Below are positions 1-64,000 of a stretch of 64,000 nt of DNA, piece by piece. The stretch's first letter is position 1. Every line of letters begins with the position of its first letter. Position numbers and translations under genes: made by a program. The DNA is from an uncultured cyanobacterium (GTDB taxonomy: Bacteria; Cyanobacteriota; Cyanobacteriia; PCC-9006; JAAUQQ01), in contig OY970368.1 of the NCBI GenBank assembly GCA_963718615.1, positions 4,064,001-4,128,000 on the forward strand. The letters run 5' to 3'. Below the pieces are notes generated by a model. The model was not told the DNA's origin. It worked only from the letters and a program-made list of their open reading frames with translations, and did not search any database.

Positions 1-195
1 GCGTCTTGCTCGAACCGTTTGAGGCGTTTCTAGCGGTATGCTCAGCTCATCTACCGATAATTGCCAGCCATTTGATAGTGTAAAGACATGGGTATTTCCA
101 CTGTGGACTTGAGTCACCACTTCTTCTTCTAGATCTTTTTTGGGAACATAGATCATCAACTGGCCACTGCGATTGGTATGGAGAGTAATTTTCAT
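1..195 (-). CDS. nifT: NifT/FixU protein (3' end runs off the window)
   Basis: Manual translation from ATG at 195: MKITLHTNRSGQLMIYVPKKDLEEEVV...FTLSNGWQL...PQTVRARR. YVPKKDLEE and L.NGW are NifT motifs; lies downstream of nifV. Not in the ORF track. Confidence 0.85.
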   Translation of the reverse strand, partial: MKITLHTNRSGQLMIYVPKKDLEEEVVTQVHSGNTHVFTLSNGWQLSVDELSIPLETPQTVRARR

Positions 196-325
196 GGTAA
201 TCAGATCACGAAGTGATAAAGATAAGAAGCGATGAGAAGCAAACAATCTTTGATCGATGGAATCAATTAAGTCAATTGAGTTAATACCGGGTAGCTTAAT
301 CATGCTAAGCCCCAGAATTTAGTAT

Positions 326-1471
326 CTAACTACAGAGAGACTGCTGCCGGTCCATCTTGCCCACCAGAGCCAAAAGCTCATCGAGAGAAAGGTCGCGTTT
401 GAGCTGGGTGGCGCGATCGCGAACCGCATATAACAGAGATTGGCTTTCCTCCTTATCTAAGACAATGCCATAACCTTGCAAAACCCAACCCAGCAGGTGT
501 CGACCGGAATGTTTACCAATCACCAAACGTCGATGTCCTCCTACCTCTTCAGGATCAAAGGGTTCGTAGCTGTCGGGAGATTGCAAAACACCATGGGTAT
601 GGATGCCGGATTCGTGGGCAAAGCTGTTTTGACCAACGATCGCTTTCCAAGGGGGAACCGGCGTATTAACTATTTTTGCCACAAAGCGGGATAAAGGTAA
701 TAACTGTTGCGTTCGAATTCCAGTTTTCAATCCATAAATCTGTTTGAGCCCCATAACCACCTCTTCAAGGGCAGCATTTCCGGCCCGTTCTCCCAATCCA
801 TTAACCGTAGTGTTCACTGAAGTTGCGCCCGCACGAACCCCGGCAAGGGCATTCGCAGTAGCTAAACCCAAGTCGTTGTGCGTGTGCATTTCGATAGGGA
901 TATCCAGCGCGGCCACCAACTTTTGAATCTTATTAAAGGTGGAGAATGGATCCAAAATGCCGACGGTATCACAAAAGCGAAAGCGGAATGCTCCCCACTC
1001 CTGGGCAAACTGAGCCACGTCAAGCAAAAAGTTTTCGTCTGCGCGTGAACTGTCTTCCCCCCCAATACTGACTTCAAGGCCATGGTCGCGTGCAAAGGTA
1101 ATCACATTTCGCAATTGCTCCAGCATGTAAGACCAACGTCCCTGAAATTTAATTTGAATCTGGCTATCGGAAACGGGAATTGAAATATGAACTCGTTTGA
1201 GCCCACAGTAAATTGAAGCTTCGACATCTGCAATAACGGCACGATTCCAGCCTAAAAGTTGAGCATTGAGACCCAGATCGACGATGGCTCGAATAGAGTC
1301 GGCTTCTTCTCGTCCCATAATGGGAATGCCGACTTCTAATTCTTGTACCCCAAGGGTATCGAGAAATTGAGCGATCGCAACCTTTTCTTCAAGCCCAAAG
1401 GCAACACCTGCGGCCTGTTCACCATCCCGCAGGGTGGTATCGTTGATGGAGATAGAGGAGGAGGTTGTCAT
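326..1471 (-). CDS. nifV: Homocitrate synthase
   Basis: [16 protein letters not shown] and [15 protein letters not shown] motifs; nif context. Confidence 0.95.
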
Positions 1472-2208
1472 GGCACCAAGGGGGAGGAAAAGGATTCGGT
1501 CAGGGTTTGGAGTTGTTGTTCGAGGACTTCGATTCGATCGATTAGTTGGCGTAGGGTTGTCGCCTCAACATCAGGAAGCTGGCCATGCTCTAGCGGTGTC
1601 CTTTGGGTGTTGCAGCCACAAACATTGCGGCTGGGCACGCCGACAGCGGTGCAGTTGGCGGGGATATCTTTGAGGACAATGGAACCCGCACCAATCCGGG
1701 CGCGATCGCCGACCTGAATATTACCCAGAATTTTGGCTCCAGCACCAATCACAACGTGACTTCCCACCGTAGGATGACGTTTACCGGTTTGTTTACCGGT
1801 ACCGCCCAGGGTAACGCCTTGGTAAATCAGCGTGTAGTCTCCCACAATCGCCGTTTCACCGATGACAACGCCCATGCCGTGATCAATAAATAAACCTCGA
1901 CCAAGCTGAGCAGCGGGATGAATTTCGATCCCCGTTAAGAGGCGACTGACGTGAGCAATCAGACGAGGCAAAAAGCTAACTCCCCGCTGGTGGAGCCAAT
2001 GGGCTAGGCGATGGGCTGTGATGGCATGAAGACCGGGATAACAGCAGAGTACTTCTAACCAATGGTGAGCAGCGGGATCCCGCTCGAAGATAATATTGAA
2101 ATCGTCCCAGGTTAAACATTGATGGGTTAGGCGACGGGTCAAGCGGATCAAGTTATTCCGAAGGTTAACGCGGGGTAGACCCGCAAAACAATGGGCGGAT
2201 AGAAACAT
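1468..2208 (-). CDS. cysE: Serine O-acetyltransferase (nif-associated CysE/NifP)
   Basis: [25 protein letters not shown] and GKRHPT hexapeptide-repeat motifs; 4-nt overlap with the nifV start. Confidence 0.92.
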
Positions 2209-2303
2209 GGCGGCGGTGAGGTGCGTTTATTTGCTTATAGCAGCCATGGGATTTGGGCGATCGCTCCCTCAAGCCCATCCGAATTCACTAGAATGATTAC
2301 CGC

Positions 2304-2971
2304 TGTACTCACCGCCTCAATCGCTGATAGGATAAGGCTTAGATTTTTTCTCTAGGGGATAGGTACGAGAATTTTAGGGCTTACGACCAGGTATTTTTGC
2401 AGGAGGGGACAGGTATTCTGTACTCAACCCTCTCTTCCTTTCCCGTCGGTTTTTAGTGCTTAATCAGGCAAAACCAAACACCTGCTTTTGATGTACTCAA
2501 AGTGCTAAGCACTAAAATCTTTCCAAGCACTCGGAGAGAGTAATGGTTAAAAGTGTAGCAGATTTGGCAGATTTTCCCGATAACGCTTTAGCAAGCCTTA
2601 AGCTTGAAATGGGTCTGGATGGATTACCTTTACAGATTTTAACAAGCAAACGGTGACGGTTGTTACGAAAGAATTTAAAATATGAAGTAGTCGATACAGA
2701 AAGATCTCGGTTGAAGTTTTTGAGCAATAATCCTGATATGAAGTTTGCATCAAAAGTGACAAAACTGATTCATTTGAGTACTCAAGATTTGGCTTCGAGA
2801 AAAGTCGCTAAAGTGGCCTAAATCCCTTACAGAACAAGGAAAGTAGCTGAGTACAACAATCATCGAACAAAGGCAAGAAAAAGCTAGTTCATTCTCTTGA
2901 AAATACCTGTGCCCTAATCCCCAAAAAAAATTCCTATTCTAGGGCTGTAAGGGTTTCAAGGACTGAGTACA
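2304..2971. promoter_or_regulatory. Array of TGAGTAC(A) motifs in the nifP-nifB divergent promoter (CnfR/PatB-type cis elements)
   Basis: TGTACTCA at 2304, 2419 and 2492; palindrome TTGAGTACTCAA at 2774; TGAGTACA at 2848 and 2964. Confidence 0.75.
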
Positions 2972-3077
2972 GTGCTAATCATTTAATCAATCCTATCGGC
3001 TTCCGGCCAGGAGGCTGCCAGGGATAGTGTTGCTATAACGTCTTCAACGTCCAGCACTCCCTCACCTCCTGAAGCCC

Positions 3078-4538
3078 ATGACGCCTCCGCAAGAAACAGT
3101 TTTATTGGACAAAACATCGGAGAACTGCGGCTGTAGCACAAAAAACGATGCTCCTAACGGCATTAGTGAAGCCATGCAGGCCCGCATCGATAAGCATCCC
3201 TGCTACAGCGAAGAAGCTCACCATCACTACGCCCGCATGCATGTTGCTGTGGCTCCTGCCTGCAATATTCAATGTAACTACTGCAACCGTAAGTATGACT
3301 GTGCGAATGAAAGTCGTCCTGGTGTAGTGAGTGAACTCCTAACCCCTGAAGAAGCCGCCCATAAGGTTCTCGTGGTTGCGGGTAAAATCCCTCAAATGAC
3401 AGTGCTTGGCATCGCCGGACCGGGTGATCCCCTGGCCAACCCGGAAAGAACCTTCCGCACGTTTGAGCTGATTGCAGAGCAGGCTCCTGATATTAAACTT
3501 TGCCTCTCTACCAATGGCTTGATGCTGCCCGACTATGTTGATCGCATCAAACAGCTCAATGTTGACCATGTCACGATCACCATTAATATGGTTGATCCTG
3601 AAATTGGAGAAAAAATCTATCCCTGGGTGCACTACCGCCGCAAGCGCTACCGGGGCATCGAAGGGGTTCGCATTCTGCACGAGCGCCAAATGGAAGGATT
3701 GGAAGCCCTCCGGGATGCGGACATTCTCTGTAAAGTCAATTCAGTGCTAATTCCCGGTGTGAATGATGAACATATGCCAGAGGTGAATAAGGCCATTCGC
3801 GATCGCGGAGCTTTCCTTCACAATATTATGCCCTTGATTTCAGCCCCAGAGCACGGGACCTACTTTGGCCTCAATGGTCAACGCGGACCCAATCCCAAGG
3901 AACTGAAAGCGGTCCAAGATAAGTGCTCTGGCAACATGAAGTTGATGCGTCACTGTCGTCAATGTCGGGCAGATGCCGTGGGATTATTGGGTGAAGACCG
4001 CAGCCAAGAATTCACCAAAAATAAGTTTATGGAAATGACGGCGGATTACGACCTTGAAAAGCGTCAAGCCGTGCATCTGGGTATCGAGCATGCCAAAGCT
4101 GTAGTGGCTGAGAAAAAGCAGGCCAGCACGGCTCAGGTTCAACTTCCAGGTCACAGCTCTCCCAAAATTTTGGTTGCCGTTGCATCTAAAGGTGGCGGAT
4201 TGGTCAATCAACATTTTGGCCATGCTAAGGAATTCATGATTTATGAAGTCGATGCCATGGAAGCGAAGTTTGTGAGCCACCGCAAAGTGGCAGATTATTG
4301 CCAAGGGGGCTACGGCGAAGAGGCTATGCTCAAGGGCATTATCGAGACGATTTCCGACTGTACTGCTGTTCTTGCAGCTAAGATTGGCCCCTGCCCTCAG
4401 AAAAAGCTTAAAGCGGCAGGGCTCAAAGTCGTTGAAGCCTACGACGTGATTGAAACCGTTGCCCGACAGGTTTATGACGAGCAGTTTTTGAATCAACCCC
4501 TGTCCTGCGAACTGCCTCAGCCTCAATCTGTTTGCTAG
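3078..4538 (+). CDS. nifB: FeMo-cofactor biosynthesis radical SAM protein NifB
   Basis: [12 protein letters not shown] radical SAM motif, CRQCRADA, C-terminal NifX-like domain (NQHFGHA). Confidence 0.98.
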
Positions 4539-4609
4539 CCAACTCAGCGCAAATCTACAGCAAATTCACAGTAAATTCACAGCAAAACCGTTTAAGGAGG
4601 AAGCGAGCC

Positions 4610-4999
4610 ATGGGCTATACCATCACCGAAGACTGTATTGGATGCCAACGCTGCCTGTCCGTCTGTCCCAAAGGCGCAATTGAAACCGATGGCTCGCGTT
4701 TTTGGATTGAAGTTAGCCGTTGCGACCAATGCCAAGACTCCTATGGTCTTTCCCAATGCTGGGCTATCTGCCCCACGAACGAAGGCTGTATTCCCTTAAC
4801 CCGCGTTACAGAAACTTACCTGACTCATCCTGTCGGAGATTACTGGGAATCTTGGTTTTCCACCTACGAACAGCTTTTGACTCGACTGAAAAGTAAGCAG
4901 CGATCGCCTTACTGGCAACAGTGGTTTAACTTGTATTCACAACGTCTGCATTCACTTCAAACCCAAGACTCTTCAGCAAATTTATCCGTTTCAATCTAA
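4610..4999 (+). CDS. fdxN: Ferredoxin FdxN
   Basis: CIGCQRCLSVCP and CDQC...CWAICP; AGGAGG RBS before ATG 4610; between nifB and nifS. Confidence 0.9.
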   Translation: MGYTITEDCIGCQRCLSVCPKGAIETDGSRFWIEVSRCDQCQDSYGLSQCWAICPTNEGCIPLTRVTETYLTHPVGDYWESWFSTYEQLLTRLKSKQRSPYWQQWFNLYSQRLHSLQTQDSSANLSVSI

Positions 5000-5081
5000 G
5001 TCACTTTCTGTTTTCTTCTCACCGTATTTGCAAGATTCTATCTCTTCCCTTTCCTCAAACACCCCCTGCGGAGCCCAAGCC

Positions 5082-6278
5082 ATGGTGATCTATTTCGATA
5101 ACAACGCCACCACCCAAATTGACCCAGTTGTGCTGGATGCCATGTTGCCCTATCTCAGCACGTTCTATGGCAATCCTTCCTCCATGCACAGCTTTGGAGG
5201 ACAGGTTGGGGCCGCAATTCAAAATGCCAGAGCTCAAGTGGCAGAACTTTTAGGGGCTGAAGATACGGAAATTGTATTTACAAGTTGTGGCAGCGAAAGC
5301 AACAATACCGCTATCCATGCAGCCCTCGCAGCTCAGCCCAAGAAGCGCCATATTGTTACTACGGCGGTTGAGCATCCTGCCGTCCTCAGCGTCTGTAAAC
5401 AGCTAGAGAAAAAAGGCTACAGCGTCACGTACCTCTCCGTGGATCGTCGGGGTCAGCTCGATCTCCTAGAGCTGGAGGCAGCCATGACCGGAGGCACGGC
5501 ATTGGTCACGACGATGTATGCCAACAATGAAACAGGCGTCATTTTCCCGGTAGAGCAGATTGGGGCGATCGCCAAAGAATACGGTGCCGTTTTCCATGTT
5601 GATGCCGTGCAGGCAGTCGGAAAGTTGCCTATCAATCTAAAATGTAGTACCATTGATTTGCTGACGCTCTCAGGCCATAAATTACACGCACCCAAGGGTA
5701 TTGGGGCACTCTATATTCGGCGAGGTTTCCATTTTCGTCCATTCCTCCTAGGAGGGCACCAAGAACGAGGACGACGAGCGGGCACCCAGAATGTTGCAGG
5801 AATTGTGGCTTTGGGTAAAGCGGCTGAGCTCGCCCACCAGCATCTGCCTCAGATCGGCCAAGAAGAAAGATTACGCAATCGGTTAGAAACACAACTGCTC
5901 TCCCTCATCCCTGATTGTGAGGTGAATGGTGCAGGCACTTCCCGTTTGCCCAACACGAGCAGTATCGGCTTTAAATACATCGAAGGAGAAGCAATTCTGC
6001 TCATGCTCGACAAGCATGAAATTTGTGCCTCCTCAGGGTCTGCCTGTACATCAGGCTCCCTCGATCCCTCCCATGTTTTGATGGCAATGGGGTTGCCCTA
6101 CACGATTTTGCACGGCTCGATTCGGTTCAGTTTGTCACGGTTTACTACAGAGGCCGAAGTCCAGCATGTGATCACTGTGATGCCAGAACTTGTCCAAAAA
6201 CTACGAGCTATTTCACCCTTTAATAATGATGAGTCCGATTGGCTACAAAGCCGTGATCTAGCTGTACAAACTGCATAG
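5082..6278 (+). CDS. nifS: Cysteine desulfurase NifS
   Basis: YFDNNATT, SGHKLHAPKG (PLP lysine), SSGSACTS; ATG 5082 preferred over TTG 5028. Confidence 0.96.
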   Translation: MVIYFDNNATTQIDPVVLDAMLPYLSTFYGNPSSMHSFGGQVGAAIQNARAQVAELLGAEDTEIVFTSCGSESNNTAIHAALAAQPKKRHIVTTAVEHPAVLSVCKQLEKKGYSVTYLSVDRRGQLDLLELEAAMTGGTALVTTMYANNETGVIFPVEQIGAIAKEYGAVFHVDAVQAVGKLPINLKCSTIDLLTLSGHKLHAPKGIGALYIRRGFHFRPFLLGGHQERGRRAGTQNVAGIVALGKAAELAHQHLPQIGQEERLRNRLETQLLSLIPDCEVNGAGTSRLPNTSSIGFKYIEGEAILLMLDKHEICASSGSACTSGSLDPSHVLMAMGLPYTILHGSIRFSLSRFTTEAEVQHVITVMPELVQKLRAISPFNNDESDWLQSRDLAVQTA

Positions 6279-6340
6279 ATCTTCCCTCAATTCTCAATCT
6301 TATTAACTCGATTCTCCACTTCATCACCCCGGTAAAAGCC

Positions 6341-7213
6341 ATGTGGGACTATTCCGAAAAAGTACTTGAACTGTTCTATAATCCGATCAACCAAGGGGTG
6401 ATCGCTGAGCCAAACGAACCTGATATTGCAGTGGTCTACGGTGAGGTTGGTAGTATCTCCTGTGGTGATGCCTTACGGCTACATCTGAAGATTCAGGAAT
6501 CGACGGAAACTATTTTAGATTCCCGATTTCAGACCTTTGGTTGTACGAGTGCGATCGCCTCCTCATCCGCTTTAACTGAATTAGTCAAAGGTAAAACCCT
6601 TGACGAAGCCCTGCAAATTACCAATCAAGATATTGCTGCGTATCTCGGAGGCTTGCCAGAAGCCAAAATGCACTGTTCTGTCATGGGTCAAGAGGCCCTT
6701 GAAGCTGCGATTTATAAATATCGAGGCATCGAGGTAGAGCACCATGAGGATGACGAAGGCACAATTGTTTGCTCTTGCTTTGGCATCACTGAACCTCGCA
6801 TTCGTCGTGTCATTATCGAAAATGATCTTGACACCATCGAGCAAGTCACTAATTATATTAAGGCAGGCGGAGGTTGTGGATCTTGTCTAGCCAACATTGA
6901 CGATGTTCTCAGTGAAATTCGGCAAGAACGCACCGCCCTCTCAGCCCGTGTCGAGGCTGAAGTCGCAACAGCGCCACTAACACCCATTCAAAAGATTAAC
7001 CGCATTCAAACCGTCCTCTCCGAGGAAATTCGCCCAATTCTGATTGCTGACGGTGGCGATGTTGAACTCTACGACGTGAATGGCGACATCGTGCAGGTAC
7101 AACTTAAAGGCGCTTGTGGCTCCTGTGCCAGTAGCACAGCAACGCTGAAAGGCGCGATCGAAACTCGTCTCAGAGCCCATGTTTCCCCGACCTTAACGGT
7201 CGTCGCAGTTTAG
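6341..7213 (+). CDS. nifU: Fe-S scaffold NifU
   Basis: CGD/FGC/KMHCS IscU domain, CSC...CGSC 2Fe-2S domain, GACGSC Nfu domain. Confidence 0.97.
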   Translation: MWDYSEKVLELFYNPINQGVIAEPNEPDIAVVYGEVGSISCGDALRLHLKIQESTETILDSRFQTFGCTSAIASSSALTELVKGKTLDEALQITNQDIAAYLGGLPEAKMHCSVMGQEALEAAIYKYRGIEVEHHEDDEGTIVCSCFGITEPRIRRVIIENDLDTIEQVTNYIKAGGGCGSCLANIDDVLSEIRQERTALSARVEAEVATAPLTPIQKINRIQTVLSEEIRPILIADGGDVELYDVNGDIVQVQLKGACGSCASSTATLKGAIETRLRAHVSPTLTVVAV

Positions 7214-7378
7214 TATTTTTGATCCATCTCTAGTTTTGTTTTAACTCTTTCTCAAGGCGGCCTTCACACCGCTGTTTAGCCCATGATCACGCTGCACAAG
7301 ACTTCTACCGTTGAGCGATCGCCTCCATCATCCAGATTATTGCCTCAACAAAAACCTAAATTCGCAACACGACCTTAA

Positions 7379-8269
<891 letters not shown>

Positions 8270-8273
8270 TTTC

Positions 8274-8359
8274 AAGTCGTCTGAGCCTGATCGGTACGGG
8301 TCCAAATCACCTGCGAGTTTGCCTAGGGACATCTCCCGTAACGGCTCAGACTACGACTT
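8274..8359 (+). other. Long imperfect stem-loop in the nifH-nifD spacer
   Basis: Nested complementary arms AAGTCGT/ACGACTT, CTGAGCC/GGCTCAG and TACGGG/CCCGTA. Confidence 0.6.
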
Positions 8360-8407
8360 CTTCGCTCGCCCAGCTAAATTAATCACTCCCGACTTAAAGA
8401 GGGCACT

Positions 8408-9853
8408 ATGGCCACCGTAGAAGACAAAAAGGCACTGCTCCAGGAAGTCCTGGACGCCTATCCAGATAAAGCTAAAAAAAGCCGTTCCAAGCACCTCAAT
8501 GTAACTGAAGAAGGCGCTTCCGACTGCGGCGTTAAGTCCAACAAAAAGTCCGTTCCTGGCGTCATGACTACCCGTGGCTGTGCCTATGCAGGGGCCAAGG
8601 GTGTGGTTTGGGGACCGGTCAAAGACATGATTCACATCAGCCATGGTCCAGTAGGTTGTGGCTACTACTCCTGGTCTGGACGCCGCAACTATTACATCGG
8701 CACCACTGGGGTAGATACCTTTGGAACGATGCAGTTTACCTCCGACTTCCAAGAGCGAGATATCGTCTTTGGAGGTGACAAAAAGCTCGATAAGTTGATT
8801 GATGAACTGGAAGATCTCTTCCCCCTCAGCAAAGGCACGACCATTGAGTCTGAGTGCCCTGTAGGCCTAATTGGAGATGACATCGAAGCCGTAGCCAAGA
8901 AAAAGGCTAAGGAATACAGTAAGCCTGTCGTACCGGTTCGCTGCGAAGGTTTCCGGGGCGTTTCTCAATCCCTCGGCCACCACATTGCTAACGACACCGT
9001 GCGAGATTGGGTTCTACCCAAAGCGGAGGAATACCGCCAATTACCCGAAGGCTTTAAACCGAGTCCCTACGACGTCAACATTATTGGGGACTACAACATT
9101 GGGGGAGATGCTTGGCCCAGCCGCCTCCTGCTAGAAGCGATCGGCCTACGCGTGATTTGCCAATTCTCCGGTGATGGCACATTCAACGAAGTCGTCATGA
9201 CTCCCTTGGCCAAGTTAAATTTGATCCACTGCTACCGTTCCATGAACTACATCTGTCGGTTTATGGAAGAGAAATATGGCATTGGTTGGTTGGAATACAA
9301 CTTCTTTGGTCCTACCGAAATTGCCACGTCTCTGCGCAAGATTGCCGCTCAGTTTGATGAAACTATCCAAGAAAAGGCAGAGCAGGTCATCGCCAGTTAT
9401 CAGGCTCGGATGGATGCGGTCGTTGAAAAATATCGCCCTCGCTTAGAAGGTAAAGAAGTCATGATGATGGTGGGAGGTCTACGTCCTCGCCACATTATTC
9501 CAGCCTTTGAAGACCTTGGCATGAAAGTCATTGGCACTGGCTATGAATTTGGTCACGGTGATGACTATAAACGGACGGCTGAGTATGTAGATGAAGGCAC
9601 TGTCATCTATGACGATGTTAGCGGGTTTGAATTCGAGGAACTGGCGAAGAAACTTCAGCCAGACCTGATTGCCGCTGGCATCAAGGAAAAGTATGTCTTC
9701 CAGAAAATGGCGCTGCCCTTCCGTCAGATGCACTCCTGGGATTACTCCGGCCCTTATCACGGTTACGACGGCTTTGAAGTCTTTGCCCGCGACATGGACT
9801 TAGCCATTAACAATCCCACCTGGGGACTGATCAATCCTCCCTGGCAACAGTAA
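8408..9853 (+). CDS. nifD: Nitrogenase MoFe protein alpha chain
   Basis: [29 protein letters not shown]; no excision element. Confidence 0.99.
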
Positions 9854-9873
9854 CGACCCACTAGGAGACTATC

Positions 9874-11442
9874 ATGACTGAGAATACCAATTCCCAGGTC
9901 CCGGAAAATACACCGGAGCTGGGCCAAGTGAAAGATCACTTTGATCTATTCCATACCCAAACCTATCAGGATCTTTTCGAGTACAAGCGTCAATTTGAAG
10001 GCGCTCACAGCCGCGATAAAGTTGCCGAAGTTGCTGAATGGACTAAAGGCTGGGAATACCGGGAAAAGAACTTTTCACGGGAGGCTCTCACGATCAACCC
10101 AGCTAAAGCCTGCCAGCCGCTCGGATCGCTCTTTGTTGCCTCTGGATTTGAAGGGACGTTGCCCTATAGCCATGGCTCCCAAGGTTGCGTCGCCTATTTC
10201 CGGACCCACCTAACTCGCAACTACAAAGAACCCTTCCAAGCGGTTTCATCTTCGATGACAGAAGATGCAGCTGTTTTTGGTGGACTGAGCAACCTCAAGC
10301 AAGGATTGGAAAACGCCTACAAGCTATACAATCCCAAGATGATCGCGCTCTGCACGACCTGTATGGCAGAGGTCATTGGAGACGACATTAGCTCCTTTAT
10401 CCAAACCGCCAAAAACGAGGAATTAATCCCACAAGATCTACCAGTACCTGCGGCTCATACACCTAGCTTTGTCGGCTCCCATATTACGGGTTATGACAAC
10501 ATGCTTTTGAGCATTTTGAAGACGCTCACTGCAGGCAAAAAGACAGAAGCTAGCAATGGAAAGTTCAACTTCAACTTAGGGTTCGATCCCTATATCGGTA
10601 ATATTCGAGAGTTGAAGCGAATCCTCAGCCTTTTTGGCATCGACTACACGATTCTTTCAGACAACTCCGATACGTTTGATTCTCCCAACACAGGTGAATT
10701 CAAAATGTATAATGGGTTAACAACTCTGGAGGATGCTGCCGATTCTATTAACGCAGAAGGAAGTTTCTTCTTCCAAACCTACACCACTCCCAAAACTCAA
10801 GAATACGTTGTCAAAGAATGGGGTCAAAAGACTTACAATTTCCGACCTTTTGGGATTCAGGGCACTGATGAATTTCTGATGGCTTTGTCTGCGATTACGG
10901 GTAAGGCAATTCCACTGGAGCTTCAGCAAGAGCGAGGGCGTGCCGTTGATGCACTAACCGACTCTCAATCCTGGATTCATGGTAAACGTGTTGCGCTCTA
11001 TGGCGATCCCGACCTGGTCATGGGTCTGATTCGCTTCCTCCTAGAAATGGGAGCTGAGCCGGTTCACATTGTTGTCACCAATTCTAACGAAGGGTTTGAA
11101 GCCGAGGCTCGTGAGCTGCTAGCGAGCAGTCCCTATGGCCAAGGCGCAACTGTGTGGGGTAAGAAGGATCTGTGGCACTTGCGATCGCTCATGTTCACCG
11201 AGCCCGTCGATTTATTGATTGGCAACTCCTACGGCAAGTATCTCTGGCGCGATACAGGTACTCCCTTGGTTCGCATTGGCTATCCGATTTTCGATCGCCA
11301 TCACATGCACCGCTATCCAACCCTAGGGTACCAAGGTGCGATCAACCAGTTCAACTGGATTATCAATACGATTCTGGACGAACTCGATCGCAATACGATT
11401 ATCCCCGCAAAAACGGACATCTCGTTCGATTTGATTCGTTAG
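9874..11442 (+). CDS. nifK: Nitrogenase MoFe protein beta chain
   Basis: NPAKACQPLG, HGSQGC, TTCMAEVIGDD, C-terminal FDLIR. Confidence 0.99.
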   Translation: MTENTNSQVPENTPELGQVKDHFDLFHTQTYQDLFEYKRQFEGAHSRDKVAEVAEWTKGWEYREKNFSREALTINPAKACQPLGSLFVASGFEGTLPYSHGSQGCVAYFRTHLTRNYKEPFQAVSSSMTEDAAVFGGLSNLKQGLENAYKLYNPKMIALCTTCMAEVIGDDISSFIQTAKNEELIPQDLPVPAAHTPSFVGSHITGYDNMLLSILKTLTAGKKTEASNGKFNFNLGFDPYIGNIRELKRILSLFGIDYTILSDNSDTFDSPNTGEFKMYNGLTTLEDAADSINAEGSFFFQTYTTPKTQEYVVKEWGQKTYNFRPFGIQGTDEFLMALSAITGKAIPLELQQERGRAVDALTDSQSWIHGKRVALYGDPDLVMGLIRFLLEMGAEPVHIVVTNSNEGFEAEARELLASSPYGQGATVWGKKDLWHLRSLMFTEPVDLLIGNSYGKYLWRDTGTPLVRIGYPIFDRHHMHRYPTLGYQGAINQFNWIINTILDELDRNTIIPAKTDISFDLIR

Positions 11443-11451
11443 TTCATAGAC

Positions 11452-11478
11452 GCAGAGATGTACACCGTACATCTCTGC
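11452..11478. repeat. Perfect 12-bp hairpin after nifK (REP-like or mRNA stabiliser)
   Basis: GCAGAGATGTAC-ACC-GTACATCTCTGC. Confidence 0.7.
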
Positions 11479-11500
11479 CTCGTAATCACAGGAATAGGTT

Positions 11501-11788
11501 ATGCGCTTAAGTGAAGAAGTTGAACTTGATTCTCCTCCCCATTTTGATATGGGCCAACGGGTCCGAGTTTTGAAACTCATCCGCAACGATGGTACTTTTC
11601 CCGGCAAAGATATTGGCTTTCATCTCGCCAAAAAAGGCGATATTGGTTATATCGTTGGCATTGGTACCTACTTGCAACGGGCCTATATTTACTCAGTCCA
11701 TTTCCTAGAAAGTAACTATGTCGTAGGCTGCCTCAGTCGAGAACTCGAACTTGCGGAAGATCGGCAGCCTTTAATTCCCCAAGAATAA
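11501..11788 (+). CDS. nifZ: NifZ
   Basis: IRNDGTFPG, GTYLQ...YSVHF...VVGC. Confidence 0.93.
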   Translation: MRLSEEVELDSPPHFDMGQRVRVLKLIRNDGTFPGKDIGFHLAKKGDIGYIVGIGTYLQRAYIYSVHFLESNYVVGCLSRELELAEDRQPLIPQE

Positions 11789-11807
11789 TTCTCTCCCTGA
11801 GGTTCCT

Positions 11808-12098
11808 ATGACCCGTTTTCTGGCTCCTTCCCAAGTTTTGTTACCAACGCTTCGTATCCAACCACTCGCGCCTTTCAGGGCTTGGATTAATAGAATTGAA
11901 GTCCACCAGAGTTGGTTTGCCCGTTGGGTTTGTCGACTAGTCCCTAATGTTTGTTCCAGGGGCTATGACCTACGATGCCTAGGTTATACGATTTTGCATT
12001 TACCCTCACTGTGCAAACTCAATCCCCTGTATGACGAACTGCTGGATTTGCGGTTTCGGGCCGCTGAATTTCTCTATGAACAGTCTGGAAGCGATTAG
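11808..12098 (+). CDS. Mo-dependent nitrogenase C-terminal domain protein
   Basis: ARWVCRLVPNVC and PSLCKLNPLYDELLDLRFRA match the cyanobacterial Mo-nitro_C pattern. Confidence 0.75.
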   Translation: MTRFLAPSQVLLPTLRIQPLAPFRAWINRIEVHQSWFARWVCRLVPNVCSRGYDLRCLGYTILHLPSLCKLNPLYDELLDLRFRAAEFLYEQSGSD

Positions 12099-12149
12099 CT
12101 TATCTCGCCAACGCTTGATGTAACGCATTCCCACTCACCTGCGATCGCC

Positions 12150-14885
12150 ATGAAAATGACCCCTGGCACAATGAATGAATTATTGACCCAGCCTGGTTGT
12201 GAACACAATCACAAGAAAAACGGCAAGGGACATCATAAAGCTTGTCAGCAGCAGGCTAAGCCCGGAGCTGCTCAAGGGGGCTGTGCTTTTGATGGAGCTA
12301 GTATTGCGCTGGTGCCGATTACCGATGTAGCGCATCTAGTACATGGTCCGATCGCCTGTTCAGGCAATTCTTGGGGTGGACGAGGGAGCCTGTCTTCGGG
12401 ACCTATGCTCTACAAAATGGGCTTTACAACCGATCTGAGCGAAAACGACATTATTTTTGGTGGGGAAAAGAAGCTCTTTCAGGCCATTCAAGATATTCAA
12501 GCCCGCTACCAACCTGCCGCAGTTTTTGTCTATTCTACCTGTGTCACAGCCTTGATCGGAGATGATCTGAATGCAGTCTGTAAGGCAGCAGCGGAGAAGC
12601 TTGAGATTCCAGTTGTTCCCATTCATTCTCCGGGTTTTGTCGGGAGTAAAAATCTAGGCAATCGCCTAGCGGGAGAGGCGTTGCTAGAGCATGTCATTGG
12701 AACAACTGAGCCCGAATATACAACTCCATACGATATCAATCTGATTGGAGAGTACAACATTGCAGGTGAACTATGGGGCGTTTTGCCCTTGTTTGAAAAA
12801 CTTGGTATTCGGGTTTTAGCCAAAATTACAGGAGATGCCCGCTATCAGGAAGTGGCCTATGCCCATCGAGCTAAACTCAATGTGATGATCTGCTCAAAGG
12901 CGCTGATCAATTTGGCCCATAAGATGCAGGAGCGCTATGGTGTTCCTTACATTGAAGAATCCTTCTACGGTGTAGAAGATCTCAATCGTTGTTTACGAAA
13001 CATTGCTGCAAAGCTCGGAGATGAAGACTTAAAGGCACGGGTAGAAACCTTGATCGCCGAGGAAACGGCTAAGCTTGAACAGGCTATTGCACCCTATCGC
13101 GATCGCCTTCAGAACAAGCGGGTAGTTCTCTATACCGGTGGTGTCAAGAGTTGGTCTATCATCTCTGCGGCTCAAGACTTAGGGATTCGAGTCGTTGCTA
13201 CCAGCACTCGCAAGAGCACGGAAGAGGACAAAGCACGCATCAAAACGCTGTTGGGCGAAGACGGCATAATGATGGATAAGGGAGGCGCGACGGAACTGCT
13301 GCGAGTGATTGAGCAAACCCAGGCCGATCTGTTAATTGCTGGAGGACGAAACCAGTACACCGCCCTCAAAGCCCGAATTCCATTCCTCCACATCAACCAA
13401 GAGCGTCACAATCCTTACTCGGGTTATGGCGGTTTGTTGGAGATGGCAAAGGAATTGGACGAAACCTTGCATAGTCCAGTCTGGGGTGAAGTCAGGCAGC
13501 TTGCCCCCTGGGATGCCTCTTCCGGTCTCACAGCACCGCAATCCTCAGTTGCACCCACTACTGTAGTCGCCCGCAGAAAAGCTGTCACCGTCAATCCCCT
13601 CAAACAGAGTCAACCCCTTGGAGCGGCTCTAGCCTTCCTAGGGATCCAGGGTGCAATGCCACTTTTCCATGGTTCGCAAGGCTGCACAGCCTTTGCCAAG
13701 GTGTTGCTGGTTGGACATTTTCAGGAATCAATCCCACTGGCAACCACCGCCATGGGAGAAGTCAGCACAGTCCTGGGAGGGGATGAGAATGTCGAAATTG
13801 GCATCATGACGATTATTGAGAAAAACCAACCGGAACTGGTTGGACTCTTCACGACAGCCTTAACAGAAACCCGAGGCGATGACATGAAGGGAATTTTGCG
13901 CGAGTTCCATCAAGCGCATCCTGAAGTGAATTTGCCAGTTGTTTTTGCATCTACACCGGACTACAAAGGAAGTTTACAGGATGGATTTGCGGCTGCGGTG
14001 GAAAGCTTGGTGCAAACCCTGCCAGAAGCCGGGGACGTCAATCCTCGACAGGTCACGCTACTCGCCAGTTCTGCCTTAGGTCCAGCGGATGTGGAGGAGC
14101 TCAAGGAAATCGTGGAATCCTTTGGCCTAAGCCCCATTGCGGTCCCCGACCTTTCTACCTCCCTAGATGGTCATCTAGACGATGCAGACCACTATACAAC
14201 TCCGACGGGCGGCACGACGGTAGAGCAACTGCGGGCCGTAGGTCGCTCGGCCCTGACGCTGAGTTTGGGAGGGAGTATGGCAGGGGCCGCTGAAATTTTA
14301 ACCCAGCGATTTGGGACGCCTGTGGCTCAGCTTGACCAGGTGACGGGATTAGGAGCCGTTGATCGCTTCCTCCAGACCCTAGCTCAACTTAGTGGTCAAC
14401 CGGTCCCGGCCAAATATCAGCGTCAGCGACGGCAGTTGCAAGATGCCATGCTCGATACCCACTTTTATTTCGGTCGAAAACGGATTGCGATCGCCCTCGA
14501 ACCCGATTTACTCTACAACATTGCCTGGTGGATCCACAGCACTGGCGCTGAAATTCAGGCTGCCGTAACCCCAATCCAGTCTCCCTTACTCAAAACCCTG
14601 CCGCTGGAAAAAGCCTATATCGGTGATTTTGAGGATTTTGAAAACCTTGCCGCCGGAGCCGATTTATTGATTACCAACTCTAAGGCCCGACCTCTTGCCC
14701 ACCGCTTGAATATTCCCCTCTACCTCCATGGATTTCCCATGCTAGAGCAACTGGGTAATGGCCAACGGTGCACTGTAGGGTATCGCGGCACGATGAAGCT
14801 CCTGTTTGACATTGGCAACTTGTTACTAGAGGCCGATGAAGCACGAGTTCATCAGTTGGTTCACCACTGGCGGGATGGACAATGA
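12150..14885 (+). CDS. nifEN: Fused NifE-NifN FeMo-co scaffold
   Basis: NifE half (GGCAFDGA, HGPIAC), Ser/Ala/Pro linker, NifN half (NPLKQSQPLGA, HGSQGC) in one 911-aa frame. Confidence 0.96.
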   Translation: MKMTPGTMNELLTQPGCEHNHKKNGKGHHKACQQQAKPGAAQGGCAFDGASIALVPITDVAHLVHGPIACSGNSWGGRGSLSSGPMLYKMGFTTDLSENDIIFGGEKKLFQAIQDIQARYQPAAVFVYSTCVTALIGDDLNAVCKAAAEKLEIPVVPIHSPGFVGSKNLGNRLAGEALLEHVIGTTEPEYTTPYDINLIGEYNIAGELWGVLPLFEKLGIRVLAKITGDARYQEVAYAHRAKLNVMICSKALINLAHKMQERYGVPYIEESFYGVEDLNRCLRNIAAKLGDEDLKARVETLIAEETAKLEQAIAPYRDRLQNKRVVLYTGGVKSWSIISAAQDLGIRVVATSTRKSTEEDKARIKTLLGEDGIMMDKGGATELLRVIEQTQADLLIAGGRNQYTALKARIPFLHINQERHNPYSGYGGLLEMAKELDETLHSPVWGEVRQLAPWDASSGLTAPQSSVAPTTVVARRKAVTVNPLKQSQPLGAALAFLGIQGAMPLFHGSQGCTAFAKVLLVGHFQESIPLATTAMGEVSTVLGGDENVEIGIMTIIEKNQPELVGLFTTALTETRGDDMKGILREFHQAHPEVNLPVVFASTPDYKGSLQDGFAAAVESLVQTLPEAGDVNPRQVTLLASSALGPADVEELKEIVESFGLSPIAVPDLSTSLDGHLDDADHYTTPTGGTTVEQLRAVGRSALTLSLGGSMAGAAEILTQRFGTPVAQLDQVTGLGAVDRFLQTLAQLSGQPVPAKYQRQRRQLQDAMLDTHFYFGRKRIAIALEPDLLYNIAWWIHSTGAEIQAAVTPIQSPLLKTLPLEKAYIGDFEDFENLAAGADLLITNSKARPLAHRLNIPLYLHGFPMLEQLGNGQRCTVGYRGTMKLLFDIGNLLLEADEARVHQLVHHWRDGQ

Positions 14886-14968
14886 AACCATTTGTCAAGG
14901 ATTGAAATAAGCCCCTCAAATGACCCAATTGACCCACCTACTGTTTATTGAATCCAAAGGAGATTCCC

Positions 14969-15394
14969 ATGAAAATAGCCTTTGCCACGAATGATGCTGT
15001 TCATATTAATGCTCACTTTGGCTGGGCCAGTCGCATTGATGTCTATGACGTTGATACTGAAAGGTACACCTTTTTAGAAACTTTAGCGTTTCAGGGCGAC
15101 CTCAAAGAAGACGGCAATGAAGACAAACTAGAACCGAAACTACAAGCTTTAGCCGACTGCACCATTGTCTACGTTTCCGCGATCGGAGGCAGTGCTGCCG
15201 CCCGTCTGATTCGGAAAAATATTACCCCTATCAAGGCCCAATCCGAAGCAGACGAAATTGAGGATGTGCTCACTCGACTGGTACAAACCCTCAACGGCAG
15301 TCCCCCTCCTTGGCTACGCAAGGCCCTGCTCAAAAGCCAACCCCACACCTTTGAAACTGAGTTTGAAACCATCGAAGAGGAAATTTTAGTATGA
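14969..15394 (+). CDS. nifX: NifX
   Basis: MKIAFAT, NAHFG, IGGSAAA, PPPWLRK; AAGGAG RBS before ATG 14969. Confidence 0.95.
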   Translation: MKIAFATNDAVHINAHFGWASRIDVYDVDTERYTFLETLAFQGDLKEDGNEDKLEPKLQALADCTIVYVSAIGGSAAARLIRKNITPIKAQSEADEIEDVLTRLVQTLNGSPPPWLRKALLKSQPHTFETEFETIEEEILV

Positions 15395-15903
15395 GTCCTG
15401 TTAAAACCCCCACCCCATCCGCTACCACTCTCAATACTCCCAATGAAGCCTTGGCCGCTACCTTAGTAGTTGATAGCTCCCTCTTTCTCAAGGCATTAGT
15501 CCAGCAAATTCGTGCGAATGATGCCTATGGTACTTATCGGAATTGGGCTGACCATTTGCTACTCAAGCCCTATATCCTATCCAAGAAAGAGCGCCGGGAT
15601 ATTTCTGTCGAAGGCGATGTCGATCCCATTACGTTAGGACGAATTTTAGGGTTTTATCGGGCGATCGCCGCTCGCATTGAAGAAGAAACCGGTCAACTTT
15701 CCCAGGTCGTCATTGATTTAAGTCATGAAGGTTTTGGCTGGGCCTTGATCTTCTCCGGTCGTTTAATTCTAGTCTCTAAGACACTGCGCGATGCTCAACG
15801 CTTTGGTTTTGATTCCCTAGAGAAACTTCATGCCGAAGGTGAAAAGCTTGTACAAAAAGGCGTTGAGCTGGGTAATAAATTTCCGGAGGTTTGTAATCTT
15901 TAA
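15391..15903 (+). CDS. NifX-associated protein (DUF269-like)
   Basis: DLSHEGFGWAL, LRDAQRFGFDSLEKL; overlaps the nifX stop. Confidence 0.88.
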   Translation: MSPVKTPTPSATTLNTPNEALAATLVVDSSLFLKALVQQIRANDAYGTYRNWADHLLLKPYILSKKERRDISVEGDVDPITLGRILGFYRAIAARIEEETGQLSQVVIDLSHEGFGWALIFSGRLILVSKTLRDAQRFGFDSLEKLHAEGEKLVQKGVELGNKFPEVCNL

Positions 15904-15924
15904 TCTATAACCAATCTCCTGCTT

Positions 15925-16176
15925 ATGTCTCAGACGACTCCCTCGATATCCGCCGATCTGCCCATGAGTAATCCCTCCAATCTTGATGAACTCAGACAGC
16001 AAATTAAACGACTCAACAGCAAAGCAGGTCAAATGAAGATGGACTTGCATGATATTGCAGAAGGATTACCCAACGATCTAGACCAATTACCTGACATAGC
16101 CGCTCGTACCTTTGAGATTTTTTGTCAACTTCGCAATCTCAAACAACAGCTTAAAACTTTAGAGGAACAGCCATGA
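15925..16176 (+). CDS. CCE_0567/DUF683-like nif protein
   Basis: [20 protein letters not shown] motif; position before nifW. Confidence 0.85.
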
Positions 16177-16496
16177 TGACTACAACCCGATCCCTCGCCA
16201 AATTCAACCAGCTTCGTAATGCCGAAGATTATTTTGAGTTTTTCGAGCTAGATTACGATCCCCAAGTGGTCAATATTAATCGTTTGCACATTCTTCGCAA
16301 GTTTTCCCAGCTTGTGCAAACGATGGATACCCAAGGGCTTGAGACCGACGAGCAAAAGCTGACCATCTATCGTAACGCCTTACAAATGGCTTACGACTTA
16401 TTTCTAACCTCTAACTCGGTGCAGCAAAAACTCTTTAAAGTCTTCCAAGACAAGCCCAAGAACGTCGTTATGCTGTCGGAAATTGGCCTGGAGTAG
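16173..16496 (+). CDS. nifW: NifW
   Basis: [34 protein letters not shown]. Confidence 0.95.
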
Positions 16497-16500
16497 TCCC

Positions 16501-17286
16501 ATGATCAACTCACTCACGCCTACAGAAATTGAACGCTACCGTCGGCAAATGATGTTGCCCGATATCGGCGAATCCGGCCAGATTCGGCTAAAAAACACAA
16601 CGGCTTTAGTAACAGGCGTGGGTGGCCTCGGCGGGACAGCTGCATTATATTTGGCAGTTGCCGGAGTGGGTAAACTCATTCTTGTTCGAGGTGGGAATTT
16701 ACAACGAGATGATCTAAATCGGCAGATTCTGATGACCGATGACTGGGTTGGAAAACCTCGGGTCTTCAAAGCCCAGGAAACCCTAACCCAACTTAACCCG
16801 GATATCAAAATTGAGGCGGTTTGTGAGTATGTAAGCAGAGAAAACATCGATGCCTTGGTCCAACAATCCGATATTGCCTTGGATTGCGCTTTCGATTTTC
16901 AAGAGCGGGATTTGCTCAACGCCGCCTGTATCCGCTGGGAAAAACCCATGGTTGAAGCAGCCATGAATGCGATGGAGGCTTATCTCACCACCATCGTACC
17001 CGGTCAAACCCCCTGCCTTACCTGTCTTTTTCCTGAAAAGCCGGAGTGGGATCGCTGGGGCTTTGGCGTCCTAGGCGCAGTCTCGGGAACCTTGGCCTGT
17101 CTAGCCGCACTGGAAGCCATCAAGCTCGTGACCGGTTTAGGAAAACCCTTGCTTGGACAACTTCTAACCTTAGATCTCGCACAGGCCAAATTTGCCAAGC
17201 ATCGGACTTACCATGATTTGGATTGTCCGGTCTGTGGGACGTTAAGTCGCCAGAAACGGTCTGATCCATTACCTATCCCTCTTTAG
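16501..17286 (+). CDS. hesA: HesA (ThiF/MoeB family)
   Basis: RYRRQ, GVGGLG, DLNRQ, CLTC and CPVC; after nifW. Confidence 0.92.
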   Translation: MINSLTPTEIERYRRQMMLPDIGESGQIRLKNTTALVTGVGGLGGTAALYLAVAGVGKLILVRGGNLQRDDLNRQILMTDDWVGKPRVFKAQETLTQLNPDIKIEAVCEYVSRENIDALVQQSDIALDCAFDFQERDLLNAACIRWEKPMVEAAMNAMEAYLTTIVPGQTPCLTCLFPEKPEWDRWGFGVLGAVSGTLACLAALEAIKLVTGLGKPLLGQLLTLDLAQAKFAKHRTYHDLDCPVCGTLSRQKRSDPLPIPL

Positions 17287-17307
17287 CATTGAATTCTATG
17301 GTGACCT

Positions 17308-17613
17308 ATGACCTGGATTGCATTAGCACTCTTTGGCGTGGCGCTTGTTCTCTGGCGACACAGTCAATTTCAAAAAGACGAAATCGTTCGTTTTTTACAA
17401 CTTTCAATCGCCTTAGTTTGTTTGATGAGTGGTCTCGTGATGGCCCACTGGCTACTCAACCTGAGTATCCTGATTAGCCTCCTCATTTATCCCACCTGCT
17501 CTCCCTACAAGGATCGGATTTTCAACTCCAATTGTTCTCAGCTTTGTCTGCGAAAAAATCAGTGTAAATCTGAATCTATCCGTCCAACTCTAACCCCTAG
17601 AAAATTGTCATGA
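17308..17613 (+). CDS. Hypothetical membrane protein with Cys-rich C-terminus
   Basis: Fills the hesA-hesB gap; 2-3 hydrophobic helices; ATGA overlap with hesB. Confidence 0.65.
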   Translation: MTWIALALFGVALVLWRHSQFQKDEIVRFLQLSIALVCLMSGLVMAHWLLNLSILISLLIYPTCSPYKDRIFNSNCSQLCLRKNQCKSESIRPTLTPRKLS

Positions 17614-17975
17614 GTGTTACATTAACCGAACTTGCTGAACTACACCTACGAACCTTTGTGCGTGCTGTTCCTAATGGTACTCCTGAGCGAGGCATTCGTC
17701 TTGCCGTTAAAGATGGAGGCTGCAATGGATACGAATACGATATCAAAATTGCAGATGCCCCCCAGGCCGAAGATGAAATCACCCAAGTGGGAAGTCTCAG
17801 AGTTTTTGTAGATCCCAATAGTGCTCCATTATTAGACGGTATCATCGTGGACTACGTCGATAGCTTGCTTGAAAGTGGCTTCAAATTTACCAATCCTAAT
17901 GCTACTGACACCTGCGGCTGCGGCAAATCGTTCCAAACCGCAGATTGTAGTACTCCCGGTGTTCCCTGTTCTTAA
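17610..17975 (+). CDS. hesB: HesB/IscA A-type Fe-S carrier
   Basis: GGCNGYEY, FTNPNA...CGCGKSF. Confidence 0.93.
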   Translation: MSVTLTELAELHLRTFVRAVPNGTPERGIRLAVKDGGCNGYEYDIKIADAPQAEDEITQVGSLRVFVDPNSAPLLDGIIVDYVDSLLESGFKFTNPNATDTCGCGKSFQTADCSTPGVPCS

Positions 17976-18006
17976 GGTGTTCCCTATTCTTAGCTCAATT
18001 GCTCAA

Positions 18007-18046
18007 CTCCACTACCCTATCACCCCATTACCCTATCACCCCATTA
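18007..18046 (+). repeat. Octamer tandem repeat (CCCYATYA-type) x5
   Basis: CTCCACTA CCCTATCA CCCCATTA CCCTATCA CCCCATTA. Confidence 0.8.
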
Positions 18047-18059
18047 CCTCTTTCTTACC

Positions 18060-18359
18060 ATGACTACCTATCAAGTTCGCCTCATCAACAAAAAGCGCAA
18101 TATCGATATTACGATTCCGGTAGAAGACGATACCTATATCATTGATGCAGCTGAAGATAACGATATTGAGCTTCCCTTTTCCTGTCGTTCTGGAGCCTGC
18201 TCTAGCTGTGTAGGTAAACTTGTAGAAGGCGAAATCGATCAAGATGATCAATCCTTCTTAGATGACGAGCAAATGGCCAAAGGGTTTGTCGTTTTATGCT
18301 CTGCTTATCCTCGTTCAGATTGCACGATTAAGACACATATGGAAGCATATCTAGTGTAG
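18060..18359 (+). CDS. fdxH: 2Fe-2S ferredoxin FdxH
   Basis: [13 protein letters not shown], basic LINKKR patch typical of FdxH; nif context. Confidence 0.88.
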
Positions 18360-18396
18360 AAATAGAAACATCTGTTGCAAAGCCAAGGAGTCAAAA

Positions 18397-18645
18397 ATGT
18401 TTGCCAGTTTTACAGTTTCTGGAACCTCACTTAAGCTACTCAAAGCCGGTGAGCGAGGCGTTATTTCTAGACTCAATAACGTCAATCCAATGATGATCGA
18501 AAAAATGAGAAAACTCGGGCTAATTCCTGGGACTCGCTTAACTGTCGAGCAGCAATTTCCTCGATTTTTAGTACGTACACATCAGGGCTCTTTTGCCCTG
18601 AGCCAGCCCATGATTCAGGCTATTTACGTGCGGATTGCAGAGTAG
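18397..18645 (+). CDS. feoA: FeoA domain protein
   Basis: LKAGERGVI...[10 protein letters not shown]...FAL...AIYV FeoA pattern. Confidence 0.8.
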
Positions 18646-18662
18646 AGACAAAGGAGAAAACA

Positions 18663-18962
18663 ATGAGCTATTTAACTGGAACAACCCTCGGTGGTGGAAC
18701 CTGGACACCTCAATTTTTACAGAAGATTAGTTGGGAAACCTGTCTAGGTTGTGGACGTTGCTTTAAAGCCTGCGGTCGTGGTGTCATGTCTTTGATTGCC
18801 CTGAACGATGAGGGAGAGGTGGTCGATGAGGATGACGACGACGATGAGGTTGAACGTAAGGTTATGAGTATTGTGCAGGCTGAAAACTGTATTGGCTGTC
18901 AGGCTTGCGATCGCGTCTGTCCCAAATCTTGCCATAGCTATGCTCCTTTGGCCCTCGCTTAA
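18663..18962 (+). CDS. fdxB: Ferredoxin III (nif-specific 2x4Fe-4S)
   Basis: [16 protein letters not shown], acidic loop, [12 protein letters not shown]. Confidence 0.92.
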
Positions 18963-18985
18963 GACAACTGCGTTTTGGACTTCTG

Positions 18986-19636
18986 ATGAAACATGAAGAC
19001 CGGTGGCCAAGCTATTATCAAGCTGTCAGTGGCCGCCCTCCTCGGGAGACACTGCTGACAGCTTTGGATCTCTTTGCAGCAGATCGTTCCGCCTGTGCTT
19101 TGAGGGAAACTGCTCCTTTTGCGATCGACCTAGGCTGCGGAAACGGGCGAGACACGATTGAACTGTTACGGCGGGGATGGCAAGTTTTGGCCATTGATGG
19201 ACAGGCAGAAGCGATCGCCCGTTTAAACCAGGAAATCGCCCATTTAACCCCTCTAGAGTCATCCCTAGAAAATTACCTCAAGACTCAACTGGAAACCCAA
19301 ATTCAGCCCTTTGAGCAGCTAGTTTTATCCCGTCGAGCTGACCTAATTAACGCCAGTTTCTGTCTACCCTTTTGTACTGCTAAGGACTTTCCACGTCTCT
19401 GGTATCTAATTTTATCGACTTTAAAACCCGGTGGAAGATTTTGTGGCCATCTCTTTGGCGATCGCGATGATTGGTCTGAACGTCCCTATCTTCTAACCCA
19501 TACTCGTACCGATGTTGACCAGTTGCTCTCCTCATTAACCGTTGAATGGTTTTATGAAGAAGAGCATTCTGGTCAGACACCTCTGGGAGAAGATAGGCAT
19601 TGGCATATCTTCAATATTGTTGCCCGAAAAGTCTAG
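18986..19636 (+). CDS. Class I SAM-dependent methyltransferase (TehB-like)
   Basis: AIDLGCGNGRD, VLAID, LKPGGRF. Confidence 0.85.
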   Translation: MKHEDRWPSYYQAVSGRPPRETLLTALDLFAADRSACALRETAPFAIDLGCGNGRDTIELLRRGWQVLAIDGQAEAIARLNQEIAHLTPLESSLENYLKTQLETQIQPFEQLVLSRRADLINASFCLPFCTAKDFPRLWYLILSTLKPGGRFCGHLFGDRDDWSERPYLLTHTRTDVDQLLSSLTVEWFYEEEHSGQTPLGEDRHWHIFNIVARKV

Positions 19637-19842
19637 TCAATAGCAACCATAACATCTGAAGCTTTGATCACGGCAAAAGCCTCTCCGTTGACTTCTAAAT
19701 TCAACTGTTCAGCAGAAGATTTTGTGATCACTGATGTAATTTCTACTCCAGGAGAGATTTCAATGACCACCTCTGCATTAACAGCACCTATGATAACTGA
19801 TTTGATAATTCCCTTAAAACTATTGCGAGCGCTAATCTTCAT
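19633..19842 (-). CDS. mop: Molybdate-binding TOBE protein (Mop/molbindin)
   Basis: MKISARN, SVITKSS, VIKASDV. Confidence 0.93.
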   Translation of the reverse strand: MKISARNSFKGIIKSVIIGAVNAEVVIEISPGVEITSVITKSSAEQLNLEVNGEAFAVIKASDVMVAID

Positions 19843-19892
19843 AGAATCCTCGGCTTTGATGAGTGGACAAAATTGATAACTGGCTTAAATAC

Positions 19893-19934
19893 AAGCTATC
19901 AATCATAGGTATTTTTTTTAGTGATCCGGACTAC
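19893..19934 (-). promoter_or_regulatory. Putative NtcA/CRP-family class II promoter for mop
   Basis: Minus strand reads GTA-GTCCGGAT-CAC (19934-19921), 22 nt, TAGCTT (19898-19893). Fits GTA-N8-TAC-N22-TAN3T with one mismatch. Confidence 0.5.
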
Positions 19935-20161
19935 AAAAACTGTTGAATCAAAATTGAATAGCAGACAAATAAAAAGCCTATAAGAATTAAGAGTAAGTTT
20001 TACTTTGTGTCTATCTTAAAGTTGATAAGCTATCACACACAAGCGACAAATGGATGCAAAAGATACAGTTTAAAGTCGCACCAAACTAGATAATATTGAT
20101 TATCTAAAGACGGTTAGATAAAGCAGATTTCTACCGTCTTTCTTAGTTATCATTCTTAATC

Positions 20162-20419
20162 ATGGAACCCTCTGTAGATTCAATATCTCCCCGTCAAGCT
20201 AGCTATTTAGAGTTAATTGATCGCCTCCTCCAATGCCCCAACGGCAAAGAGCCTGAGATTCTAGATGCTTCGCGTGAGCTTTTAGATGCGGGTTTTGTTC
20301 AATCTTTGATGCAGACAGCTAGCTATTTTGCCCATCAAGATAATACTGATGCGGCTAGATTTCTGGTCTTTCTTGCCCGAGAATTGTCCCATCAGCTTAA
20401 TCTCTATCCTCAACCCTAG
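20162..20419 (+). CDS. Hypothetical cyanobacterial protein
   Basis: YLELIDRLLQCPNGKEPEIL...LLDAG pattern recalled from small cyanobacterial proteins; 10 nt upstream of modA. Confidence 0.7.
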   Translation: MEPSVDSISPRQASYLELIDRLLQCPNGKEPEILDASRELLDAGFVQSLMQTASYFAHQDNTDAARFLVFLARELSHQLNLYPQP

Positions 20420-20429
20420 GAGATTCCCT

Positions 20430-21242
20430 ATGTCTAGGCTCAAACGTCGGTTTTTAGTTTCTCTGCTCATTGGAGTCTGCTCCTGTCTGCTTGCTTTGGG
20501 ATGTGGCCTAACATCATGGATGCTCAATAGCGAGAGTGTTGTCGCAAAACCGATTAATCTCACTGTGTCCGCTGCGGCGAGTTTGCAAGACGCACTGAAA
20601 GCCATTGAGCCTCAATTTCGACAAACCCATGCCGAGAGATCCGTAGATTATAATTTTGGAGCCTCTGGTGCACTGCAACGGCAGATTGAACAAGGAGCCC
20701 CTGCCGATATCTTTTTCTCTGCCGCGTCCAAGCAAATGGATGCTCTCGCCCAAAAAGGCTTGATTCTACCCAGTTCTCGTCGCAATCTCCTGACTAATCA
20801 GCTAGTTTTAATCGCGCCTAAAAACTCCTCCTTAAAAATCACAAACTTGGCCCAACTCAAAGATGTTCCGATTAAACACTTTGCCGTTGGTGAATTTAGA
20901 AGTGTTCCTGCGGGTCAATATGCCGAACAGGTTTTTAAGAAATTTGGTTTGCTCAATACGCTGCAACCTAAGTTTGTCTTTGGTAACAACGTCCGTACTG
21001 TGCTAGCTGCGGTTGAAAGTGGAAATGCAGACGTTGGTATGGTTTATGCAACGGATGCAGCACTCTCTAATCGAGTTAAGGTCTTAATCACTGCTCCTGC
21101 ACGTTCCCATGACCCCATTGTGTATCCCATTGCGGTCTTAAAGCGAAGCTCTAATCCTAAGGCGGCTCAAGAATTTATCGATTTTCTGGTGACTGATGCG
21201 GCCCAAGCCGTTTTCAAAAAGTTTGGGTTTAGTCGCTTTTAG
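20430..21242 (+). CDS. modA: Molybdate ABC transporter periplasmic protein
   Basis: VSAAASL, FGASG, VPAGQYA, VYATDA; AGGAG RBS before ATG 20430. Confidence 0.95.
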   Translation: MSRLKRRFLVSLLIGVCSCLLALGCGLTSWMLNSESVVAKPINLTVSAAASLQDALKAIEPQFRQTHAERSVDYNFGASGALQRQIEQGAPADIFFSAASKQMDALAQKGLILPSSRRNLLTNQLVLIAPKNSSLKITNLAQLKDVPIKHFAVGEFRSVPAGQYAEQVFKKFGLLNTLQPKFVFGNNVRTVLAAVESGNADVGMVYATDAALSNRVKVLITAPARSHDPIVYPIAVLKRSSNPKAAQEFIDFLVTDAAQAVFKKFGFSRF

Positions 21243-21291
21243 GTCATCTTGAGGGAATTTTGTTTTTCATTCTGCTTTCTATGCCGTTTCT

Positions 21292-23160
21292 ATGTTAGAT
21301 CTTTCCCCCCTCTGGATTTCTCTAAAAATTGCGACGATCGCCACCGCATTTACTTTTTTTCTGGGTATTGCTGTGGCCCATAGCATGCATCATTATCGAG
21401 GACGCTGGCGATCGCTCCTAGAGGGATTTTTGCTAGCTCCCATGGTCTTACCGCCAACGGTTTTGGGCTTTTTATTGCTGTTACTCTTAGGGAAAAACGG
21501 ACCGATTGGAAAACTCTTAGAACCTTGGGGTTTGAATCTTATCTTTACCTGGTATGCGGCGGTCATTGCGGCAACGGTCGTTGCCTTTCCGTTAATGTAT
21601 AAGACGGTCTTGGGCGGTCTAGAGCAAATCGATCGTAATTTACAACAGGCGGCTAGGACGCTTGGGGCTTCTGAAGCACAGCTTTTTTGGCGAGTGACGC
21701 TGCCGCTCGCATTGCCAGGAATTATTGCAGGAACCACATTAGCTTTCGCGCGGGCACTGGGTGAATTTGGCGCGACGCTGATGCTGGCTGGCAATATTCC
21801 AGGACGAACCCAAACCCTGCCGATGGCGATTTATTTTTCCGTAGAAGCGGGAGATTTTGCGGCTGCAACTCTTTACTGTGGGATTGTCTTGGTTCTCTCT
21901 CTGGGTGGAATTGCACTGGTGAATGATTGGAATCGAGGTGATTCTTTTCGCAAAAATCGTCGTCATTCCCTTGATTTATCGGATGCTAGTTCTAGTGCGA
22001 TCGCCAAGATATCTTTACCACTGCTCTTCGGTGAAGCAGAGGCTGCTCAACGAACCACAACTCCCCTAGATCTACAAGTTCAACTGCGGAAACAACTGCC
22101 TGGTTTTGAGCTCAATGTGGTGTTTTCAACCACAGACAAGCATTTAGGCCTACTGGGTACATCGGGTGCGGGTAAGAGTTTAATTCTTCGCTGTATTGCA
22201 GGAATCGAAAATCCGGATTCTGGAAAAATTGTGCTTAATGGTAGGGTTCTGTTTGATTCGGAACGGGGCATTTGTGTGCCGAGTCGCGATCGCAAAGTCA
22301 GTCTATTATTCCAAAATTATGCGCTTTTTCCCCATTTAACTGTAGCCCAAAATGTTGCCTTTGGGTTAGAGCAGCAAGCGAAATGGTACCGAAAACAACG
22401 ACGGCAGTCGTCCCTTCAGGAAGTGGTTCGTTTGCAACTCGAAGCTTTTCAAATCGCTTCCCTGGCTCACCGCTATCCTCGCCAATTATCGGGGGGGCAA
22501 CAGCAGCGTGTTGCTTTAGCCCGTGCGCTAGTGAGTCAACCTGAGTTATTGCTTTTAGATGAGCCTTTTTCAGCTTTAGATACGCATTTGCGCAGCCGCA
22601 TGGAACAGCAAATGGGGTTAAGTTTACAGGCTTATCCGGGCCTTTCACTCTTGGTGACCCATAATCTGGAAGAGGCCTATCGGCTTTGTTCTCAGTTGAT
22701 TGTGATTGAGTCGGGCCAGGTGGCGGCTCAGGCCAGTAAGTATGAAATTTTTGAGCATCCTCGGACGGCGAGTGTGGCTCAACTTACGGGATGCAAGAAT
22801 TTATCGCGGGCGATCGCCCAAGGCCCCCATCAACTGCGAGCGTTAGATTGGGATTGTATTTTAACGACTTTAGAACCGATTCCGTCAAATCTGGCTCAAG
22901 TGGGTATGCGGGCGCATCAAGTTCGGTTTTTGTCGGATTTTTCCCAGGAACCGAATTGTTTTCCCTGTTGGCTGAGCAATGTGAGTGAAACACCCCATCG
23001 GGTGACGCTATATTTAAAGCTGAATCGACCGGCGCGATCGCCTCAGGATTATGATTTACAGGCGGAAGTGTTTAAGGAAAAGTGGGCGATGTTAAAGGAT
23101 CAAGCGATGCCTTGGCCTGTCCAGCTCGATCCTCTGAAGCTGTTATTGTTAGATGCGTAG
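21292..23160 (+). CDS. modBC: Fused molybdate permease + ABC ATPase (ModBC)
   Basis: LPPTVLG, ARALGEFGAT, Walker A GTSGAGKS, LSGGQ, LLLDEP. Confidence 0.94.
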   Translation: MLDLSPLWISLKIATIATAFTFFLGIAVAHSMHHYRGRWRSLLEGFLLAPMVLPPTVLGFLLLLLLGKNGPIGKLLEPWGLNLIFTWYAAVIAATVVAFPLMYKTVLGGLEQIDRNLQQAARTLGASEAQLFWRVTLPLALPGIIAGTTLAFARALGEFGATLMLAGNIPGRTQTLPMAIYFSVEAGDFAAATLYCGIVLVLSLGGIALVNDWNRGDSFRKNRRHSLDLSDASSSAIAKISLPLLFGEAEAAQRTTTPLDLQVQLRKQLPGFELNVVFSTTDKHLGLLGTSGAGKSLILRCIAGIENPDSGKIVLNGRVLFDSERGICVPSRDRKVSLLFQNYALFPHLTVAQNVAFGLEQQAKWYRKQRRQSSLQEVVRLQLEAFQIASLAHRYPRQLSGGQQQRVALARALVSQPELLLLDEPFSALDTHLRSRMEQQMGLSLQAYPGLSLLVTHNLEEAYRLCSQLIVIESGQVAAQASKYEIFEHPRTASVAQLTGCKNLSRAIAQGPHQLRALDWDCILTTLEPIPSNLAQVGMRAHQVRFLSDFSQEPNCFPCWLSNVSETPHRVTLYLKLNRPARSPQDYDLQAEVFKEKWAMLKDQAMPWPVQLDPLKLLLLDA

Positions 23161-23326
23161 GTTGGGTTGAGGCACGAAACCCAACATGCACAAGTCAACC
23201 TGCACAAGCTCTGTTGGGTTTCGCTAGGGCTCAAGTCAACCTGCACAAGCTCTGTTGGGTTTCGCTAGGGCTCAAGTCAACCTGCACAAGCTCTGTTGGG
23301 TTTCGCTAGGGCTCAACCCAACCTAC
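23157..23326. repeat. GTAG-type REP doublet with an internal 41-bp tandem triplication
   Basis: Left arm GTAGGTTGGGTTGAGGCACGAAACCCAACA, right arm TGTTGGGTTTCGCTAGGGCTCAACCCAACCTAC; identical 41-mers at 23191, 23232 and 23273. Confidence 0.85.
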
Positions 23327-25334
23327 GAATTTGCTGGGCTTCGATTTGACTCGCGAATAAGCTTTGCAAACGCATCAGTTGCCCCCCGCCTAGATAGAGT
23401 AAATCACCTTTACCCAAGAGCTGTGCTGCGGCTTCTTCTTTACCCCCTAGGATGATCGAAGAGTCGGCGGAGCTAGCGGTTCGCAGGGCTACACGTCCGG
23501 GCAGGTTGGAACGAATCAGGGGGGTGACGACTTTGGCTTCGGGGCGTTGGGTGGCGATGATCAGGTGAATGCCTGCGGCGCGGGCCATGGCTCCAAGTCG
23601 TTTGATGCTTTGTTCTAGGGCTGTTGCAACGGATTTCTCAGCCATGAAGTCTGCGTATTCGTCAAAAATGCAGACAATTCTTGGGAGCGGTTCCGCTTTG
23701 GCATTGTAACCTTTAAGGTCTGAGCATTGGGCTTGTTCAAAGCGACGATAGCGACGTTCCATTTCATCGACCAGGCTTTCCATTAGCTCGATCGCGGCTT
23801 CGGAATCTTTGACGATGGGTTGATAGAGCCAGGGAATGGTTTCAAATTCTGGGAAGGTGACGCGCTTGGGATCGACGAGGACAATTTTGAGGTGATTGGG
23901 ACTGTGGCGGGTGAGGAGGCTGAGGAGGAGCGATCGCAAAAACTCGCTTTTACCGCTTCCAGTTGTACCTCCGACTAAAAAGTGACAGGTGTTGGGATCG
24001 GATAGGTCGGCTTCAACAAGATGGCCATCCAGGTTAACACCGATCGCAATCTTAACCGGCTCGGTGGGCGGGGTGTTTTGGCGCTGAATGTAGTCTTGAA
24101 AATGGGCGGTTTGGCGATCGGGTCGGGGCAAGTCTACGCTAAGATAACCGGCTTGAGGGGCAATCATCGGCGCGTTGTGAAGTCCCATCTGAACCCGTAA
24201 ATCGTCAGAAAGTTTGAGGATCGAGGCGATTTTAATGCCGGGATGAGGTTTAAGTTTGACTCGAATAAACGCAGGGCCGATGGCAGAGCCCGCGTAGTCT
24301 ACGCCGATGTTGAAGGCGCTGAGGACTTGGATCAGTTGGTTAGCGGTTTCATCAGCAACATTGTTGTTGGGGGGCGGTGGGATGGTGGGGTGATGGGGTA
24401 GTGGGGTGATGGGGTGGTGGGGTGAATTGGTGGGTTGGGGAATTGGGTCTGGAGCGAGGTCGGCGGCGGTGGCTCCGAACATTTCTCGGCATTTACTGCG
24501 TTTGGGACAGATGCCGCAGAGGGAGGGTTGGGCGGTGGCTGGGACGGGGTTGGGCTGGCCGGGTTGCCATTGCAGCCAGGTTTGCATTTGCTGGAGCCGT
24601 TGGGGGATGAGCTGATGAACGGTGGATTCTAGTTGATCCCATTGGAAACTTTGTTCTTTCCAGTCGGGCAGAACGCTGTAAACGGCGGAGTTGATCGGGA
24701 CGCCGACTTTTTGCCGCAGCATGTAGCCATATAGGGCAACTTGGGCGAGGGTGGCGGAGGCGTCTTGGGTTTGGTAGGTTTTGTAGTCGGCGACGCAGAG
24801 GCGTTGTTGGGAGAAGTCGTAAATCAGGCTATCAAACTTGCCTTGGACGAGCTGTTGTGTGCCGTTGGGCAGGGTGAAGGTATGGGCGAGTTTGAGTTCT
24901 TTGGCGAGGAAGGTGCGGGAGGCAACGTCGGTGGCGTTGCAAAATTGGCGGTTGCTGGCGAGGAGTTTACCCCAATGCTGAATCAGTCCGGTGAGCCCTT
25001 GCCAAAGTTTTTGATAAGCCGCAACTTTCTTGGGGTCTGACTGCGCAACTTGCAAGAGTTCTGGGTAGAAGGCATGTTTATACAGCAGTTTCTCTAGTTC
25101 TTGGGCGGTGGTCTGAGCGTCAAGGTTTGGGGGGTTGAATAGTGCCTGAAATTCAGGGTTTTTGAGGATTAGTTCGACGGATGTTTCACAGAGCTTGTGG
25201 AAGGCTTGGCCAATGCCTGTGACTGTGTCTTTGGGTTGAAACATCGTGGGGCCAGGAAATTTCTCTCCGAGGTAGAAGAGGCGGGGGCACTCGAAGGCGA
25301 CGCGGATTTTGGTGACGCTGAGGGAGGAAGTCAT
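23313..25334 (-). CDS. PD-(D/E)XK (Cas4/AddB-like, 4-Cys) nuclease fused to FtsK/SpoIIIE translocase
   Basis: N-terminal ECPR, GKFD, ADYKT, QVALY, CGICPKRSKC; Pro-rich linker; GGTTGSGKS, VDPK, IFDE, ATQRP, LLGKGDLL; no membrane or gamma domain. Confidence 0.88.
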   Translation of the reverse strand: MTSSLSVTKIRVAFECPRLFYLGEKFPGPTMFQPKDTVTGIGQAFHKLCETSVELILKNPEFQALFNPPNLDAQTTAQELEKLLYKHAFYPELLQVAQSDPKKVAAYQKLWQGLTGLIQHWGKLLASNRQFCNATDVASRTFLAKELKLAHTFTLPNGTQQLVQGKFDSLIYDFSQQRLCVADYKTYQTQDASATLAQVALYGYMLRQKVGVPINSAVYSVLPDWKEQSFQWDQLESTVHQLIPQRLQQMQTWLQWQPGQPNPVPATAQPSLCGICPKRSKCREMFGATAADLAPDPIPQPTNSPHHPITPLPHHPTIPPPPNNNVADETANQLIQVLSAFNIGVDYAGSAIGPAFIRVKLKPHPGIKIASILKLSDDLRVQMGLHNAPMIAPQAGYLSVDLPRPDRQTAHFQDYIQRQNTPPTEPVKIAIGVNLDGHLVEADLSDPNTCHFLVGGTTGSGKSEFLRSLLLSLLTRHSPNHLKIVLVDPKRVTFPEFETIPWLYQPIVKDSEAAIELMESLVDEMERRYRRFEQAQCSDLKGYNAKAEPLPRIVCIFDEYADFMAEKSVATALEQSIKRLGAMARAAGIHLIIATQRPEAKVVTPLIRSNLPGRVALRTASSADSSIILGGKEEAAAQLLGKGDLLYLGGGQLMRLQSLFASQIEAQQIRRLG
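24383..24422 (-). repeat. Octamer tandem repeat inside the nuclease-FtsK linker
   Basis: TGGTGGGG TGATGGGG TAGTGGGG TGATGGGG TGGTGGGG; same family as the repeat at 18007. Confidence 0.75.
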
Positions 25335-27370
25335 GAGGGGACGAGGCAGATGACCTGCTGTTCTGGTTTTACGCTGGGATCTACGATCCGTATCCTACCT
25401 GTCTGACACATCTTTACAAGAATTGATTCAAGATCTGAGTCACTTACATGACTAAATTGGTCCTTTGCATTTTTCAGAAAGACTGTACGACCTAAAATAT
25501 GCTGAGTTTCGATCAGGCTATACAAATAGCCTTCGACCTTTTTTAGACCTGGACCTGGAACTGGAACTGGACCTGGACCTATACCTCTCACAGCTTCAAA
25601 TAATTCTTTCAAGATTGGACAATCATCAAGTACTTTAGTTTCTCTAACAAGAGCACGTAACTCTTTGAGACTGATCTCTTTTTGACCGACTACTAATTCT
25701 CGGCTACCAGAATCATTGACGAGCTTCTGATAGGTTTCAAGAAAGTAGAGAGAATCGAGATTAGGTTTAAGATGAGTATTTTTATCGAATAGTTGTTGAT
25801 AGAGCTGATGTCCTCGATTTCTCGCGCCCCCTGTACTCTCTGACCGTACTAAAATAAGCTTATCAAAAGCACCTCGGTTGTTCACACTTCTACAAGCATT
25901 CATCACGTGAAAGAACGTTTGCATATTTCTTTCTTCACTCCATACAACACCAATACTTTTATCGGAGTCCTTGAAACTTAATGAATTAGCCGAGTATCTA
26001 GAGTTTCCTAGAATCGAGGTTTTAATCTGGTCTGTTGAAAGTGCTTCTAGGGCTTCGCGCAGTCTCTGAATGAGTTCAGGTGAAGAAAACTGCTGTATGC
26101 GCGAGACTCGTTGCCTGGAGGCTTTGAATTCTTTTTGCCAAACCAGTATGAACTGGGTAGATAATAAGGGTGTTGGTCCTGTTTCTGTTTCTGTTCCTGG
26201 TACTACAGGTGGTAATTTTCCGTGACGCTTGAAGTGATTAACTAGCGTTTCGCCAATCATCAGTGCAATGCGCGGTAAGGTTTTACCACCCGGAACTTTT
26301 GCATCTAGCCACTCTCGTTTTAGGGGATCGATCGGGCTTTTCGGGCGTGGATTGGCCAAGCGATGTAGTGGGTAGAGATTTGCAGCCCAAATTTCCTCGG
26401 CTTGATCTGTTGAAATTTTTCTAAGTTCTAGTGTCTGACCAATACTCGCCAAATCAGACGTTTGGATTTTCTCTTTGGCGACACGCCAAGCATCAGTAAT
26501 TACACTAATAATTATTAGAAAGTTCTTTACTCTTGAATTATGAAAAGTCGAATTAATATCGAGTACAGCTTGATAGTTACCTTTGGTGGTATCGATCTGA
26601 TCAAAGCAAATTACGATAGGCTGTGTTTCTCTTGCAATTAGACCGATATTGTTTAGAATTTTTTGCGCCGCATCCTCCGAGTCAATAGATCCTCTTATTT
26701 TAAGCTTTTTCAGATCATCTTCATCTAAATCGTCACCCCGTAACCAGTCACAAGCGACGTCAAATGTTTCAGATTGTGTCAAGGCGTAGAGCGCTCGAAA
26801 GAAATCCTTGGCGCGATAGAGGCCAACAGGGTAGGCAGCTTTCATGATGTTAACAAATTTGTCACATCCTTCTTGTAGCCAATTCGATTTCTTTTGATTT
26901 TGCAGTTTGAGAAGACTGCGAAGCCAAAGCGAGATCTGTGATTCACTCTCTCCTTCTGGAACTTGCATCAGGCTATCAACTGTATTTCGGAGAGTGTGCC
27001 TCCAGATGTAACTTTGTGGCTCAGGACAAGGACCAACATATACGAAGAAAGCCCGATCGTTGAGTTCTCGCTTAATTCGGCCTAATAGATAGCTTTTGCC
27101 AGATCCACTTTCGCCTTGTATTAGGATGGTTCGGGTGACATGATCATGCGCCATCTGAGCGACAGCGGATTCTACCCTTTCAATCACATCTTGATGAATT
27201 GACTTGACTTCTAATGCGTCTTGATAATCATCTTGCCAGAAGTTTCCAGCCTTAATACTTGGATTAAAGGGATTTACACTAAGTTGAACGATCTTCTCAA
27301 TGGGTTGTTTGGAGGTAGATTCTTTTGATGGAGCCATGGTGATGCCAGAATCGATAACAAATGAGTTCAA
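25331..27370 (-). CDS. Large P-loop ATPase (RcaG-like / BrxD-like)
   Basis: Walker A GESGSGKS, DWLRGD, Walker B VICFDQID; ATGA overlap with the nuclease-FtsK gene; ATG 27337 is an alternative start. Confidence 0.8.
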   Translation of the reverse strand: MNSFVIDSGITMAPSKESTSKQPIEKIVQLSVNPFNPSIKAGNFWQDDYQDALEVKSIHQDVIERVESAVAQMAHDHVTRTILIQGESGSGKSYLLGRIKRELNDRAFFVYVGPCPEPQSYIWRHTLRNTVDSLMQVPEGESESQISLWLRSLLKLQNQKKSNWLQEGCDKFVNIMKAAYPVGLYRAKDFFRALYALTQSETFDVACDWLRGDDLDEDDLKKLKIRGSIDSEDAAQKILNNIGLIARETQPIVICFDQIDTTKGNYQAVLDINSTFHNSRVKNFLIIISVITDAWRVAKEKIQTSDLASIGQTLELRKISTDQAEEIWAANLYPLHRLANPRPKSPIDPLKREWLDAKVPGGKTLPRIALMIGETLVNHFKRHGKLPPVVPGTETETGPTPLLSTQFILVWQKEFKASRQRVSRIQQFSSPELIQRLREALEALSTDQIKTSILGNSRYSANSLSFKDSDKSIGVVWSEERNMQTFFHVMNACRSVNNRGAFDKLILVRSESTGGARNRGHQLYQQLFDKNTHLKPNLDSLYFLETYQKLVNDSGSRELVVGQKEISLKELRALVRETKVLDDCPILKELFEAVRGIGPGPVPVPGPGLKKVEGYLYSLIETQHILGRTVFLKNAKDQFSHVSDSDLESILVKMCQTGRIRIVDPSVKPEQQVICLVPS

Positions 27371-27412
27371 GACCTGAACGGTAGCGAGTTTAAAATTGAT
27401 TTTGAGGAAACA

Positions 27413-28240
27413 TTAAGGATTTAGGCGAATGAAAAACAGAGGGCCGCCAATATCCTGAGGAATACCTGCTCTAATTTGAGCTTCACTATAACGACTGATC
27501 TCATGAAGAGCCGTTAGCTCGATTTTGTCGTCTCTTTGAAGTTGATAGAGAATGCGATCTAACTCGTCACGATCAAGAGCGACTTGATCACGAAGATAGA
27601 AAAGGGGCAAGTAATTATCCGTGTTGTACTGACGATCGAGCTTTGCAATTAGCTCCAATACTTCTGACGCATTAGACACCTGAATCTTCTTGAACTCAAA
27701 ATTTTCAGGTTCTACCTCATCGCTATCCGCAGCCTGCCGCAGAAAGTTGACGTAGCTCCCCATGAGGTTCAGGCTAACAGTCGCTCCCCCAGACGGCTTA
27801 AACTCATGCCGCAAAAACTGCTCACCTTGGGGCGTCAGCCAAACCTCTGCGATCTTGATATCCCGATCGCTCACCTTCAAAAAGCCCCGCTCCTCCAACG
27901 AGCGAATCAGCGCTTGGCGGCGATCGCTAGCAACCTTCTTAACCATCCCCGTCGTGACTCGCTGCCCACCCTTAGCCGCCTCCAGCACACTCAACTCATC
28001 AGCGCTGATCGGTAGATTGGCGACATCTAATTTCAGGAGATTTTGGCCTGTTGGGGCGATCGCAAATCCCCTAATCTCTGTACGATAGGCGACAATTCCT
28101 TTGTTGACCAACTCCCTACAAGCCTTATCCCGATCTGCTGCGCTCTTTCCAGGGCTTAGCTTGTCATTCATCGGACCCCGATACCCCGGCAATCCCAGCA
28201 GCTTCAGCAAAAACTTTAGTTCAAGCGTACTTATATCCAT
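27413..28240 (-). CDS. Multi-winged-helix DNA-binding protein, RcaD-like
   Basis: ELKFLLKLLG, LTPQGEQFL, TDNYLPLFYLR, LYQLQRDDKIEL and GGPLFFI resemble cyanobacterial proteins annotated RcaD (from recall); GAGG RBS before ATG 28240. Confidence 0.7.
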   Translation of the reverse strand: MDISTLELKFLLKLLGLPGYRGPMNDKLSPGKSAADRDKACRELVNKGIVAYRTEIRGFAIAPTGQNLLKLDVANLPISADELSVLEAAKGGQRVTTGMVKKVASDRRQALIRSLEERGFLKVSDRDIKIAEVWLTPQGEQFLRHEFKPSGGATVSLNLMGSYVNFLRQAADSDEVEPENFEFKKIQVSNASEVLELIAKLDRQYNTDNYLPLFYLRDQVALDRDELDRILYQLQRDDKIELTALHEISRYSEAQIRAGIPQDIGGPLFFIRLNP

Positions 28241-28465
28241 CTGCTCAATCCCCTCACTCATATGCTCAGTCATCGTTAGAGCCCGCATCACATTGGACCC
28301 AACTTCTCTATTCTGGCAAAATTTACAGAGATCGGGATTGAAAAATCAAAAATTTTGATCAATCACTGTGTTTTTTGCTGCCAAGCCCCCTTCGGAATTT
28401 CCGTAACCGGAATGACTTCAAGCAGCAGCGATTCCCAGCTTTCCGGAAAAGGAAAGGAGCTTTCC

Positions 28466-28499
28466 CAGATCTGACCAGATCTGAACAGATCTGAACAGA
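28466..28499. repeat. Three CAGATCTG palindromes at a 10-bp period
   Basis: CAGATCTGAC CAGATCTGAA CAGATCTGAA CAGA, about 230 bp upstream of the RcaD-like gene. Confidence 0.8.
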
Positions 28500-28558
28500 A
28501 CGCGATCGCACGAGTAGCCAACCTCTCCCAATCGCTCTCATAGAAGCTCATTCCCAAG

Positions 28559-29059
28559 TCAATAGGAGATCGTTACCGTATTCGGCGCAAAAAGAAGCGG
28601 TAATGCGCCTCCCTCTTCTCCAAGCACAACACCTTCAATCAAATCCTCCTGAGTTAAGCCTGCTTCGCGAGAGCAACTTGGACAAGCAATCACTCTTCCC
28701 CCATCCTCAATAAACGCTTGCAGTTTTTGATGAATATTCAAATGGCTGTTACCTTCTGTCGCAGGAAGTCGCTCCTGATCCGCAAGATACACCCCACGAA
28801 CATTTAGAAAGACAGTGACGGGCTGGTGTCCGCGTCGCAAGGCATTGTGGGCCAGAGAGAGGGCCATACTTGCAGTCCATGTCTCATCAGTCGTCAGATT
28901 AACGAACAGCCCTCTTGGTTCAGCAACATTTTCTGTAGTTTGAGCGAATACAGTTTCCGAGTAAGCTGGTGTCGCTGTAATAATATTGCAACTCAATAAA
29001 CCACCCAAGAATGAAGCAGCAAACACACAAGGCAAGTTAGATTTGAATTGGCGTTTCAT
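28559..29059 (-). CDS. DsrE/DsrF-like protein with N-terminal signal peptide
   Basis: VTVFLNVRGV, GGRVIACPSC, EDLIEG; MKRQ start at 29059 followed by a hydrophobic stretch and AYS. Confidence 0.8.
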   Translation of the reverse strand: MKRQFKSNLPCVFAASFLGGLLSCNIITATPAYSETVFAQTTENVAEPRGLFVNLTTDETWTASMALSLAHNALRRGHQPVTVFLNVRGVYLADQERLPATEGNSHLNIHQKLQAFIEDGGRVIACPSCSREAGLTQEDLIEGVVLGEEGGALPLLFAPNTVTISY

Positions 29060-29606
29060 AATTAGGCTATCTTCTACAATTTCTTTTAAGAACAACGAGC
29101 TAAGCCCCTCTAGAACAGCAGGTTGCTGAGCAGAATAGAAAAACTCCATTGATTTGATTTATTCTCGACCTGCTAGACCAACCAGTCAAAAGACGGCTTG
29201 TCAAACATTAAAAGCCTGTAATTGTAACTAGTCATTCAAGGAATTTAGAGAGAGATTCTCCACCTATCACAAAAGTGGGGTAACGCCGTAAGGCGAGACG
29301 AATGGGGCAGAGGAGCGAAGTATAAATAGAGACCCTAATTTGAGGAATTGTAAAAGAGCCTCCAACCCTAGGTCAGAGGCAGCTAGGGTTCCGGTTAACA
29401 ACAACTGGAGCCCAATGACTTTAACTCTAACGCCGCTCAGCGATTGCTTGGACAGTCTTTCCCCGACCTCTTTGAATGGGGGCTTGAACAATCCTCTGAG
29501 CTTCCACTCCCTCGACAGTCTCATAAATCACAACAGGCTGAGCCTAAGCTGCTCCTCGTTTTCCCGGCTTAAGTTACGACCCTCCAAGACTACAATCTAT
29601 CACATT

Positions 29607-29627
29607 CTCTCAAAATGAGAGTATAAT
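29607..29627 (+). promoter_or_regulatory. Probable HigA operator abutting the -10 box
   Basis: CTCTCA-AAA-TGAGAG inverted repeat immediately followed by TATAAT, about 30 nt upstream of higB. Confidence 0.6.
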
Positions 29628-29655
29628 GAGGGATAGACTCCAGCAGGCATCGTTG

Positions 29656-29955
29656 ATGCACCTCATATCAATCCGTAAGCTCCGTAGTGATGCAGCCCAT
29701 TACCCTGATCTAGGCCAAGTCATTAACGCTTGGTACGCAGTCGTAAAGAAAGCAAACTGGAAGAATCTAGAGGACGTGAGAATAATTTATCGAGATGCTG
29801 AAACCGTCGGAAACTTCACTGTCTTTAATCTAAAGGGAAATCAGTATCGATTAATCGTTGGTATTGATTACCCTAGCCAAACGGTCTACTACAAATATCT
29901 TCTAACTCACGCTGATTACGATAAAAATAGGTGGAAAAATGACCCTTACTTTTAA
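29656..29955 (+). CDS. higB: HigB family toxin
   Basis: MHLISIRKL, VFNLKGNQYRL, LTHADYDK. Confidence 0.9.
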   Translation: MHLISIRKLRSDAAHYPDLGQVINAWYAVVKKANWKNLEDVRIIYRDAETVGNFTVFNLKGNQYRLIVGIDYPSQTVYYKYLLTHADYDKNRWKNDPYF

Positions 29956-30337
29956 TCTGACTGCTTATAGCGATCTTCTACGGGAAATCACACCCAAAAT
30001 CATCGAGACAGAGATGGAGTATGAAAAAACCTTAGCAATCGTCGAGCAACTGACCTTTAAGCGCGATCGCACCCCCGAAGAAACCGCACTGCATAGGCTA
30101 CTGGTCATACTCATAGAAACCTACGAAGCCGAGCAATACCCCATCCCAGAATCCTCCCCCGACGAAATCCTGCGCCACATCATGGAAGCCAGCGGTACTC
30201 GCCAGATTGACCTAGTGGGAATAATCGGCTCTAGCGGCGTCGTCTCAGAAATCGTCAACGGAAAACGAACCATCAGCAAAGCCCAAGCCAAAATCCTCGC
30301 GGATCGGTTCAAAGTTTCATCCAGCTTGTTCATTTAA
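29939..30337 (+). CDS. higA: HigA family antitoxin (HTH)
   Basis: LIETYE, GSSGVVSEIVNGKRTISK; overlaps higB. Confidence 0.9.
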   Translation: MTLTFNLTAYSDLLREITPKIIETEMEYEKTLAIVEQLTFKRDRTPEETALHRLLVILIETYEAEQYPIPESSPDEILRHIMEASGTRQIDLVGIIGSSGVVSEIVNGKRTISKAQAKILADRFKVSSSLFI

Positions 30338-30534
30338 CCCCTTCACGCTCAGCCACATCCCAAGCGCTAGCAAAGCAGCGCTGCTTTGCTATGGATAACA
30401 GCACCAAACCCCAACCCAACTTCCTCGACTAAGATCTTTAAGATCTCAATCCCCCCCCAAACTCATATTGGACAGAACCGTCCCCCCCGATCGATCATAG
30501 AACCCACAACTTCAAAACCTCACCCCTCCAAACC

Positions 30535-31941
30535 ATGAGCACAGGCACCCTCTTCGACAAAGTCTGGGACCTCCACACCGTCAGCACCCTCCCCTCCGGC
30601 CAAACCCAACTCTTCATCGGCCTCCACCTCATCCACGAAGTCACCAGTCCCCAAGCCTTCGCCATGCTGCGCGATCGCCACCTCCCCGTCCTCTTCCCCG
30701 AACGCACCGTCGCCACCGTCGATCACATCGTTCCCACCGACAACCAAGCCCGCCCCTTCGCCGATAGCCTCGCCGAAGAAATGATCGCCACCCTCGAACA
30801 AAACTGCCAAGACCACAACATTCGCTTCTACAACATCGGCTCCGGGAGCCAAGGCATCGTCCATGTCATCGCCCCCGAGCAGGGCCTCACCCAACCCGGC
30901 ATGACCATTGCCTGCGGAGACAGCCATACCTCCACCCATGGGGCCTTTGGGGCGATCGCCTTCGGGATCGGCACCAGCCAAGTCCGCGACGTCCTCGCCT
31001 CCCAAACCCTCGCCCTCGCCAAACTCAAAGTCCGCCGCGTCGAAGTCAACGGCAGCCTCCGGCCTGGGGTCTATGCCAAAGATGTGATTTTGCATCTCAT
31101 TCGCAAACTCGGCGTCAAAGGCGGCGTCGGTTACGCCTACGAATTTGCTGGTACAACCTTTGAGCAAATGTCCATGGAAGAGCGCATGACCGTGTGCAAC
31201 ATGGCCATCGAAGGCGGTGCCCGCTGCGGCTACGTCAATCCTGATCAGACCACATACAACTATCTCAAAGACCGCGACTTTGCCCCCCAAGGGGCCGATT
31301 GGGACAAGGCCGTCGCCTGGTGGGAGAGCCTGCGCAGCGATGCCGATGCTGAATACGATGATGTCGTAGTGTTTGAGGCCGCTGCCATTGAACCGACGAT
31401 TACCTGGGGAATTACGCCGGACCAGGGGATTGGCGTCAGCGAGAGCGTACCTAGGCCGGAGAGTTTTGCGGAGAGCGATCGCGTCATCGCCCAGGAAGCC
31501 TACGCCTACATGGACCTCGCCCCCGGCAGCGCCATCAAAGGCACCCCCATCGATGTCTGTTTCATCGGCAGCTGCACCAACGGACGCCTCAGCGATCTGC
31601 GGGAAGCGGCCAAGGTCGCCCAGGGTCGCCAGGTGGCCAACGGCATCAAAGCCTTTGTGGTACCCGGTTCCGAACGGGTCAAGCAAGCCGCCGAAGCAGA
31701 AGGACTCGACAAAATCTTTGAAGCTGCCGGGTTTGAATGGCGGGAAGCGGGCTGCTCCATGTGCCTCGCCATGAACCCAGACAAGTTGCAAGGGCGACAA
31801 ATTAGCGCTTCTTCTTCCAACCGCAACTTTAAGGGTCGTCAAGGATCAGCCTCGGGCCGCACGCTGCTCATGAGCCCTGCCATGGTCGCCGCCGCCGCCA
31901 TTACCGGCCAAGTCACCGATGTCCGCGAATTGTTGTTGTAG
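30535..31941 (+). CDS. leuC: 3-isopropylmalate dehydratase large subunit
   Basis: [32 protein letters not shown]. Confidence 0.98.
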
Positions 31942-31966
31942 GGACATGGCAATGCCATGTCCCTAG
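31938..31966. repeat. GTAG-type REP hairpin overlapping the leuC stop
   Basis: G-TAGGGACATGGCA-A-TGCCATGTCCCTA-G. Confidence 0.75.
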
Positions 31967-32116
31967 CCTGAAACGACGGGGAATTGATTGAGTTTTCAGT
32001 TCCCCAACACCTGAGTTAACCCCATGTTGAGCTTGCTCTTAGATTGCCCTGGGCGATCGCCCAAATCCCCTTCTCGGCCTGTTTTCATTTCATTTTCTCG
32101 GAGTTAAATCAAACTC

Positions 32117-32773
32117 ATGCCCCCTACCAATCCAACCTCCAATCCCAGCCTAGATTCCAGCCTCAATTCTAGCGCCGTCACCCACCACCAAGGCCGCGCC
32201 GTGCCCCTGGTCGGCAACGACATCGACACCGATCGCATCATCCCCGCCCGCTATCTGCGCTGTGTCACATTTGATGGCCTAGGCGAGCATGTCTTTGCGG
32301 ACGATCGCACCCAAACCCAAGGCCAACATCCCTTTGACCAACCCCAGTACCAAGGGGCAACCCTTTTGCTGGTGAATCGCAACTTTGGCTGTGGGTCTAG
32401 CCGGGAACATGCGCCCCAGGCGATCGCCCGCTGGGGCATCAATGCCATCATCGGCGAAAGCTTTGCAGAAATCTTCTTTGGCAACTGTCTGGCCATGGGC
32501 GTTCCCTGTCTGGTCGGCTCACCCGAAACCCTAGCGGAGCTTCAGCGGCGAGTAACCGCCGATCCGACCGTAGAGCTCCAGATCGATGTGGTCAATCCCC
32601 AGGTTCGCTGCGGCGATTTTTCGGCCCCCCTGAGTCTGCCTGAGGGTCCCCAGCAAATGCTCGTGAGCGGCACCTGGGATGCCTGTGGTCAACTGGTCGC
32701 CCAGGCTGAGCAAATTCGCTCAACGGCGCAGCGTCTCCCCTATTTGACTTGGGATCCGGGAACTGCGGCTTAG
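32117..32773 (+). CDS. leuD: 3-isopropylmalate dehydratase small subunit
   Basis: [26 protein letters not shown]. Confidence 0.97.
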
Positions 32774-32988
32774 GGATCTGGCCGGCTCAAAAGTGATGAG
32801 TGCTGAAAGCTTTATCAGCTCAAGGCACTCAACCCTGTAAATTCGTTGATCAGGCCTTCAGAAGACAGTGTTTTGGGTGGCTGAGTTTGGATGGAAACCG
32901 AGGATGAAGCCTCTAGATTCCTTGACTCGATGGTGAAGATTTTGTAATTTTCTACGCTGACTCAAAGAAAGTTATTATACTGAGACAT

Positions 32989-33173
32989 GTCTAATAATAC
33001 TTACTCAAGGATGTTATCCGGCGGCTATGCCGGGATAATGCCTTGAAATGGGTTGTTATCATGCAATATTGCCTGGATAAGTGGCTGAGACCAGGGAGTA
33101 TACGGCGTTGGTGCTTGAGAATACCTGGAAGAGGGAGTTATCAGGCATTGTGCATAAGAATAACTTGTTAGGT
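32989..33173. other. Long attC-like recombination element
   Basis: Bounded by GTCTAAT and GTTAGGT; internal arms TCAAGG.TGTTATCC.GGC/GCCGGGATAATGCCTTGA and TGCCTGGATAA/TTATCAGGCA. Confidence 0.5.
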
Positions 33174-33217
33174 AGCTTAAATTTTTAGTGATGTCATTTT
33201 CATAGGCTCGTGTATTT

Positions 33218-34375
33218 ATGTCATGGGATTCTCCTGTCTTTAGTGTCTGTGTATCAGGTGGTTCTTGGATATGGGCTGCGTGGAACAGTACTAAGGATGC
33301 TTATGCCTTTCTGGAGAAACCTGAAAAAAATTTATCGCTTGATTGCTTGTTCTACGCTGAAGCACCCTCTAAAGAAACTGCAATCAAAACAGCCCGTAAG
33401 ATGTTGGGTACTCACATTAAACAAATAGGTAATGAGTGGGCAGAAGAAGTTTGCAAGGTAATCAATAAAAAGCCTCAAGTCACTTCTGAGGTAATTGGAA
33501 AGAAACCTTATCTTGATGCTGATGACCGTGACGTAATCACTGATGAACTTCAGAAATCTTTAGGCCAACTTCATTTGCTGACTGGATTGAGTGCCGTTAA
33601 ATCTACCGTTCAGGAGTTGGTCAATATTACAAAAGTAGCTCAGATGCAGGTTAAGGCAGGCATTAAAGCTCCTTCAATCACCAGGCATCTTGTATTCACA
33701 GGTAATCCTGGAACAGGTAAAACTACAGTGGCTAGGATTCTTGGCGAAATTTATAAAAATCTTGGTGTTTTATCAAAAGGACATTTTATTGAAGTAGACC
33801 GAAGCAATTTAGTTGCAGAATACTTAGGACAAACAGCACCCAAAACAGTAAAAGTGGTTGAAGCTGCGTTAGGAGGTGTACTTTTTATTGATGAGGCTTA
33901 CTCGCTGGTGCCAGATGGTCGCGGAGATGTATTTGGACAAGAGGCGGTCAATACACTCTTGAAAATGATGGAAGATCACAGAGAAGATTTAGTGATAGTG
34001 GTTGCAGGATACAAGGGGGAGATGTCTCGATTCATTGACTCTAATCCTGGTCTAAAGTCCAGATTTTCAAGATCAGTTCATTTTGAAGACTATTCTCCTT
34101 CCGAGTTAGCCGAGATTTTCAAAGTCAGATGTGAACAGCATGGCTATCTATTCTCAGATAAGACGCTAGAATCTGTGCGTCATTTAGTCAATCAATTTGA
34201 ACATCAAGTTGGAGAGCTTGGAAATGGTAGATTTGTGAGAAACATTTTTGATCGCTGTGTTGCTATTCAGTGTAACCGTTTAGCAGCATTAGCCAAGCCA
34301 ACAAGAGAAGACTTGAAAACCTTCCTTCCTACTGATATTCCTACTTATGAGCAACTAGCTCAGTCTCTTCTTTGA
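33218..34375 (+). CDS. AAA+ ATPase of the CbbX/SpoVK/EccA clade with unknown N-terminal domain
   Basis: HLVFTGNPGTGKT, LFIDEAY, NPGLKSRF, GNGRFVRN. Confidence 0.88.
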   Translation: MSWDSPVFSVCVSGGSWIWAAWNSTKDAYAFLEKPEKNLSLDCLFYAEAPSKETAIKTARKMLGTHIKQIGNEWAEEVCKVINKKPQVTSEVIGKKPYLDADDRDVITDELQKSLGQLHLLTGLSAVKSTVQELVNITKVAQMQVKAGIKAPSITRHLVFTGNPGTGKTTVARILGEIYKNLGVLSKGHFIEVDRSNLVAEYLGQTAPKTVKVVEAALGGVLFIDEAYSLVPDGRGDVFGQEAVNTLLKMMEDHREDLVIVVAGYKGEMSRFIDSNPGLKSRFSRSVHFEDYSPSELAEIFKVRCEQHGYLFSDKTLESVRHLVNQFEHQVGELGNGRFVRNIFDRCVAIQCNRLAALAKPTREDLKTFLPTDIPTYEQLAQSLL

Positions 34376-34397
34376 AATTATCAGTGTGTATAGCGCT

Positions 34398-34484
34398 ACC
34401 TAAACCAGGGCTTGTAGCGGATGGCCTTAACACTCTGGCAATCCTCGAAGACCCTTGTCACCGCTAAAGCCTCAGTCGTTAGAT
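34398..34484 (+). other. attC site (87 bp)
   Basis: ACCTAAAC...GTTAGAT. GGCTT(G)TAGCGG(A)TGGC pairs with GTCACCGCTAAAGCC, leaving two extrahelical bases. Confidence 0.72.
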
Positions 34485-34665
34485 GCACTGAGCTCTTGAA
34501 GTGGACAGGTTACAAGATTGCATCAATAGTAAGCACCTGGTTATGGCATTCTATTAGAAGCACTTGCATCGTAGAATAGAAATCACTCACAAGCTTTCCT
34601 CCAATCCCTATCAAAAGTGTATAATTAAAGCTAATACTCCTACTGGCCAAGTGGGCAGTCATTCA

Positions 34666-35748
34666 ATGCATCCCAAAAACCCACTTTTTCAAAAATGTAT
34701 TTCTTATCTTGAACAACTACCTAGTATTAAGGCAGTTGTTCAAGGAGAACCCTATTTTTCTAGTGAAGTTTTAGCTGATGGTAAACTGGTAATTAATGCT
34801 TCAAACAAGAGCATTAACTATGTCTGTGAGATCAAAACTGGGCTTACAAATGATGTAGTAGAACAAGTAACTAAATATTTTTCCAGTTTAGGAAAAAGAC
34901 TACAGAACGATGAAAGGCCCTTACTAGTTACACGGGGTTTATCTAATCTGGTTATAGAGCAACTCTTAAAAAGAAATATAGAGTTTATAGATGTTGATGG
35001 CAATATTTATCTTAATGGCCCAGAGCTTTATGTACTGGTTCGCAAGCAAGTTTCTAAGGAAAGTGCAAGTAAATCTTTAGAAATTACTGCTGCTTCACTA
35101 CAAGTCATACATACCTTACTCAGTCAACCAAATTTTTTGGGCAGGGGGTATGATTTTGACGAAGAGGTTGCTTCTATTTCCGGTGTCACTCCGAAAACTG
35201 TGAAGAATACTCTTAAAAAACTTCAAGATTTAGATTATATCACGTACAGGCATGGAAAGTATGAAATCGTTGATTATGTCAAACTTCTTGAGCGCTGGGA
35301 GTTAGGATATTCTGAGAGATTACGTGCAAAATTAATTCTTGGAACTTTCACTCCCATCGGAAAGATTAGTTTTTCAGAAGTTGCAAATAAAATCAAAGAA
35401 GGTGCAAGGAATTACGGTTATCTAATAGGTGGCGAGCTTGCCGCTTCAATAATGACTGATTATCTTCGACCTATTAGTGCAACTTTACATCTCAGTAATG
35501 ATTTTGATAGTCGTGAATTAGCAGTCAATTTGAAGCTAAAGCCTGATCCTGATGGTGTTATCACATTTCTTCAAACTTTTGGCAAGTTTAACTATCACCA
35601 AAATGAAATTGGGGAATTTCAACAGACTCTAATTAATCCATTGTTTATTCATGCAGAACTAGTGCGAACTGGAAACAGCCGATTAAAAGAAACAGCCGAA
35701 CTTATCTACGATAGATATATTGAGGAATTGGCACAAAGGCATGATTAG
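34666..35748 (+). CDS. AbiEi-like (type IV TA) antitoxin/regulator
   Basis: IEFIDVDGNIYL, HTH SGVTPKTVKNTLKKL, GGELAA, YLRP, PLFIHAELVRTGNSRLKETA. Confidence 0.78.
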   Translation: MHPKNPLFQKCISYLEQLPSIKAVVQGEPYFSSEVLADGKLVINASNKSINYVCEIKTGLTNDVVEQVTKYFSSLGKRLQNDERPLLVTRGLSNLVIEQLLKRNIEFIDVDGNIYLNGPELYVLVRKQVSKESASKSLEITAASLQVIHTLLSQPNFLGRGYDFDEEVASISGVTPKTVKNTLKKLQDLDYITYRHGKYEIVDYVKLLERWELGYSERLRAKLILGTFTPIGKISFSEVANKIKEGARNYGYLIGGELAASIMTDYLRPISATLHLSNDFDSRELAVNLKLKPDPDGVITFLQTFGKFNYHQNEIGEFQQTLINPLFIHAELVRTGNSRLKETAELIYDRYIEELAQRHD

Positions 35749-36520
35749 CTCTAATGAAAAGCAAGTTTTAGCTGATCTAATCTATATTGTTAGCTCATTA
35801 GACTTGCCAATGATGTTAGTTGGCGCAGGAGCTAGGCTTTTGATATTTGACCAGAGGTTTGGAGAAGGAAGAGGAACAAAAGACTGGGACGTGGCAATTT
35901 CCATAAATGATTGGGGAGCCTATCAAAAACTCTGTGAATTCCTAACAACTGGTGATTCGCCACGATTTAAATCAACAAAGAATTCCCACAAATTTATACA
36001 TATTAAAACTAAAATCGAGGTCGACATAGTTCCGTTTGGTGAAATTGGCGAGCCAGATCAGAAAATTGTCTGGTCTGACAGTGGTAATTCGATGAATGTT
36101 TCAGGCTTTACGGAAGCTCTCTTACATGCAAAAACTACTGTTATTGATGATTTGGAAATCCCAGTGGTTGACACGCCAGCTTTTGTTGTTCTTAAAATCT
36201 TTGCATGGGGAGATCGTGGAGAACGTACAAACAAAGATTTAGAAGATATTGAATTTATTTTATTGAGGTATGAAGATGATGAGCGTGTGTATTCTGAACT
36301 AGCAGGAGAACTTGCTGATGGAATCGTTGAATTTCTCGATGCTAATATTTACTTGCTTGGTCAAGATATTTACAAAATACTTCAAGACAAAACTCTGATC
36401 GAACTTGATTTACTATTGAATAAATTGATTGAAAGTTTAAGAACTGACAATTCTGAATCGTTGGGCTACAAGTTAAAAGTCTTTCAGGCAGGGATTCGCT
36501 CTTTATATCCGCAAGCGTGA
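35741..36520 (+). CDS. AbiEii-like nucleotidyltransferase
   Basis: VGAGAR, RGTKDWDV, VDIVPFG, LKIFAWGDR, KDLEDI; overlaps the antitoxin stop. Confidence 0.8.
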   Translation: MISSNEKQVLADLIYIVSSLDLPMMLVGAGARLLIFDQRFGEGRGTKDWDVAISINDWGAYQKLCEFLTTGDSPRFKSTKNSHKFIHIKTKIEVDIVPFGEIGEPDQKIVWSDSGNSMNVSGFTEALLHAKTTVIDDLEIPVVDTPAFVVLKIFAWGDRGERTNKDLEDIEFILLRYEDDERVYSELAGELADGIVEFLDANIYLLGQDIYKILQDKTLIELDLLLNKLIESLRTDNSESLGYKLKVFQAGIRSLYPQA

Positions 36521-36606
36521 TCTAAAATGCCCATGCATCCGATCGCCCAAAAGCTACCTGTACAGATCTTGAGGTTATCTGCGGCGGGTGATGGGTAACG
36601 TTATTT
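36520..36606 (+). other. attC site (87 bp)
   Basis: ATCTAAA...GTTATTT. CCCAT(G)CATCCG(A)TCGC pairs with GCGGCGGGTGATGGG, with the same G/A bulges as the 34398 site. Confidence 0.72.
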
Positions 36607-36621
36607 ACTTTTTCTAGAATC

Positions 36622-36987
36622 GTGAAATACAAGAATATTCGAGCTGCCATTCACAATTTTGGGCACTCTTTCATGAGTGACATGAACTATATTGCCGAAG
36701 ACTTCGTTCGTAATGATTTAAAGAAAATACATCGCAAAGGCGAGAATATTGTAATCGATTGGCTGACTGGAACTTTTAATCCTTCCAATCATGTAAACGA
36801 TCGAATCATCCAGTCCATTCATCTCTGGAGAGATCGATTGCCTAAGGATCTTGAATCGCTTCAGGTAGATGCTTCAAAACTTCAGCGTCTAGTCATGAGT
36901 TGGCCAGCTAATAGTCCTTCTCAGATCATGCAAGCCACCGACGATCGGGGCAAAGACTACAGCATTGAAATCACGAAAACGCTTTAG
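36622..36987 (+). CDS. Hypothetical protein (cassette ORF)
   Basis: 121-aa ORF starting 15 nt after GTTATTT and followed by TCATAAC (36993). Confidence 0.7.
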   Translation: MKYKNIRAAIHNFGHSFMSDMNYIAEDFVRNDLKKIHRKGENIVIDWLTGTFNPSNHVNDRIIQSIHLWRDRLPKDLESLQVDASKLQRLVMSWPANSPSQIMQATDDRGKDYSIEITKTL

Positions 36988-37073
36988 GGGTATCATAACA
37001 AGATGGATCGGGATGGTCGGCCTTGTGTAGTAATGAAGCCAATCAGGATTGTCCTTTCGGGATGAGTAATGAC

Positions 37074-37373
37074 TCAAAAAGGCTTAGGGAAGCTTCCAAT
37101 CACAAGATTTGTGCCTGTTTTCCAAGCAACCTTTGCAACATTATCGATAAAGTCAAATTCTGGCTTAGAAGCATGGAAGGGGCGAAGGCCAAGATCTTGA
37201 ACCTTATATTTGATTTTTAGTTTTAGATTTTCAGGCAACTGAGTAATGCCCAACTCTGATGCCTTCACATTTTTGATCCAGAACTCATTACAGAAAAAAG
37301 GTGGCTTGTCAAAAAGAGCTGCCTGTAGGGTGCCGTTTTTCTCAAAGAACTTGATTTCATGAACGTATGCCAT
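37074..37373 (-). CDS. Hypothetical protein
   Basis: 99-aa ORF with GAGG RBS; GTCCAAC at 37388 to its right. Confidence 0.6.
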   Translation of the reverse strand: MAYVHEIKFFEKNGTLQAALFDKPPFFCNEFWIKNVKASELGITQLPENLKLKIKYKVQDLGLRPFHASKPEFDFIDNVAKVAWKTGTNLVIGSFPKPF

Positions 37374-37474
37374 GTGACCTCGCTGAAGTCCAACAATATG
37401 ACTGCAATTCCTTATACTACGAGAATCGTAATAACTCCGGACTTTAAAAATAAAATTTATTCGGGAAGTCTAAA

Positions 37475-39304
37475 CCCGGATATCTCACCAGTGCCGAGGG
37501 ATCGGGGTCACCAACCAGCGAGAATGTAATAACCACAAGACATTCAGCGGTTTGCAAAGATGGCCCCGACCCAAACAGAGTGTAACTTGCCAAGCTACGA
37601 GTTTGGACGCCTGAATCAACGCAAGATAGTAGCGAACTTTAGCGGTGGTGAGCTCAGCAGTGATGGAGGGCTGCTGCTAATTCGAGAAATCGACCAGCTA
37701 TATCGAATCAGTGAGCGGCTGTCCGAGTGCTTTACGGATCACCGCGATGGCAGCCGGGTGCAACATGAATTGAAAACGCTGCTCGGGCAACGGCTTTATG
37801 GATTGGTGCAAGGCTACGAGGACGTGAATGACCATGACGACCTTCGGCATGAGCGATTATTTGGGGTAGTTCTGGGTCAGTTAGAAAGCCAGCATCCGCG
37901 CTGTGCACCGTTAGCGGGCAAGAGCACCCTCAACCGATTGGAGCAAGCGATGCATGTCCCCCGCGACTTGTCAGATTCGCGCTACGTGAAACTGAGCCTG
38001 GACCCGGCTGCCATCGAGGCGCTCTTGGTGGAGCTATTCATCGAACAACTCGAAGGTGAACCGAAACAAATCATCCTGGACATGGATGTCACCGATGACC
38101 CCACCCATGGCACCCAGGAAGGTTCAGCGTTCAATGGGTATTACCGCCATGACTGCTACACCCCGTTGCTCATCTTCAGTGGTCGCCATTTGTTGAGTGC
38201 AAAACTGCGACCGGCCAATGTGGACCCCGCAGCGGGAGCGTTAGAAGAACTCCAACGCATCGTGGCTCAGATTCGAGGTCATTGGCCGAAGGTGAAGATT
38301 CTGGTGCGCGGCGATAGTGCTTACAGCCGAGATGACATCATGCTGTGGTGTGAAGGTGAAGCCCAGGTGGACTTTGTTTTTGCCCACAGCAGCAATGAGC
38401 GCTTGCGCCAATTGACTTGGGGGTTAGAACAGCGAGCCAAAGCCGTTTATGAGGCCCAGCGCCAAACGGTTGCTGCCACCTTAGAACCTCTGTTAGAGCA
38501 GAGTGCAAGTGAACTAGAGGCTGAACTCAACCGCTTGGTTCCGCCCCAGGTTTGGCATCAGTCCTTGAGCTATGCCACGCTTAAATCCTGGAGCTGTGAG
38601 CGTCGCGTCATTTGCAAGCTCACCTACGATGGCAATGGCCCACGTCGCCATTTCGTTGTCACCTCTTTGACAGCACAGCAGGCCCATCCCGCTCACCTTC
38701 ACCGCGATTATTACTGTCCGCGAGGAGAGATGGAAAATCGCATCAAGGAGCATCAGCTTGACCTCTTCAGCGACCGCACCTCCACCCATGACTTTGAAAG
38801 CAATCAGCTCAGACTCTGGTTTTCATCCTTCGCCTATGTCTTGATGCAGGCCCTGCGCCTCAAGGCACTCGCCAAAACTGAACTCGCTGATGCGACTCTG
38901 GGCACCATTCGACGCAAGCTGCTCAAGCTTGGCGCACAGGTTCGCATCTCTGTCAGGCGCATTCTCGTCGCATTCACTTTCGCTTCGCCCATACAAACCC
39001 TCTTTGAAGCGGCAGCACAACAGTTGCGCAGACGACTCCCTAGGCCAGGATAGACCGATGAGTAGAACTCTAGCCTTTCGCTCCGACTTTAATTCAACGA
39101 CTCTCCAAGGGTGAGATTACACACCCTTGCTTTGACCTGCTCAAAATCTGCCTGAAGCCCCATATCTAGAGCACAATGACTACCTTTACAGCATAGACAG
39201 CCTGAAAGATGCCTCAGGCATCCTCTATTGCTCGAGTCAACAGACTGCTCATCTCATTTCGGGCAAGCCTGATACTCTCTATCCGCCCTGGTGAGAAATC
39301 CGGG
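37475..39304 (+). mobile_element. IS1380-family insertion sequence, intact
   Basis: Terminal inverted repeats CCCGGATATCTCACCAG / CTGGTGAGAAATCCGGG; 5-bp target duplication CTAAA (37470-37474, 39305-39309). Confidence 0.92.
37560..39053 (+). CDS. IS1380-family DDE transposase
   Basis: FSGGELSSDGG, GYEDVNDHD, LDMD, RGDSAY, YCPRGEMENRIKE. Confidence 0.95.
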   Translation: MAPTQTECNLPSYEFGRLNQRKIVANFSGGELSSDGGLLLIREIDQLYRISERLSECFTDHRDGSRVQHELKTLLGQRLYGLVQGYEDVNDHDDLRHERLFGVVLGQLESQHPRCAPLAGKSTLNRLEQAMHVPRDLSDSRYVKLSLDPAAIEALLVELFIEQLEGEPKQIILDMDVTDDPTHGTQEGSAFNGYYRHDCYTPLLIFSGRHLLSAKLRPANVDPAAGALEELQRIVAQIRGHWPKVKILVRGDSAYSRDDIMLWCEGEAQVDFVFAHSSNERLRQLTWGLEQRAKAVYEAQRQTVAATLEPLLEQSASELEAELNRLVPPQVWHQSLSYATLKSWSCERRVICKLTYDGNGPRRHFVVTSLTAQQAHPAHLHRDYYCPRGEMENRIKEHQLDLFSDRTSTHDFESNQLRLWFSSFAYVLMQALRLKALAKTELADATLGTIRRKLLKLGAQVRISVRRILVAFTFASPIQTLFEAAAQQLRRRLPRPG

Positions 39305-39356
39305 CTAAACAGTCTGGCTCTCCTGAATTCACAATTTCGTGCAAGAAGTCTATTAT

Positions 39357-41885
39357 TCAGGGTTGGTTTAGTAACTGGAAAACTTGCTGAACCAACAACT
39401 CTGCATCAACCGGCTTAGACAAATGATACTGAAATCCAGCAGCTTTCGCCTGTTGCCCATTTAGCTCCCCGGCGTAGGCCGTGAGGGCGATCGCCCGAAT
39501 CCCCCCCCCCTGCGCCTCGGGCAACGCGCGAATCTGACGCAAGAGACCATAGCCATCCATATCCGGCATCCCAATATCACTCACCATACCGTCAAAATTA
39601 CCATTTTCCAGCGCTTGGAGCGCCGCCGCCGCCGAACTGACCGCCACCACCTCAGCTCCAACAGCCTCCAGCACAAAGGTCACAAAGATCAAGGCATCGG
39701 GCTCATCATCCACGATCAACAACCTATAGCCCGTCAAAGTTGTAGGCACAGCCGAGAGCACACCAGCAGACAAACTCCCTTGATCCACCCGTGACGGCTT
39801 CGGTCGCGCCATCGGCAATAGCACCGTAAACGTCGTACCACAGCCCTCCCCAGGGCTTTCGGCCTGCACCGTTCCCCCATGTAGCTCCACAATTTGCCGC
39901 ACGATCGCCAATCCCAGCCCTAGCCCACCAAATTGCCGCGTCGTTGCACTGTCGGCCTGACGAAAATAGTCAAAGACATAGGGCAAAAAACCCGGCGTAA
40001 TGCCCTTGCCGGTATCGCAGACTTGCAGTTGAGCCTGATGATTGATCTGGATCAAGCTCACCGTTACCTGTCCCTCCGCCGGGGTAAACTTCACCGCATT
40101 CGAGAGCAAATTCCACACCACCTGTTGCAATCGCCCCTCATCTCCCATGACCGGATTTACCCCTGAAGACAGTTCTAGCCTCACCTGAATGGCTTTCGCT
40201 TCTGCCGCTAGTCGCACCGTTTCATTCGCCGCTCGAATGGTCGTCGCCAAATCAACCCGCTCAACCTTCAGCTCCAGCTTGCCCCGCAAAATCCGCGACA
40301 CATCGAGCAAATCATCAATCAGCTGCACCTGCAACCGAGCATTACGCTCGATAGTTGCCAAAGCCTGCTCCGTTTTTTCCACCGGCAAGCGTCCGCTGCG
40401 CAAGAGCTGAGTCCAGCCAATGATCGGATTAAGCGGCGTGCGCAGTTCGTGGGACAACACAGCTAAAAACTCATCCTTAATACGATTAGCCCGTTCCGCC
40501 TCTTCCCGAGCTGTTTGTTCGTGACGCAACAAACGCGATCGCTGCGCCTCAATTTGTTTTTGGTCTTCAATATCCGTTGCCGTTCCAAACCATTTGAGCA
40601 CTTGCCCCGCTTCATCCTTGAGTGGCACCGCCTGGTGTAAATGCCAGCGATATTCTGCTTGGCCCTGGGTGACTCGCCGCAGTCGTCCTTCCGCCTGATA
40701 GCGTTGACCGGTGGTTTGGGCCATCGCCCAGTTCGCTTCCAAGGCCGGCAAATCCTCAGGATGCACAATATTATGCCAACCCGCCGTTCGAGCCTGCTCC
40801 GCACCCAACCCCGTATAGTCCAACCAGCGCTGATTAACATCCAGCAAGTCCCCCTCGGCACTGGCAGTCCAGACCAACTGGGGAATCGATTCGGTGAGAT
40901 AACGATAGCGTTCCTCGCTCTGCCGCAGCTGGTCCTCAGCGCGTTTGCGCTCAGTAATTTCTTGGCAAACAATGCTAATTCCCGTCACTTGTCCTTGGGC
41001 ATCCTGAAGGGGATACCAGTTTTCTAGCCAAATACGATGGATACCGGGCTGGGCTGGCGTTTCTCCTGCAATTTCTAGGTTTAGAAGCGGTTTTCCACTG
41101 TCCAAGACCTGTCGCAGCAGAGGTTCCGCCTCATCCGCCAGCTTGGGCAACACCTCGCGGATGCTCCGCCCTAGGTGTTCTGGCACCGACAGACCGTTGA
41201 TGTCCGCCAGCTCTTGATTAATCCGTTGAAACCGCAGATCCCGATCCAACACCCCTAGACCAATGGGCGCACTTTGGTAGATCGACTCGATTTCCGTCAG
41301 TTGAGCCCGAACGATTGCTTCACTGCGGCGGAGGGACTGTTCGGCCTGTTTGCGATCGCTAATATCAATCCCCGAGGGAATCAGATGGGTCACCTGACCG
41401 ACTTCGTTGAAAATGGGGACCAGGGAAAAGTCGATGATCAAAAAGCGATCGCTCGCCAACCGCACCTGCACATCGTAGCGAACCATCTCGCCCTGGGCCG
41501 CCCGCTCAATGGCCTGCCGTAGCTGGGCCTGAATGTCGCTATCGTAGGCCCACCAATAGGTTTGATCAAAGGGTTTTCCCAACACATCCTCAGGCTGAAG
41601 CGACGCGGCTTCTAGGGCGGTGCGGTTGGCCTCGATCAAAATGCCGTCGGGCGTCATAATGCCGACAAAGCTCAGCAGACTATCGAGAATCAGGCGCAGT
41701 CGCTGTTCGGTTTCCAGGGATTTGGGGAGGAGGGATTCGGATGAAGCTGAGGCAGACAAAAAGGACGGATCAGACATACGGAGCATACATAAAGCGCTAA
41801 AAAACTCCCTATGATGGAAGTCATACCCCAAGGCGCAGCGAAATTCTCGATCGAGAGAAATTTTGTCCTCTGTAGGGGTGTGCAT
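39357..41885 (-). CDS. Cytoplasmic hybrid histidine kinase (3 PAS-HisKA-HATPase-REC)
   Basis: SHELRTPL, NLLSNAVKF, DTGKGI, GGLGLGL, VDDE, SDIGMP; true start may be ATG 41777. Confidence 0.95.
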   Translation of the reverse strand: MHTPTEDKISLDREFRCALGYDFHHREFFSALCMLRMSDPSFLSASASSESLLPKSLETEQRLRLILDSLLSFVGIMTPDGILIEANRTALEAASLQPEDVLGKPFDQTYWWAYDSDIQAQLRQAIERAAQGEMVRYDVQVRLASDRFLIIDFSLVPIFNEVGQVTHLIPSGIDISDRKQAEQSLRRSEAIVRAQLTEIESIYQSAPIGLGVLDRDLRFQRINQELADINGLSVPEHLGRSIREVLPKLADEAEPLLRQVLDSGKPLLNLEIAGETPAQPGIHRIWLENWYPLQDAQGQVTGISIVCQEITERKRAEDQLRQSEERYRYLTESIPQLVWTASAEGDLLDVNQRWLDYTGLGAEQARTAGWHNIVHPEDLPALEANWAMAQTTGQRYQAEGRLRRVTQGQAEYRWHLHQAVPLKDEAGQVLKWFGTATDIEDQKQIEAQRSRLLRHEQTAREEAERANRIKDEFLAVLSHELRTPLNPIIGWTQLLRSGRLPVEKTEQALATIERNARLQVQLIDDLLDVSRILRGKLELKVERVDLATTIRAANETVRLAAEAKAIQVRLELSSGVNPVMGDEGRLQQVVWNLLSNAVKFTPAEGQVTVSLIQINHQAQLQVCDTGKGITPGFLPYVFDYFRQADSATTRQFGGLGLGLAIVRQIVELHGGTVQAESPGEGCGTTFTVLLPMARPKPSRVDQGSLSAGVLSAVPTTLTGYRLLIVDDEPDALIFVTFVLEAVGAEVVAVSSAAAALQALENGNFDGMVSDIGMPDMDGYGLLRQIRALPEAQGGGIRAIALTAYAGELNGQQAKAAGFQYHLSKPVDAELLVQQVFQLLNQP

Positions 41886-42114
41886 TCCACGCCCAATGCA
41901 GGAATCTGGGATGCACCTCCATCGGCCTGAGGGTCGGGAATACCGCCCCCTACAGAGTTTTTATTCAAGCCTCGTTCCTAATAAGCCATTTTTCTATCCT
42001 ATAGCGGTAACAATCTGCAAGATATCTCTCCTGGGGAAGATGTTCAAAATCAAAATTTCAAAATTGCCTTGGGCAATCTAAAAGCAGTATTGCCCCTTTG
42101 CTCCCCTGCTGACT

Positions 42115-42900
42115 GTGTTTTCTTCTCTACTACGGGTTTTTCTTACTAGCTCTTGCCCCCTGTGCGATCGCACCAGCTCGACGCTGCTCTGCCGCGATTG
42201 CCAGCAACAGCTCCTAGATTGCCGACGGTTAGAGCCAGCTCTACCTTGCCCCGAGGGAATGATCCTGGGCTGGGGACAATATACCGGAACGCTGAAGCGG
42301 GCGATCGCCCAGTTCAAATATCACCACCAAACGACCTTAGCAGAGCCCCTCGGTCTGGGGTTGGGGGAGGCTTGGTTGGCCTATCAGCAGACCTTGCCCC
42401 AAACGGCGCGATCGCGCCCAACGGTCATTCCCATCCCCATGCATGCCGAAAAAGAACGGGAGCGGGGGTTTAATCAGGCGGTTTTGTTGGCGGAACAGTT
42501 TTGTCGACGAACTCGATTGCCGTTGTTGCGGGACGGATTGGTGCGATCGCGGGCGACGCTGCCCCAATTTTCCCTTTCCGCCCAGGCCCGCCAGCAAAAC
42601 CTTGCCGCCGCCTTCGAGCTTGGACCGGAACTAGAGCGCAGGAGAATCCCCAGAGAGGGCTCCAAGCCCCTAAGCGTTTTACTGCTGGATGATATCTATA
42701 CGACCGGTGCAACGATTCGGGCCGCAGCCCAGCCCCTCAGGGAATGGGGCATTGCAATCGCAGGCGTCGTCGCTGTCGCGCTACCCATTACCTTGCGAAA
42801 CCCCCAGCGAAACCAGCACACCCTCAGCACGGCTCCACCACAGGATGAGGGGGAGGCACTTCGGCAGAGCCAAACACAGGCTCCGGGTCCAGTCCGGTAA
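42115..42900 (+). CDS. comF: ComF family phosphoribosyltransferase-like competence protein
   Basis: CPLC...CRDC, RGFNQA, LLLDDIYTTGAT. Confidence 0.9.
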   Translation: MFSSLLRVFLTSSCPLCDRTSSTLLCRDCQQQLLDCRRLEPALPCPEGMILGWGQYTGTLKRAIAQFKYHHQTTLAEPLGLGLGEAWLAYQQTLPQTARSRPTVIPIPMHAEKERERGFNQAVLLAEQFCRRTRLPLLRDGLVRSRATLPQFSLSAQARQQNLAAAFELGPELERRRIPREGSKPLSVLLLDDIYTTGATIRAAAQPLREWGIAIAGVVAVALPITLRNPQRNQHTLSTAPPQDEGEALRQSQTQAPGPVR

Positions 42901-43222
42901 TTTGCTGAAACTGTTCGGGGGTGAAGCCAATCGAGACGGTGGTGGCTTTCCAGGCTTGCAGACGCGATCGCACCTGGTCCATCAACGCCATGCCTCGGAT
43001 GATCGGTAACTGCGTCCAGCTTTCAATCAATTGTTCTACCAGAGCTAGCTCGATCGCCGGGGCAGAATAGGATTGCAGCAGCTCCTCTAGGGCCGCCCAA
43101 AAAGCCTCTGCCTCTTGGCCTGCATCCGTACCTGCATCCCTGCCCGATTCTATGCCCGCCAGCCCATAGCTCGTGACAATGTGTTTGACCCGCTGCCGAT
43201 TAATTTGCGACCGGAGTTCCAT
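42824..43222 (-). CDS. Conserved cyanobacterial hypothetical protein
   Basis: HIVTSYGL, IELALVE, TPEQFQQITGLDPEPVFG. Confidence 0.7.
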   Translation of the reverse strand: MELRSQINRQRVKHIVTSYGLAGIESGRDAGTDAGQEAEAFWAALEELLQSYSAPAIELALVEQLIESWTQLPIIRGMALMDQVRSRLQAWKATTVSIGFTPEQFQQITGLDPEPVFGSAEVPPPHPVVEPC

Positions 43223-43334
43223 GCTTCACCTTCTGCCTCTCAAAACGCCCAGAGATGGCTGTGATCAGGCCCAAATCCAATTCACACAGGCCATTATAGA
43301 ACTGCCCTGTTGGAAAACAATGTAACGCAACGCT

Positions 43335-43811
43335 ATGAAGTTTCTCCGTGCCTGGTTTCTCCTGTCCCTCGGGTGTCTGGGTTGGCTCAGTACCGAACTC
43401 CGCTATCCCCAGGCCCTTTGGGCGGCTGAGACGCCGCCGAGTCTGGCTCCAGCGGGGAATGTGTACCATCCTATTCCCTTGCCCAGCAGCCTAGCCATTG
43501 AAGATACGCTGACGGAACGGGATATTCCAACGGGCAAGGGGGGATTTGCGCGGGACTATACGGTGGAGCTGAAGGAGGGCGACCAGATCGCGATCGACTT
43601 GGTCTCAGATAGCTTTGATACGTTGGTGACGCTGATGGCTCCCAATGGGACGACGCTGGGTGAAAATGACGACGGCCCGGATGGGGGAACGAATTCGCTG
43701 CTGTTTATGCGGATTTCCCAAACGGGCAGCTATATTGTCCGGGTGCAGGCCTTTGGTCGGGCCAAGGGGGGACCGTTTATGCTGAAGCTAACGCGGTTAA
43801 AGCCGTCCTAG
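43335..43811 (+). CDS. Secreted PPC (pre-peptidase C-terminal) domain protein
   Basis: Signal peptide; IDLVSDSFDT, ENDDG, GSYIVRV. Confidence 0.85.
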   Translation: MKFLRAWFLLSLGCLGWLSTELRYPQALWAAETPPSLAPAGNVYHPIPLPSSLAIEDTLTERDIPTGKGGFARDYTVELKEGDQIAIDLVSDSFDTLVTLMAPNGTTLGENDDGPDGGTNSLLFMRISQTGSYIVRVQAFGRAKGGPFMLKLTRLKPS

Positions 43812-43878
43812 GGGGAAGGGGGTTTGGCGTTGCGAAAAATAAGATTGCCAAAAACAAGAAAAAATTTGGGCGATCGCA

Positions 43879-43907
43879 TTGCACAAGCGTAACGGTTTTG
43901 TTACTCT
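43879..43907 (+). promoter_or_regulatory. sigma70-type promoter of tRNA-Phe
   Basis: TTGCAC-N17-TACTCT, 16 nt before the tRNA. Confidence 0.6.
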
Positions 43908-43923
43908 AGTTAAGCAGTCGCAA

Positions 43924-43996
43924 GCCGGGATAGCTCAGCTGGTAGAGCAGAGGACTGAAAATCCTCGTGTCGGCGGTTCAAGCCCGCCTCCTGGCA
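43924..43996 (+). tRNA. trnF: tRNA-Phe(GAA)
   Basis: GCCGGGA/TCCTGGC acceptor stem, GAGGA-CTGAAAA-TCCTC anticodon arm, GGTTCAAG T-loop; CCA not encoded. Confidence 0.97.
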
Positions 43997-44024
43997 TTAC
44001 TTAAAAGATCTCTTAAAGATTAGG

Positions 44025-44468
44025 TCAACGCTTCTTCAGCCATTGCAGATGCTCTGTATTGTTGGCAATGGTGGACGAGCAAGTTCTCCAATGGGGCGTG
44101 ACACGGTAGGACCCAGGGGAATAGACCCTGAGGGCTCCGCCTTGTTTGTTCAATTTCACTCGCACAAAAACCGCATTATTTTTGCCGTTCACGCCCATCA
44201 CTTTGCGAGCGGCATATTCTCCATCCCATTCCAAAATAACCGGGTTTTCTCCCTTCCAGGTGCCGAGTTCTAGGCAGAGGGCTTTCGCACCTCCACCCGG
44301 CGGAACCGCAATGGATGTCAACCATCCCCGGTTGGGGGAGACGCAGAGATCAGAATAGGCGGGATGACAGTCCTCGGCAGCGCTCGGTTGTGGAACGCTA
44401 AGCATACCTAAGTTCATGAAACTAGCAGCCACACTAGCGGTTGCTAGGGAGAGAGAGGGGAAATTCAT
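44025..44468 (-). CDS. Hypothetical secreted protein
   Basis: Hydrophobic N-terminus, CHPAYSDLCVSP motif. Confidence 0.55.
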   Translation of the reverse strand: MNFPSLSLATASVAASFMNLGMLSVPQPSAAEDCHPAYSDLCVSPNRGWLTSIAVPPGGGAKALCLELGTWKGENPVILEWDGEYAARKVMGVNGKNNAVFVRVKLNKQGGALRVYSPGSYRVTPHWRTCSSTIANNTEHLQWLKKR

Positions 44469-44588
44469 GGCGCAAGTCGGCGATAAAAGACAGACTCAAG
44501 ATTCCCAGCTGTTCTCTTCTGCAACCTATTGGTTCCAAAATTGGAAAATGTCAAGATATTGCTTGGAAAAAAATTCAGGCACAACTCT

Positions 44589-45572
44589 ATGCTCAACAGT
44601 CCTACGCTCAACGGTAAAGTCGCACTGGTCACGGGCGCAACCCGAGGACTCGGCAAAGGCATTGCAGTTGGACTCGGGGAAGCAGGGGCAACGGTTTATA
44701 TCACCGGGCGATCGCGCCACGCCTCCGACAACAATTTAGGAAACCTGACCGAGACCCAAGCCGCAGTGGAAGCTGCGGGCGGACAATGCATCCCCATTCA
44801 AGTCGACCACAGCGACGATGGACAGATTCAGGCCCTCTTCGATCGCATCCAAACCGAACAAAACGGTCAGCTTGATCTGCTCGTCAACAACGTCTACGGC
44901 GGCGTGCAAGCCCTCGGTCAAGCCCAAGAACAACCCTTTTGGCAGCTTGCGCCGGATTTTTGGGATGCCTGCAATCAGGTCGGTCTGCGCAGTCACTACC
45001 TCGCCAGCGTTTTTGCCGCCCGCCTGATGAGTGCGCGTCAACAGGGATTAATTTGCACCATTTCCTCCTGGGGTGGGCTTGCGCCCCTGTTTGGCGTCGC
45101 CTATGGAACCGGAAAAGCCGCTTGCGATCGCCTCGCCGCCGATATGGCCCTTGAACTCAAACCCCAAGGCATTAGTTCCATCGCCCTCTGGCCCGGTATT
45201 GTGGGCACCGAGCTCATCACCCAAATGGTCGACGCCGGGAAAGCGGAGGCCCTGGGGGTAAATCCTCGGCTGCGCTTGATCCAAGACCGCTTTAATTGGG
45301 AAACGCCCCTGCTGACGGGACGGGTGATCGCGGCGATCGCCCAGGATCCCCAAGTCCTCCAACGCACCGGACGGGTTCACATCGTCGCAGAATGGGCCAA
45401 ACGCTATGGTGTCGTCGATCGCGAGGGTAACTTACCGGTTTCGTTGCGATCGCTCAAATTTCTCTTACCCACCGCCATGCCCAGCCTCCGGCACCAGCAA
45501 GCCTGGATTCCCGATGTCTATATGCCTTGGCTGCTGCTGCTGTGGACATCCTTGGCCTCGCCCCGCGTTTAG
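44589..45572 (+). CDS. Short-chain dehydrogenase/reductase (DHRS1-like)
   Basis: TGATRGLG, LVNN, YGTGK. Confidence 0.9.
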   Translation: MLNSPTLNGKVALVTGATRGLGKGIAVGLGEAGATVYITGRSRHASDNNLGNLTETQAAVEAAGGQCIPIQVDHSDDGQIQALFDRIQTEQNGQLDLLVNNVYGGVQALGQAQEQPFWQLAPDFWDACNQVGLRSHYLASVFAARLMSARQQGLICTISSWGGLAPLFGVAYGTGKAACDRLAADMALELKPQGISSIALWPGIVGTELITQMVDAGKAEALGVNPRLRLIQDRFNWETPLLTGRVIAAIAQDPQVLQRTGRVHIVAEWAKRYGVVDREGNLPVSLRSLKFLLPTAMPSLRHQQAWIPDVYMPWLLLLWTSLASPRV

Positions 45573-45600
45573 GCAGTTTGCTATGACGGCTTTAGCGGCT

Positions 45601-46605
45601 TTAGGCGGTTTCCGGCCCCTGCTGAACAATCCAGTAGCTGACCTGGAACAGATCGCTGGCATCGCTCCAAGCCTCTTGGACGGTAAATCCGGCTTGCTGG
45701 GCCAAGGCTTCTAGCTCTGCTGGGCTGTACTTATAGGAATGCTCTGTCCGCAGATGCTCTCCGGCGGCAAAGCGAATTGTCTGATCCAGAATCTCAACGG
45801 TCTGGTTGGCAAGGCTGACCAAATACATTTCAATCCGGCCCAGGGACTCGTTATACACCGCCTCATAGCGAAACCGCTTGAGGTCAAAATTAGCCCCCAG
45901 CTCTCGATTGATTCGCTCCAATAGATTCAGCGCAAAGGCAGCGGAAACCCCAGCGGCATCATTGTAGGCCGGTTCCAGTATGGCCTTAGATTTCTTCAGA
46001 TCCACACCCAAGAGCAAACCGCCCCCCTCACCGACCAACCGCGCCACATTTTTTAGAAAATGCACTGCCTCCTGAGGTTCCAGATTTCCCAGGGTAGAGC
46101 CGGGGAAAAAAGCCGTTTTGCGTCGGTTTTGTAGGATCGGCAGGTCGGGAAGCGTGAGGGGTTGGGTGTAGTCGGCGCAGAGGGCGATCGCCTCGATCTC
46201 GGGATAATCCTGGGCCAACTGCTCGCAGGACTCCTGCAAATGCTGCTTAGAAATATCCAACGCCATATACACCGGCAGTTTTGCACCGGTTTTCTGGAGC
46301 GCATCCAATAAAATTCTGACCTTCTGGCTACTGCCGCTGCCAAACTCGATCAGAATGCCATCGGTGAGGCGATCGCCAATCTCACGGGCTGCATGGGCAC
46401 GCAACAGCTCGATTTCGGTACGGGTCAAATAGTATTCCGGCTGCCGAGTAATCTCAACAAACAGCTCTGCCCCCGCTTTGTCGTAGAGCCAAGTCGGAGG
46501 AATATGCTTAGCCGCCAGACCCAGCCCCTTTAGCACCACAGAGCGAAAATCTTCAAGCACGGGATGGAAATCGAACAGTTGAATCGAGGCGGTCACAGAG
46601 ATCAC
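45601..46605 (-). CDS. egtD: L-histidine N-alpha-methyltransferase
   Basis: PEYYLTRTE, EFGSGS, FPGSTLGN, AYNDAAGV, TEHSYKY. Confidence 0.93.
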   Translation of the reverse strand: MISVTASIQLFDFHPVLEDFRSVVLKGLGLAAKHIPPTWLYDKAGAELFVEITRQPEYYLTRTEIELLRAHAAREIGDRLTDGILIEFGSGSSQKVRILLDALQKTGAKLPVYMALDISKQHLQESCEQLAQDYPEIEAIALCADYTQPLTLPDLPILQNRRKTAFFPGSTLGNLEPQEAVHFLKNVARLVGEGGGLLLGVDLKKSKAILEPAYNDAAGVSAAFALNLLERINRELGANFDLKRFRYEAVYNESLGRIEMYLVSLANQTVEILDQTIRFAAGEHLRTEHSYKYSPAELEALAQQAGFTVQEAWSDASDLFQVSYWIVQQGPETA

Positions 46606-46774
46606 AGTTGACTGTTGTCAATTATACGGTTTTGCTCCCCTTGGAGGCAGGCTGAGGATAAAATTCATCCGCCATTTCGCGTAGGGGCCTTGAGTCTTCA
46701 GGGCTGCGGGCCTTGCTTCCCCAAGCCCCCTGAGGTATTGGTAGGTATTGGGCCAGGAATTATTGGGCTAAGAA

Positions 46775-48094
46775 TTATTGGGCCAAGCGAATGCCCATAA
46801 ATTGCCAGCGACTGGCCGGTGGAAAGAAATTGCGATAAGTGACGCGAATGTGGTTCCGGGGAGTGGCGCAGGATCCGCCCCGTAACACCCGTTGGTTGCA
46901 CATAAACTTGCCGTTGTATTCGCCGATCGCCCCAGGGGCAGGTTTAAAACCGGGATAGGGCAAATAGGCACTTTGGGTCCATTCCCATACATCACCGAAG
47001 AACTGCTGCAGCCCAAAAACACTTTCGGTCAGGGGTTGCGCCTGGGGATGAAAGGTTTGGCTTTCGGCAAAGTTTCCAGTCATGTTCCCAGCCAAGGTCC
47101 CGGCGAGAGGGTTGGCGATCGCCCCAGTCTGCGCCGCCACTTCCCATTCCACTTCCGTCGGCAACCGTTTCCCCGCCCAGCTCGCATAGGCATCGGCTTC
47201 AAACAGGCTGACGTGGCAAACGGGTTCCTGCAAATTGAGCGGACGCATGCCTCCCAGCGTCATCACCTGCCACTGGCCCTCGATTTTTTCCCAATAGAGC
47301 GGAGCCTCCCAGCCTTCCCGCAGCAGGGTGTGCCAGCCTTCCGAGAGCCAATGCTGGGGCTGTTGATATCCCCCCGCTTCGATAAATTCGAGATATTCGC
47401 CGTTGGTGACGGGGCGGTTGGCGATCGCAAAGTCCTGCACATAGGTCCGATGGCGAGGTCCTTCATTGTCAAAGGCAAAGTTGTCAAAGGCAAACTTATC
47501 AAACGTAGACCCCGAACCCGCCCAGCCAATGTCTACGAGCCCCCCGGCAAACGCCTCAAACCGCAAGGGTAGCGCTGAATCCACCCGATTTTCCCGCAAA
47601 TCCTGTCGATAGGCCGGTCGCAGCGGATTGATCGCCAAAATATGCTTAATATCCGTGACCAACAATTCCTGATGCTGTTGCTCGTGGTGCAGTCCCAGTT
47701 CCAGTAACGCCGCAATCTGCGGTTCTTCCCCTCGCTGCTTCAGCAGGGCTTTCATGGCCTCATCCACATAGGCCCGATAGCCATAGACCTCCTCCACTGT
47801 CGGGCGAGACAGCAGGCCACGCTGGGGGCGAGGATGCCGGTCTCCCACAGCCTCGTAGTAGGAGTTAAACAAATAGCCAAACCGAGGATGGAAGCACTGA
47901 TACCCCGGCAAAAACGGCACCAGCAAAAAGGTCTCGAAAAACCAGGTCACATGGGCCAAATGCCACTTCGGCGGGCTAACATCCGGCATGCTTTGGACGA
48001 TATAATCCTCGATCGCCAGGGGCCGACAGAGCGCTTCACTCCAGGCCCGGACTTGCAGATAGCGATCGCACACCCCATAGATCAACGTAGACAT
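46775..48094 (-). CDS. egtB: Ergothioneine sulfoxide synthase
   Basis: QSMPDVSPPKWHLAH, FNSYY, HHEQQHQE, GEYNGKFM, YRNFF; ATG 48094 preferred. Confidence 0.93.
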   Translation of the reverse strand: MSTLIYGVCDRYLQVRAWSEALCRPLAIEDYIVQSMPDVSPPKWHLAHVTWFFETFLLVPFLPGYQCFHPRFGYLFNSYYEAVGDRHPRPQRGLLSRPTVEEVYGYRAYVDEAMKALLKQRGEEPQIAALLELGLHHEQQHQELLVTDIKHILAINPLRPAYRQDLRENRVDSALPLRFEAFAGGLVDIGWAGSGSTFDKFAFDNFAFDNEGPRHRTYVQDFAIANRPVTNGEYLEFIEAGGYQQPQHWLSEGWHTLLREGWEAPLYWEKIEGQWQVMTLGGMRPLNLQEPVCHVSLFEADAYASWAGKRLPTEVEWEVAAQTGAIANPLAGTLAGNMTGNFAESQTFHPQAQPLTESVFGLQQFFGDVWEWTQSAYLPYPGFKPAPGAIGEYNGKFMCNQRVLRGGSCATPRNHIRVTYRNFFPPASRWQFMGIRLAQ

Positions 48095-48310
48095 ACCCAA
48101 CGACTCAATAAACATCAACGCAATATCGATCGAAAGATTCAGAGATTCGCAATCAAACAATCAAATTTAATTTTGACCGATGGGCTCGATCTACTGGTCC
48201 TAATGGCGGGCCTAATGGCCTAATCTAGACAAAGCGCTTGCCCAAGCTCCAGCCCCAACGCTAGACTGATGAACTGTGACTTTTAGCAACCTGAGCTGGA
48301 GAAAGCTCCC

Positions 48311-48448
48311 ATGACGAAGCGAACCCTTGGCGGTACCAACCGCAAACAGAAGCGAACCTCTGGTTTCCGTGCCCGGATGCGCACCCGCACGGGCCAAAAC
48401 GTAATCAAAGCCCGCCGTCGTAGAGGTCGGGCACGGCTGTCCGTCTAG
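48311..48448 (+). CDS. rpmH: 50S ribosomal protein L34
   Basis: Manual translation [45 protein letters not shown]; below the ORF-track cutoff. Confidence 0.97.
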
Positions 48449-48504
48449 GGAACATTCCCCAGCGGCTTCCCTTGCCAGTCCCCTGATCTGGATGAAATCT
48501 CAGC

Positions 48505-48924
48505 GTGGCGCTTCCTAAAGTTCACCGCCTCAAGCGACGACAAGAATTCGATTGGGTTTATCGGAGAGGTAAGCGTTACAGCGCCTCTCATTTGTTGTTG
48601 AGGGCATTTTTGCCCAGCGGAATTCTAGGGCCAGCACCGGCAACAGCAGCGGCGCTGGCCCCTCTCCCCCTTGAGGCAAGTTCCCTAGAAGCCCTTCGGG
48701 TTGCGGTGGTCGTTAGTCAAAAGGTCAGCAAACGAGCGGTTATCCGTAACCGCATTCGGCGACGCATTCAGGCGGGTCTCCAAACCCTGCTTCCCCGACT
48801 GAAGGCTGGCTGGTTATTAGTGATTACCGTAAAACCAAACGCTTTGGAGTGCGATTATCACAAATTTTTGCAAGAATTAGAGCAGTTGTTGGCAAATGCC
48901 GAGGTGCTCGATGGCCATTCGTGA
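48505..48924 (+). CDS. rnpA: RNase P protein component
   Basis: RLKRRQEF, KVSKRAVIRNRIRR. Confidence 0.95.
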   Translation: MALPKVHRLKRRQEFDWVYRRGKRYSASHLLLRAFLPSGILGPAPATAAALAPLPLEASSLEALRVAVVVSQKVSKRAVIRNRIRRRIQAGLQTLLPRLKAGWLLVITVKPNALECDYHKFLQELEQLLANAEVLDGHS

Positions 48925-49291
48925 AGAGGTTTTCTACGAGGGAGGTCCCCATATTGGCGATCTCATCCTCAATATTTTAGTCGGATTTACGGTTCTAGGA
49001 CTGCCTTTGACCGTAGGTGCGATCGTCCGTGCGCTCTGGCTGCGGTTTAGAATTACTAACCGTCGAATTTCAGTCACTGGGGGCTGGATGGGTCGCGATC
49101 GCTGGGATGTGATTTACCGAGAGGTGACCCATGTGATTGCAATTCCCCGAGGCATTGGCCTGTGGGGGGACATGGCGATCACCCTCAAAGATGGCACTCG
49201 TTTGGAACTGCGGGCGGTTCCGCGCTTTCGGGAAATCGAGCAGTACATTAAAGAACGCGCCAAAATTGCACCGGCCCAGGCGGCGGCCTAG
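48911..49291 (+). CDS. Bacterial PH-domain protein
   Basis: MAIREEVFYEGGPHIGDL, RFRITNRR; conserved position between rnpA and yidC. Confidence 0.88.
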   Translation: MAIREEVFYEGGPHIGDLILNILVGFTVLGLPLTVGAIVRALWLRFRITNRRISVTGGWMGRDRWDVIYREVTHVIAIPRGIGLWGDMAITLKDGTRLELRAVPRFREIEQYIKERAKIAPAQAAA

Positions 49292-49359
49292 TCGCTGTTC
49301 ATCGGGTCTACGGCCTCTACCGTTTCGGTTTCATCGTTCACCTCACCTCCTAAACACGA

Positions 49360-50700
49360 ATGGATTTCGGTATCGGTTTTCTTTCCAACAACGTCATGCT
49401 CCCCATCCTAGATTTTTTCTATGGATTGGTACCAAGCTATGGCCTCGCCATCGTCGCGTTGACGTTGGTGGTGCGGTTTGCAGTCTTCCCGCTGAGTGCA
49501 GGGTCGATTCGCAATATGCGCAAGACCAAGGTGGTGCAGCCGATCATGCAGCAGCGCCAGCAGGAGATTCGCGATCGCTACAAGGATGACCCTGCCAAGC
49601 AGCAGGAGGAGATGGGCAAGCTCCTGAAGGAGTTTGGCAATCCCCTAGCGGGCTGCTTACCCGTGCTCTTTCAAATGCCGATTCTGTTCGCCCTGTTTGC
49701 CACGCTCCGGGGCTCGCCCTTTGCCAACACCAACTACACCGCCAATATCCAGGTGTTGCCCCAGGAAAAAATTGAACAGGTCACACCCCAAGCCTTTGCG
49801 ACCAAGCCACAAAATATTTACATCGATGAAGGGCTCCACGCTAAGGTAGCCGCGCTTCTGCCAAGCGGGACCCGCCTCGGGGTTGGGGAACGGAGCCACA
49901 TTGAATTTCAAACCGTTGAGGGGGAATCCTTTGACACCCTAGAGGCGCAGCACCCCAACGCTAGCCTCAAACCCCAGTGGACGGTGACCAAAGGGGCAGA
50001 CAAGATTCAGATCACGGAAGATGGCTCGATCGTCGCCCTCGCCCCCGGTGATGCCACGATTCAGGGCACAATTCCTGGGTTGGCAGCGGATCGCGGTTTC
50101 CTCTTTATTCAAGCGCTAGGACGCGTGGGCGCGCGCAATCCCGATAACAGCATCAACTGGGATATCGTCGGCATGGTCTTGGCCTTTGGTCTGAGTCTCT
50201 ATGTCAGCCAAACCCTCACGGGCCAAGGCGGTGGCTCCAGCAATCCTCAGCAGGAAAGTATTAATAAAATCACGCCGGTGTTGTTCTCGGGCATGTTCCT
50301 CTTCTTCCCGCTGCCGGCTGGGGTGTTGATGTACATGGTGATTGCGAATATTTTCCAGACTGCACAAACCTTTTTCTTGATGCGGGAGCCGTTGCCGGAG
50401 AATGTGCAGCAAATTCTGGATGCCCAGAAGAAACAGGAAGATGCTGCCAATAATCGCTTAGCCTTTGAACCCAAAGGGGCGAAGCAAAAGGCCAAAGAAG
50501 TTGAAACCTCGGCGAAGCCCACTAGTCCTGCGGCTAAAACAGTAAAAGCTTCTCCGAATAAGGGCTCTAGCGCAAAAGGAGCTAGCAATAAAGGCACAGC
50601 CGCTAAGGGCTCCACCGCAAAAGGAACGACGAACAAAACCGGGTCGGACAAAAATTCGACGGATAAGCGCTCCACCAACAAAAGTTCGAAGAAGGGCTAA
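49360..50700 (+). CDS. yidC: Membrane protein insertase YidC
   Basis: [28 protein letters not shown]. Confidence 0.96.
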
Positions 50701-50703
50701 GCC

Positions 50704-51228
50704 ATGAGTGATGCAACCCAGCGCCAGCTAGAACGGGGTAGTCAGTGGCTCGAAAAGCTGCTAACCCTAGCGGGCTTTCCGGCGGAGGTCGAGGCTGATT
50801 TGTCGGAGCCCCTGGCCCATAGTCCGGCCTCGGAGGAAGATCATGATGAGGTGGTCTGGCTGACAATTGGGTCAGGGGCGCTCAGTGCGGAGCAGGTGCA
50901 AATCCTGACCGGGAAAGGGGGAGCGGTGCTAGATGCCATTCAGTATATGGCGAGCCTGGAGCTCAATTTTCAGGTGGAGAAGGAAGGACAGTTGCCGTTT
51001 GTCATCGATATTGATGGCTATCGAGAAACGCGCTTGGAAGAGCTGGTCGCGATCGCCACCACCGCCGCCAACCAAGTTCAAACCACCGGCCAAGAGTATG
51101 AATTACAGGGCCTCTCCTCGGCGGAACGCCGCCAAGTTCACACCATCTTCAAGGCAAACTTCCCGGATCTAGAGACCTTTAGCCGGGGAAAAGAGCCAGA
51201 GCGCTACTTGGTGGTGCATCCCCGTTAG
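50704..51228 (+). CDS. Jag/KhpB-like RNA-binding protein (KH + R3H)
   Basis: LTGKGGAVLDAIQY, DIDGYR, ERRQVH, GKEPERYLVV. Confidence 0.9.
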   Translation: MSDATQRQLERGSQWLEKLLTLAGFPAEVEADLSEPLAHSPASEEDHDEVVWLTIGSGALSAEQVQILTGKGGAVLDAIQYMASLELNFQVEKEGQLPFVIDIDGYRETRLEELVAIATTAANQVQTTGQEYELQGLSSAERRQVHTIFKANFPDLETFSRGKEPERYLVVHPR

Positions 51229-51273
51229 GCGACCTGTTCAGTGAGGCGGCTAGTTCACTCAGGAAGGTTATCT

Positions 51274-51807
51274 ATGATGGAGAAAAAACGCTCAAACACA
51301 GCGCTGCAACCCATTCAAATCCCGCAGCTGCTGCAAATTCCGGAACGGCGTGTGACGTTGCCGGTACAGGACTATTTTCCAGATCTAGAAACCCTTACGC
51401 CGATCCAAGGTCTGGTAGAGGTGGCCCACAAGGGTAATTATTTAGATGTGAGCACTCAGGCCAAAGCCATTGTGACGCTGAGTTGCGATCGCTGTCTTTG
51501 TCAGTACAATCATCGCATTGAGCTAGAAACCCAAGAAATCATCTGGCTGGATGCTCAAGTGGATGAAGCCCCAGAGGCGCTAGAGCAGGAAGTGGAGATG
51601 GATGACCTAATTGAGTCCCTTCACCCCCAGGGCACCTTTGACCCGGCCCAGTGGCTCTACGAGCAGCTTTGCTTGGCTATTCCTCTCCAGAAGCGTTGCG
51701 ATCCAAACTGCGAAGGCATTGCCCTTGATGACGCCCAGTCCGGCCATGCCTTGGACAGCCGCTGGTCGATCTTGGCCCAGCTTAAGACCCAAATCAACGA
51801 AGCTTAG
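51274..51807 (+). CDS. YceD/DUF177 family protein
   Basis: CDRCL, CDPNCEGI, DSRWSIL. Confidence 0.9.
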   Translation: MMEKKRSNTALQPIQIPQLLQIPERRVTLPVQDYFPDLETLTPIQGLVEVAHKGNYLDVSTQAKAIVTLSCDRCLCQYNHRIELETQEIIWLDAQVDEAPEALEQEVEMDDLIESLHPQGTFDPAQWLYEQLCLAIPLQKRCDPNCEGIALDDAQSGHALDSRWSILAQLKTQINEA

Positions 51808-51847
51808 GGAAACGTAGGAGAAACTTAGGGAAACCTTCGGGAATGTC

Positions 51848-53362
51848 ATGGCCTTCAAAACCGAGTTTGAGCTTTTGTTGCGATCGCGCTATCCCCTGCT
51901 CTATATTCCCACCACCGAAGAAGAGCGCCTGGAAACCGCAATTCAGCAATGCGCCGAGGCCCTCGGCAGCCGTCCCGTCTACACCTGGGATTTTGTCGAG
52001 GGCTATCAGGGCAATCCCAACGACAGTGGCCTCGCCAAACGCAACCCACTTCAGGCCCTGGAGTTTCTGGAAAAGCTCAATCCTAATGCTTCGGCAATCA
52101 TTGTCCTGCGGGATTTTCATCGTTTCTTGAATGACATCGCCATTTCTCGAAAGCTGCGCAACCTCGGTCGACAGCTCAAATCCCAACCGAAGAATATTGT
52201 GATCACCGCTGCGGAGTTAGAAATCCCAACGGAGCTGAGCGAACTGATTACCGTCGTCGAATTTCCCCTGCCCGATGGAGCAACCATTCGCCAGGAGTTG
52301 GAGCGGCTGGTGGTGGCGACGGGGCAACGGCTAGAGGCCAAAAACCTCGATGAGCTGGTGCGAACCTGCCAGGGACTCACCCTAGAGCGGATTCGGCGAG
52401 TCTTGGCACGGGCGATCGCCACCCACGGCAAACTCGACACCGACGACCTCGATCTGGTCCTGGAAGAAAAGCGCCAAACCATTCGCCAGACCCAAATTCT
52501 CGATTTTTACCCAGCCACCGAGCAAATTTCTGAGATTGGTGGTCTCGATAATCTCAAAGATTGGCTGCTACGGCGAGGCGGGGCCTTTTCCGAAAAAGCG
52601 CGGCAGTATGGTTTGCCCCATCCTCGGGGACTCCTGCTCGTGGGGGTCCAGGGCACCGGGAAATCCTTGACGGCGAAGGCGATCGCCCACCACTGGCACC
52701 TCCCCCTCCTGCGTCTAGATGTGGGCCGATTATTTGCCGGACTGGTGGGAGAATCAGAATCCCGCACCCGCCAAATGATCCAACTCGCAGAGGCCCTCTC
52801 TCCTTGCATTCTCTGGATTGACGAAATTGACAAAGCCTTTGCAGGGCTCGATGGCCGTGGCGATTCCGGGACAACAAACCGGGTATTTGGTACCTTTATC
52901 ACCTGGCTTGCCGAAAAGAAAACCCCAGTCTTTGTCGTAGCAACAGCCAATAATATCCAGTCGCTGCCCGCTGAGTTATTACGCAAAGGTCGGTTTGACG
53001 AAATTTTCTTTGTAGGGCTCCCCAATCAGGATGAGCGCAAGGCCATTTTTGAAGTTCATCTCTCGCGGCTTCGGCCCCACAATCTCAAATCCTACGATAT
53101 GGCTCGCCTTGCCTACGAAACCCCCGATTTCTCCGGGGCCGAAATCGAACAGACCCTCGTCGAAGCCATGCACATTGGCTTTAGCCAAAACCGCGACTTC
53201 ACCACCGACGATGTCCTCGAAGCCGCCAGCCAAATCGTTCCCCTAGCCCGCACCGCCCAGGACCAAATTGAAGCGCTCCAAGCCTGGGCCGCCGGAGGCC
53301 GCGCCCGCCCAGCGTCGCGCTATAGCAGCCTCAGCAGCCGGATTCAGGGCATGGGACCCTAG
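51848..53362 (+). CDS. ycf46: Ycf46 AAA ATPase
   Basis: IGGLDNLK, GVQGTGKS, WIDEIDK, RKGRFDE. Confidence 0.92.
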   Translation: MAFKTEFELLLRSRYPLLYIPTTEEERLETAIQQCAEALGSRPVYTWDFVEGYQGNPNDSGLAKRNPLQALEFLEKLNPNASAIIVLRDFHRFLNDIAISRKLRNLGRQLKSQPKNIVITAAELEIPTELSELITVVEFPLPDGATIRQELERLVVATGQRLEAKNLDELVRTCQGLTLERIRRVLARAIATHGKLDTDDLDLVLEEKRQTIRQTQILDFYPATEQISEIGGLDNLKDWLLRRGGAFSEKARQYGLPHPRGLLLVGVQGTGKSLTAKAIAHHWHLPLLRLDVGRLFAGLVGESESRTRQMIQLAEALSPCILWIDEIDKAFAGLDGRGDSGTTNRVFGTFITWLAEKKTPVFVVATANNIQSLPAELLRKGRFDEIFFVGLPNQDERKAIFEVHLSRLRPHNLKSYDMARLAYETPDFSGAEIEQTLVEAMHIGFSQNRDFTTDDVLEAASQIVPLARTAQDQIEALQAWAAGGRARPASRYSSLSSRIQGMGP

Positions 53363-53506
53363 GAGAGTTCTAGGCGTTTCTAGGGATGTTTCTCGGCAAT
53401 CCAATCAGCCACTTGCCGGATTCCCAAGCAGAAATGCGCCATTCTTAGCGGCTTGCTGTAGCATAGGCAGACGTTACACCCCTTCCCCTTTTAGCGGTGA
53501 CAATCC

Positions 53507-53980
53507 ATGCGTCTGTCTGGCTGTTTCCGAGTGATGCTCGGCATTTTTATTGCGATCGCCCTCATCGGTGCAGGTCTCTACGCCGTCGCCCGCTACTACC
53601 AAGATAAATACGGTATTGCCCCAGAAAAACCCCTGTTTGCCGAGGAGCAAGGCAAAGCCTTTGAGCCCCTCCAGACCCGAGCACCTGAGCCGCCACCAGA
53701 AGCCAAACCCGCTAGCGCGGCTAAGCCCACTGCAACCCCTACGCCCAAACCCAGCCCCACCCCAGTCCCCAAGGGAGATAAGGCCGTCGTGGTTTGGCCC
53801 GAAGGTTTGATTGTGCGATCGAGCGCCGCCGTCGAGGGGGAGCAAATCGGCGGCATCGAGTACAACCGCGAGGTTTACATCTTAGAAAGCACCGAGGGTT
53901 GGCAAAAAATCAAAGTGGCCAACGGCGATCTTGAAGGCTGGGTCAGGGCAGGTAACCTGGAGGTTGTTAAGGGGCAGTAA
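53507..53980 (+). CDS. Membrane-anchored SH3-domain protein
   Basis: TM helix, Pro-rich linker, WPEGLIVR...GWQKI...EGWV. Confidence 0.82.
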   Translation: MRLSGCFRVMLGIFIAIALIGAGLYAVARYYQDKYGIAPEKPLFAEEQGKAFEPLQTRAPEPPPEAKPASAAKPTATPTPKPSPTPVPKGDKAVVVWPEGLIVRSSAAVEGEQIGGIEYNREVYILESTEGWQKIKVANGDLEGWVRAGNLEVVKGQ

Positions 53981-54149
53981 TAGTTTGCGAGAGATTATTA
54001 AGAACCTTGGAGGAATATCAACCTTAATATCGGTCTCGGGGGGTCATGGGTTGAGCGCTGAGGCAGAGATGATAGCGTTACAAGCAATACGCTTTTCATC
54101 ACACTGCTTTTAGTCACATCCCCATTTACAACCCTCCCCATTGACCACC

Positions 54150-54320
54150 ATGTATAACAAAGACTCGGGCCACGATTGGGTTAGCGAAGTCATTATTGCC
54201 GCTGCGGGTGCCGGAGTCGCCACCACATTTGCTGTGGCACGGGGACAAAATCCCCTCCTAGCCTTGGGCATTACGTTATTTGCTGCGGGGATGGCGATCG
54301 CCATCAACCGGCTGCTCTAA
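54150..54320 (+). CDS. Small two-helix membrane protein (56 aa)
   Basis: Manual translation MYNKDSGHDWVSEVIIAAAGAGVATTFAVARGQNPLLALGITLFAAGMAIAINRLL; followed by a terminator. Confidence 0.7.
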   Translation: MYNKDSGHDWVSEVIIAAAGAGVATTFAVARGQNPLLALGITLFAAGMAIAINRLL

Positions 54321-54390
54321 ATTAATCCGCGAGCTTGCATTTACGTCTTGCATTGGTGTAAAAGCATTGCTCCGATTTCATCCTCTCTAT

Positions 54391-54419
54391 AAAGCCTGGG
54401 TTAAAAACCTGGGCTTTTT
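54391..54419 (+). terminator. Putative intrinsic terminator
   Basis: AAAGCCTGGGTT-AAA-AACCTGGGCTTTTT. Confidence 0.55.
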
Positions 54420-54462
54420 ATTGGATTCTCGCCACAATCAACGGGCTGAAACGCAAAGCATC

Positions 54463-54497
54463 AAAAAGGCCCTGCACCTTTGGCAGAGGTACAGGGC
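54463..54497 (-). terminator. Putative glgB terminator
   Basis: Minus strand GCCCTGTACCTCTGCCAAAGGTGCAGGGC-CTTTTT. Confidence 0.6.
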
Positions 54498-54518
54498 GCT
54501 TTCCACAAAATTACTCGA

Positions 54519-56819
54519 TTAATTGGAAGACCCTTCTAGGGCAGCAGCAGTCTTCTCGCGATCAAGCTTAAACACCAGCGTTGCCAAGGGGGGCAAGCAC
54601 AGATCTAAGGAATAGGGACGACCATGGAAGGACCATTCCTCCGCCCATTTACCCCCCAGATTACCCATGTTACTGCCGCCAAATTCTTTGGAATCGCTAT
54701 TGAATCGCTCTTCGTAGAACCCTAACTCCGGCACGCCAATACGGTAATGGGCATGAGGTTGGGGCGTAAAGTTACACACTACAATCATCCGGTTGTTGGT
54801 ACCTTTTTCCTTACGACTAAAGGCAATCACGCTGTGGCGATTGTCGCTACAGTCAATCCACTCGAAGCCTTCGTTGGAGAAGTCATCGGTAAACAAACAG
54901 GGCTCACTGCGGTAGAGCTGGTTCAAGGCTGAGACAAAGTGCTTGAGCTGTTCGTGGGGTTTGTGCTGAAGCAAATCCCAATCCAGATCATTCCAGACAT
55001 TCCACTCGTTCCACTGACCATACTCCATGCTCATGAAGAGGGTCTTTTTGCCGGGGTGAGTGAACATATAGGTGTAGAGACACCGAATATTAGAAAACTT
55101 CTGCCATTCGTCACCAGGCATCTTGCCCAGCATGTTGCGCTTGCCGTGGACGACTTCGTCGTGGGACAGCGCGAGCATAAAGTTTTCGCTGAAGGCGTAC
55201 CAAATACTGAACGTGACATTGTTTTGATGGAACTGCCGGAACCAGGGGTCCATGGCAAAGTAATCCAACATGTCATGCATCCAGCCCATGTTCCACTTGA
55301 GGTTGAAGCCCAAGCCCCCCACATAGGTTGGCCAGGACACCATGGGCCAGGAAGTGGACTCCTCAGCGATCGACAGAATCCCAGGAAAATAGCTAAACAG
55401 CAAATGGTTCGTCTGGCGTAGGAAATCTGCCGCTGCAATATTTTCACAACCGCCATAGTCATTGGCGACCCACTCGCCATCCTTGCGGTTGTAGTTGAGG
55501 TAGAGCATAGACGCCACCGCATCCACCCGCATCCCATCAATGTGATATTTGTCAAACCAGAAGAGCGCGTTGGCCACCAGGAAGTTGCGCACTTCATTGC
55601 GGTTGTAATTGAAAACTAGGGTGCCCCACTCCTTATGTTCGCCCTTGCGGGGGTCCGCATGTTCATAGAGGTGAGTGCCATCAAAGAATGCCAGACCATG
55701 GCCATCCTTAGGGAAGTGACCGGGAACCCAGTCCACAATCACGCCGATGTCATTTTGGTGGCACTGGTCCACGAAGTACATGAAATCCTGCGGGGTTCCA
55801 AATCGAGAGGTAGCGGCGTAGTAGCCAGTCACCTGATAGCCCCAGGAACCATCAAAGGGGTGCTCCGCCACGGGAAGCACTTCGATGTGGGTAAAGCCTA
55901 ATTCTTTAACGTAGGGAATGAGGCGATCGGCCATTTCCCGATAGGTCAAGAACCGAGCCCCCGGCTTATATTCCGCCACATCCACAGGGGGCTGCAAGCT
56001 GCCATCCGGAAGCTTGGCGGGTTCATCGCTGGAACCATGCATCCAAGAGCCTAGATGGACTTCATAAACCGAAATAGGCCGAGTTAGAGGTTCCTGACTG
56101 CGGCGCTGCTCTAGCCAGTCTTGGTCTTGCCAAGTATAGCTTTCTAAGTCCGCGACGATGGAAGCGGTCTTGGGACGAACTTCCTGCTGAAACCCATAGG
56201 GGTCCGATTTTTCGTAAATGTGCCCCTCGGCGTTCTTGATTTCGTATTTGTAGGCCGCTCCAATGCCGACCTCTGGAATAAAAATCTCCCAAATACCGCC
56301 GTCCCGCCTCCGCATTTGGTGCTTGCGCCCGTCCCAATCGTTAAAGTCCCCCAGGACCGAAACATTGCGAGCGTTGGGAGCCCAAACAGAAAAGTAGGTT
56401 CCGGCAACGCCCTCGACGGTAACAAGGTGTGCCCCTAGCTTTTCGTAGATGCGATGATGGTTTCCCTCTGCAAAAAGGTGAATATCAAAGTCTGTCAGCA
56501 GCGGTGACTTGAAAGCGTAGGTATCATAAAAGACACGTTCATGCTCGCCCTCATGGACTTTGAGCTGATAGTTCCCCAGGTCCTGGGTCTCAATAATGCA
56601 TTCAAAAAAGTGGGGATGGTGAACCGACGACATCGGCAGCTCTTGGCGCTGCTCAGGACGAATGACCCAAGCGGCTGTTGCTGTCGGTAGATAGGCACGG
56701 ACCACCCAGGCACTTTTGCCATCCTGCTCAATGGGATGGGGTCCTAATACCTCAAAGGGATCGTGATGATAGTTATGCACCACGCGGTCAATCTGATCGG
56801 GACTGATAGTCGCTACCAT
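54519..56819 (-). CDS. glgB: 1,4-alpha-glucan branching enzyme
   Basis: [42 protein letters not shown]. Confidence 0.98.
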
Positions 56820-56984
56820 TGCAGAGGTTTAGGCTATAAATAAAAAGGACAAAGAATCGACGCTGTTGATACTGTAACAGCGGGATCTTCAAAACCGTTA
56901 TGTCTCTTCTGAAAGAAATAAACATACCTCACCGCTATCACAAGCCATTCGCGACATGAAGGGGACAGTCCTATCTTTTTGATC

Positions 56985-57000
56985 TGTATTGCTCTGTACA
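56985..57000. promoter_or_regulatory. Possible NtcA box upstream of glgB
   Basis: TGTA-TTGCTCTG-TACA; no -10 box at the class II spacing. Confidence 0.4.
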
Positions 57001-57582
57001 GGTGAAGCCAAAACGACACATCTGAGATCTTTATACCACGGTTACGTATTAGACAAGATCATGGTATGTGTCGAAAAGTGGGCAGGTGGTTAAGTACTAA
57101 GGCTTCCTGGAAAATCATAATAGGAGTAGGGAGGGAAGGAAAAATCCCTGTCAGACTCCCTGTCAAAACAGTGCACAAGTGAAGTTGAAGATAACCTTAG
57201 CAGCCGTTCAAGGGATCAAGAACATGACCCACAATCTTGCCAGCAAGGAGCCCCCCCCTGTATCTAAACATGAATTACCCAACGGAAGGGGTCATCGCTG
57301 AACAAGCAAGCCTGGTATTTGGAGTTGCATCGGCTTCGCTCAAAGCCAAGGGGGGAGAGACTCATTGACTGCTCCCCATTCTAGAAGGGTTGAAAGCAAT
57401 GCCTCATAAAGAGTCTATAGATTTAGGTCCTCTCTGGGGAGGCGAAACGAGAATTGCTCCCTTACGGTCGCGTTCCTATCCCTCCCCATGCCTGGAGGCA
57501 GGGGACTCTCGGAGAAATTAGATGAGGCAACCTCCGCAAAGTCAGGACGTTGTGACATGAATAATTGAGCAAAGCTATGAAC

Positions 57583-59367
57583 TTAGAGTTTTGCAGACTG
57601 CCAAGCGGGCTGGTACTGATATTGAGCAAATTCCATGCGCATTTCCTGCATGTCTGTGTTCTTTGGCAGATGCTTAGTTTTTGACAGATAGATTTTTTCA
57701 CCTATGACCGATTGACCTGACAAAACAAGTAAGCGGAAAAAGTGATACATGTGGCGAGGATTCAACAAGCCTCGAACGCCAAACCCCTTCCATTGAAATT
57801 TCAAGTACCAAATTGCAATAAACAGGTAGGCATGCTTCATTCCCGCAAATACATTGCACCGCAGTGGTTCAAACTTGGCGTTTTCAAGGAAGTGATCAAA
57901 ATGATTCAGAGGACTATAGTCTCCAATCAATTGATCTGCTCGATAAGCATCCATTAAGCCAATATTTTTTCCACTTTCAACCAGTTGATTAAATTGCTCG
58001 TACACATCAACAAACAAGCCTTTCATATTGGCAGGAAGCAACTTCAAAAACTTATTGACAAAGGTAAGATTGAGATGCCATTTACCGACATACATGGGAA
58101 CATGAACACCAAACCACCACATGTACTCAAAATAGACACGCCAACTCATGACACTAGCATTACCTAACTGCTTGTCATGGAAACGAATCAGATGATTGAC
58201 ATTCTCTGCATAGGCTAGATTAAAGCGATTATAGGCTGAACGCTTTGTTTCGGCATCTGCTTCGCCCATCAATTTAGCGCGAATAATTTCAGTAATCCCC
58301 TCAACGGCAAATGCAATAGTTGTCGTTCCATAGGAATAGAAAGCATCGAAAATGAAGGCAGAATCTCCAAGAACATACCAGTTATTAGGGGAGAACATCT
58401 CCTTACTCTTGTAGGCCACTTTAGGTCGATAGTGGAAATCAATATCGTCGCCTGATTTCACTAAATTGTAGAGGATCTTATGGTTAGCCTCTAGGAAAGC
58501 GTAGAACTTATCCTTGGTGTTAATCGACTGCGCAGGAATCACATCATGGTGATGGATAATACCAATAGATAACTCCATTGATTCACGGTCTGTGGGAATC
58601 ATCCATAGCCAGTGACCCTGACCAAAAAAATGATTGGTTGCATAATAGCTACTGGTAGTTGCACGATTGGGATCATAGCCTTTGTCAAATAATGTCCGAT
58701 CAACATTTTTAACGCGAACCCAAGTGGAACCAGTATTCAGACCGTACAGTTTTTCGCGATCGGTAATCACATTGTCGGTTTTGTTGCCAATGATAAAGTT
58801 GCGTCCAGCAGCATCAACCACGTGCTTCGCAGAAAGCTCAAGTAATTCGTCACCCAGTTTCACCTTGACCGTCTTAATTGCATCGCCTTCCGTTAGGTCC
58901 ACATCCACAACGCGGCCATTATAGAATATAACTCCCATCTCCTTATTCATCGCAAGTACATCGCGCTCAAATTTGGCCCGATTCATGTGAAAAGAGGCGA
59001 TCGCAGTCTGACGATTTGACCAAACATGGTAATAGTCATCAAGCTGCTCAGTACTACCAACCTGTTTAGGCCAGTGAAAATTAAGACCAGCTTTGGGTGT
59101 ATGATTTTCAATCATATATTCATGTAATCCCAGCTCCTTACACACAAATAAAGCTGCAACCTCGACCATTGATTCACCAATCTTCATATCCTTCACCTCT
59201 CGCTCCTCTGGTCGAAAATCAATCAGAGCAACTCTAATATTCGGGATATTGAGCATTAGGTGTCTTGCCTGACAAACGCCAGCAAAACCAGCTCCCATGA
59301 TCACCACATCATAATCATGCGAAACAGCAGAGTTGAAAGATTTCTCAAGTACTTGTATCGTATTCAT
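57583..59367 (-). CDS. Flavin-dependent halogenase, AerJ/ApdC/McnD-like
   Basis: GAGFAG, KIGES, PKAGLNFHW, DAAGR, HWLWMIP (WxWxIP), GDSAFIFDAFYSYG. Confidence 0.85.
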   Translation of the reverse strand: MNTIQVLEKSFNSAVSHDYDVVIMGAGFAGVCQARHLMLNIPNIRVALIDFRPEEREVKDMKIGESMVEVAALFVCKELGLHEYMIENHTPKAGLNFHWPKQVGSTEQLDDYYHVWSNRQTAIASFHMNRAKFERDVLAMNKEMGVIFYNGRVVDVDLTEGDAIKTVKVKLGDELLELSAKHVVDAAGRNFIIGNKTDNVITDREKLYGLNTGSTWVRVKNVDRTLFDKGYDPNRATTSSYYATNHFFGQGHWLWMIPTDRESMELSIGIIHHHDVIPAQSINTKDKFYAFLEANHKILYNLVKSGDDIDFHYRPKVAYKSKEMFSPNNWYVLGDSAFIFDAFYSYGTTTIAFAVEGITEIIRAKLMGEADAETKRSAYNRFNLAYAENVNHLIRFHDKQLGNASVMSWRVYFEYMWWFGVHVPMYVGKWHLNLTFVNKFLKLLPANMKGLFVDVYEQFNQLVESGKNIGLMDAYRADQLIGDYSPLNHFDHFLENAKFEPLRCNVFAGMKHAYLFIAIWYLKFQWKGFGVRGLLNPRHMYHFFRLLVLSGQSVIGEKIYLSKTKHLPKNTDMQEMRMEFAQYQYQPAWQSAKL

Positions 59368-59562
59368 GTTCTCTCCTCTCCAAAGGAAATAAGATGTAAG
59401 TTTGCGTTAGAGGTGTGAGGTTCGATCGCAGGAGGGTAAATTACCGCTTCAGCCTAAGTTACTTAGCTCAGGCTGAATATCCTAAGGTCATCAATCACAG
59501 TAGATTTGGCTGGGGCATAGCATAACTAGGAAATAGCATGACTAATCCGCCTTCAAAGAACC

Positions 59563-61407
59563 TTATTTGAAGGCATACTCCTTAATAGATTCATCTTCTG
59601 TCATTGATGGATTCTGGGTAGTAAACTCTGTCATCCAAGATTGTAGTTCAGGCTTATATTGATAAGACTTGAACTCCTGACGCATTTCATCGATGTAGCT
59701 ATTGTTCGAGAGATTTCTTGTCTTGAACTTGTACACCATCTCTCCAATCGCAGATTGCACAGTAAAGCCAATTAGCACCAACAGGTAGTAAAGATTAGCA
59801 AAATTTAGGAAACCCTTGACTCCAAACCCTTTCCAAAGGAATTTCACGTACCAAACTGCAACGAAGAAACAAGTATTCTTAATACAGGCAAAGACATTGC
59901 AGTGAAGAGGCTCAAGTTTGGTATTTGCCAAGTAGTTATCGAACTGTTTAGGAGTATAGTATCCCCAAAGCAATTGATCAGCCCGATAACAGTCCATGAG
60001 CCCAAGATTGGCATCTCGCTCAACTAACTGATTGAATTGTTTATTCACATGGGAAAACATACCATCAATTTTCTTGTTGATGCCCAAGAAAATTGAAATA
60101 AAGGTTTGATCGATATGCCACTTACCAACATACATGGGAACCATCATTCCAAACCACCACATGTACTCCCAATAAATACGCCAACTCATAACACTCGCAT
60201 GACCTAGCTGCTTGCCATGATCGCGATAGAGGTAATTAACCGTCAAAGCAAAAATCAAATTGAAACGGTTAAATGCTTCTCGTTTTTCTTCGGTATCAGA
60301 CTCACCCACGAACTTTGAGCGAATGATTTCAGTGACGCTCTCGATCGCGAGAGTCACAGTAGAGGTACCATAAGAGTAGAAAGCATCAAAGATGTAAGCA
60401 GCATCTCCAATGACATACCAGTTGTCTGGTGAAAACATGCGCTTACTCTTATGGGCAACCTTAGGCCAATAGTGGTAATCAATCTTCTCACCACTTTCAA
60501 TCAAGTTATACAGCAACTGGTGGTTACGTTTCAAAAAGTCGAGGAACTTCTCCTCAGTATTGACTTCTTCGGAGGGTAGTTGGTCATGATGATGCATCAT
60601 GCCAATCGAAACTTCCATGGTTTTTGTATCGATCGGAATCATCCACAGCCAATGGCCATGCCCAAAGTAATGATTGGTAGCATAATAATGACTGGTCGAT
60701 GAGTTCTTGGGATCATAGCCACTATGGAAAAGACTACGATCAACACCACGCACTCGCATCCAGGTGGAAGCATTATTTAATCCGAGCAGATTCTCGGGAC
60801 CCGAAAGGACATTGTCTTTCTTCCGCCCAATGATGAATCGGCGTCCTGCTGCATCAATCACATGCTTACAGGTTAGGTAAATCACCTCTCCCTTAAGATT
60901 AATTTTGACCTTCTTAGCTTCATCACCTGGGGTCAAGTCAACATCATCAACTCGACCATTGTAAAACGCAACTCCCATTTCTTGGTCCATCTTGAGTAAA
61001 TCGCGCTCTAGCTTAGCTCGATTCATTTGGAATGCAGGGATCGAAACCTGGCGATTAGACCAAATATGATAGTAATCATCCAAATTTTCTGTCTGATTTG
61101 CAGTTTTAGGCCAATGAAAATTTAGGCCAATTTTAGGAACATGATTTTCAATCAGGTATTCATGAAGACCTAACTCTTTACTTAAAAACAAGGCAGCAAT
61201 TTCAATGGTTGATTCTCCGATTTTAAGATCCTTGTCACCCCGATCAACTGGACGCGGATCAACTAGTGCAACCGTTATACCAGGAATCTTCAGCATCAAA
61301 TGACGAGCTTGGCAAAGTCCTGCAAAACCCGCACCCATAATGACCACATCATAATCATGAGATGAAGTATCTTGGGTCAAGACATCGTGAGTCAGAGTGC
61401 TAATCAT
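59563..61407 (-). CDS. Flavin-dependent halogenase, AerJ/ApdC/McnD-like
   Basis: GAGFAG, KIGES, PKIGLNFHW, HWLWMIP, GDAAYIFDAFYSYG. Confidence 0.85.
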   Translation of the reverse strand: MISTLTHDVLTQDTSSHDYDVVIMGAGFAGLCQARHLMLKIPGITVALVDPRPVDRGDKDLKIGESTIEIAALFLSKELGLHEYLIENHVPKIGLNFHWPKTANQTENLDDYYHIWSNRQVSIPAFQMNRAKLERDLLKMDQEMGVAFYNGRVDDVDLTPGDEAKKVKINLKGEVIYLTCKHVIDAAGRRFIIGRKKDNVLSGPENLLGLNNASTWMRVRGVDRSLFHSGYDPKNSSTSHYYATNHYFGHGHWLWMIPIDTKTMEVSIGMMHHHDQLPSEEVNTEEKFLDFLKRNHQLLYNLIESGEKIDYHYWPKVAHKSKRMFSPDNWYVIGDAAYIFDAFYSYGTSTVTLAIESVTEIIRSKFVGESDTEEKREAFNRFNLIFALTVNYLYRDHGKQLGHASVMSWRIYWEYMWWFGMMVPMYVGKWHIDQTFISIFLGINKKIDGMFSHVNKQFNQLVERDANLGLMDCYRADQLLWGYYTPKQFDNYLANTKLEPLHCNVFACIKNTCFFVAVWYVKFLWKGFGVKGFLNFANLYYLLVLIGFTVQSAIGEMVYKFKTRNLSNNSYIDEMRQEFKSYQYKPELQSWMTEFTTQNPSMTEDESIKEYAFK

Positions 61408-61806
61408 GAGTTAAAATCTCCCTAAATTGAAAGTGAAATACTTAATCCTTAAGCTTCTCTAAGGGCCAGTCTAGAACACTTTAAAACCTCCACATATCTA
61501 TGGTATGGGCAGGCATCTAAATAGCAAGCTAGAGACTCGAAAGGATAGAATTCTAGCAAGCAGATCGACTTTAGCCCTGCGAAATAGCTAAAGGATTGAA
61601 TTAATTGTTCTACCTGACCAACATTAAATTCATTGAGATTCAGTGAGATTCATATTCAACTAGAATCATAAAACGAAATTTTGCAAGCGCTAACTAGAGT
61701 CATTTAAAAAACCGAAAACCTGATTTGAACAGATATTTTTGATCATTCTTGTATCTTTCTATGGATCAAACCTCATCGCCTATCCCAAAAAGAAGCTTGG
61801 ATTTGA

Positions 61807-63720
61807 TCAGACTTTAACAATCTCAGGCAAGAGAAATTCTTCAGAATCAGACAGCAGCGTATCAGAGCACTTTTGGCTCTTTAAATCTTGTAGAGGTAAA
61901 GATTGCAGTTCTGGAATAAACTGATATGTCTTAAACTCCTCACGCATCTGAGCAATTTCACTGTTATCAGGAACATCTCTGGTTTGAATCCGAAAGATAA
62001 TCTCTCCAAGCGTGGCAAAGAGCATAACGGATGCAACCCAGCTAATATTGCCTATGGTTCGAGTACTCATCAAGCCTCGCCAGCCAAATCCTTGAAGTCG
62101 AAACTTGATAAGCCAGACAATCGCATAAAAACAAGCATTTCTCAAGCTTGCGAACACATTGACTCGCAATGGCTCATACTTAGCATTCTGAGTAAAGTCA
62201 TCAAAATGCTTGGCTGTGGTGTAACCCCAAATTAGCTGATCTGCACGATAGCAATCTAACAATCCTAAATTAGCCTTTTGCTGAATCAACTGATTAAACT
62301 GATCATACACGTCCAACCACAGCGTAGATAATCCCTTGAAAATCTTGACCGTTCGTTCACAAAAACCAATGTCCAAATGCCACTTTCCAATGTATAGTGG
62401 CACAATTACACCAAACCACCAAATATATTCAAAGTAAATGCGCCAACTCATGATGCTGGCATTGCCTAGCTGTTTTGCATGGTCGTAATACAACGTATTC
62501 ACAATATCGTTATAGCCAACGGTAAAATCGTTGTAAGCTTTCCGTTTTTTCTCTGCATTAGTCTCTTGGGCCAGCTTAGCACGTATAATCTCTGTCGTAC
62601 TTTCGATCGCAAATGTAGTTAAAGTTGATCCCTGGGAGTAAAATGCATCAAAAATACAAGCAGCATCTCCAATCACATACCAATTATCTTCGGAGAACAT
62701 CGTCTTAGATTTATGAGCAACTTTAGGCCAATGGTGAAAATCAACTACTTCTCCACTTTGAATTAAGTTAAAAAGAACAGTGTGATTGGCCTTGAGAAAG
62801 TCCAAAAATTTTTCCTGAGTACTCATCTGCTTGCTGGGCAAGACATCATGATGATACATCATACCAATTGAGAGTTGATTATTCTCTATATCAATGGGGA
62901 TCATCCAAAGCCAATGTCCATGCCCAAAATAGTGATTGGTTGCATAGTAATGACTGACAGATGAATTATCAGGATCATAACTATTGTGAAATAGACTGCG
63001 ATCAACATTCTTTACTCTCACCCAGGATGCTCCATTATTTAAACCGTAAAGGTTCTCGGGACCAAATAGCAAATTATCGGTTTTGCGACCAATAATAAAT
63101 CGACGCCCCGCAGCATCAACCACATGTCTGGCTTTTAATTCTTGGATTCCCCCCCTAACTCGAACTTTGACTGTATTGATTGCATCTCCTTGGGTTAAAT
63201 CAACGTCAACGACTTGGCCCTGAATAAAATGAGCTCCTTGAGTGAGATTCATTTGCAATAAATCTTGCTCAAATTCAGAGCGATCGATCTGAAACGAAGC
63301 AATTTCTGGCTGCCGATTTGTCCAAATATGGAAATAATCGTTGATACTTTGGGTGTTACTAAAATGCTTAGGCCAGTGGAAGTTTAGACCAAATTTAGGG
63401 ACCTGTTTCTCCACCAAATAATCATACAAGCCAAGCTCTTTAGAAAGAAACAGAGCAGCAACTTCAACCGTTGATTCTCCAATTTTCAAATCCTTCTTTG
63501 GATCTCTTTGTTGAGAGCGTGGATCAATCAGAGCGACCTTAATATTAGGAACCTTGAGCATTAAATGCCTAGTCTGACAAAGACCTGCAAAGCCTGCGCC
63601 CATAATCACGACATCATAGACTTCCGAAGATTGAACCGTAGTCGAGTCAGAACATTGAGTATTATTCATTTTAGTTTTGTTCGCTAATTCTGTTGAAGTT
63701 AAAAGGCTTGAAGAAGTCAA
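61807..63720 (-). CDS. Flavin-dependent halogenase, AerJ/ApdC/McnD-like
   Basis: GAGFAG, KIGES, PKFGLNFHW, HWLWMIP, GDAACIFDAFYSQG; ATG 63669 is an alternative start. Confidence 0.85.
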   Translation of the reverse strand: MTSSSLLTSTELANKTKMNNTQCSDSTTVQSSEVYDVVIMGAGFAGLCQTRHLMLKVPNIKVALIDPRSQQRDPKKDLKIGESTVEVAALFLSKELGLYDYLVEKQVPKFGLNFHWPKHFSNTQSINDYFHIWTNRQPEIASFQIDRSEFEQDLLQMNLTQGAHFIQGQVVDVDLTQGDAINTVKVRVRGGIQELKARHVVDAAGRRFIIGRKTDNLLFGPENLYGLNNGASWVRVKNVDRSLFHNSYDPDNSSVSHYYATNHYFGHGHWLWMIPIDIENNQLSIGMMYHHDVLPSKQMSTQEKFLDFLKANHTVLFNLIQSGEVVDFHHWPKVAHKSKTMFSEDNWYVIGDAACIFDAFYSQGSTLTTFAIESTTEIIRAKLAQETNAEKKRKAYNDFTVGYNDIVNTLYYDHAKQLGNASIMSWRIYFEYIWWFGVIVPLYIGKWHLDIGFCERTVKIFKGLSTLWLDVYDQFNQLIQQKANLGLLDCYRADQLIWGYTTAKHFDDFTQNAKYEPLRVNVFASLRNACFYAIVWLIKFRLQGFGWRGLMSTRTIGNISWVASVMLFATLGEIIFRIQTRDVPDNSEIAQMREEFKTYQFIPELQSLPLQDLKSQKCSDTLLSDSEEFLLPEIVKV

Positions 63721-63760
63721 GATCTGGGAAGATCATGTTCAAATGTTTCGCTCGGAAAAT

Positions 63761-63994
63761 TCATATCTTTTCCCGAAATATTTTAGGTTGATTTTTGAAC
63801 CAACGGCTAATGCGTGCCCCCTGCCACATCCAAAATCCAGACAGGGTAAGCAGTGGAAATATAGCACACCCCATGATAGTTAACAGGCTTGGATGAGTTC
63901 GCCAGGGAGAGTAAAGAAATATGCCCAAGACCACAGAAGCCAAGATATGGAGAATCCGTAATTGAGCCCGAAGACCGCCTTTCGTTTGGTTCAT
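63761..63994 (-). CDS. Small hypothetical membrane protein
   Basis: Two hydrophobic helices (HILASVVLGIFLYSPW, FPLLTLSGFWMWQ); 40 nt upstream of the first halogenase. Confidence 0.65.
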   Translation of the reverse strand: MNQTKGGLRAQLRILHILASVVLGIFLYSPWRTHPSLLTIMGCAIFPLLTLSGFWMWQGARISRWFKNQPKIFREKI

Positions 63995-64000
63995 GGTACT

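Follow-up and report, generated by a model that had tools for sequence, protein, structure and literature searches.

Three adjacent genes of an uncultured cyanobacterium, called A, B and C here, very probably encode the parts of one machine: a tandem winged-helix protein of the RcaD family, an ORC/Cdc6-like AAA+ ATPase and a predicted iron-sulfur nuclease fused to an FtsK-type motor. The three genes are inherited, lost and sometimes fused as a unit, and A-B-C is an unnamed variant of the motor-plus-nuclease theme. As an overall explanation, to which we give not quite an even chance, we suggest that it is a loader-dependent translocating nuclease acting on foreign or broken DNA. The genes lie in the window analyzed in this study, a stretch of 64,000 nt (GCA_963718615.1, contig OY970368.1, positions 4,064,001-4,128,000), and all are co-oriented on the minus strand (ORF calls). 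An earlier note on this window had described three co-oriented genes, the last two joined by an ATGA, and both the coordinates and the sequence confirm this. We read the ATGA as translational coupling of B and C, and in 23 of 28 related loci the gap between the two genes is at most 35 nt or an overlap (longest-ORF calls).

Table 1. Features of the A-B-C operon and its surroundings, in positions of the window
Feature	Position	Strand	Basis	Location
Gene A, RcaD-family tandem winged-helix protein	27413..28291	(-)	ORF	
Gene B, predicted ORC/Cdc6-like AAA+ ATPase, RcaG position	25331..27370	(-)	ORF, Pfam, model	
Gene C, predicted PD-(D/E)XK nuclease-FtsK fusion, 673 aa	23313..25334	(-)	ORF, Pfam	
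ATGA, B stop codon overlapping C start codon	25331..25334	(-)	Sequence read	
C residues 1-290, predicted Cas4/AddB-type PD-(D/E)XK nuclease with 1+3 cysteines	24465..25334	(-)	PDDEXK_1 and alignment	
C residues 291-323, proline/histidine-rich linker	24366..24464	(-)	Sequence	
C residues 324-403, FtsK alpha domain	24126..24365	(-)	PF17854, E 1.3e-10	
C residues 404-673 and stop, FtsK/SpoIIIE beta, RecA-like motor	23313..24125	(-)	PF01580	
higBA	29626-30337			Close to operon
AbiEi-like gene	34564-35748			6 kb from operon, past core genes leuC and leuD

A search of 301 genomes across the phylum found A in 42, B in 47 and C in 45, with C being full length in 33, this one included. In 31 of these 33 genomes, from 10 families, A and B lie directly upstream of C in the same orientation, one gene intervening in two of them. 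This linkage in other genomes, together with the B-C fusions described below, bears out the earlier proposal that the three genes are a conserved functional unit. Decay also affects them jointly: stop codons interrupt all three in one genome (G295). Gene remnants were found in three others (G056, G041 and G032). Presence is patchy (33 of 132 genera), and losses are repeated, even within a genus (6 of 8 in g17, and nothing but remnants in g12); with such a distribution and with pseudogenes, these are not uniformly conserved core genes. The tree of C recovers the host families, with all 15 rows of family f7 in one clade (support 100) and 10 label changes needed against a minimum of 9, which indicates vertical inheritance, and synteny with glycosyltransferase and ParA-like genes is kept across genera. 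Against an obligate three-part machine stand the A-B pairs without C (G139, G175, G299, G159 and G179, and second loci in G008, G089 and G014) and the two genomes in which C is distant from A-B (G143 and G068).

Gene C combines a nuclease and a motor. Residues 4-283 match PDDEXK_1 (Pfam, E 2.3e-14), residues 424-598 match FtsK_SpoIIIE (PF01580, E 1.6e-42), and the solved E. coli FtsK (2ius) aligns with residues 305-553 (E 1.9e-53). In an alignment of 32 C homologues, the cysteines C16, C273, C276 and C282 are invariant, with CxxCxxxxxC at the C-terminal side, a pattern also kept in stand-alone paralogues. D168, E/D183, K185, Q195, Q198 and Y202 are at least 90% conserved (D183-Y-K185 in this copy), and the D...(D/E)xK and QxxxY motifs of Cas4/AddB-type nucleases are present. 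The Walker A motif GGTTGSGKS (456-463), DEYAD (558-562) and TQRP (595-598) are invariant in the same alignment. Judged from the sequence, the catalytic motifs of both nuclease and motor are complete, and C is a predicted Fe-S nuclease. In most lineages C also carries a DnaQ-like 3'-5' exonuclease domain, which is missing from the copy in this window. The linker between nuclease and motor varies in length and content among the homologues. The stretch that encodes its residues ~302-325 (nt about 24360-24430) consists of heptamer-like CCCCAT(C/T)A repeats, which extend slightly beyond the lower bound of the linker into the first FtsK-alpha codons. As a CRISPR-associated Cas4 equivalog, C was rejected (18.2 bits against the TIGR00372 cut-off of 65); it matches the Cas4 and DruK models weakly.

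In FtsK, the gamma domain reads KOPS and activates XerD, and SftA is a soluble FtsK. C shares the alpha and beta motor domains with the divisome FtsK and SftA but has a nuclease N-terminus and no membrane segments. No 19-residue Kyte-Doolittle window in A, B or C exceeds 1.24, so none of the three proteins looks membrane-bound, and residues 1-290 of C are PDDEXK_1 in place of the N-terminal membrane anchor of the divisome FtsK. A KOPS-reading gamma domain is also lacking: no such family matches at E<=0.1 (Pfam), and the protein ends about 10 residues past the motor. C was accordingly rejected as a divisome FtsK, and the earlier description of a PD-(D/E)XK domain with 1+3 cysteines joined to an FtsK motor without membrane and gamma domains stands on both the Pfam matches and the alignment.

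C is the only true FtsK-clade motor in this genome, and most of the sampled cyanobacteria have none at E<=1e-10. This would suit a soluble, SftA-like motor for chromosome clearing or segregation, in which A replaces the sequence reading of the gamma domain and the nuclease resolves or clears away DNA trapped at division. Such a role would also agree with the alpha and beta domains being closest to bona fide FtsK, with the likeness of the C-terminal winged helix of A to kleisin and ORC ones (Z about 8), and with a ParA/MinD-like gene just downstream of C in most related loci (its 21-member sequence cluster occurs at 19 of the 40 loci, usually as the gene immediately after C). However, the ParA-like gene is intact where the triad has decayed (L034) or split (L036 and L041) and is absent beside the operon of this window, so it looks like synteny only. 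The triad is, moreover, dispensable in most cyanobacteria, two degradative nuclease domains would be unexpected in a segregation motor, and no membrane- or divisome-targeting region is evident in C. We consider this role improbable.

Gene B has 679 codons from a TTG, and its start is probably the ATG 11 codons in (27337), from which the database copy has 668 aa. It matches AAA_16 (Pfam, E 1.1e-9) and a NACHT P-loop, and BrxC_BrxD at E 0.016. Its structural model (pLDDT 87.1) comprises an AAA+ core (~56-400), an alpha/beta middle domain (~440-560) and a C-terminal winged helix (~598-679), and an AAA+ base and lid followed by a winged helix is the ORC/Cdc6-type arrangement. Cdc6, Orc1 and ORC subunits are the top matches (Foldseek and VIA), the best being Drosophila Cdc6 (7jgr_G, Z 13.6, 250 residues aligned, rmsd 3.3) and another 2qby_B (Z 13.0), followed by TnsC (Z 12.0) and BrxC (Z 11.6). 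The C-terminal winged helix (598-678) resembles the cullin WHB (Z 11.4). Among 47 B sequences, G86, G91 and K92 of Walker A are invariant, but D257 of Walker B is followed by Q or N in 45 and by E in two; the canonical D-E of ORC/Cdc6-type AAA+ proteins is thus absent in 45, which points to a slow switch gated by ATP and not to a motor. ORC/Cdc6, TnsC/MuB and BrxC (BREX) are ATP-gated DNA-bound platforms that recruit a partner enzyme. B shares with them the AAA+ fold, the lid and the C-terminal winged helix (Z 11.6-13.6) and differs in its Walker B residues, in an extra alpha/beta domain of ~120 residues and in having no sequence-level membership of these families. On the model, B appears to be an ORC/Cdc6-like AAA+ protein of the loader or switch type, and it is a putative RcaG by its place after an RcaD-family gene and its P-loop, both of which fit.

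For two decades, RcaD and RcaG have figured in the literature as regulators of complementary chromatic adaptation. Gene A encodes 292 aa if it starts at the GTG at 28291, but the ATG at 28240 (codon 18), where the earlier note had ended the operon, is the likelier start and gives 275 aa. The protein matched no Pfam family. Its AlphaFold model (pLDDT 92.3) consists of tandem winged helices, residues 1-153 resembling MarR-like ones (Z 8.9) and residues 189-275 those of Scc1-C, ScpA or ORC proteins (Z about 8); these Z values are middling, so the fold is common but no specific family follows from it. A belongs to the RcaD family through the source names of its homologues, which at 38-45% identity (E 1e-51 to 1e-60) are labelled "transcription factor RcaD" (NCBI/UniRef). 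The earlier note had correctly likened the first two genes to RcaD and RcaG, since RcaG is a putative ATPase encoded downstream of rcaD in Calothrix (Tolypothrix) PCC 7601, and the Lyngbya pair 7968/7969 has the same order, with a large P-loop ATPase gene after the RcaD homologue (PMC2799420, in the part cited here).

It has been proposed that this pair acts in transcription, and the promoter binding and chromatic-adaptation role of RcaD are taken from the literature. As cited in that part of PMC2799420, RcaD was purified through its binding to the cpc2 promoter and an rcaD mutant changed the expression of phycobiliprotein operons (Noubir 2002), and the Lyngbya homologue 7968 bound jamaicamide promoter DNA. 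These reports, as well as the A-B pairs without C, would fit A and B being plain transcription regulators of phycobiliprotein or other operons and C an unrelated downstream gene. We regard this as highly improbable. The three genes are adjacent in nearly all genomes with a full-length C, B-C fusion proteins occur in other phyla, and A, B and C have decayed together in one genome. The operon here lies beside nif and mod genes, with no phycobiliprotein genes found near it in the window. DNA-affinity capture reports DNA binding, not regulation, and the published rcaD mutation may also have acted on genes further downstream through polarity. Whereas the literature treats RcaD and RcaG as a transcription factor and its helper, A and B here have a nuclease-FtsK partner; the cited part of PMC2799420 makes no mention of such a third gene, and none of the papers searched brings RcaD and FtsK together in a relevant sense.

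Outside the cyanobacteria, the modules are joined in single proteins. P0460 (1348 aa, Carboxydochorda/Limnochorda, Bacillota) is composed of a B-like part, PDDEXK_1, FtsK_alpha and FtsK, and the B profile aligns with it over 554 columns (hhalign probability 99.8%, E 7e-28). P0453 (1581 aa, with a cluster member from Roseimaritima multifibrata, Planctomycetota) contains a B-like part (hhalign 98.5%), PDDEXK_1 and HerA. P0406 (1436 aa) has an N-terminal AAA_16 and C-terminal HerA/TrwB-type domains (Pfam), and its nuclease part was matched by the query search and not by Pfam. In a Planctomyces MAG, a 372-aa gene is followed by a B-like gene and then by a nuclease-FtsK gene. The C-type nuclease domain is rarely found without a motor: among 53 long representatives, 31 have FtsK and 19 a HerA/TrwB-type ATPase, and the relatives fused to HerA-type ATPases include one from Lokiarchaeia.

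Joining a translocase to an Fe-S nuclease of the Cas4/AddB type and to a 3'-5' exonuclease follows the design of known end-resection machines. The domain set of C fits this design, and archaeal HerA-NurA and bacterial AddAB/RecBCD share with C an ATP-driven translocase and a nuclease, the cysteine pattern of C being that of AddB/Cas4. However, the motor of C is of the FtsK clade and not HerA or SF1, no NurA, Mre11 or Rad50 partner is present, and the ORC-like AAA+ and tandem winged-helix proteins are additional. A housekeeping function like that of these machines, in double-strand-break end resection or DNA clearance in large-genome, polyploid cyanobacteria without RecBCD, would agree with vertical inheritance and with a stable chromosomal context of housekeeping genes. 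Neither a RecC match nor a RecB above the cut-off was found in this genome, in which a 272-aa ORF is the one further PDDEXK_1 protein. Of the 301 genomes, 24 contain RecC and none of those 24 has the triad, and recBCD is mainly confined to marine picocyanobacteria (PMC5101192, in the part cited here). However, the overlap expected by chance is ~2-3 genomes, related genomes are not independent, and real complementarity is lacking, as both RecBCD and the triad are missing from most of the sampled cyanobacteria. The triad is absent from the chromosomes of the model strains Synechocystis 6803, S. elongatus 7942 and Anabaena 7120 (PMC7766704, in the part cited here). Repeated loss and pseudogenes, even within a genus, would be unusual for a repair pathway, and two B classes that diverge so deeply do not readily follow from a repair role. 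We consider a housekeeping repair function rather unlikely.

The role of the A-B-C machine may instead be defence, which we hold to be possible though somewhat doubtful. In PADLOC v2.0.0, whose library dates from 2023 and excludes systems named later, no full-length system matches A, B and C, in line with the earlier expectation of an undescribed system. A has no match there, B matches at the P-loop level only (best E 6e-4), and the Cas4-like part of C matches weakly. The FtsK part of C does match, with E values of 6e-70 and 4e-52 to SspH models. The motor of C corresponds to the C-terminal FtsK-like part of SspH, so that DndFGH/SspFGH offers a precedent for FtsK-type motors in defence. However, the match of C to the 1766-position SspH model is confined to the last ~350 residues of that model, neither A nor B matches an Ssp/Dnd component (E<=0.1), and the operon has no sulfur-modification genes. 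Identity with SspFGH/DndFGH was rejected, as only the motor part of SspH is matched.

The earlier note had placed the operon in a variable region with higBA and AbiE-like genes. The first is indeed near, but the AbiEi-like gene is separated from the operon by leuC and leuD, and modABC and a nif cluster occupy the flank opposite higBA, so the label is apt in part only. At 40 loci the neighbours are mostly housekeeping genes, contrary to a defence-island setting, and the 8 of 137 neighbour representatives that match PADLOC at E<=1e-12 do so mostly through generic kinase or ABC domains. Full-length C was found on one of 72,556 plasmid records, and 50,697 phage records gave no match to its nuclease domain. 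The operon shows no evident gene for modification or self-protection. With no PADLOC system, housekeeping neighbours, a C tree that follows the hosts and near absence from plasmids, the defence role proposed earlier was not supported; stable synteny also counts against it, and C shows a degree of conservation (49-64% identity between families) that would be unusual in an immune effector. A conflict role is favored, on the other hand, by the patchy presence with repeated loss and remnants. It is also favored by two deeply divergent B classes that occur amid similar neighbours (L015 versus L010: A 79%, B 49%, C 88%), swap within one genus and are both present in one genome, and by the shuffling of accessory domains in C (an exonuclease domain moved in L031, a kinase inserted in L027). 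The fold relatives of B include BrxC, Avs and RdrA, and SspH and mad8 are PADLOC models with FtsK-type motors.

The domain logic put forward earlier agrees with what was found: A is a multi-winged-helix protein whose family includes RcaD, a DNA-binding protein according to the literature, B is apparently of the ORC/Cdc6-like loader or switch type, and C has every catalytic motif. We propose that A and B would recognize the DNA substrate, that B in its ATP state would recruit, load or license the C ring on DNA, and that C would reel DNA in and degrade it from a cut or an end. The least certain step is the role: the machine may restrict invading or mobile DNA as an immune module that is fixed in the chromosome, passed on vertically and often lost. 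In a broader form, which we consider unlikely, RcaD/RcaG would supply DNA sensing and licensing, one half of a widespread and unnamed immune system, with a core of an ORC-like AAA+ and a Cas4-type nuclease-FtsK/HerA ring translocase found from Cyanobacteria to Planctomycetota, Bacillota, Myxococcota and Asgard archaea, and the swappable B classes would be alternative invader-recognition specificities.

If the proposed machine is real, the chromatic-adaptation gene pair RcaD/RcaG would be reassigned to a DNA translocase-nuclease machine, and the original rcaD mutant would deserve another look, including for possible polar effects on downstream genes. An unnamed motor-nuclease system with a loader related to replication initiators would be defined, providing a bacterial example in which an ORC-like ATPase partners a ring translocase. 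Transformation is often difficult in filamentous and large-genome cyanobacteria. One reason could be A-B-C, as a system that degrades DNA processively and that some strains have while close relatives lack it or keep it in decayed form.

The earlier note described three co-oriented genes, the last two coupled by an ATGA overlap, and this layout was recovered in the window. A (RcaD family), B (an ATPase in the position of RcaG) and C (a PDDEXK nuclease-FtsK fusion) are minus-strand ORFs; A and B are spaced by 42-75 nt, the range being set by the choice of the B start codon, and the stop of B and the start of C share the ATGA. Promoter and terminator scans gave nothing exceeding the shuffled expectation. 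The nuclease domain of C carries the 1+3 cysteine pattern that had been claimed for it: across 32 aligned C homologues, C16, C273, C276 and C282 never vary, and the catalytic residues D168 and D/E183-x-K185 are conserved, as is the Q195/Q198/Y202 motif. The Walker A, DEYAD and TQRP motifs of the motor are invariant in the same alignment. Since these motifs are kept, both enzymatic parts of C appear to be active and to be maintained by purifying selection. The closest match of the motor is bona fide FtsK (E. coli 2ius, E 1.9e-53), but, as the earlier note had it, C is without the membrane and gamma domains: the Pfam scan gave no gamma-domain match, and hydropathy gave no hydrophobic segment pointing to a membrane anchor.

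Features of the window, with coordinates in nucleotides of the window or residues of protein C
Feature	Position	Strand	Basis or content
Operon A-B-C	23313-28291	minus (all three genes)	ORF calls
Gene A	27413-28291	minus	ORF
Gene B	25331-27370	minus	ORF
Gene C	23313-25334	minus	ORF
C, PDDEXK_1	residues 4-283		Pfam
C, FtsK_alpha	residues 324-403		Pfam
C, FtsK_SpoIIIE	residues 424-598		Pfam
nif cluster, complete	326-18000		nifV-like, nifB, fdxN-like, nifS, nifU, nifH, nifD, nifK, nifZ, nifX, DUF269, nifW, hesA-like, hesB-like
higB toxin gene and overlapping 132-aa ORF	29626-30337		higB = PF09907, E 5e-29
Low-GC island (37-41% GC)	33000-39100		CbbX-like AAA ATPase, AbiEi_2-domain protein, three family-less ORFs, DDE transposase
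Adjacent genes	45601-48160		Methyltransf_33 (histidine-specific); FGE-sulfatase + DinB_2

Each of the three genes was searched in 301 genomes drawn evenly from the phylum. C was matched in 45 genomes (33 of 132 genera), B in 47 and A in 42. Full-length C is present in 33 genomes, that of the window included, and A-B adjoins it directly upstream in the same orientation in 31 of them, with one extra gene intervening in two of the 31. C is split from A-B by 148 kb in genome G143 and by 949 kb in G068. The other C matches are of several kinds: C remnants stand without A or B in three genomes (G056, G041, G032), the third gene of G255 is nuclease-only and has lost D168, E183 and K185 with its cysteines kept, and G295 has stop codons in A, B and C alike. 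The remaining C matches are unrelated FtsK-like or SspH-like proteins. A-B occurs without C in G139, G175, G299, G159 and G179, and is followed in G299 only by a 186-aa exonuclease ORF. Second loci of the form A-B-B are found in G008, G089 and G014; no alternative effector was found downstream of them, where an IS remnant, a CHAT fragment and chemotaxis genes lie. Genes were mapped at 40 fetched loci, and B and C overlap or are at most 35 nt apart in 23 of the 28 loci that have all three. A contig scan with the C alignment keyed on generic motor motifs, and ordinary FtsK genes from other phyla made up 75 of its 80 loci; the useful loci were five cyanobacterial ones and one from Planctomyces.

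The nuclease domain alone (C residues 1-300) was searched against 1.84 billion representative proteins, which yielded only 121 matches at E<=1e-3 and 59 at E<=1e-10. Fifty-eight of the 121 were scanned with Pfam, comprising 53 longer, more distant proteins and five short ones. Among the 53 long proteins, 31 have FtsK domains, 19 a HerA/DUF87/TrwB-type ATPase and three no recognised ATPase. Three representatives, P0460 (1348 aa), P0453 (1581 aa) and P0406 (1436 aa), also bear an N-terminal AAA_16 ATPase. In hhalign, the B profile aligned with residues 18-610 of P0460 at a probability of 99.8% (E 7e-28, 554 columns) and with P0453 at 98.5%. P0460 is annotated at its source as Carboxydochorda/Limnochorda (Bacillota), the P0453 cluster has a member from Roseimaritima multifibrata (Planctomycetota), and other relatives come from Myxococcota and Lokiarchaeia. 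These natural B-C fusions speak independently for joint action of B and C. A Planctomyces sp. MAG (L051 3630-8653) has three genes with overlapping ends, which encode a 372-aa ORF, a B-like AAA_16 ATPase (28% identity) and a PDDEXK-FtsK fusion (30%) without the cysteine cluster. The 372-aa protein was considered as a counterpart of A and rejected, as A is not recognisable in it (hhalign probability 0.2%). By sequence comparison, these relatives show that the B-C core is present outside cyanobacteria as well; A may be confined to cyanobacteria, or may have diverged too far for recognition elsewhere. Taken together, conserved linkage (31 of 33), joint decay (G295) and natural fusions give good support to the proposal that A and B are parts of one machine with C.

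A check of a 2023 copy of PADLOC for an already named system gave no family for A, and Pfam and NCBIfam gave none either. The structure of A predicted from a 46-sequence alignment (pLDDT 92.3) has tandem winged helices. In structure comparison of the model, residues 1-153 are like MarR, with 74 residues aligned at Z 8.9 and rmsd 2.7, and residues 189-275 are similar to winged helices from Scc1-C, ScpA, ORC and MCM (Z about 7.5-8.1). Such middling Z values show a common fold and no specific relationship. B matches the AAA_16 and P-loop models of Pfam weakly. Its predicted structure (pLDDT 87.1, pTM 0.88) is that of an ORC/Cdc6-type AAA+ protein, with best matches to Drosophila Cdc6 (7jgr_G, Z 13.6) and Sulfolobus Cdc6/Orc1 (Z 13.0) and further ones to TnsC (Z 12.0) and BrxC (Z 11.6). 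In the same model, residues 598-678 form a C-terminal winged helix (Z 11.4 to cullin WHB), and an alpha/beta domain lies at about 440-560, a region that whole-protein structure searches barely probe. In the 47-sequence B set, Walker A is invariant and the Walker B aspartate is followed by Q or N in 45 sequences. Walker B E-to-Q mutants are an established analogy for the ATP-bound state, and by that analogy the residue suggests that B would work as a switch in the ATP-bound state and not as a fast motor.

The resemblance of A-B to RcaD and RcaG holds at the level of the family. Homologues of A at 38-45% identity carry the source name 'transcription factor RcaD'. In PMC2799420, RcaD is summarised as a cpc2 promoter-binding protein and RcaG as a putative ATPase encoded downstream of rcaD, as B is of A; the counterpart pair in Lyngbya is 7968/7969, of which 7968 was captured by jamaicamide promoter DNA. 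The link from A-B to the published pair is one of family and not of locus. Within the literature collection searched, no relevant paper treats RcaD together with FtsK, and none was found on a cyanobacterial FtsK-Cas4 fusion as a defence system or on a cyanobacterial FtsK fused to a RecB-type nuclease domain. Iyer et al. (2004), on the FtsK-HerA superfamily, reportedly may already show cyanobacterial nuclease-FtsK fusions, and as a domain architecture the fusion may already be in print. In a review table (PMC7766704), the sole entries for Synechocystis 6803, S. elongatus 7942 and Anabaena 7120 are proteins of the YjgR/HerA type and an FtsK encoded on a plasmid; as far as this table goes, the main model strains therefore lack the triad, which would be why it has gone unstudied. 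The only other FtsK/HerA-like match in the genome of the window is a 1021-aa ORF (L002, G000:C1:2889624-2890256, E 6.5e-9), which may be the YjgR/HerA-type protein listed in reviews as cyanobacterial 'FtsK'.

The triad varies in its accessory domains. Most cyanobacterial C proteins have 850-900 aa and an N-terminal 3'-5' exonuclease domain (PF01612), whereas the C of the window is a short form. The exonuclease lies between nuclease and motor at L031, a protein kinase is inserted in C at L027, and a YbjN-like domain precedes C at L032. A stand-alone 219-aa 3'-5' exonuclease of the window's genome was considered as the missing domain and rejected, since its identity with the exonuclease domains in homologues of C is only 30-39%. 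The B proteins form two deep classes, which do not track A and C and whose divergence is spread along the whole protein. Two loci of one genus (L015 and L010) share 79% identity in A, 49% in B and 88% in C, and two of different genera (L008 and L015) share 78%, 91% and 83%, respectively; within host family f7 the B classes are about 49% identical and the adjoining A and C 79-88%. Two B-type ATPases in one locus (B-A-B-C or A-B-B) were seen at L018, L040 and L042, and both classes occur in G026 (L018 6013-13844, order B-A-B-C). The classes arose either by allelic replacement or because old paralogues were sorted. Heptamer-like CCCCAT(C/T)A repeats (window 24360-24430) encode the linker of C, which is rich in proline and histidine, and similar ACCCTATCACCCCATT-unit repeats lie in the intergenic region ahead of a ferredoxin gene (window 17990-18050). 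The likeness of the two suggests that STRR-like repeat DNA has expanded in frame inside gene C.

A defence role for the triad is possible. In its favour are the patchy distribution of the triad, its repeated decay, the existence of two B classes and the shuffling of domains, as are the kinship of the predicted B fold with BrxC, Avs and RdrA and the presence of FtsK-type motors in the PADLOC models SspH and mad8. In PMC7159879, on conflict systems of multicellular bacteria, FtsK ATPase domains are rare effectors predicted to be inactive, unlike C. Several results count against it. The neighbour set took three ORFs on either side of the block at the 40 loci, with one representative per sequence cluster; leaving out ORFs below 105 aa, two pieces of the decayed L034 operon and the C of L031, which is outside the C cluster, reduced it from 179 to 138, and removing a nuclease paralogue left 137 for PADLOC. 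Only eight of these matched at E<=1e-12: three were kinases and two ABC ATPases, and the others were an intein endonuclease, a Uma2 protein and a WGR/HEAT protein. The 32-sequence C tree, a quick search without bootstraps, recovers host families: all 15 rows from f7 fall into a single clade (SH-aLRT 100), and the labels change 10 times against a minimum of 9, a value as low as in none of 200 shuffles. The order GT4 - GT2 - A - B - C - ParA-like is repeated across genera. Full-length C was found on one of 72,556 plasmid records, Pseudanabaena PCC 7367 pPSE7367.01, where the triad is annotated as hypothetical protein, P-loop NTPase and FtsK. Phage records gave no match to the nuclease domain; viral contigs gave none either, which has little weight as the patterns were near-exact peptides of the window's C. 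Of the claim that the triad is a defence or DNA-processing machine, the single machine is well supported, but defence is unproven and the context leans against a classical defence-island system.

A 294-aa ParA/MinD-like gene lies just downstream of C in many loci of family f7 and its neighbours (L007-L018, L029, L030, L034, L036, L041), at L041 beside a ParB_N/Rho_N protein. It was rejected as a fourth component, being intact where the triad is decayed or split and absent in the window. At L013 (1412-5548), a DnaB helicase gene near the triad is split by an intein with a LAGLIDADG endonuclease.

It could also be proposed that the triad serves double-strand-break end resection or DNA clearance instead of defence. 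In the window's genome, no RecC was found, and no RecB above the cut-off. RecC is present in 24 of the 301 genomes, none of which has the triad; they include all 14 of family f17, whose sizes (1.6-3.0 Mb) are consistent with the marine picocyanobacteria of PMC5101192. The RecC distribution agrees with that paper, in which FtsK goes unmentioned. Complementarity of RecBCD and the triad was rejected, since most genomes carry neither and the pattern is non-discriminating.

The operon is flanked by modBC and the nif cluster on one side and by a DsrE-like gene, higBA and leuCD on the other, with the low-GC island beyond leuCD. The variable region of the earlier note is thus a fair description only in part: higBA lies between the operon and leuC, and the AbiEi-like gene lies with a transposase beyond leuCD. 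The 132-aa ORF overlapping higB has no Pfam match and is presumably higA. A single 911-aa ORF (12150-14885) with two nitrogenase component-1 domains is apparently a fused nifE-nifN, and the adjacent genes at 45601-48160 are the EgtD/EgtB pair for the synthesis of ergothioneine.

The proposed division of labour, in which A would recognise DNA, B would assemble or license the complex and C would translocate and cut, fits the predicted folds. The interest of the triad lies mainly in the reassignment of RcaD/RcaG that it would bring and in the putative ORC-like loader within the motor-plus-nuclease theme.
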